Of a DNA stretch of 37,634 bases, positions 1-37,634 are shown one piece after another (position 1 is the stretch's first letter; each line of letters begins with the position of its first letter). The translations under genes and the position numbers were made by a program. This DNA comes from Peribolospora baueri (lineage: Eukaryota). The stretch is taken from NCBI GenBank assembly GCA_029717555.1, contig JAMDHS010000031.1, positions 186,001-223,634 of the forward strand, read 5' to 3'. The notes under the pieces are model-generated. The model searched no databases. It was given only the letters and a program-made list of their open reading frames with translations, and had not been told where the DNA came from.

Positions 1-363
1 GGTCTTGTCCTTTGGCTTGACCTCCTCCAGGAGCGGCTCATCGCCGGTCTTCTCCAACTGGTCCCTGCTACTGGCGCCGGACCCGGTCTTCTTCCCCTTG
101 CTCTTCTTCTTCTTCTTCTTATCCGACTTGCCCGCGGCTCCCTCTCCCTTCTCTACATCCCCTCCGTTGTCCCTGCTGGAGGTGTAGTAGTAGTACCCAG
201 CTCCGGCCGCGAGGAGGGTGGAGCCGGCGAGGAGGGAGAGGACGAGCGTCTGGTTCTCCTCCACCCACCGCGCGAGGCGAGAAGTGGTGGTTTGGACGTG
301 CGTGGAGGCCGAAGAGGCGGCGTCCGAGGCGCGTGAGGCCGCCGTTCGAGCAGTGTCGGCCAT
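1..363 (-). CDS. TOM70: Mitochondrial outer-membrane import receptor Tom70, N-terminal part (gene runs off the left edge)
   Basis: ATG at 363 opens MADTARTAAS...LARWVEENQTLVLSLLAGSTLLAAGAGYYYYTSSRDNGGDVEKG...KSDKKKKKKSKGKK...DEPLLEEVKPK. The W-V-x-E-N, signal-anchor helix, Lys-rich linker and P-x-L-E-E-x-K-P-K pattern is typical of fungal Tom70. This frame is not in the supplied ORF track; the TPR domains lie outside the window. Confidence 0.8.
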   Translation of the reverse strand, partial: MADTARTAASRASDAASSASTHVQTTTSRLARWVEENQTLVLSLLAGSTLLAAGAGYYYYTSSRDNGGDVEKGEGAAGKSDKKKKKKSKGKKTGSGASSRDQLEKTGDEPLLEEVKPKDKT

Positions 364-923
364 GGTGGGGGTTGCGGATCGGGCGACGGTAGAACGGTGG
401 CGCGATCGGCGGCGAGAAGAACGAACGGGCGAAGGGCAAGAGCGTCGATAAGCGGAGGTGATAGATGGATGGCGATGCTACAATCTCCGCGACGATGGTC
501 CGTCTTCGGTCGTCCGCTGTCGTTCGGCTTGCGCTCTTATGGGATGCGGCAGACGCTGCTCTATGAAAGGAGGAAGAAGGTGTGTAGGTATGCCTCTCGG
601 TCTCCTCTCTCCAGCGTCGTCCGTCTCCGAGACGCGTCTATCGCCGTCCCGCTTTTTTTCGATCGGACCGCCGTCAGCAACGATCCGGATGTCGGCGCCT
701 TAACGCCGCCCTTCTCCGCGCCGAGCGCGTGCGACAGCCGCCTCGCGCACGCAATCTGATCGAGTGGTAGCCATGCATGGTGGTGGATGAACGGAGACGA
801 GGGGGAAGACGTCGGCAGTAAGCCTTTCTTCTCCCTTTCCATCCCATCATCATCGACAGACGCACCTCCGTCGCGCCTCCGCTTCCGCCCCCCCTCACAT
901 ACTCACCTTTGCTCCAGCACTCC

Positions 924-1462
924 ATGTCCGACAACGAGGCCCCCCCGCCGCCGGCAAAGACCGAAGGTGGCAGCGACCAGCTCAACCTTAAGGTCAAGGA
1001 CGCTGAGGGCGGCGAGGTCTTCTTCAAGGTCAAGAAGACCACCAGGCTTGGGAAGCTCAAGCTCGCGTATGCGGACAGGGTTGGAAAGTCGCCCAACACT
1101 GTGCGATTCCTTTTCGACGGTAACAGGATCGCGGACGATGACACGGCCGAGTCGGTGAGTTTTGCTGTGCCGATGGTCGAGGATCGAAGGAAGCTACAGC
1201 ACGACAGGGGGATCTGGATGCTGCTTTGGCAACACAAGTTTAGTCTCTGCTTTCCTGGGACGTCTGTCGTGCGCAAGGGGCTCCGGCGAGACTTTCACCC
1301 CGTGATCGTACCACCAACGTCTTCTGTCTCTTTGTCTCCCTCTCCCATTTTTTCTCCCCTTTTCCCCTTCCGGCTTCACTCATTTCGACTCCCTATCAGC
1401 TCGGCATGGAGGAAGGCGACGAGATCGACGTGCTCATCGAGCAAATCGGCGGCCGGCGATGA
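924..1462 (+). CDS. SMT3: Small ubiquitin-like modifier SUMO; exons 924-1154 and 1400-1462
   Basis: MSDNEAPPPPAKTEGGSDQLNLKVKDAEGGEVFFKVKKTTRLGKLKLAYADRVGKSPNTVRFLFDGNRIADDDTAES, intron GTGAGT...CAG (1155-1399), then LGMEEGDEIDVLIEQIGG-RR*. SUMO signature with di-Gly and a 2-residue propeptide. Confidence 0.95.
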
Positions 1463-2224
1463 ACGTATGCTCCTCGGGCGGCCGGACCCACCTTCCAGCA
1501 TGCGCTCTCGTCTCGCCATCGGACGGGAGGTCCTTCTTCGCTCCCTTTTCCATGTTTCGGAAGAACGGCGGTCCTGGCATCTTCGAGACGTCCCCTCTGC
1601 TGGCTTCGGTGGCTGTGGCCGGCTTGTCTGCGGCGAAGCGGCTTGTGGAAGAGGCTCGAGTGTCTGGACCACGTCACGTTGACGGGGATGCGAACGGGCC
1701 GTCCCATTATCTTTCTTCGCCGCCTCTGACTACCTTCATCACCTCCGCTTTCTTCCCCGTTTGTGTGATCTTTGTCTAACTCCGATACGTCTCTTGCATG
1801 TAAAATTACTTTCCTCTCATACCGTGTGCCACCTCTCCCCCGCTTGGTTGAACCTCAACTGTCCTGAGAACCACCTGCCCTCTTCCTCTCTCACACATGA
1901 GCTTCCTCATCTACTTCCCAGGCCTCCTACCAATCTCCTTCTTTTCTCTCCTTCCTTCTTCCTTCTTTTCCTTCCTTTACACCGTCCTTCTGGTCACCCC
2001 GCGCTGCCTTCCTAGCACATGCTAGTAGACTGGGATGCGTGCTGTCCTACTGAGGCTGTACAGCTGTTGCTCTACCAGGTGTGGAGTATATAAGAGCGTG
2101 CGGGGACGTGCCTCCTCCTGGGAGGCTCACATCTTTCCACCACCTCAGCTCTACCCATTCAATTTAGCGTTTTCGCTCTCCATCTCTCGTGGATGCAATC
2201 TAGCCTACTCGGCGTTTGGTATCA

Positions 2225-2741
2225 TATCAACCCATAGGTGAGGTGGACGATGAAATGGGCGATCTGATCGAGCATTTTTTCAACGACGTCGTCTCGCGAA
2301 GGGCGCTCCTTGCGGAAGTCGGAAGTCGATCATGCGGCCGGGCATCCAGTCCACGAGAAGGAAAGGGGAGCGGACTGAGGCTCCGTGTCTGTCGAAATGA
2401 CGGAGACTTGGATTGGAAAGGGAGGGAAAGGCGTGGTAAGCATACTCGAGGAAGGCGGCTTCGGTAGGGAGGGCTCTAAGTTGCCTTTCTTCGGTGATTT
2501 GCGCCGAATTATCTTCACCGAAGGTGAGGGGCGTCTTGGCGGCCCACCTGACGCCGTCGGCAAACTGGAAACACCAGACTGCTCTGAAAGTGCCGTACTC
2601 AAGCTTTTCGATGACAAGACGACAGGGGACGGAGTCGAGGCGGAGGGCAGAGGCAACTTGGACGAGTGCGGGGAGATGGACTCGTGCGCGAAGATTGGCG
2701 AGGGCGGCTAACTGCCGAGGGGTGTCGGAGGAGTGGGACAT
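2225..2741 (-). pseudogene. APH/choline-kinase-like phosphotransferase, N-lobe only, frameshifted
   Basis: ATG at 2741: ...LPALVQVASALRLDSVPCRL...YGTFRAVWCFQFADGVRWAAKTP...EAAFLEY...PFLLVDWMPGR resembles the N-lobe of fungal APH-like kinases. A tandem 7-bp duplication (GGAAGTC x2, 2314-2327) shifts the frame; removing one copy gives IDFRKERPSRDDVVEKMLDQIAHFIVHL. No HxD catalytic lobe was seen. Confidence 0.6.
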
Positions 2742-3600
2742 CGTTTGGAGTTGGAGGTGGTAGTGGTTGAGGTAAAATAATGAAAGAAGAACGAAAGCGG
2801 TCGCGGTGGAAGGTGAGGAAAGAGGGGTAGTGGAAAAGGGTAATGACAGTTGAGATGCGGTGGACAATAAGAGGACAAGAGGATGGGCACTGTCCAAGGC
2901 AATTAGGTATATGTAAATCTGTGTCGATAATGGTCGGGCAAACTGGTCAGTAAACTACCGAATTGGAATCCTCTTAAGGTCCGCTATTCAAATGAATTGT
3001 CCTCTTTATCACGCTAACTGTATGGACGTCAAGTAGAGGAGATGGAACTCTGGTGCGTAACTCTCTTCTTGGCTCTCGCTGCCAGCAAAGCGTCGGCATA
3101 TATCCCCTCTAAGGGATCGTGCGAACGCTCATCGTATACACGTTCTTCGTCCAAGAGCGAGGTCTCCGCCTCGGCATCTGGGAACTCTGCATGTTCTTTG
3201 GTTACCAACTTGGTCAGGGTCATCGACGGATTCGTCATCCGGAACCTCAGATGGCCGCACGTCTTCTGGATCATTCCTGTCCCTTAGGCATTGACCTCAT
3301 TGCCATGTTCTTTTTTCATGCATGAGACGGCTTTCGACCGCGCACACGCCTATCATCAGGGGGTTCCCTGCGGGGGTCGTTGTCAAGGGCAACGACTCGG
3401 AGGAAGCTCGCAGGACGAGGGCCAGGAAGGAGGGGTATCGAGACTGCGGGGAGCAGGGGCGAGAGACCGGATTGGTACTCCAGTAAGATGAGCTCAACAT
3501 AAAATAAAACGATTATTAGCTTTCGGATTCCTGGCGTTGGCATCAGCTATTAATACTGAAGTACATGCCGACTGTCTCGGCCCTAAGACGGAAGGACGGA

Positions 3601-4506
3601 TCAGAGGACGAAATTAGACTCTATGAACTCGGACAAATGTCCCTTTTTCTTCCCATCGTCTGACATCGCGATGCATCTTTCAATCTTGGCGATGGTCGGA
3701 AACTTGTCTATCCAAGCGTCGCTATATACCAAGTAATGCAGAGGCTCGTTCTTGTTGTCGTAATAGTCTTCCTCATACTCTGGGTGGAAGCCAGCGTATT
3801 CCCAGTCCAACAATGCTGTCACTTTGCCGTCCTTGGCGAGAATGTTGCACGCCGACAAGTCGCCGTGACAGAGAACGATGTCGCACGGCTCGATCTGAAT
3901 GGCGCCCGATTCCAAATGGGAAATCAGGCGATCCAGCGATTCGATGTGCGGTTTTTCGATGGCGCGAAGACGGCGAATGAGGTACTCGAGAACCGATCCA
4001 CACGGTTCCAGAGACGGACGAAAATCCATCCTGGTGAGCCGCGGGTTAACAAGCTTCTGGTCCGGTCCGAAGCCTCGGATCACGTCGCTCTTGATTGACC
4101 GTAGCTGCTCCCGAAAAGCTAGTATTTGGGCCACCAGGTTGTCGTCGATGACTGCGTCGTCGTCATCCGGCAGAGGAGTTCCTTCCATCTTCTCCAGGTA
4201 CATGAATTCGTAGGGAAAGACTCTTCCAAGGCGGTATACCTCGGGTACGGGAATGGTCGTATTCGCTTTTAATCGTACGGCTCCGGCGTAGTTTTCGTGA
4301 GATTATAAGTGAAAGTCTGCGGTTCCGCTGCGGACTAGATCCTGCACTCGTAAAATCTGACCGTCGACAAGGGAAACGCTCCTTGTCTTGAAGTTTTTGT
4401 AAACCTCCTCGCCGGGGCTCAGCTCGGATGGCCAGGTGCCACTAGACTCGGTTGTTGGGCTCCGACTTGGAAGTTCTCGAGGCAGTGATTCCGGAGAGGA
4501 AGGCAT
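3601..4506 (-). pseudogene. APH-family phosphotransferase with one in-frame stop
   Basis: One frame from ATG 4506 to TGA 3601 (302 codons) with a single TAA at 4303-4305: ...ADFHL*SHENYAGAVRLKANTTIPVPEVYRLG...FMYLEKMEGTPL...VLCHGDLSACNILAKDGKVTALLDWEYAGFHPEYEE. TTIPVPEV, HGDL-x3-N and DWE-x-AG are hallmark APH motifs. Confidence 0.8.
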
Positions 4507-5289
4507 GCTGAACAAGTCTATATATGGAACGGAGACCAAAAGAGGCGGCGAGATAGTACGAGGAGGATATATTGAGAGATGTGATGAAACGGACGTAGCA
4601 GACTTACGGTGGAGCGAGGCAGGGTGGTGCTGGTGGTGCTGGTTGTAGCAGTGGAGAAGAGAAAGGAGAAGGAGAAGAGAAAAGGAAGAAGAGGGGCCGA
4701 GGGAGAGTGGCACGGGACTTGACTCCAAATGAATTTTCCGAAGCCTGTTATTTACCATGTGGGGCTCGAGCCTGGGGGGACGGGCGGCACGAGCTGCGGT
4801 TGCGGCGGCGGCTCTAGGAAACAAGGAGTGGAAGAAAGGAGTGAGGCGAGGGCGTTCGGCAGATGATGGTCGTATGGAGTCACGCCCCCCCGCAAGGACA
4901 AAGAGAGGAGCAAGGCCACACTCTGCAGGAAGCCGAACCAACTCGTCACCTGCCGCGTGGTGCCTCTAACTTTGCGTCCGAGATAAGCGGGGTAGCTTCT
5001 AGCATAGGTAGAGAGCAAGATGTACCTGCCTCACCGTGATCGTATGTGCTCTGCCTTGGCTCGACTGAATTGTTGTGACTGAGGAAATAGGAGATAGAGA
5101 GGGGCCCACATGGGGCCTCTGAGGGCATCGAATCTTTCCCTCCTATTTACCTATTGTTCTGGCGGATAGTGCTGAGCCACCCAACGCCTCGTGGGTTCAG
5201 CTGTCCATTTCTGATATTCCCACCGAGCACTGAACCACGTTCCCTCCTTCCATATCGCAGTCTCCCATTGTGTTGGAATATTCCTGTCG

Positions 5290-5560
5290 AAAGGCGACGA
5301 AGGCTTCGGTTTGCTGAATGCGTTGGCTATCATGTCCCACGTCGAGGTACGGACGATTTCGAGGTCTCCGGATTCCACCTTTTCGTGAAATGGTGTTTGA
5401 CTTCGATGTGTTTCGTCCGCTTGTTGCGTCTGCTTGTTCTTCCTCGCGGTTTTGGCGATGTCGCTCGCTCCCACCGTTGTCGGGAGCAGTGAGCGCGTTT
5501 TGTCGTGATAACAACGTGGTGTATCGGTCGTCTTTCGGCTTCCATCGTCTCGGGTCTGTT
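5290..5560 (-). mobile_element. Degenerate Ty1/copia retrotransposon fragment (RNase H C-terminal region)
   Basis: Across frameshifts it reads DNGG...NKRTKHIEVKHHFT / EKVESGDLEIVRTSTWDMIANAFSKP, matching the copia RNase H end pattern (DNxxA...HxRTKHIDxxxHFxRE...xMxADxxTKP). Confidence 0.8.
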
Positions 5561-5717
5561 GTTGCAAAGCTCCCACCCAGACAAGTCGGGTGATCCAGAT
5601 GGTCTGGGCAGTTGATGCCGAAGGTCGGCATTGACACCTCCTGATTCTACCTCTTCCTTGTTAACTCGCTTGGCGTTTAGAACGATATCGTCATGATGTG
5701 AAGTGCGAAGAAGCGAC

Positions 5718-5805
5718 GGGACTATAGCTCAGTTGGGAGAAGCGCACGACTGAAGAAAAACGGTCTGACATCGTGAGGTCCCTGGTTCGAGCCCGGGTGG
5801 TCCCA
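5718..5805 (+). tRNA. tRNA-Phe(GAA) with a 14-nt intron (5756-5769)
   Basis: Acceptor stem GGGACTA/TGGTCCC; A-box TAGCTCAGTTGG; anticodon stem CACGA/TCGTG with GAA at 5752-5754 and the intron after position 37; T-arm CCTGG-TTCGAGC-CCGGG; discriminator A. Confidence 0.9.
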
Positions 5806-5806
5806 A

Positions 5807-5812
5807 TTTTTT
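5807..5812 (+). terminator. RNA polymerase III terminator (T6) of the tRNA gene
   Basis: TTTTTT begins 2 nt after the tRNA 3' end. Confidence 0.8.
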
Positions 5813-6608
5813 CACCCGCTCGGGTGGGTCTGCCGGCGGCCGCCGTGAAATCCAATTAATTTTTCCGCGTGCACTGATGTTTTTTGTTTTGTCGGGCGGC
5901 GTCGCACGTCGGGGACCGGTGATGGGGTCGGGTGGCGATGTGGCCTCGTTCATAACGTCTGTTCACTTCGATCGTTGTAATATCGGGTAGCGCTTGCAGA
6001 AATCATTCCTATCCATTTCCATATCGATAGAAGGGACGCGCTTCTCGCTCTCTTCATCGGGACCCTCGAGTCCCATTTGTCGCTCCGGGCGTCTGTTATT
6101 CTGATCGCATCGTTTATTATAATCACGCGTAATGGTTCTACAAGTCGTTTTCTTTCCTTTCCTTCTCCACATCATCCATGTCTATAGAAGGGTCGTTGCG
6201 AACAGGACTTGAGGAGGGTAGCTAATGCAACTCACAATAGGAACTAGCGTAGCTACTTTAATAGCTTTACATGTGTACGTCCTCCTTGGATGGGTGAACG
6301 CCTACAGTCAACCCTGTCTGTTAGCATACGGGTCCCTAGGCATGCCTTCGCATAGTGCATAGCGATCTCCCTTTCCCGTTTGCTCCCCAGCCAAAAATTG
6401 ACTAATCCCAGCCAAAAGACTAGTCTATATGCATACTGACATACCCGCATATTGCATAGCACTGACACTGGTGCCGTCCTTACCAGTTATGCGCCCTCGG
6501 CATGCATAACATACACTTCCGTCCATGCACGTCAGTTCTAACATTACTACACGTAGGTGCTTGTGGGACGCTAGCGAATGTGGCAACGACTGCGGCAAAT
6601 ATGCATAG

Positions 6609-9155
<2,547 letters not shown>

Positions 9156-9799
9156 ACATGAAGCCTACCGTGCCTTCCAAACATGCCTTCAGCCATGGCC
9201 TCTCTTGATATATCCTGCATATTCCCCTGACCATCTAGCACGTCCAAATCTCTCTCGCCTTCACTCAATTTAGTCCATCATCTAGTCAAGTCGTCGAATA
9301 TCTGCTTCCCACGTCTGCTCTGCTCCTGTCATCGTCTCTCTCCTAGAAATCTAATAATAACCATCTTGGTCATGAAGGGTGCAAGGGATGTGCCGGAAAA
9401 GGAGGCATGAAGGACCGATGCGGGCGGGTCGCAAAACGGCGCGTCTCTAAGCGCGTCTACGCGTGCTCCTTTCTAGTCACACATGTCCCTTGGCAGCGCG
9501 TATGCGGTCGTCCAAGCGCTTCCGGACAAAAACCAGTTCGTCCGCTGTGTGCCGGCTGGCCCGCCATTCCCGCCATCTCTGGCGAGGACGGGCAAGCCGA
9601 CTGCACTGGACGGAAAGACTTGGGAGGGAATGGTTGGAGACGCTCTTGATTCGATGAAGAGTGGATCGGAGCTTCGTTCATGTCCGCCAGGGAAAAAGAA
9701 AGTCTCTCCCAAGGGGCAGGTCTTCCTCCATATCCATTTGTCTTACAGGCTATATATGGTTACAACCCAAGGGGTCTCCGGCGACCGAACCTCACCTCA

Positions 9800-11460
9800 T
9801 CACGCTTGTGCTTGTAGTTCAACCCGCTCCGACAACGACGGCTCTTCTCGGAAGGGCGAGAGCCAATCAGCACCCTCGCCTCGTTCTTCCCCCCTTCCCG
9901 GCTCTTCCTGTTGTCCAGCATGCCAATGGTCGGCATGCATGCCTTTCCGATCGAGTAGCTGCCGGGACGAGGTTGGAGGGTGTGATAGGGGACGCGATGG
10001 CTGCCCGTCGGACGCGGTAGAAGAGCGGCTTGGCTTATGCTGCGGTCTTTCCTTGTCTCCTTCATCTTTAGAGTGTAGAGTCTTCAGCACTGCCGGTGTG
10101 GCCTTGAGGTCTTCCCAGACGGGACGAGGCAGCTCAAAGCCGCTGCAGGAAACGGCGTGAGGGCAAACGTCAGCAGTGCTCAACTACAACAGAGTAAGGG
10201 GGCATATCACGAGGCCCTTACCGTACTAATCGGCCGTAGGACTGGCCACCGAGACGACTTAATGGAAGGAGCTTGGGTGGGTCAATGGTGTAGTCCGAGT
10301 TGAGAAGATCTGCGTATGATCAAAGCGGTGTTAAGCAAGATGAGGAGGGCTGCTACAGCCGAATCGAAACTTTTGTTTTCACCCTTTCGAACATGGATCA
10401 TCCTAAGTGCGAGGTCAGAGAAGATGCGAGGTCAGCGGAAATAACAGCAATCGCTCTTGTACCACGTTCCAACTCACCGTACCCTCCCCAAGATCATTGA
10501 TTGTGTCAACACGCCACTGTCATCGTGGATGTCAATGTCTTGATAGAGCTCACACTCAAGACTGAATGGTGACTCGCCCACTCGTGGCGGTCCGCCTTTG
10601 TCTCCTCCCCAGTAGGTGTTAGGGACGGGAGTCAGGCCGGACAGCTGTCATGATGGTGGAGGTGGGCGCCGTCAGGCCCATGTGCGGTCTAGTGACAGAG
10701 GAATGGCGACGCCTCACTTTCCACTCGCTGACATCGGACGGACTGTCGATCGAGGTGTAGTCTGCAGCTTCCGCGTACGGCTCACAGACGAGATTGACGA
10801 CGAACCGTTTCGTCTCCTTAATGTTCTTCACCGTATCCTTAAGCTTGCCCGGCTCAGGCGAGTTGACGGCGAAAGAGACCTGGCACGAAACGAGAGAAGT
10901 GAGCATATCGTAGCATTCAACCTCGGCCCCCTTATTACTCACTATAGGCGGCTTCTGCCCGACGGGTTGGAAATAGCTAAAAGGAGCTAGATTGCGATCA
11001 CCTCTGGCGTTCTGCGTGCTCACAAAGGCAATCGGTCTGGGAACGATGGCGTTGATGAAAAGCTTGTACAGAGACTTTGACGTCGCTTTCTTGGATGGGT
11101 CTAAATAGTCATGTGGAAGAGAGGGATCGATGTGATGGAACTCAGAGTTGGCAGGGTCGAAAAGATGTGAGGCAGGATGGTTTCGCGAAAGGCCCGTGCC
11201 GGGCAGCCATGTCGTGTCTGAAGTGTCACAGGCACGGACGCCTTCAGCAAAAGGAAACCGCAACGGGAACGATGTTCTTTCTCATGAAAGCCCTACCTGC
11301 CGACTTTGTGAGTCGAAAACCATCCAGAGCGTCGAAATCGGGCCGGTCCTTGTCGACGACTGCATAGAGGGGCCCCAAGATGACGGATTGAGCGACTAAT
11401 CGAGAGCAGGTTTCAACAAAGGTTCTGCCCACCTTTGAACTTGGCGTGCCAGCTACTCAT
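9800..11460 (-). CDS. Flavin-reductase-like FMN-binding split-barrel protein (NtaB/flavoredoxin-like), multi-exon
   Basis: Spliced: MSSWHAKFK|VVDKDRPDFD...TKS|DTTWLPGTG...LYKLFINAIVPRPIAFVSTQNARGDRNLAPFSYF...|KDTVKNIKETKRFVVNLVCE...SEWK|LSGLTP...PPRVGESPFSLECEL...|IDPPKLLPLSRLGGQSYGRLV|RGFELPRPVW. The C-terminal end at 9800 is less certain. Confidence 0.85.
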
Positions 11461-12174
11461 AATGTTGTCACCGGATGACTTGAAATAGGAAGACAAAGAA
11501 CGTCACTTGTGAGCGACAGGAAGAGCCACGTCCGCCGCTTTTAAGGCACTCCTCTCCAAACACAGCGACTCTGCTTCTCCTCGAACAATGACCAGGTCGG
11601 TAGGTTCGGCTCGGCACGCCTCGGAGATCAGATCGGATGAGCATCCTGTCGGCAAGACGGTAAAGCCGGCATTGGAAACCAGCAGGTTGCCAATGAAAGA
11701 ATGAACATGACACGGGCTCGCTCAAGGGGAAAGAGAGATCAGGACAGATAGACGACCAAGAACGGTTAGATCTGGTGAGAGAGCACGTAAGTGGCCATCA
11801 CAGTTGCGTGTTTCGCAACCCCGGGTCTGGGGACAAGACGTCAATGACGCGAATTGATACGTAGTGGCGAGCGAGGTCAGCAGTCACCCCACAACGGGGA
11901 CAAAATATGGCGAAATCGTGGTCAGTGAGGCGGTGATTGCGTCTTCGAAGCGAACATGGTGTGCGTTTTTAGTCGCCGCGCTCTCGAGTACTCGTGAAAC
12001 AGGTGCCGCAGCCACTCCAGGGCCTCTCTAAACAGTAAGTAGGTGTGTCCTGAGGCGTTTCTGCCGTTCTTATTACCCTATATCAAATAGGTCTACTCGA
12101 GGTAGGTAATCTAGTACATAATTCTTAAACCTTCGACCGAGCCCTCTATGTAGAACGCCTCCCCCCCTGTGTGC

Positions 12175-15100
12175 TCACTTTTGAGCTTGTTCATCTGCAA
12201 CGCTCACAGTCCTTGAGGGCGTCCCAGGTAACGTTTTCTCCGGAGTCTCGGGAACAGCCTCTGGGTCTGCCAGCGTCTCGGGCTGCGTAACAACGTGGGC
12301 CGCGGAGGACTTGTGGCGCAGGAAATAGTGCCTGAACACATTCGTTGTCACGAGCCAAATTGTGCGCCGGCCTTCGATGAGAGGGTAGATCCCAACGGCC
12401 AAGAGAGAGAGCCAGGCCCAAATAGTGGCGACAACTACCCAGCCGGAAAAGCTGAGAAGGAGAGGCAACAAGAATGTCAGGTCAGCACATGGCAACGGAG
12501 AAGGACTTCTGAGCACATACACTCACAAGGACTTGCCGAAGATATACGGGCGATATAGAGAGAAGGGCGTGATAACCCAAGTAACAAGGAATATGATCGA
12601 ACCCAGGATGGCGGAAACCTTGGCGCCCCGCTTCATATAAGCCACTTGAGCGTCTGAGTGACCCTTGTGAACTAGGATCTCCTTCCCCGAAGCCGAGTCA
12701 TCGTTATCGAGGACGAGTTTGATCGAACCAAAAGCGGACCACTCGAAGGGTTCCGAGGGGAATAGATACGTCAGGGCAATCGTGAAGGGGACAGGAACGA
12801 AAGCGCTGGCGAGGGTGCCGTACATGCACGGAATCTGAGGAAAAGAGGGGCCGGAGATGACAAGTCAGATCCATGCGTCCCTCGGTCCCCTTGGCTAATG
12901 CCGGCGACTCACTTCTAGCCCAGTCGTGTTCACGTTGATCCCGTCACCGAACTTGTACGAGGTAGAAAGCCAGACGGCAAAGCCAGACGCCATGCCAGCG
13001 ATCGGAGAAACGATGGCAGCAATTCTTGATTGTCTGCGCCAAAGCACCGTCAGGACGGTGGTAATCATGCCCGGGCAAACAACGATGCCAAGGAACTACT
13101 CGGGAAGTGGGGTACGTGAGCTGTTGCTATTGAGAACGCAATGTCACCCGTGTCAACGAGGAAACTCACGTAGAGCGTCCAATTCAAAGAGACTCCGGCA
13201 TATTGAAGCCCTGTCGAAAAGGCAGCCATGACGAGGGCAAATCCGATAACACCAAGGTGAGAGGCTCTGATGGTTTGCCGGTCTGTCGCCTTCAGCGGCG
13301 AGGAGGATCGGGATGAGACCAAAATACTCGCGTAAGTGACTGGGCGCGGGAACGGCGGCCGAGCATATCAACGCTCTTACCTCACAGTTGATGTATCCCC
13401 TGTACAAATCGAAGGAGAGCAGACTGCTAACCGCGATCACTTGCGCACTGGTGGTCGACGTGCAGGCCATGAACGTAATTACCAGAACCCTGTGAACGAG
13501 CAAATGAACGCATGGGTGGTGAGCGTGCGTCGAGAATAGGTATGAGCAGGATTTCGAGTAACTCACGCTCCAGCACCACCCGTGCCTGTGAGCGCCATCT
13601 GTCGAACATTTTAAAAGTGAATGAGCCGAATCCACGAACGGACACCCGAGCACAGACGCCACACACTCACAGCGGCAAAGGGAACAACGAGGCCGGCGTT
13701 GACCTGTTCGGTAGTCATGGGCTCAGGATAGGTCGGAAAGGCCGGCGTGTTTTCGAGAGCACGGGCGGCGAGACCTGAACGAAGGAGAAAAAGTCAGCAT
13801 GTTTACAAAGCAGAATCTGCGCAAACTGAATGAATACGTGCCCATGAGAGTTCCAAGACACCAAGGAAGAGAGAAATACGATACTCCGCCGAGAACATAG
13901 CCGGGGATAGCGGCGGGAATGTCGGCGGCAAAGCCTGTGCACGCGAATGAGAAGAAACAAGTGAGCATGGAGACATGAAATCACCAGACCTACCTCGCTC
14001 TTTTCGGACGCACCCTTCTGCCAAAAGCTGGTATCCATGATAACGAGGCCAAAATTGCCCTTTTCCCACGGAAACGACGAGTAACAGGATTAGCATTTGA
14101 TCGCCTGCCCTTTCAAAGTGTTCTCGAGCACTTACAAGAGTGTGGATAATGCCGAACAAGATACCGCCCTTGGAGCTCATAGTCAGGAGCGACCCTTTGT
14201 AGTTGCCGTCGACCGGCGAGCGCTGGGAGGCAGCCACCAGGAGGTCATACAAGTGGTCAGGTGAGCCAATGAGGGGGCTCCGGAAAAATGAGGTGGCAAA
14301 GTAGACAATGATGATAAGGATGATGGTTGTATGCCTGGTAGAAACAGAGGAAGCCAAGTCAGTGAGAGGCCCGGGAGAGAAAACCTCACTTGCTGCTCAC
14401 ATCCAATCAGTCAGGAAAGTCGCTTTGAGACCTCCAGTTGTCGTATAGACTACAACGCCCAAGGGAAGGAGGAAGTTCGCGGCAATGATATCTGCTAACG
14501 CAAACTCAGTCAGTATTCGCGTGAAAGCTATGACCTCGTGATTTGCACTCACTCATCCCAGTCAAAGCGTTGACCACGGCGGAGGCACCCAAAAGCATGT
14601 TGGCCACTGCGATGAGACTATCATCCCACAGAAAATGGTCAGAAAGAAGGTAGACGTGCTCAAAGAAACAAAAGATCACGTACTTGTTGATGAGACAAAG
14701 CACCATGTAGAGAATGCTGAGAAACGGGGACGACGGCGTCAGCAGTGACCGGGAGCGGCCTCTGACCTCGGAGAAGCTCTGGTCAAGAATACACACTGTG
14801 CTCCGCGCCCATATCGCACGCGGATGATCTCCAAAACAGTGTGAGCATTGGGTGCGCGTAGCTTGCAGATAATGGCGATGAGGGCGAACAAGGTGATCTG
14901 GCAAATACACCCTGCGGCGAACCAATAACTACCCGACACCCCTGAGAGGCGTCACCCAGTCAGAAAAAGGCCCATTTCCAACTGTATGCTGCTCAACGGC
15001 TTGAGCACTCACCGAAGTTGTACGCTACGACACTGCTGCTCAGCAACGCCGTCGTCCATGCCCACGAGCTTACGACTGCGGAGGCTGTAAGGCCTATACC

Positions 15101-15268
15101 AACGTTTCGATTGGCAACAAGAAAAGTCTCGCTCTTCCGGCTGTCCTCCTTCAGGTAATAACGCAAAGCGCGGGTTATTCCCATCATGCCGAAAGCGAAG
15201 GCAAGCCCGACGCCGACAACAACTCCATAGGCGGTAGCCTGGGAGAGTGGAGGGGGCACGACGGTCAT
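12175..15268 (-). CDS. DUR3: Urea/polyamine active transporter, DUR3-like (solute:sodium symporter family), many introns
   Basis: MTVVPPPLSQATAYGVVVGVG...ETFLVANRNVGIGLTASAVVSSWAW; SYWFAAG; APNAHTVLEIIRVRYG; YTTTGGLKATFLTDW; MDTSFWQK; GYVLGGVSYFSLPWCLGT; FMACTSTTSAQVIAVSSLLSFDLYRGYIN; GWVVVATIW...YPLIEGR. The symbol denotes the family; orthology to DUR3 is not shown. Confidence 0.88.
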
Positions 15269-16337
15269 GATGTACAGAGTCGGAGGAGGTGAACTGAGGG
15301 GGGACCGGGGGGTGAGCAAACAAAACGTCGCAGGCCGCCAAGAAAGGTGGAAGAATATAAGCATTCATCATAGTTGTTCGGTATTCCGGTTCAGGGTGAA
15401 GTCTACAGGCTTCGCTTGTCGGGCCCCTTCGCACCTCCTATGGATCTGTCTCCTACTGACTGTCATCATGCAATCAAATTGTGAGCCTTGGACCTGGACA
15501 AATGTCGAAAGGTCCTTGTAATGACCAGATCCGAAAGCTCATTTAAAGCACGTCAGACATTGTTGTGAATGGCGAAGGTCCACATTCGAAGATCACTGGG
15601 TCGACAGTGCGAGGTCCGCGCAAGGCAATGGTTGAGGGCGATGGGCGTTCTTATCGCGCTCTAGCTTGCTCAATAGCACCTGAATCAGATCCGAAGATCG
15701 GTCCGCTGCCTTCTGGGGATGAGAAATGAGGCTGCTAACTAGTGGTCACCGACGCTTCGAGCTGGGATCGAAGACTAGTACGGCAGAATGTTGAGGAGAC
15801 GATGGTATGCGCTCGGTCGCACATGTCGCGATTGCGTGCTGCGGCAAAAAAGCACCTCACCCTGACGCCCAAGCACCTCTTCCCTCTCTACTCTCGCCAT
15901 GTCGGAATTCATCTCTCCCCACCTCACATGCTTTTTCGCATGTGAACGAGCTTTTTCTTGGATTGCTGGCGGAATCTTCCTCCTTTTCTCGACTACCTAG
16001 TTAGCATACTTTGCGATCTTGGAGCGTTCGTGCGTAATGCGACGTCATCCGCCTTGGACGAGCACATCATCGGCTCGCGGAAGGCAGGACATGGATCCGA
16101 CAGGCACAACAGTGGTTATCGGATCGGACGGCGCTCGAGACAGAGAACACGCGCTGATGTGTATTGCACAGCCAGAGGCACAGACCATGCTACCCACAAG
16201 ATTGCATTTATCGTACTGGGTTCGCGAACAGGACCCTCGAAAGGTCGCTCAAGACGCCCGTCGAAAGGTCATTCACTGTCCAGCGTTTCTCTCATCTTTG
16301 CAACTCTCACCCCGTTACTCCTGTTATTTTAGACAAC
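15269..16337. promoter_or_regulatory. Probable shared divergent promoter of the DUR3-like and monooxygenase genes
   Basis: The two start codons face away from each other across about 1.07 kb. CAGATCCGAA occurs twice (near 15527 and 15687). No binding site was assigned. Confidence 0.45.
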
Positions 16338-18773
16338 ATGTCCCAGACTTCGAATGAGAGAGCGTCAACCGGCACCAACGGTGCGGCACATCCCAAGCGT
16401 CTCATCATCAACCTTTTCGACATGTTCACGCCAGGCCATCTAACTCCTGGTCTGTGGAAGCACCCTACGGACATCACCCCACAGTGAGTATGGCCATGCG
16501 GCACTTCTACTGGCTGAATGACAGGAAGATGTACTTATCTCCTGAATCGTCATTCGCCGTCCTTTCCGTCAGGTTTGACACGATCGAGTATTGGACCAGA
16601 TTGGCCAAGCTGGCCGAAAAGGGAAAGCTTCAGGGAATTTTCATAGCTGTGAGTTTTCGCCCTTGATTGGAAGATCACATTGGCAGGGTCATGGCGTTTT
16701 GACTTGGCTTGCTATGGGGCTACCAACTCTCGCAGGACGTCCTTGGAGGAGTAAGTACTCAGTCATTTGTTGTCCCGGGGGTCGGAAGACTGACACTTTA
16801 CTCGGTCTTCGGCGGACAGTACGACGTGTACAACGGCAATCTCGATGCAGCACTGCGGGATGGGGCTCAGTTCCCAGTACTTGACCCTCTGCTGATCGTG
16901 TCGGCTATGGCGGCCGTCACGAAGGTGAGCGTGTAGCTGGTCGCCTACCTAGCCTGGCACCTTCCCGAAGACTCACTTTTGTCGTACTCCTTCCTCCGCT
17001 TCAGAACATCTATTTTGGCATCACGGCTTCGACTTCGTACGAGCACCCTTACGCGCTCGCACGCCGTTTCAGCACGCTCGACCACCTTACTAAAGGACGC
17101 ATCGCCTGGAATATCGTCACTAGCTACCTGAGGAGCGCAGCGAAAAACTTCGGCTTAGATGACATCAAGGAGCACGGGAAACGGTACGAAATCGCGGAGG
17201 AATATATGGAGGTGAGCATTAGTACGGATGTCAAGTGGAGGTTGATGCGTTTCGGTCTCTGCTGCGATCATCGTTCTCGCCTCCTTGTTATCATCTCAGG
17301 TAGTATACAAGCTGTGGGAGTCCTCCTGGAGCGATGATGCGGTGAAGAAAGACGCCAAAGCGGGCGTCTTCTTTGAGCCCTCACTTGTCCGTCAGATCGA
17401 CCACAATGGAGAGCACTTCCCTTCCGTGCCCGGCCCACACATCGTTCACCCTTCCATCCAGCGCACGCCGCTCCTTTATCAGGCCGGCACGTCGGGGCCG
17501 GGCGTAGCCTTCTCGTCTCGCCACGCCGAGGCGGTATTCATCTCGGTGAATACAGGAACCGCTGCAGCGAAACGTAGAAAAGCTCATACCGTCCTCAATC
17601 TGACCAAAGTCGATTTTCCCCGTATCTGAAGACTCCTTCGCCCGAAGGCGCGATTGATAGGGTTAAAGAAGTGCGCGCGAAGGCCAAAGAACTTGGCCGC
17701 GCCCCGAACAGTGTGAAGCTCATTACTCTCATCACACCCATCCTTGGACGCACGCAAGAGGAGGCGGAGCGCAAGCACGAGGACTTTAAGAAGTTCGCCA
17801 GTAGGGAAGGGGCGCTTGCGCTGTTCGGTGGATGGACCGGGTAAGTGAGCCCTTGCGGGCATGCGATGAAGCGCTTTACGTCTAGATTGTTCCCGTTGAC
17901 GAGAAGGTTTTGACTCTGTAGGCAAGACCTGAGCACGTTCGGCGAGGACGAGGAGCTTCGGTGAGCACTCGATCCGGTGGACGTCACCTGCCTGGGAGAA
18001 AGCAAGGCTAAAGTCCCTCCGTTCTTTCGACCACAGTTTCCAGGACACCAACGCAGCGATCAAATCGGTAAGCGTGCATCCGAACTCCCATTCGCTAGAA
18101 CGTCTTGTCTGACCAGTGCAAACTTTTGATCCTTTTCCATCTCTTAGATGGTTTCTACATTCGCTCGCGTCGCTCCAGACGTTCCCAAGTGGACCAAGGG
18201 CGTGGTCGCTGATTGGCTCAGCATTGGTGGATTCGGGCCCATCGTCGTCGGGTGAGTGGTCTCATGTAAATGAAGCTAAACGAAGAAAGTTGCGTTAGGC
18301 TGAAGGGTTCTTTTCCATATTCTCCTTCCTCACCGGCCCTTCCCCGGCCCTAAGCACTCCCCAATCTGTTGCGGACGAACTGCAGCGTTGGGTGGACATC
18401 GCTGATGTGGATGGTAAGTCCCAGAAGAAGCACCGTCAAAATACCTTCGTTATGTGACAGCTGCAAGATCGGTTGCTCACAGGCGGGCCTCTTGCGACCT
18501 CCCTCTCCTTTTTTCTCTCGGACTCCTTATACAGGTTTCAACTTTTCGAAAGCGCACCAGCCTCAATCGTTCGAGGACATCGTAGACCTACTCGTCCCGG
18601 AGCTACAGAAGCGTGGTCTGCACTGGTCCGACTATCCGCAGGTGCCGAAGTCGCAGGGGCAGGGACAGGGTGACGGCGAGAGGGGACTTTCGGCCAGGGA
18701 GTCGATCCACGGCGTGGGCCAGACCAGGCTCCGGGAGGACCATCCTGCTTCGCAGTACAAGTGGAAGCAGTGA
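16338..18773 (+). CDS. Luciferase-like flavin-dependent monooxygenase, DszA/NtaA/SnaA family, multi-exon
   Basis: KRLIINLFDMFTPGHLTPGLWKHP|...YWTRLAKLAEKGKLQGIFIA|DVLGG|YDVYNGNLDAALRDGAQFPVLDP...|FGITASTSYEHPYALARRFSTLDHLTKGRIAWNIVTSYL...|VVYKLWESSW...PSIQRTPLLYQAGTS...HAEAVF|...PQSFEDIVDLLVPELQKRGL...HPASQYKW. GT-AG introns join these in frame. Confidence 0.93.
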
Positions 18774-19457
18774 GAGAGAACGAGTGGTTTGAAACGCATC
18801 ACCAGTGTAGCATGTCGGAAAAACTGCGCATGTATGGACACTGTCATGGGAACAGCGTCGGCGATGTTGAAGCATTCTCACATGTCTGCATTGATCCTGA
18901 GTGACCCCACGGCCGACAATGCGACAGTAGTCTTTCCGATCGACCGAACTGGCGCCGAGAGCAAAGTGGAGCACTTCCATTCACGTAGCCGCCTCGGTAA
19001 CTTGATGAAGCAAACCAAGGCTGAAAAAACTGAAAGAAGGCCAACAAAGGCAAAGCAAGCGCGGGGCAACAAAACCTACAGCATCCTTTCGTCGTCCTTG
19101 GCGTCTTCCGAGGGCTTTTTTGTTTCCTTTTTTTGGCGTTCTTTCGCGCACGAGGGATAGAAAGTTCGCCAGACACCTACCTCGTCGCCGGGGCCGCAGT
19201 CCGCGTCGCATCGCATCGCTAGCGAACTCGGAGCGAGCCGAAGAAGTCACCGGAAAGTAAAACTTGGTTGGCTTGTACGAGCGCAGGCCCCGAAATCTCC
19301 ACTTTCTTTGTCCGCGCTCGCGCTGCGCTCGGTGTGGGAAGAGGTGTGACGAGAGGAGGCCCTTTTTGCGTGCACGACGCTTGGCCTTCCTCTCAACCAG
19401 GCAACGTCGCACGTCACAAAAACAAGCCCCGTGAGGGAAACCCCGCTCTTCCCGAAT

Positions 19458-21914
19458 TCACTCCTCCATTATCACGTCCATCTCCGCCCCCGTTCCAACT
19501 CCCAGCGGTTCCCCCCCAACATCAGACACACTACTATCACCATCACCGCCACCAGCTCGTCCTGACGTCCACCCGCCCTCCGTGCCGGCAAGCCTCGGAG
19601 AAAAGGCGCTGAGCACGTCGCTAATGCTCATCGTCGCCCATTGACCCGTCGCCATCGATGTCCCTTGCGAAGCGGGAGGAGGAGGGCGTGAGGGAAAGGA
19701 CGAGGTCGTGGCGAGGATAGGCGGTGTCAAGCTATCGTGCAGTCCGAGATGCACCTGCACCCCAGCCGTAGGCGCGAAATCTCCATAGTGATTGGCAAAT
19801 TCGACGACAGCGGCATCCACTCCTATCCTTCCTCCTTCGCGCCTCGTTTCTTCTACTCGTGGAGAGGACACGGCGGCGGAAGCAGCGGCGGTGACGACGG
19901 AAGTGAGGTCCAAGACATCGGGCTCGTCAGTCTGGTAGTTGAGGCCGAAGCCAAGTTCTTCGAAGAAGGTGATCGTCGGCGCTCGTGTCATCGTGGCGGC
20001 TGTGGCACCAGTGGTCGACGCGCTGGGAAAAAGCACGTCGCCCGCGCTGTTATAGGCGCTGATGAAAGTAACAGGAGTAAAAGGCCAGCCTTCGGATGCC
20101 ACCGTCCTCATCCCGGCCTCGGTCCACGTCTCCGTCCCCGTCCCGGCTCCCCCGGCTCTCGAGCTCGAGCTCATGTTCCTTGCGCTGGAAGAGAGCCCCG
20201 TGGAAGAGGCAGGCGACGTCCAAGATGTCAGCATCGGTGCGACTGCCGGTGCCGGTGCAGGAGTGACATCGGCGGAAGCTGAAGTGCGAGGGCCGTGGGT
20301 GGGCGCATTCGCATCCACGCGACTTGCGGGAAAGGAGGGAGCGAAAGTGCGTAAAAAGTCGTCGATGTCCATCTGATGCATATCTCTGCCCCTCTCGTCG
20401 ATCATGTTCGGGCCACTTTGCTGGAGTCGTGGTCCTGGTTGTGGTGATGGATTTCGTGGGTGCATTCGCTCTCCAACTGCTCCTGCTCCTGATGCAGGGG
20501 CGGCTGCGCTCATCGGCCCCCGTGGGGGTTGCAACTGTAACTGCCGTTGGCCGATCCACGCTCCCAGTTGGCTAGCCGCGGGGGCTCCGGCAGCGTTGCT
20601 TCTGTCTAGAGCCGTACTAGGGTTAATCCAGTCGGACGTAGGACCGTCGTCGAGGGTTACTCCAAGGCCCAAGAAGCCTACGGGAGATGCGAGGTTACCA
20701 AAGATGGCGCCCACGCTGGTAGGTTTGTGCGAAGTAACGCCGATGGTCGGTGCAGTCTCGGTTTGCGAAGTGACGGAGTCCGAAAGAGACGGCCATGTCG
20801 AGGAACCAGCAGTGGGGGCCTTGAGAAAATCAGTGAGGCCTGCAATAGAGGCACCTTCCGGAGAAAGGACGGGCGAGTCATGTTGCAAATTCGTATGCGC
20901 CTTGCGCATGGCCATGAGCGTGACACGGGCCACATCCTCGGGAGAAAAAGTTTGCGCTTTGAGAAGAGCCTCGAGCGCCGTAAGAGTATTGTCTTCAGAT
21001 GACGGAGTCCGTTGTGGGCGCCTGCGCGTACGGGAAGGACAGGGAAATCGGTGAAGCCTGTTGGGCGAGGCAGAGTAGTGGCCGCGCAAGTTTCCCTTGA
21101 CCATAGGCTTGAAAGACACACTCACGTCATTTCCAACCCGAGCCCGATCTCCATGCCTACACCTCCGGAGAACCATTCTCCAGCAGGAGAAGGAGCACAA
21201 GATGGCAACGATGGAGATGGACCGGGCGTAGTTTCTGTGCTAGGGCGATCAGGTCGGATGTCACGCGCCGTTGTGTCGGGAGCCGTCTCTGTCTCGTGTG
21301 CATCGACATCAGGCTCAGCATGAACCTCGGCACTGACACCAATGTCGGCAGCAGCTTCTGGGGCGGAGACCCCGGCGCTTGTGCCGGGGACGTGCAAAAA
21401 GGTGGGCAAGAGAGTTCCGGGCGGCACGAAAGCTTGAAAGAGATCCTCGAGCTCCTTCACGCGCGCTTTGAGCGCCGAGTTCTCGCTCTCGAGGGAGGTG
21501 ACATGTTGAACCTGACGTTTCCCTGTCATAGGTAGCCGCAGGCCAAAGAGGAGGCACCGGGAAACAACAAGAAGGCGAGAGAGAAGCGAAGGAAACAAGG
21601 TGGAAGGTGACGGGGAAACGGTCCGGAGTGAGCGAAACAGACGGCGATGGAGGTGTCAGACAGCTGGCGGCTGAGGTCAATCGTAGCTTTTCTGACGACG
21701 CACGATATTCCCTCTGGCTAATCAGGTTCCTCGCTCTTCTGCTAGCCGTGGTCTTGTAGAACCTGGGCTCCATGTCCTGCTGCTCCGTCGCCGACCCTAC
21801 CTTGTCCGTGGACTTCTTGGGGACCTTTGAGCGACTGGAGCGCCCGGATTTACGCTTTGAGGTGGTGAGGGTGGGGGGCCCCGGCGGCCGAGGGCCGATC
21901 GTCATCGTGGTCAT
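19458..21914 (-). CDS. Yap-like bZIP transcription factor, paralogue A; exons ~21914-21704, 21522-21126, 21021-19458
   Basis: FYKTTASRRARNLISQREYR|KRQVQHVTSLESENSALKARVKELEDL has N-x7-R-x9-L spacing and Leu heptads once the GTGCGT...CAG intron (21703-21523) is removed. The start could be upstream (ATG 22058). Confidence 0.75.
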
Positions 21915-22988
21915 CGTCGACGTCGTCAGGGCGGTCGAGACGGCGGGCCTTACCTTTGTTGGCGAGCATCTGTGTACGTCCTCGACGTGGTCGCAAAGGA
22001 AGGAGACGTCGGACGGCGGAGAGGGGGTATATGTGCTGTATGGTGTACGCGTGTGCATGTATGCGCAAAAGATACATTACTTTGCCTCATGCCGCCAAGG
22101 GAAGAAGAACCGGGGGGCGATGCGCGCCTTCATTCACGTTTATGATGGAGAAGGACGACGAAGTCGACGAAAAGGACGACGACGACGACACGATAGGCTG
22201 CTGAATGCTGACTGCTGAGTGCCTGGAGCGGATGCAGTCGGCGCGGAGCATTTATTCCCATTGCTCCCGTACGTACAACGAATGGTCCCATCCAGGCCCG
22301 CCATCAAGTCCATCACCACCCGATCTCGTGCGCCGACGTCCAATACCCTCGACGACTCGAGCGCCCGCGATGCGTCGACGTGCGATTCAAGTAGATGCGT
22401 ATCGCCCTCATGCCCGCGCGGACACGTAGCATCGGCAGTCAGTCAGCTTTCTCCATGCTGACCGACCGGCCAGGTCAATTCTCGGGTGCCATACGTCCCC
22501 TTTTTCCAACTGCGCTCTCTGCGGTGGACGCCTGCTTATCTATCCATCTACCATGGCCGAGAACGGTCCACGAGTTCGTTCTATCCCCGCACCGGTCTGC
22601 CCGGGACAGCCAGACGCCCGTCCCGGCCTGGACGGCAAGACAAGGCCAACGATCGACCCTATCAGGCGGCTGGAGGTGAGCGATTGGAGAAATCTTGACG
22701 ACTGCACGACATCCCGGCACACTTAGCCGCGGTAGGCGCTCACCCGTCTCCGTTCCCTGCGTACCGTGCGATGCGTCGCATGGGAGCTCGTAGGCACCCA
22801 GCTATGCCCACCGTAGCTGCGACTCGCGACAGAAGTCGGTCGATGAGACCTTTCGACGTCAGGAGACTCGCGTCGACGCAGGCAGCGATGCAATGAGGTC
22901 TCGGACAGACAAATAAATGCAACCTCGCGAACTGGATCGTCCGAATCACAATGGGCGAACCGGACTCGCAAGCGGGAGAGAGCGTCCA

Positions 22989-25900
22989 TCAACCAACCAT
23001 ACCGCTTCCCATCCCAGTCTCGCCCAGCGTCGTCCGGCCAAGGCTATCCTCGGCCCTGCGAATAGCCCTGCGCACCTCCGCCAGGACATTGCGCAGCTCC
23101 TTGACGCGCGGTGACGCTTCTCTACGCGGTAACCCCGCCGCTGCTGGATGAGGCGCGCGCTTGGCGGCCGAAGGCAGAACGAGCGGACGAGACGCATCGG
23201 AGGAGGGCCGTAGAGAGCATGCTTGTTCCGTATCCCCTTCTTCCTTCTCTTCCTCTTCCTCTTTCCAGACAGGCGCGCGAGTCTGGGAGAGAAAAGCAGC
23301 AGAAGAAGCTGAAGGCTCAGAAACTCGCCTGCCGAGCTTGCCCAGAAGCCGCTCCTTCTCGCGAAGGAGCATGAGGGTGTACGGGCTAAGGGTGACAGCG
23401 CTTTCGCTCGCCACGACTCCGGTCGCCGTCCCCGAGACGGCCCTATAAGTACCATCGTTTTCGTTGTCTTCGCTATCGTTATAGTTGTCGTGATCATCGT
23501 CGCCGCCTTCTCTTCTTCCTCGTCCTCCTCCTTCTTCTTCACCGCAGAGACTAAGGCCAAGACGGTTCGAACGAGCATGGAACCGTCGGTGCCCTGGGCG
23601 GAGAGCTGCGGAATGTTGAGGCGGACGGAGAGACGTATTGGAGAGGTACGCACACCGGCTCTGCCATTCGCGTTCGTCATCACCGGCGAAGGAGCTATCA
23701 GCGCCGCATGCGTGCTCGCAAGCACACTTCCCGAACGACGACGGTAACGGCGGTGGCGATGGCGATGGCGATGGCGACGGCGACTCGAGCACCAAGGGAC
23801 TACCAAGCTCCAGAGTTGGAAAAGGCTCTGATCGCTCCCCGAATGCCTCTCGCTCTCGGCCCTCCATCCTCCGCTCGGGGCACAAGACGGGAAAAGCGGC
23901 CTCCAAATCCCATCTCCGACGAAGGCTCTGCTCCTCGTCGTCCGCTGAATCTTCTTCGAGCAAGCTTTGGGGAGCGCCATTCTTCGTTGAGTGCTGGGTG
24001 AGGTCTTCCCCTCTTCCACCATGAATTCCTCGCTCGGCTGCCTCCGTAACGGTGACAACAGGGGGCGCAGAGGCACGATGAGGCCCCCTAAGAGGAGGTG
24101 GGGAAGGAGATGCGAGCGAGGGCGACCGAGGGGCATCGGCACCGTCTCCATGGAAGATACGGTCAAGGCTATGATCATCGAGTGACATGCCCGTCGGTTG
24201 GCTGGAATGCCGACGGTGAATGGTCTGTCGCGGAGAACCGTAGCCATAAGCGAACGGAGAAGTTTCCAGGACAGAGAACTCGACCTTTTCCCGTCCTGGA
24301 GAGGATGAAGGCGAAGATAAAGGCCGAGGTGGGTGAGGACGAGGCTGAGAACGAGGAGCGACCCGTTGAACGAAGGGAGAGGTTGTGAGGTAGGAAGCGT
24401 CGTACCGCTGCCCGTGTCCATCGCAGCGACATTCGCACTCGCACTCGCACTCGCACTCGTATTCAAGGTCGTCGTCGGTAGGAGAGGGGACGGTACTACC
24501 AGGACGATGTCGGAGATGTGCAGACGAGGAAGAAGACGAACCCGCCACTGGCGACAAGACCTCTTGGGGGGCAGAGGGAATCGGTACCGGCGAAGGGGCT
24601 TGACAGGAGCAGATTCGATCCACCGGCAAAGGTAATAAGGAGATTTCGCATGCGCAGCTGGCAGAGACTGATGGGGCGGGGGTCGGGGAACTCTGTGTGG
24701 TGGAGAGGTCGTCGTCGTCGTCGTCGCTGACGGGTACTTCCGCTTCAAACTCGTCGTGGTCGCCTAGCGTTGCGTCCGGCGCCGAGAGATGTCGAACGTC
24801 GGGGACGCCATACGACCTCTCTCTGGCACCAGCGTGCAGAGAGCGATACCACGGCTCGTGCGAGAGATTACGCCCGACTCGTGCCCCGCTTCCCTCGCCC
24901 TCATTCGCCACCATTGCTGAAGATGATGGGAGAGCGTGGTCCGCGACATGCTCACCGGGCACACCGACCTCTCCATCGACTCGATACGTCCGCAAGGAAC
25001 GAGCGTGACCATCTTGGCCGCCGGCCTCTCCTATCGGCACAGGCGGCAGCACGCGTTCCCTCCACGTGCTTATATTCGCCCGTCGCCCGCTCTCCTCCCT
25101 GCTCTCGCCCACCTCCCCTACCTCACTCGGGCCCCCGCCTTCTATTTCCTCCTGGCGTTCCCTCCACCATTCCTGCTCCTGGAACCGCTCCCAGTCCAGC
25201 CTTTGGCGCGTCCGCTTGTCCCGCTCTTCTATCGCCAGCTGCTCTCGCTCCGCTCGTGCGACTGCCTGTCGCAGGGCGAGTTCCTCGGGGGTGATGGAGG
25301 CGACGGGTGCAGAGACGGATGGGGCAACGAGACTGAGTTCTTCCTTTGGCATGTCGCGTCGTCTGGTTCGCGAGTCGACTTCTTGAAAAGGCTGCGAAGG
25401 CAACCTGCCCTGCTCAAGCCCTTCCCCGTCCTCGTCACCGTCCTCCTCGTCGTATGCGCGCCCGTCCAATTCCTCCGAAACCTCTCGCTGCACCTCCACC
25501 TCCCTCCTCAACGCCTCCTCTCTAGCCCTCCTGGCCTCCAACAGCTTTAGACCCTGCGTGAGCGCTCGCTGCAGGTGGTGGATGCGCATCGCTCGGAGGG
25601 TGCGCGTCTCCTCCTCGTCCAGCGGCTTCACGTCGGCGTCGGAATCAGAGTCGGAGCGGGAAGAGACGGTGGTTACCGTGGTGGTAGTGGTGCAGGAGCA
25701 AGGCGAGTCGGTGCTGGCATTTTCATCATGCTCTCCGTCGCGGCGGTCTCCGATCGCGGTCCTGGGTGGCCAGAGAGGGGCGCGTGAGGGTGAGACATGC
25801 GAAGGGGTTGGGGAAGAGGGCGGAGTAGAGGAAGAGGAAGAACGACGGATTCCGCGAGACGCATGTGCGCGACCAGAACTGGTTCTTGGAACGGTAGATG

Positions 25901-26897
25901 TTCGCGAAAGACGGGTGGTACGCGTCGGCGTCTCGTCGTGGTTGGGGGGTGTGCGAGATGCTCGTCCTCGGCCTTGCGGCGGCGTCGTTGGACCCTGTCG
26001 ACGACGCGGACTAGGGAAAAGAGAGGTACGGCTGGGCCGCGGCGTGGAGGAGACGAGGGAGGAAAAGCTGGTGCCGGTATGAGGGCTCCTCGTCGTCGTC
26101 GGCGTCGTCGTGATGGTGGTCGTCGTCGTCGTTGGAGTGGAAGGCCTCTGAGGGCGGATAGACAGCGGATCAGCGGAGACAGACATGTGGATCGTTTGCT
26201 CTTCGTTGTCGAAAGACGGACGACGAGCAGCTCGGACTTGATACCCTTCCCTGCACGCTACCTCGACAACCGCCCATGCCAAAGTCTCCAACTGCTGCCG
26301 CCTCTCCTTCTCCAGACGCAGTCGTTCCGCACGTACGTCCACATCAGGATGTGGTCCAGAAGAGGAGGAAAACGGGTGGAAGGGATCATGGGACAAGGAC
26401 AGGAGGAGGGGGACGTCAATGGCGGAGAGGTCGAACGGCGGCGTCGGGTCGTCGTCGAAGGCGTTCGACGACGACGACGACGCAGCGGAGGGAACGGGCT
26501 TGGAATCTGAGAGACACTCTTCGAGCATACCGAGGAAGATCTTGAGTCTCCTTCTCTCCGCCTTTGGCGCGTGCTCGTCCCCGACCTCTGGAGCCGCGGG
26601 CAGGCGAGTGCGTTTGACGACCTCGAAGAGGGCGATGAGCACCGCTGGTCGGACATCGGCGAGAGAGCGGAGGAACGGGAGCCGTAGAGCGACGAGGAGA
26701 GAGTTGAGCGCGTCGAGAAGGGGAGACCGGGCTTGGTGCGCCTTGGCGGACGTGTGAGAGGAGGCCGAGGATGGGTGAGCGGAGGCCGAGGTGGTCAGTG
26801 CGCTCTCTCGGTCGCGAGTGCTCCCTCCTCGATCACACGCCGACCACCGAGGCTCGCCGGCTCCTCGGCGGCGACGGTGAGGTCGCGAGACGTCCAT
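22989..26897 (-). CDS. 1302-aa intronless, largely disordered protein with a probable DUF5745 (CEP95 N-terminal-like) domain and coiled coils
   Basis: Long uninterrupted ORF. LLDALNSLLVALRLP...LADVRPAVLIALFE...RLP...LKIFLGMLE...LSAIDVPLL and C-terminal SPYTLMLLREKERLL resemble, from recall, a conserved basidiomycete DUF5745 family. The ORF is well supported; the domain call is less so. Confidence 0.65.
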   Translation of the reverse strand: MDVSRPHRRRRGAGEPRWSACDRGGSTRDRESALTTSASAHPSSASSHTSAKAHQARSPLLDALNSLLVALRLPFLRSLADVRPAVLIALFEVVKRTRLPAAPEVGDEHAPKAERRRLKIFLGMLEECLSDSKPVPSAASSSSSNAFDDDPTPPFDLSAIDVPLLLSLSHDPFHPFSSSSGPHPDVDVRAERLRLEKERRQQLETLAWAVVEVACREGYQVRAARRPSFDNEEQTIHMSVSADPLSIRPQRPSTPTTTTTTITTTPTTTRSPHTGTSFSSLVSSTPRPSRTSLFPSPRRRQGPTTPPQGRGRASRTPPNHDETPTRTTRLSRTSTVPRTSSGRAHASRGIRRSSSSSTPPSSPTPSHVSPSRAPLWPPRTAIGDRRDGEHDENASTDSPCSCTTTTTVTTVSSRSDSDSDADVKPLDEEETRTLRAMRIHHLQRALTQGLKLLEARRAREEALRREVEVQREVSEELDGRAYDEEDGDEDGEGLEQGRLPSQPFQEVDSRTRRRDMPKEELSLVAPSVSAPVASITPEELALRQAVARAEREQLAIEERDKRTRQRLDWERFQEQEWWRERQEEIEGGGPSEVGEVGESREESGRRANISTWRERVLPPVPIGEAGGQDGHARSLRTYRVDGEVGVPGEHVADHALPSSSAMVANEGEGSGARVGRNLSHEPWYRSLHAGARERSYGVPDVRHLSAPDATLGDHDEFEAEVPVSDDDDDDLSTTQSSPTPAPSVSASCACEISLLPLPVDRICSCQAPSPVPIPSAPQEVLSPVAGSSSSSSAHLRHRPGSTVPSPTDDDLEYECECECECECRCDGHGQRYDASYLTTSPFVQRVAPRSQPRPHPPRPLSSPSSSPGREKVEFSVLETSPFAYGYGSPRQTIHRRHSSQPTGMSLDDHSLDRIFHGDGADAPRSPSLASPSPPPLRGPHRASAPPVVTVTEAAERGIHGGRGEDLTQHSTKNGAPQSLLEEDSADDEEQSLRRRWDLEAAFPVLCPERRMEGREREAFGERSEPFPTLELGSPLVLESPSPSPSPSPPPLPSSFGKCACEHACGADSSFAGDDEREWQSRCAYLSNTSLRPPQHSAALRPGHRRFHARSNRLGLSLCGEEEGGGRGRREGGDDDHDNYNDSEDNENDGTYRAVSGTATGVVASESAVTLSPYTLMLLREKERLLGKLGRRVSEPSASSAAFLSQTRAPVWKEEEEEKEEGDTEQACSLRPSSDASRPLVLPSAAKRAPHPAAAGLPRREASPRVKELRNVLAEVRRAIRRAEDSLGRTTLGETGMGSGMVG

Positions 26898-27767
26898 TCA
26901 AAAATGTCGGGGCACGCCACGAGAGCGATTTCGTCACGCGACGCGCTGTTCCTTAGCCGAAGGCGATCGTGCCGGTGTGTGATGGTGAGGGCGAGACGGA
27001 AAGGACCGTTCGTTTGTGTGTACGTGTGGACGCCATCTCCTGTTCGACGCCCTCAGCGCGTCTCGCACGCGGGCGTTCCGGACAAAGGCGGTCCTCGGCG
27101 GAGATCGCCTTGGAAAGGTCGCTCAGGAGTAAGGGCCAGATCTGATCAGATTAGGCGCGGCATCGTCCGCCCAAGTTAGCGGCACCGGCGCGTAAATCAC
27201 GTTTGCCGGTCATCTGACGGGCTGGACGGCAGAGATACATACAGGCAAAGCGTCGGTGGATCTAGTCAAAGGGCGTGGCAACTACCGATTAGCAGCGAAC
27301 AAGCGATCGATCGATCGAGGGCAGGGGACTTATATAAAACCGAGCCCACTTTTTTGTAATGGCCGCCGTCCCTAAGGCCGTAACCAACCCGCCGTAGCGG
27401 CCGGCTATTGCCGTAGTTGTAATCGCCTCGTGTCTGGGCCCTCTAACCCTAGTCCTGGAGCGCCATAAAAGCCTTTCTCCTTGTTCCTCCCTCTCTCCCT
27501 CTCCCAGAGGACCTGTAAAAAAAAAAAGTGCGAATATGTCGGGTTGCGTAGCGCGAGTGCTGAATCGAGTGCGAATAGCGAAAAAAAGTGTAACCGTTTG
27601 CGGCTACAATACGCACAAGTCGCGTGTGACGAGTGCCAGGGCGACTCATCGTGATCGAAGGACTGAGGGGTCGAATGTCGTGGGGAAAGTCGGAATGTCG
27701 AGCGACGGCCGCGACGGCGGCTCGTCGAGGTCGAACGTCGGATTGTCGAGCGGCGAGCGCAACGGCG

Positions 27768-28914
27768 TGTGATTTAATATATACAAAATGTTCGTTGGAA
27801 AAATTAAGTTCGGATCGTTTTCGTGGGAATTTCGGCCCGAAGTGTTACTACCCCTCCTTCCGCGCCCCGCGCGCGCGCGTATGAATGATCTGAACGCGGA
27901 CCTGCTGCAGCATATGGACGGGCTAACGTTGTCATTCGACTCGTATGATTCGGCTGACCTGAATTCGAGCGCGGCCGGTCGAGTGGAGTTGACCGCCGAA
28001 TTCCTCGCCAGCATCAACGTGCCGAGCCTGCCGCGGGCCCATCTGGAGCTCCGCATCGGCGCGCCGGTCATCCTGATGCGAAATCTGGATCCGAATCAGG
28101 GACTCTGCAATGGCACGCGCATGACGGTCGTACGCACCGCCCGCCACCTTCCAATTAACGCGGCTCCAATTTCCCCTGCGATTAGCATTTGCTATGACCA
28201 TCAACAAATCGCAGGGGCAGTCGTTGCGCGACGTTGCGTCGACCTGCGAAGCCCAGTCTTTACCCACGGCCAGCTGTATGTTCCACTGTCGAGGACGGCT
28301 GATGTGGATGGCGTCTCCCTCCTCTACTCCCCAGATAATACGGGCCGAATCACTAATAATATTGTATACCCAGAGATTCTCCGCGCGTTTACTCCGTGAC
28401 ACCACTTTATACCCCTATATACTTTCCTAGTTCCGGTAGATCCTATAGCTTTACCCCTCCGGGCCTGGCGGCGCGTATAGATCCTATAGATCCTATAGTA
28501 TTTATAACCTTTTCTTTCGGCAGTTGCTTTAGCGGCTTCACTCTTACGTGCGGGGCACCTGCGCGCGCAGGGGGGCACACGAACCCCTTAAAAAAAAGGG
28601 GGGGAAGACCTGCGCGCAGGCGCGCAGGCGGCACACTGGCAGGCTGGCAGACGTCTCTACCGTGACCATGTCGGCACTGACCATCAGCAACACCTTATAC
28701 GGACCTGCCAGCGCTGCAAAAAAAAAAGGGGGGCCCCTGCGCGCACACGCGCAGGCGGCACACTGGTTCACATACGACTTTGTCGTAGACGGTGGCCAAA
28801 CCCTGGGAACTTGGCCCGACTGCGCTCCAGACCCCTATGTACTACCATTGCGCCCACGCTCCCTATGGAGGAATACCATCACGATTCTTACTCACAGCTA
28901 TAAGTCAAATCACA
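27768..28914. mobile_element. Insertion with TGTGATT...AATCACA ends and a 4-bp target-site duplication GGCG (solo LTR, MITE or Ginger-like host element)
   Basis: GGCG(27764-27767)|TGTGATTT ... AAATCACA|GGCG(28915-28918). Excision restores the flanking 48-bp tandem repeat. Confidence 0.75.
27773..28766 (+). mobile_element. Internally deleted, non-autonomous Helitron carrying a Pif1 helicase C-terminal remnant (~27881-28399)
   Basis: EFLASINVPSLPRAHLELRIGAPVILMRNLDPNQGLCNGTRM...[deletion/frameshift] [22 protein letters not shown] [frameshift] [19 protein letters not shown]...[10 protein letters not shown]. The 3' hairpin CCTGCGCG-CACA-CGCGCAGG (28736-28755) ends 11 nt before CTGG|T (28763-28767). 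The 5' boundary A|TTTAATATATACAAAA is tentative because TC is expected. Confidence 0.8.
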
Positions 28915-30262
28915 GGCGGCTCGTCGAGGTCGAAGGTCGGATTGTCGAATGACGAGCGCAACGGCGGCTTGTCGGGGTCGAGAAAGTCGAACGGCGCAAG
29001 GAACGAAATTAGTATACTGTCAAGGCTGGCTGGGATTTCATCCATCTCCCAGCACTGAGCTCACCTCGATGGCGACAATACAGTACTGTGCCGTAGGGGT
29101 GGTAACGCGACCAGATAGCGAATAAGCAAGTGACCCGTGGAGGAAGAAGGGAGGCGACGTAGGCAGGGGGAAAAGAAAGCGAGACGGTGTAGAGGGGAAA
29201 GGGTTGCGAGGTGTCACGGGCGGCGTCAGAAGAGTGGTATTGAGAAAGGCATGGCCACGCAAGGAGCAAAGAGCGAGCCTCAGGACGCTGACGCAGGCGT
29301 CAAAAACCAGTTGCCGAGGCAGACCGACCATTTCCACCAGCGCCGACGATCGCCGTTCTCGCCGTTTTGGAAGCCGTCCTTTTGGCCAGCCCTCCTCTCG
29401 ACTTGCATCAAAGCCTCCTCGGTCCTTTCGTCTGCGTGCTTCTCCCTCTTCCCTCCGGAGCCGGCCTCCTTCTTCTCCATCCCTCGCGCGCACGAGAACG
29501 GCGTTGAACGACGACCTATGCTCTGTCTGCTCGTATCTGCCAGCGGGCTCCGCTCATGGGATGGTTAGCCGCCGCCGCCGTCGTTGTCGTCTTCGATGGG
29601 ACGTCGCGAACGAAGGACGCTGATGAGCGCCTGCGCTGGGCGGCATGCACGCGCTGACCCGATCGCCTCGCGTCGTCTATCGATGCCTGCCAGCCGAGGG
29701 GGAGGGGGTATGGGAGAGGGGAGAGAAAGAAGGGCGAGAAGGGTATATGTACACATATATATATGCAAACGCAAGCGGAGGAGACAAGGAAGAGTCTTCT
29801 TTCCATTCCCACCCTCTCTCTCTCTTTCTCTCTCTCCTGTGCTCTCTTGCTTGCGCTCTCGCTCCACTTGCCCGACCAGTCCGACGTCGTCGCCCGTCCG
29901 TCGTCGCCTTGAACGACATCCTCAAAAAAAAAGTCGTCATCGTCATCGCCAGCATCAGCACCGCCGACGCCGACACCGACGCCAAACAAGACGACGCGAG
30001 ACGACACGAGACAAGACAAACAAGAAAACACGAGACAAGAAAATAACACAAGACAGACGTCGCCGTCCGCTCTCTTCCTCCTCCTTCCGCCCTCGCCTCC
30101 ACCTTTTCTCTCCTGCTCTCTGCGCCCCCTTGACCACCTCAAAACGCTCCTGTCCCGTCGCCGTCCCATCCGCCTCCTGACCTCCTTCTCTAGCTTCTGC
30201 CGCCTTCTTGACTCTCGCGGACAAAGACTGAGAAAGACTGAGAAGACAGCCTGAGGGCCTCC

Positions 30263-33095
30263 ATGGACACGTCTCAGCACCCTCGCCACTCCTCCCGCTC
30301 GCCTCCTTCACACCCCCACCGCCGCGATCCCGCCCCTTCTTCCACTCAGGCCGCCCTCCCTCACTCCGCCTCCCAGACCGAGCTCTCGTCCGCACTCTTG
30401 CTCGGCGTAGACCCTTCTCCCGACGTCCATGCCGCCACCGCCGGCCCTGGCCCTGGCATCGGCGTCGGTTCCTGGGTCCTCGGTCGGTCCGCGAGCGAGG
30501 AGGAGCAGGAGCAAGAGCATGGCCAACACCAGGGAGATGACCAACATCACGCCTATCAGCAGCATCAGCAGCAGCACCACTACCACCATCACCACCTCCA
30601 CCGTCAGCACGGCGGCTTTCAAACACCCGCCCACGTCCATTCCCCCTTCCCCTCCTCCGCCGACGTCCACTCCTCTTTCCTCTGGCCGCCTTCCCACCCA
30701 CTCTCCTCGTCTTCCTTCGTCTCCCATCGAGTCCTCCGCCCCACCGTATACAGCCACCAGTCCCATGCCCCGATCGTACAAGGCGCTCTGCCGATCCCGC
30801 AGTCTACTGGAGCCGGTGGCATCCAGCAACAGCCGTACGGGACGATGCACGTGCCAGCGATGTCGTCGTCCTCCCCATCGCCGTCGTCGTCTTCTTCGCA
30901 TCCCCTCGGCGTCGGCACGCACGACGTTGCGACGCTTTCTGGCGTCGTCGCTGCGGAAACCCACCTGTCTTCTTCGTCGGCCAGGAGCGCCGGCTCCTTT
31001 AACGCCGTGAGTCCTTTCGACGTCCTCGGCAAGAAGCATCGCCTGGGACGCCGGCCATCGCCCGGGTCCCCGTCGATGCCCTCGTCGTCGTCGTCGTCGC
31101 TTTTCGCTATTTCCGGAGGTGCCTCCATGTCCGCTCCCGCCACTGCAGCGTCCCCTTTCACGACCTCGAGCGCGGGCTGGGCCTACCCGTCGCCGGCACA
31201 GCACTCCGAGGCCGAGGCCGAGGCCGAGTCTAGTCGGGCACGCTCTAGGACCTTTCAATACGCCAACCCCTGGGCTCCTTGGGCCGCTGTCCCTGCTCCC
31301 GGTCCGAGTCCGTGTCCGGCACCTCCCCCCGAGGGGCAATTCTTTAAGACGAGGCCGGAGAGAAGGGCGAAGAACATGGTGGCCCAGAGGGAATATCGTG
31401 AGTGCGCCCCGCTGCCAAGCCAAGCAAGGTCCGCTTTCGCATGTCGTTTCGTCCCGGTTTCACTCGCTCAACCCTGGTTTCTCTCTCTCGCTCACTCGCT
31501 CGTCGTCATTCCTACAGGCAAGCGCAAATCTGCCCATTTGGCGGCGCTCGAAGAAGAGAACGCAAAGCTCAAAAAAAGGATCGAGGAGTTGCAGGCGGAA
31601 GTGACGGAAAGGGAAGGAGAGGGAGAGCGGGACGAGTGGGAGGCGCATGAACGAGGCGGCGGTAGTGGTGACGTTGGAGAGCGAAAGACGTCACAACGAC
31701 AACAGGAGCCATCGGCCTTGGACGAATTTTTCCATCCCATCGATCTTCACCCGTCCTCTGCCTCCTCGGGCCATTTGGCTGGATCGAGCGGTGGCGGTAG
31801 CGGTGGCGGTGGCGGAGGTGGCCGACGGGGCGCCGACCATCAGGAGGACGGGCCAGGCGCTCCTCCACCCGGTTTCGAGGGAGAATTAGGACCCATGTGA
31901 GTGTGGACGATCTTCTCTTTCAACGACCGGCGGACCAACCACCGCTCACGTTGTTTTCCTCTCCCGCCCCCGCCCCGCCTCGCCCCGCCCGCCCTCCATC
32001 ACCCGGATTAGGGGCCGTCCTTGCGCCTGGAGCGCGACTTCGCGCGAATCGCCGTCGTCCACGCACCTCTTCCCCATCCCCCTATCCCAACAATACGGCG
32101 GCTTCCAAAGCGACGCGACGTCAGGAGAAAGCTCGCAATCCGTGTCGCTCTCCTCCTCGTTCCCCTCCGTCGTGTTTTCCTTGTCCGACGTGGACCGACG
32201 CCATCCCCCGTCTCTCCATGCGGACGACGACAATGCGCACGGCTGGGGTTTATCGGGCCCGTCCTCCTTATTGGCACAAGGCTGGAACGGTCACGGGAGA
32301 CATGCGACCTTTCCGCTCACGCTCCCGCCGTCCTGGCTCAACGACGCATCGGGCCCTTCCGAAGCTCTTGTCGTGGAGACGACAGCCGGCCGCCGTCCAG
32401 AGCAGCAGAGACGGCCGTCGCCTCCTTGTTCCGGAGGAGGAGGAGGACTCCTCCTTTTCGTACCGCACGAGCACCCGACGTTGTTCGAGGGAGACGGCGG
32501 CGACATGGACGTCGACCCACCGGCTCACCGCGGCTCCGACAAGCCCAGGGACGGATCGGCGGAGCTATGGTCTGGCGCGGGCGAGAAAGATACGTCCGGC
32601 CTTGGCCTGTCGGCAAGTGGTACGGCCCACGGTCGCACGCTCGATGACGACTCGTACGCTTGGGCTCTGGCGCCGGCAGACGAGGATGAGGACGAGGACG
32701 AGGACGAGGAATGGCGGGCGACGCCGCCGCCGCCGAAGATGTCTTTTACCCGGGGTGGACGACGGTTGTCTTGGTTGGGCGGACGAGTGCGCCTCCGGGA
32801 GGGCGACGGTGACGATGTCATTGCCGACGACGATGGTGCCGATGTCGACGTCGTGGCCTTTTGTGGTGTGCGTCGATGGAGCACCAAGGCTTTTTCGGCA
32901 GCAACGGTTTCGCACGAGGCCGGACGAAGAGGAGGCCCGCTCCTTTCGTCCGCGGCGATGGCGTTCTCGGGACGTCTCGACGGGGTCGAGTGTGCAATGG
33001 CCCGGCTGGAGCGAATCGAACGGGCGCAGGCGGAGGCGGGGGTGGACTTTGTGGCCGCGTCTAGACGGAGTAGCGGGAGCAGCGCTTCCATGTAG
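30263..33095 (+). CDS. Yap-like bZIP transcription factor, paralogue B; exons 30263-31397, 31518-31896, 32012-33095
   Basis: His/Gln/Ser-rich N-terminus; FFKTRPERRAKNMVAQREYR|KRKSAHLAALEEENAKLKKRIEELQAEV. Introns GTGAGT...CAG (31398-31517) and GTGAGT...TAG (31897-32011) join in frame to the 32142-33095 ORF. Confidence 0.8.
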
Positions 33096-33210
33096 GAAGT
33101 GGACTCGACAGCTCGTCCTCACCGTTGCCTTTCCGTGGCGTCCTCGCTCATGCTTGTAGCCGTCGGTCCTCCGTCGCTTCGGTAATACCCCGATCCCCTC
33201 TCCTGGCACC

Positions 33211-34068
33211 TCACTCACTCACTCACTCACTCACTCACTCGCTCGCACAGCACAAGCACAAGCTTGTCTCATGATTCCCTTCCCCTCCATGCTTTATTAG
33301 ACACTTGGGCCTGCCTGCCTTCTGTTGGCCGTCGGAAATACACGCAATAGAAATAGGAAACATGGCCTGGCGTGGCGTTGCTGCGACCTAGACGGCCCAA
33401 ATGGAAGATTCTTAGACAAGAGACAAGTGTCGAGGACGGCGGATCGATGCTGCCGTCGTGTCGTTGTCGTTGTCGTGCCGTGTCGTCGGTGGGATGAGAT
33501 GGGACGGGGACGGGACAGGATAAGATAGCGGCACGGTACGGTACGGTACGGTACGCGAGTCGAGTCCGACTCGGGTTGAGTAGAGTAGAGTTCGGTCCAA
33601 GTTACGGCCAAACTCGATGCAAAGAAGGCCAAAGCCAAAGCCAAAGTTCCCCGTTCCCCGTTCCCTCCCGCCGGGCTGGGCGGTTATCAGGCGAACAGGC
33701 GAAAAGAGGGAGAAGGCTTGTGCTTGTGCTTGTGCTTCGATTCGATTCGATTCGCTTGGCTTCGATTCGTATGGCTTCGCTTCGATCCACACGGCTTGGC
33801 TTGGCTTCGTTTGGCTTGTGGCTGTGCCTCCCTCGTCACACACAGTCGAGTCAGTCAGTCAGTCAGTCGCGTGTCCCCGCGCGCACCGGACTGCAGACTG
33901 GTCATGCAAAATGGGCAGGGCAACCCACCCGGCCCTATGCGGAGGCTTGAGGCGCTCCTTCTCACGACGGGCACGAGTCATCCTCTGTCGGCGAGGACGG
34001 GGACGCGGCGCGATGGCCGCAGTGGCTTGTCCTTAGCCCGTCCGTTCGTTCGTTCGTTCGTTCGTTCG
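33211..34068. repeat. Dense cluster of different short microsatellites
   Basis: (TCAC)n 33211-33240, (GTACG)4 33536-33555, (CCAAAG)3 ~33629-33646, (GCTTGT)n and (TTCGA)n ~33716-33753, (AGTC)n 33849-33868, (CGTT)n 34043-34068. Confidence 0.9.
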
Positions 34069-35357
34069 CAGACCGTGCCCGAGTTGGTTCGCTGCTATGC
34101 TCTGCGCAGCAAGCAGTCCGTTCTCAGATCTCGCTTGGTCGCAAGCGAGGAACGCGCTCGACGAGGGCCCGCGACCCGCCGTCGGCTCCGCGCCCGGCTC
34201 CCCCATACGATCCCTCGTGCTGCACGCGACACATGGTCAAGTGTCGAGCGTGCCGCAGTCCCCACGCTGAGCGCGCCGTCACGCGCCGAGCACAGCAAGC
34301 GGAGCCAGCAGCAGCAAGTCAGGGTCAGGGCAAGCACAGCTTCCTCCTGGCCGCCCGTCCCGTCGTCCCGCTCACCCGCTCACCCCGTCGCCCGTCGCCG
34401 GTCGCTCCGAGCATCGCCGGCCGTTTGCCCAGTCCAGTCGAATCATTCATGCGCTGTGCTGCGACGCCCTCGCCGGCCCGCTTCGCTTGCTTTGTGGTGG
34501 AAGCGCAAGTGCAAATGGGAGTGGGAGTGCAACACACGCGCTCACCGCACCACCACCCGCACGCACGCGGGGCGAGGGCGAGGGCGAGGGCGAGGGCAAG
34601 GCGATGCACGCGGGTCCTCGCCACCTCCACGCCGCCCGACCATCGTCCGACGTCATCTTCGCCTTCTTTTTCATCTTCGCCTTCGCCTTGCCGGATATCT
34701 CCACCACGTCCTCGACAGCCCGCAGCGCATCTCGCCCGCCCCGTCAGCCTTCCCGGCGGATCTTGTACTTCCGTTGGCCTGTTGGAGCCGCGCAAGCGCC
34801 CATCCCGTCCTGAACTCCGTCCATACGCCCGCTTGTTTGCCGCACTCCACCGTATATCGTATCTCGTTCCTGTACCGTACACAGATCGTAGTCGAAGCAA
34901 ACTGGACTGTAATACCAAACGAAGGAACATGCAGCGCGTGCCGTAGTGGACGTCGACGACGAGCGCTAACGTCCAACGAACATGCCCATGCAATCCCATC
35001 CCACGCGTCCCTCCATCCGTTGGTATAAAGTCTTCGCGCCGCCTCCACTTGCTACGTCCTCCCCCTCGCCTCGCCTCGCCTCCACACCCGCATTCCTCCC
35101 TCGCTCCACCTCCGCCTGTCTTGCCCCCATATGTCCGCTGCCTGCCTCTCTCTCCGCTCGCCGGGCATTTGATGTGAGTGTCCTGCGACCGACCGACCAA
35201 TCGATGGCGGCCTAGATAGATAGATATCTAGACGATCGCCTCCTCCCTTATCGCTGCGGCTGTCTTGTCTTGTCTCCACTTGCTTGCTCACCGCCTCACC
35301 CTCTTCTCCGACCCTTCTCCTCGCCTCGACGGCCCGCCTCCCTTCAACACGCCCACC

Positions 35358-37028
35358 ATGCCCACCACTCCCACGCCCTTCATTCAACCACAGCCGCCCT
35401 CCACCATTGCCGTTTTGCTTTCCTCCACCCCACCATATATGCACGCCCTCTCCGCCTCCGTCTTCCCTGCCGACCCCACCGCCATCCTAGCCCTCACCAT
35501 CGCCTCCACGGACTCACCCGCGACCCATACCCACGGTCTCGGATTGACTTGGACTTACGCCCGGTCAGCAGAGATGAGCTCCGAGGGAGGCCGCCAGCTG
35601 GGCGCCTACGCGGCGGCCTACCTCCACGCAGGCGCTCTCAACCGCCGCGCCTTCCCGGCCTTCCCCTCCTCCTCCTCTCCCGCAACCGCAACCGCAACCA
35701 CTTCCCAGCTCATCTCCGACCCAACCCCCGCCTTGACCGCAGGAGAGCCAGAGCCAGTGCCAGTGCCCCGGGCGCGGGCGCGGACCGTGCACGCCACGAT
35801 GCCCAAGCCGGGACAGGTGTTCAAGACAAAGCCGGAGAGGAGGGCTAAGAATATGGTCGCACAGAGGGAATACCGTGAGTCGACCTGTTGCCGAGCTGGC
35901 TAGCCAGGAACGCGGACGGGCGGTTGATGACAATCATCCGCCCCATCGGCCGTTTTTTTCACTTCCTTTTCTTCCGACTCCGCTTCCGTCCCCGTTCCTC
36001 TCCCGATCAGGTAAGCGAAAGAACGCGTACCTTGCCAACCTCGAAGCAGAAAACGTGCAGCTCAAGAGACGCCTCATCCACCTCGAGGCACAGCGCGCTG
36101 GCCTCACTGTCGACGAATGGCGCGCGCAAAACCGCCAAGAGGCGTGGGAGCTCGACGTCGGTGACCCGGGCAGCGATGCCGGTGACCCCGTCGACGCGTC
36201 GTCGACCGACGTTCACACTCACGCCGACGGTGACGTCACCATCGGCATCGATGGGAGCGGTTCGGAGGACGACGACGACGACGGCGGTGGTGACGGCGCG
36301 GTCAAGAGGAAGCGCGCCGTCGACGCCGACGGGGACGGCGACAACGTCGGCCTCGACGTTGGCCTCGATCGCAGCCTCGGCATCGGTCGCTCGCCCGTCC
36401 AGGCTCGATCCGAGTGAGCGGACCGGCCCGCGTCTCTCATCCTCCGCTTGCTCACACACTCTGACCCGCGCGCCCTCTCCTCCCTGCCGTCAGAGGAGGC
36501 GCCTCCGCCGCCCTCCAGCGCTCCCCTTTCTTCGCCCCTGCCTGGCCCTACTTTCTTGCCTCCGGCTCCCACACCGCGCCCGTCGATGACTCGCCCTTCG
36601 CCTGGTCCCATCCTCCCTCTGCTCACAGTCATCGTCACCATCCCGCCATCGCCGCCACCGCCGCCGCCGCCACCTGGGGCACGCACGCGCGGAGCATCAG
36701 CGCACCGGAGGCGGAGGGGTCTAGCGCGCCCACCCGGCGACCTTCCCTCCTACCCTCCCTTCCGGAGGTCCACTCCTCGGCCCCGGCCACCGCTGACCAC
36801 TCTATCTCCGAGTCCATCTCCTCCTCAACCGCAGTCTCCTTCTCCGGCCTGGGCCAGACGACCATCGTCCCTCTCCCTTTCAAGCTTCGCCTTGTCCGGG
36901 GCCGAGACGAGCTGGTTGAGCGCGACGAGCAGATGCAACGACGACGACAGAGACCCGGCTGGCATGGCGCGAGAAAGCGACCGCCGGCAACGGCAGCAGC
37001 CGACCATGTCGACTGTCCTCACCTCTGA
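35358..37028 (+). CDS. Yap-like bZIP transcription factor, paralogue C; exons ~35358-35874, 36011-36413, 36494-37028
   Basis: VFKTKPERRAKNMVAQREYR|KRKNAYLANLEAENVQLKRRLIHLEAQ. Introns are GTGAGT...CAG (35875-36010) and GTGAGC...CAG (36414-36493). The start codon and last exon are less certain. Confidence 0.78.
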
Positions 37029-37569
37029 GCCTCTCGACACGTTGACGTACCAATATCGTTTTCGGTAGCCTCCGCCCACCGACGGCGTTCGGATTTGTCG
37101 TTCGTCGAGGCGCCCCCGCTTTGGGCATGCCTAGCCCAGTCAGTCCAGCCGATCGGTGTAGCAGTCCGGCCGGGCCGAAGCCCGTGCACAGCACGACGCC
37201 GCATCGTACTTGACCGAACCACACCGCACTGCACTACACCGCGCCGCACCGCACCGCACCGCGCGGCGCCGCAACAGAGGTCTCCTCTCTCCATCTGCCT
37301 GAGCGTCTGACGGCGTTGGCCCCGTCACGCCGCGTCACGTCGAATGAAATAGAGCGGACGCCCGGCTGCCTGCCTTTCGTTCCTCTCCATGCGCTCCTTC
37401 GTACGAATGCCATCGCGAGAACGTGTCCTGTACGCAGCGGATATAGACGTTACCGTTACAGCCTTGGTTCCCCCCCCCGGCGCACTCTCTTGTCGGGGAT
37501 TTTCTTTTCGCTCCAAATCGAAACGACGCCTGTCCGCTTTGTTTTGGTTCGCTTTGCTTTGCTTTGTCT

Positions 37570-37573
<4 letters not shown>

Positions 37574-37634
<61 letters not shown>
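37574..37634 (+). repeat. Poly(T) tract of 61 nt running to the window end
   Basis: Directly visible, preceded by GCTTT-type repeats. Confidence 0.95.

Follow-up and report, generated by a model that had tools for sequence, protein, structure and literature searches.

The closest described counterparts of the genes studied here are the bZIP proteins of the Pap1/Yap subfamily (Pap1, Yap1-8, Cap1 and HapX), which share the basic-region motif R-x-x-x-N-x-x-[AS]-Q-x-x-[FY]-R. Yap1 orthologues also carry a C-terminal cysteine-rich PAP1 domain. The signature RxxxNxxAQxxFR of Pap1 and its contacts, as well as a KPGRK motif ahead of the basic region in HapX orthologues, are described in the accessible part of PMC7261193, and the accessible rows of the table in PMC4736632 give Tyr in place of Phe for Yap5, Yap7 and Cap1. 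In Phytophthora sojae, lineage-restricted bZIP groups arose from tandem duplication, and some copies were relocated to other scaffolds (PMC4046829, accessible part).

The window analysed here, a 37,634-nt stretch of Peribolospora baueri contig JAMDHS010000031.1 (C241), contains three bZIP genes inside about 18 kb, A on the minus strand and B and C in tandem on the plus strand; this part of the original prediction stood when all coordinates were re-checked. As had also been claimed, intron 1 of each gene is in phase 1 and splits the codon of the invariant Arg, and exon 2 (397 nt in A, 379 nt in B and 403 nt in C) is followed by a phase 2 donor. The coding span of gene A is 19458..21914 on the minus strand (723 aa counted from the ATG at 21914, a start that is uncertain; stop at 19460-19458). 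On that strand, exon 1 ends with nucleotide 21704, intron 1 (181 nt) occupies 21523..21703, exon 2 (21126..21522) encodes a zipper of about four heptads and is E-like at its 3' end, and the predicted phase 2 intron 2 (21022..21125; acceptor 21021, alternative 21057) precedes an exon 3 of 520 open codons. Gene B lies at 30263..33095 (+) (865 aa; stop at 33093-33095), with a 120-nt intron 1 at 31398..31517 that is stop-free and divisible by three in length, an exon 2 at 31518..31896 encoding about three zipper heptads, and a 115-nt phase 2 intron 2 at 31897..32011. Gene C, at 35358..37028 (+) (484 aa; stop ending at 37028), has a 136-nt intron 1 at 35875..36010, exon 2 at 36011..36413 and an 80-nt phase 2 intron 2 at 36414..36493.

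All six introns, taken at their predicted junctions, are GT-AG with 59-69% pyrimidine and contain a branch-like word, the nearest of which in A intron 1 is 110 nt from the acceptor. The exon 2 frame terminates at a TGA within a GTGAGY donor in all three genes, compared with 81 of the 996 TGA words across the window, which favours these donors as real. Since intron 2 sits in non-homologous sequence, only its phase can be compared between genes. Between A and B lie an unrelated open frame of 1302 codons without a Pfam family (22992..26897, minus strand) and a multi-copy repeat (27300..29050, plus strand; 38 genome matches) with a Pif1 helicase 2B fragment (PF21530, E 4.6e-19), probably a Helitron-like remnant.

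The original prediction treated A, B and C as a self-contained local trio. Our analysis revealed D, E and F, three further members that share intron 1 with them, on contigs C33, C284 and C273, and A is nearest to E. Two independent degenerate patterns recovered the identical six genes: basic region plus donor, where they account for six of nine genome matches (the other three, on inspection, are not bZIPs), and the zipper, where they account for six of seven, the seventh being a Cys/His-rich zinc-finger-like protein. In all six spliced models, the basic region contains N-x7-R, and a leucine heptad repeat sets in after a further x9. With a home-made whole-domain profile derived from nine bZIPs of the genome that do not belong to the family, the members scored 18-33 bits (A 31, B 33, C 27) and 300 control shuffles at most 2 bits. 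The six and these nine make up the 15 modelled bZIPs of the genome; domain identity is 19-36/45 within the family and 6-17/45 between the family and the nine. The intron at the Arg codon is common to all six members and absent from all nine others, which supports a common origin. The six genes are one paralogue family. The claim of identical architecture holds throughout the family for intron 1 and in four of six members for the phase 2 intron 2, which is in phase 0 in E and has no convincing equivalent in F. L005 was not accepted as a further member, because it lacks the intron at the Arg codon, has its Asn at a3 and shows an identity of 12-17/45.

None of the six was among the matches of a PF00170 search of the genome, and Pfam on the unspliced pieces gave zipper halves of 14-15 bits, below the cut-off. 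The interruption of the invariant Arg codon by the intron would hide the family from six-frame Pfam searches; intron-split bZIPs can escape detection in this way. Six of the 15 PF00170 matches (L009-L014), in which no basic region was seen, were excluded from the trees, and L012 among them may be another intron-split bZIP.

Judged by its sequence, the basic region of the family resembles the Pap1/Yap type, with Tyr in place of Phe. The R, N, Q and R of the Pap1 signature are present in all six members, Ala in four, and Tyr replaces Phe in all six; the motif reads N-x-x-A-Q-x-x-Y-R in B and N-x-x-S-Q-x-x-Y-R in A, which forms a subfamily with E. The Tyr variant is that of Yap5, Yap7 and Cap1, the Ser variant of A and E is that of Yap8, and the first zipper Leu stands ten residues past the invariant Arg, as in Pap1/Yap proteins. 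In contrast, the residue following the invariant Asn is hydrophobic in the family and a phosphate-binding Arg in Pap1, five of six members have a conserved [FY]-[KR]-T extension, and the zipper is short with Asn at a2. Exon 3 (A-E) and exon 2 (F) gave no match to a Pfam family for the cysteine-rich PAP1 domain, and the KPGRK motif is absent from all six members and present in L007. The genome has separate Yap1- (L008), HapX-, Atf1-, Gcn4- and Zip1-like genes, named by likeness to published rows. Self-regulation was considered and set aside, as no exact YRE lies near the family genes.

Trees were built with LG+G4, as a mixture model over-fitted for 53 columns. The sister of A is E, not B or C (support 98/99 with protein and 100/99 with DNA), and monophyly of A, B and C was rejected (p-AU 0.0048 for protein and 0.0002 for DNA). 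A and E also resemble each other beyond the domain, in exon 2, in exon 3 and in a C-terminal motif; comparison of A, B and C found no similarity among them beyond the domain. The best protein tree has no branch separating the six members from the other bZIPs, and such a branch occurs in 6% of bootstrap trees, but the six-member group is not rejected as a clade (p-AU 0.39), and 45 columns resolve little. Deep forks have support below 80, and in this tree, drawn from one genome, the family has no supported grouping with the Yap1- or HapX-like genes. The proposed old local duplication is upheld in part: common origin, old divergence and non-random clustering (three of six genes inside 18 kb by chance, p ~4e-5) speak for it, but half of the family lies elsewhere and A, B and C form no clade. 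No gene in the flanks of D, E or F is shared with the window, and segmental duplication was rejected on this ground. Copying driven by a transposon was also rejected, as the repeat of the window has no match near D, E or F. The window's contig ends in poly-T (37574..37634, plus strand), C273 opens with seven T, and F lies 0.8-2.7 kb from the start of C273; this contig may continue C241, placing F just beyond the window.

The differences between B and C in the basic region are mostly synonymous, as predicted, with 10 identical, 10 synonymous and 2 replacement codons among 22. Purifying selection is evident from pN/pS of 0.05/0.79 for B and C (Fisher p 1e-7) and 0.04/0.64 for A and E (3e-6), and the zipper interface stayed fixed while synonymous sites came near saturation.

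We regard as probable, with some reservation, a lineage-restricted expansion of Pap1/Yap-like bZIPs, ordinary in kind, in which six paralogues arose by tandem duplication and relocation and heterodimers are a by-product. One such gene would have multiplied within this fungal lineage; A, B, C and perhaps F would be the remains of an old tandem array at the end of C241, and D and E would have moved or been copied elsewhere, E from the line of A. Each protein keeps a 46-residue core, in which the basic helix, by motif likeness, is expected to read a YRE-like half-site and the short zipper has Asn at a2 together with paired Glu/Lys-Arg flanks. The remainder, fast-changing and of low complexity, probably supplies differing activation or control regions. 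The members most likely act as dimeric transcription factors whose sites overlap and whose regulation differs. Heterodimers may form wherever two members are co-expressed, presumably as an inherited consequence of the homodimer interface rather than as the reason for the cluster.

The pairing surface bears on this point. Pairwise zipper identity across the six proteins is 0.78 at a/d and 0.79 at e/g versus 0.11 at b/c/f positions (permutation p 2e-5). Counts of attraction and repulsion between g and e' follow general coiled-coil rules. All 21 family pairs have two to six attractive pairs and Asn-Asn at a2, with repulsion in B-B and B-D only; five of six homodimers have four to six attractive and no repulsive pairs, and that of B is weakest by count, with two of each. 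In Fos/Jun-type obligate heterodimers, the homodimer of a member is barred by like charges, and no clear case of such a zipper was found among the six. Repulsive pairs equal or exceed attractive ones in 46 of 54 pairings with outsiders, and none of the nine outsiders has Asn at a2. From this conserved interface, all family pairs, but few outsiders, are predicted to be able to dimerise. Complex prediction for the zippers of A and B (42 residues each) scored 0.20, below the mark of 0.34, and carries no weight for or against their pairing.

Heterodimerisation is possible and fits this zipper code, but family-wide, and it would be the default behaviour of duplicated homodimers. A selected combinatorial network, with one dimer code, two DNA-reading variants (Ser in A and E; Ala in the other four members), mixing of regulatory arms and insulation from other bZIPs, would agree with attraction in every family pair, the mismatch of most outsiders, the weak B homodimer and the interface fixed despite near-saturated synonymous sites. 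However, selection on homodimers alone would equally yield a conserved interface, since selection on homomers preserves heteromers (PMC6711710, accessible part), and yeast bZIPs act mostly as homodimers according to the available text of PMC6545440. The lack of a clear obligate-heterodimer zipper, the failure of the cluster to form a clade and the location of half the family on other contigs also weigh against such a network, which we consider unlikely. Its strongest form, a private closed network of six of the 15 modelled bZIPs with one excluding dimer code, two DNA-reading variants, unrelated regulatory arms and an origin in a three- or four-gene array, that is, an animal-style heterodimer system within one basidiomycete lineage, we rate lower again.

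Decay is hinted at in the A/E subfamily by apparent frameshifts and by the low third-position GC of A (0.61 versus 0.70-0.77). An upstream ATG and a stretch like the E N-terminus (21850..21969, minus strand; 13 of 2000 shuffles score equally high) are out of frame with the bZIP of A, an apparent frameshift or alternative start, and no consensus intron restoring the frame between them was found. In E, the A-like C-terminal motif is likewise out of frame, a second apparent frameshift beyond the domain. Together with the transposon remnant inside the cluster, these features could mean that birth-and-death is under way and that only some genes (B, C, D) work, A and/or E, perhaps F, being young pseudogenes or truncated, possibly dominant-interfering. 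However, exon 3 of A has stayed open, its splice sites are intact and an ATG in frame with the domain precedes it, the A-E domain is under strong purifying selection, and the frameshifts are possibly assembly errors or unmodelled splicing; we consider such decay improbable.

The preferred expansion is called lineage-restricted on the basis of weak outside searches, whose queries were half-domains or a domain split by the intron and whose sensitivity was therefore low. A query with B, translated across its stop-free intron, found none among 342 candidates at E<=1, and the basic-region profile found none among 7888 candidates and none at E<=0.001 among 1.84 billion representatives. The zipper profile gave 13 matches at E<=10 among 7379 candidates: four, when read, were generic coiled coils that lack the basic motif, and nine were labelled WD40-type or transposase-type by Pfam. 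A metagenome pattern search gave one chance match, antisense to a bacterial fatty-acid synthase gene, the PDB search coiled coils only, and the Atlas search generic bZIP clusters under 0.9. The motif pair is absent by eye from the nine Ustilago maydis and 12 Cryptococcus neoformans rows in the accessible part of the PMC4736632 table, which is not exhaustive, and a literature search with little subscription coverage did not find such a family in a basidiomycete. An ancient, wider fungal clade, or several orthologue groups, sharing the intron and older than this lineage would suit the deep divergence between subfamilies (19-27/46 residues identical) and the blindness of half-domain searches to distant relatives, but these searches, insensitive as they were, those table rows and the genome's own separate Yap1-, HapX-, Atf1-, Gcn4- and Zip1-like genes make it very improbable.

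The family, six old paralogues whose pairing surface has stayed fixed and whose flanks are unrelated, is a small natural system in which to ask whether heterodimers between paralogues are selected or merely inherited; if the members simply homodimerise under different conditions, it is an ordinary paralogue expansion. Among known systems, it resembles the S. cerevisiae Yap family in having several paralogues with a common basic region and a divergent remainder, but the Yap family, as far as the accessible part of PMC6545440 covers it, expanded by whole-genome duplication rather than from a tandem array and has known orthologues for each member. The BIP1/MGG_08587 clades of Pezizomycotina are likewise divergent paralogous bZIPs on the AP1/HapX side that genome surveys overlooked; compared by description, they differ in being conserved across a subphylum and are reported absent from Basidiomycota (PMC10833574). 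The expanded bZIP classes of Phytophthora sojae are also lineage-restricted, with tandem and relocated copies; however, in the portion of PMC4046829 available, the expansions of this oomycete are far larger and more recent and the invariant Asn is substituted, whereas the present family consists of six old paralogues that have kept it.

Our re-reading of the sequence confirmed the places, exon lengths and intron phases originally predicted for the three bZIP genes A (19458..21914, minus strand), B (30263..33095, plus strand, stop codon at 33093-33095) and C (35358..37028, plus strand). The window forms the final 37.6 kb of contig C241 in a genome of 22.7 Mb and 668 contigs. The introns of A, B and C are of the GT-AG type and rich in pyrimidine, and in all three genes an in-frame TGA stop coincides with the phase-2 donor, a context mimicked by only 81 of the 996 TGA words in the window. 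A, B and C are each matched by a profile built on nine further bZIPs of this genome, and the claimed absence of likeness beyond the bZIP holds, as alignment fails outside about 46 residues. Intron 1 of B (31398-31517; 120 nt) contains no stops and could mislead gene callers; its retention would add 40 residues between the basic region and the zipper.

A and B are separated by an unrelated, intron-free frame of 1302 codons (22992-26897, minus strand), of low complexity and without a Pfam family, which is overlapped by other long frames on the same strand, and by a degenerate multi-copy element (27300-29050) that contains a Pif1 helicase fragment and carries a 52-nt repeat close to either end (27716, 28915). 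Neighbouring genes with Pfam assignments encode a phosphotransferase-family protein (3604-4302, minus strand), a phosphoglucomutase (7028-9270, plus strand), a flavin-reductase-like protein (10622-11281, minus strand) and a luciferase-like monooxygenase (16885-17626, plus strand).

The local three-gene family is real and well supported, but it is not confined to the window: searches of the genome with exon pieces yielded D (contig C33), E (C284) and F (C273). Two independent genome-wide patterns retrieve the identical six genes, which make up six of nine matches to the basic region plus donor and six of seven to the zipper. A phase-1 intron inside the invariant Arg codon is present in every member, while none of the nine other modelled bZIPs of the genome has an intron at that codon; intron 2 is in phase 2 in A-D, in phase 0 in E and unconvincing in F. 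Because the intron halves the domain, none of A-F is among the 15 matches of a genome-wide PF00170 search, and only the F zipper (E value 0.28) is among the nine of a PF07716 search. For this reason the set of bZIPs outside the family may also lack some members. Outside the family, the Yap1-like gene (L008 1565-1575, contig C645) seemingly has a GC-AG intron within its zipper, and a bZIP-like frame (L005, C439:5191-5295), tentative in gene model and start, has its basic-region Asn displaced, with Ser in the usual place.

Pairwise identity across the six zippers is 0.78 at the inward a/d positions and 0.79 at the flanking e/g positions, against 0.11 at the surface b/c/f positions (p 2e-5). All 21 family pairs match Asn with Asn at the second a position, and each has 2-6 attractive charge pairs; repulsive pairs at least equal attractive ones in 46 of the 54 pairings with outside bZIPs, the chief exception being a Zip1-like gene whose register is doubtful. 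Judged by general coiled-coil rules, A-F are predicted to form both homodimers and heterodimers within a closed class. However, this pattern is not proof of a selected network, since heteromers of paralogues can persist indirectly through selection on homomers, as PMC6711710 describes, and yeast bZIPs act mostly as homodimers according to PMC6545440. We therefore favor, as reasonably likely, the reading that A-F are dimeric regulators, paralogous to one another, whose sites overlap and whose flanks differ, over the rather unlikely one that they constitute a selected combinatorial system, of the kind that the original prediction had suggested A, B and C might form. That a closed heterodimer network of A-F is functional is itself doubtful.

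The purifying selection claimed from mostly synonymous changes between the basic regions of B and C is borne out by 10 synonymous and two replacement codons (pN/pS 0.05/0.79), with nine and two, respectively, between A and E (0.04/0.64). Ongoing decay of A and E, which we consider distinctly unlikely, would draw on other features of these genes. An E-like N-terminus upstream of A (21850-21969, minus strand) is out of frame with the A domain, its likeness being equalled by 13 of 2000 shuffles (best of three frames), and none of the 13 possible frame-restoring GT-AG introns combines a good donor with a good acceptor. The C-terminal motif of E is also out of frame (L044 2600-2790). These apparent frameshifts, and the low third-position GC of A, may reflect errors, alternative starts or early decay.

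A and E, identical at 36 of 46 domain residues, are sisters in the protein (98/99) and DNA (100/99) trees, and their likeness also covers the final part of exon 2, all along exon 3, and a C-terminal motif. B pairs with C in the protein tree (83/76); C pairs weakly with F in the DNA tree. The supposed monophyly of A, B and C as a local cluster was rejected (p-AU 0.0048, protein; 0.0002, DNA). No single branch uniting A-F was recovered, yet such a grouping was not rejected (p-AU 0.39). We consider it highly improbable that A-F belong to an ancient, wider bZIP clade.

The presence of three of the six genes within 18 kb is not due to chance (about 4e-5), and the simplest reading of this clustering is an old array in this region, from which D and E would have departed or been copied. 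No genes common to the window and the flanks of D, E or F were found. No more than 2.7 kb separates F from the start of its contig (C273:1-2700, L056), which opens with T7, and C241 terminates in T61 (window 37574-37634). T7 or longer also opens 5 of 29 sampled contigs above 20 kb, so poly-T ends are not proof of adjacency; we infer that the end of C241 quite probably adjoins the start of C273. Two other contigs, C383 (L079) and C652 (L100), open with TTAGGG-type telomere repeats.

The family basic region fits the Pap1 signature RxxxNxxAQxxFR, the residues of which contact a TTAC half-site according to PMC7261193, with Tyr replacing Phe as in Yap5, Yap7 and Cap1 (PMC4736632 supplement 1, part 6). 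Ser replaces Ala of the signature in A and E, as it does in Yap8. Five of the six members carry an [FY]-[KR]-T extension upstream of the basic region; upstream extensions of this kind tune Yap8 specificity, as PMC7261193 also indicates. A-F are bZIPs with a predicted mode of action like that of Pap1/Yap factors. They lack the orthologue features of both Yap1 and HapX, and the genome has separate Yap1-like and HapX-like genes. The conserved bZIPs of the genome resemble, by eye, Ustilago and Cryptococcus rows; together with the style of the introns, this likeness suggests a basidiomycete. The family motif pair occurs in none of the 21 such rows compared. Low-sensitivity queries found no relatives outside the genome, and we found no account of such a family in the literature searched. 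Apparently, A-F are a lineage-restricted bZIP family of a known kind. Earlier papers describe bZIP duplicates both tandem and relocated in Phytophthora sojae (PMC4046829), "tandem" bZIPs defined solely by 200-kb proximity in Fusarium graminearum (PMC9028111), and fungal bZIP clades that surveys had overlooked (PMC10833574).
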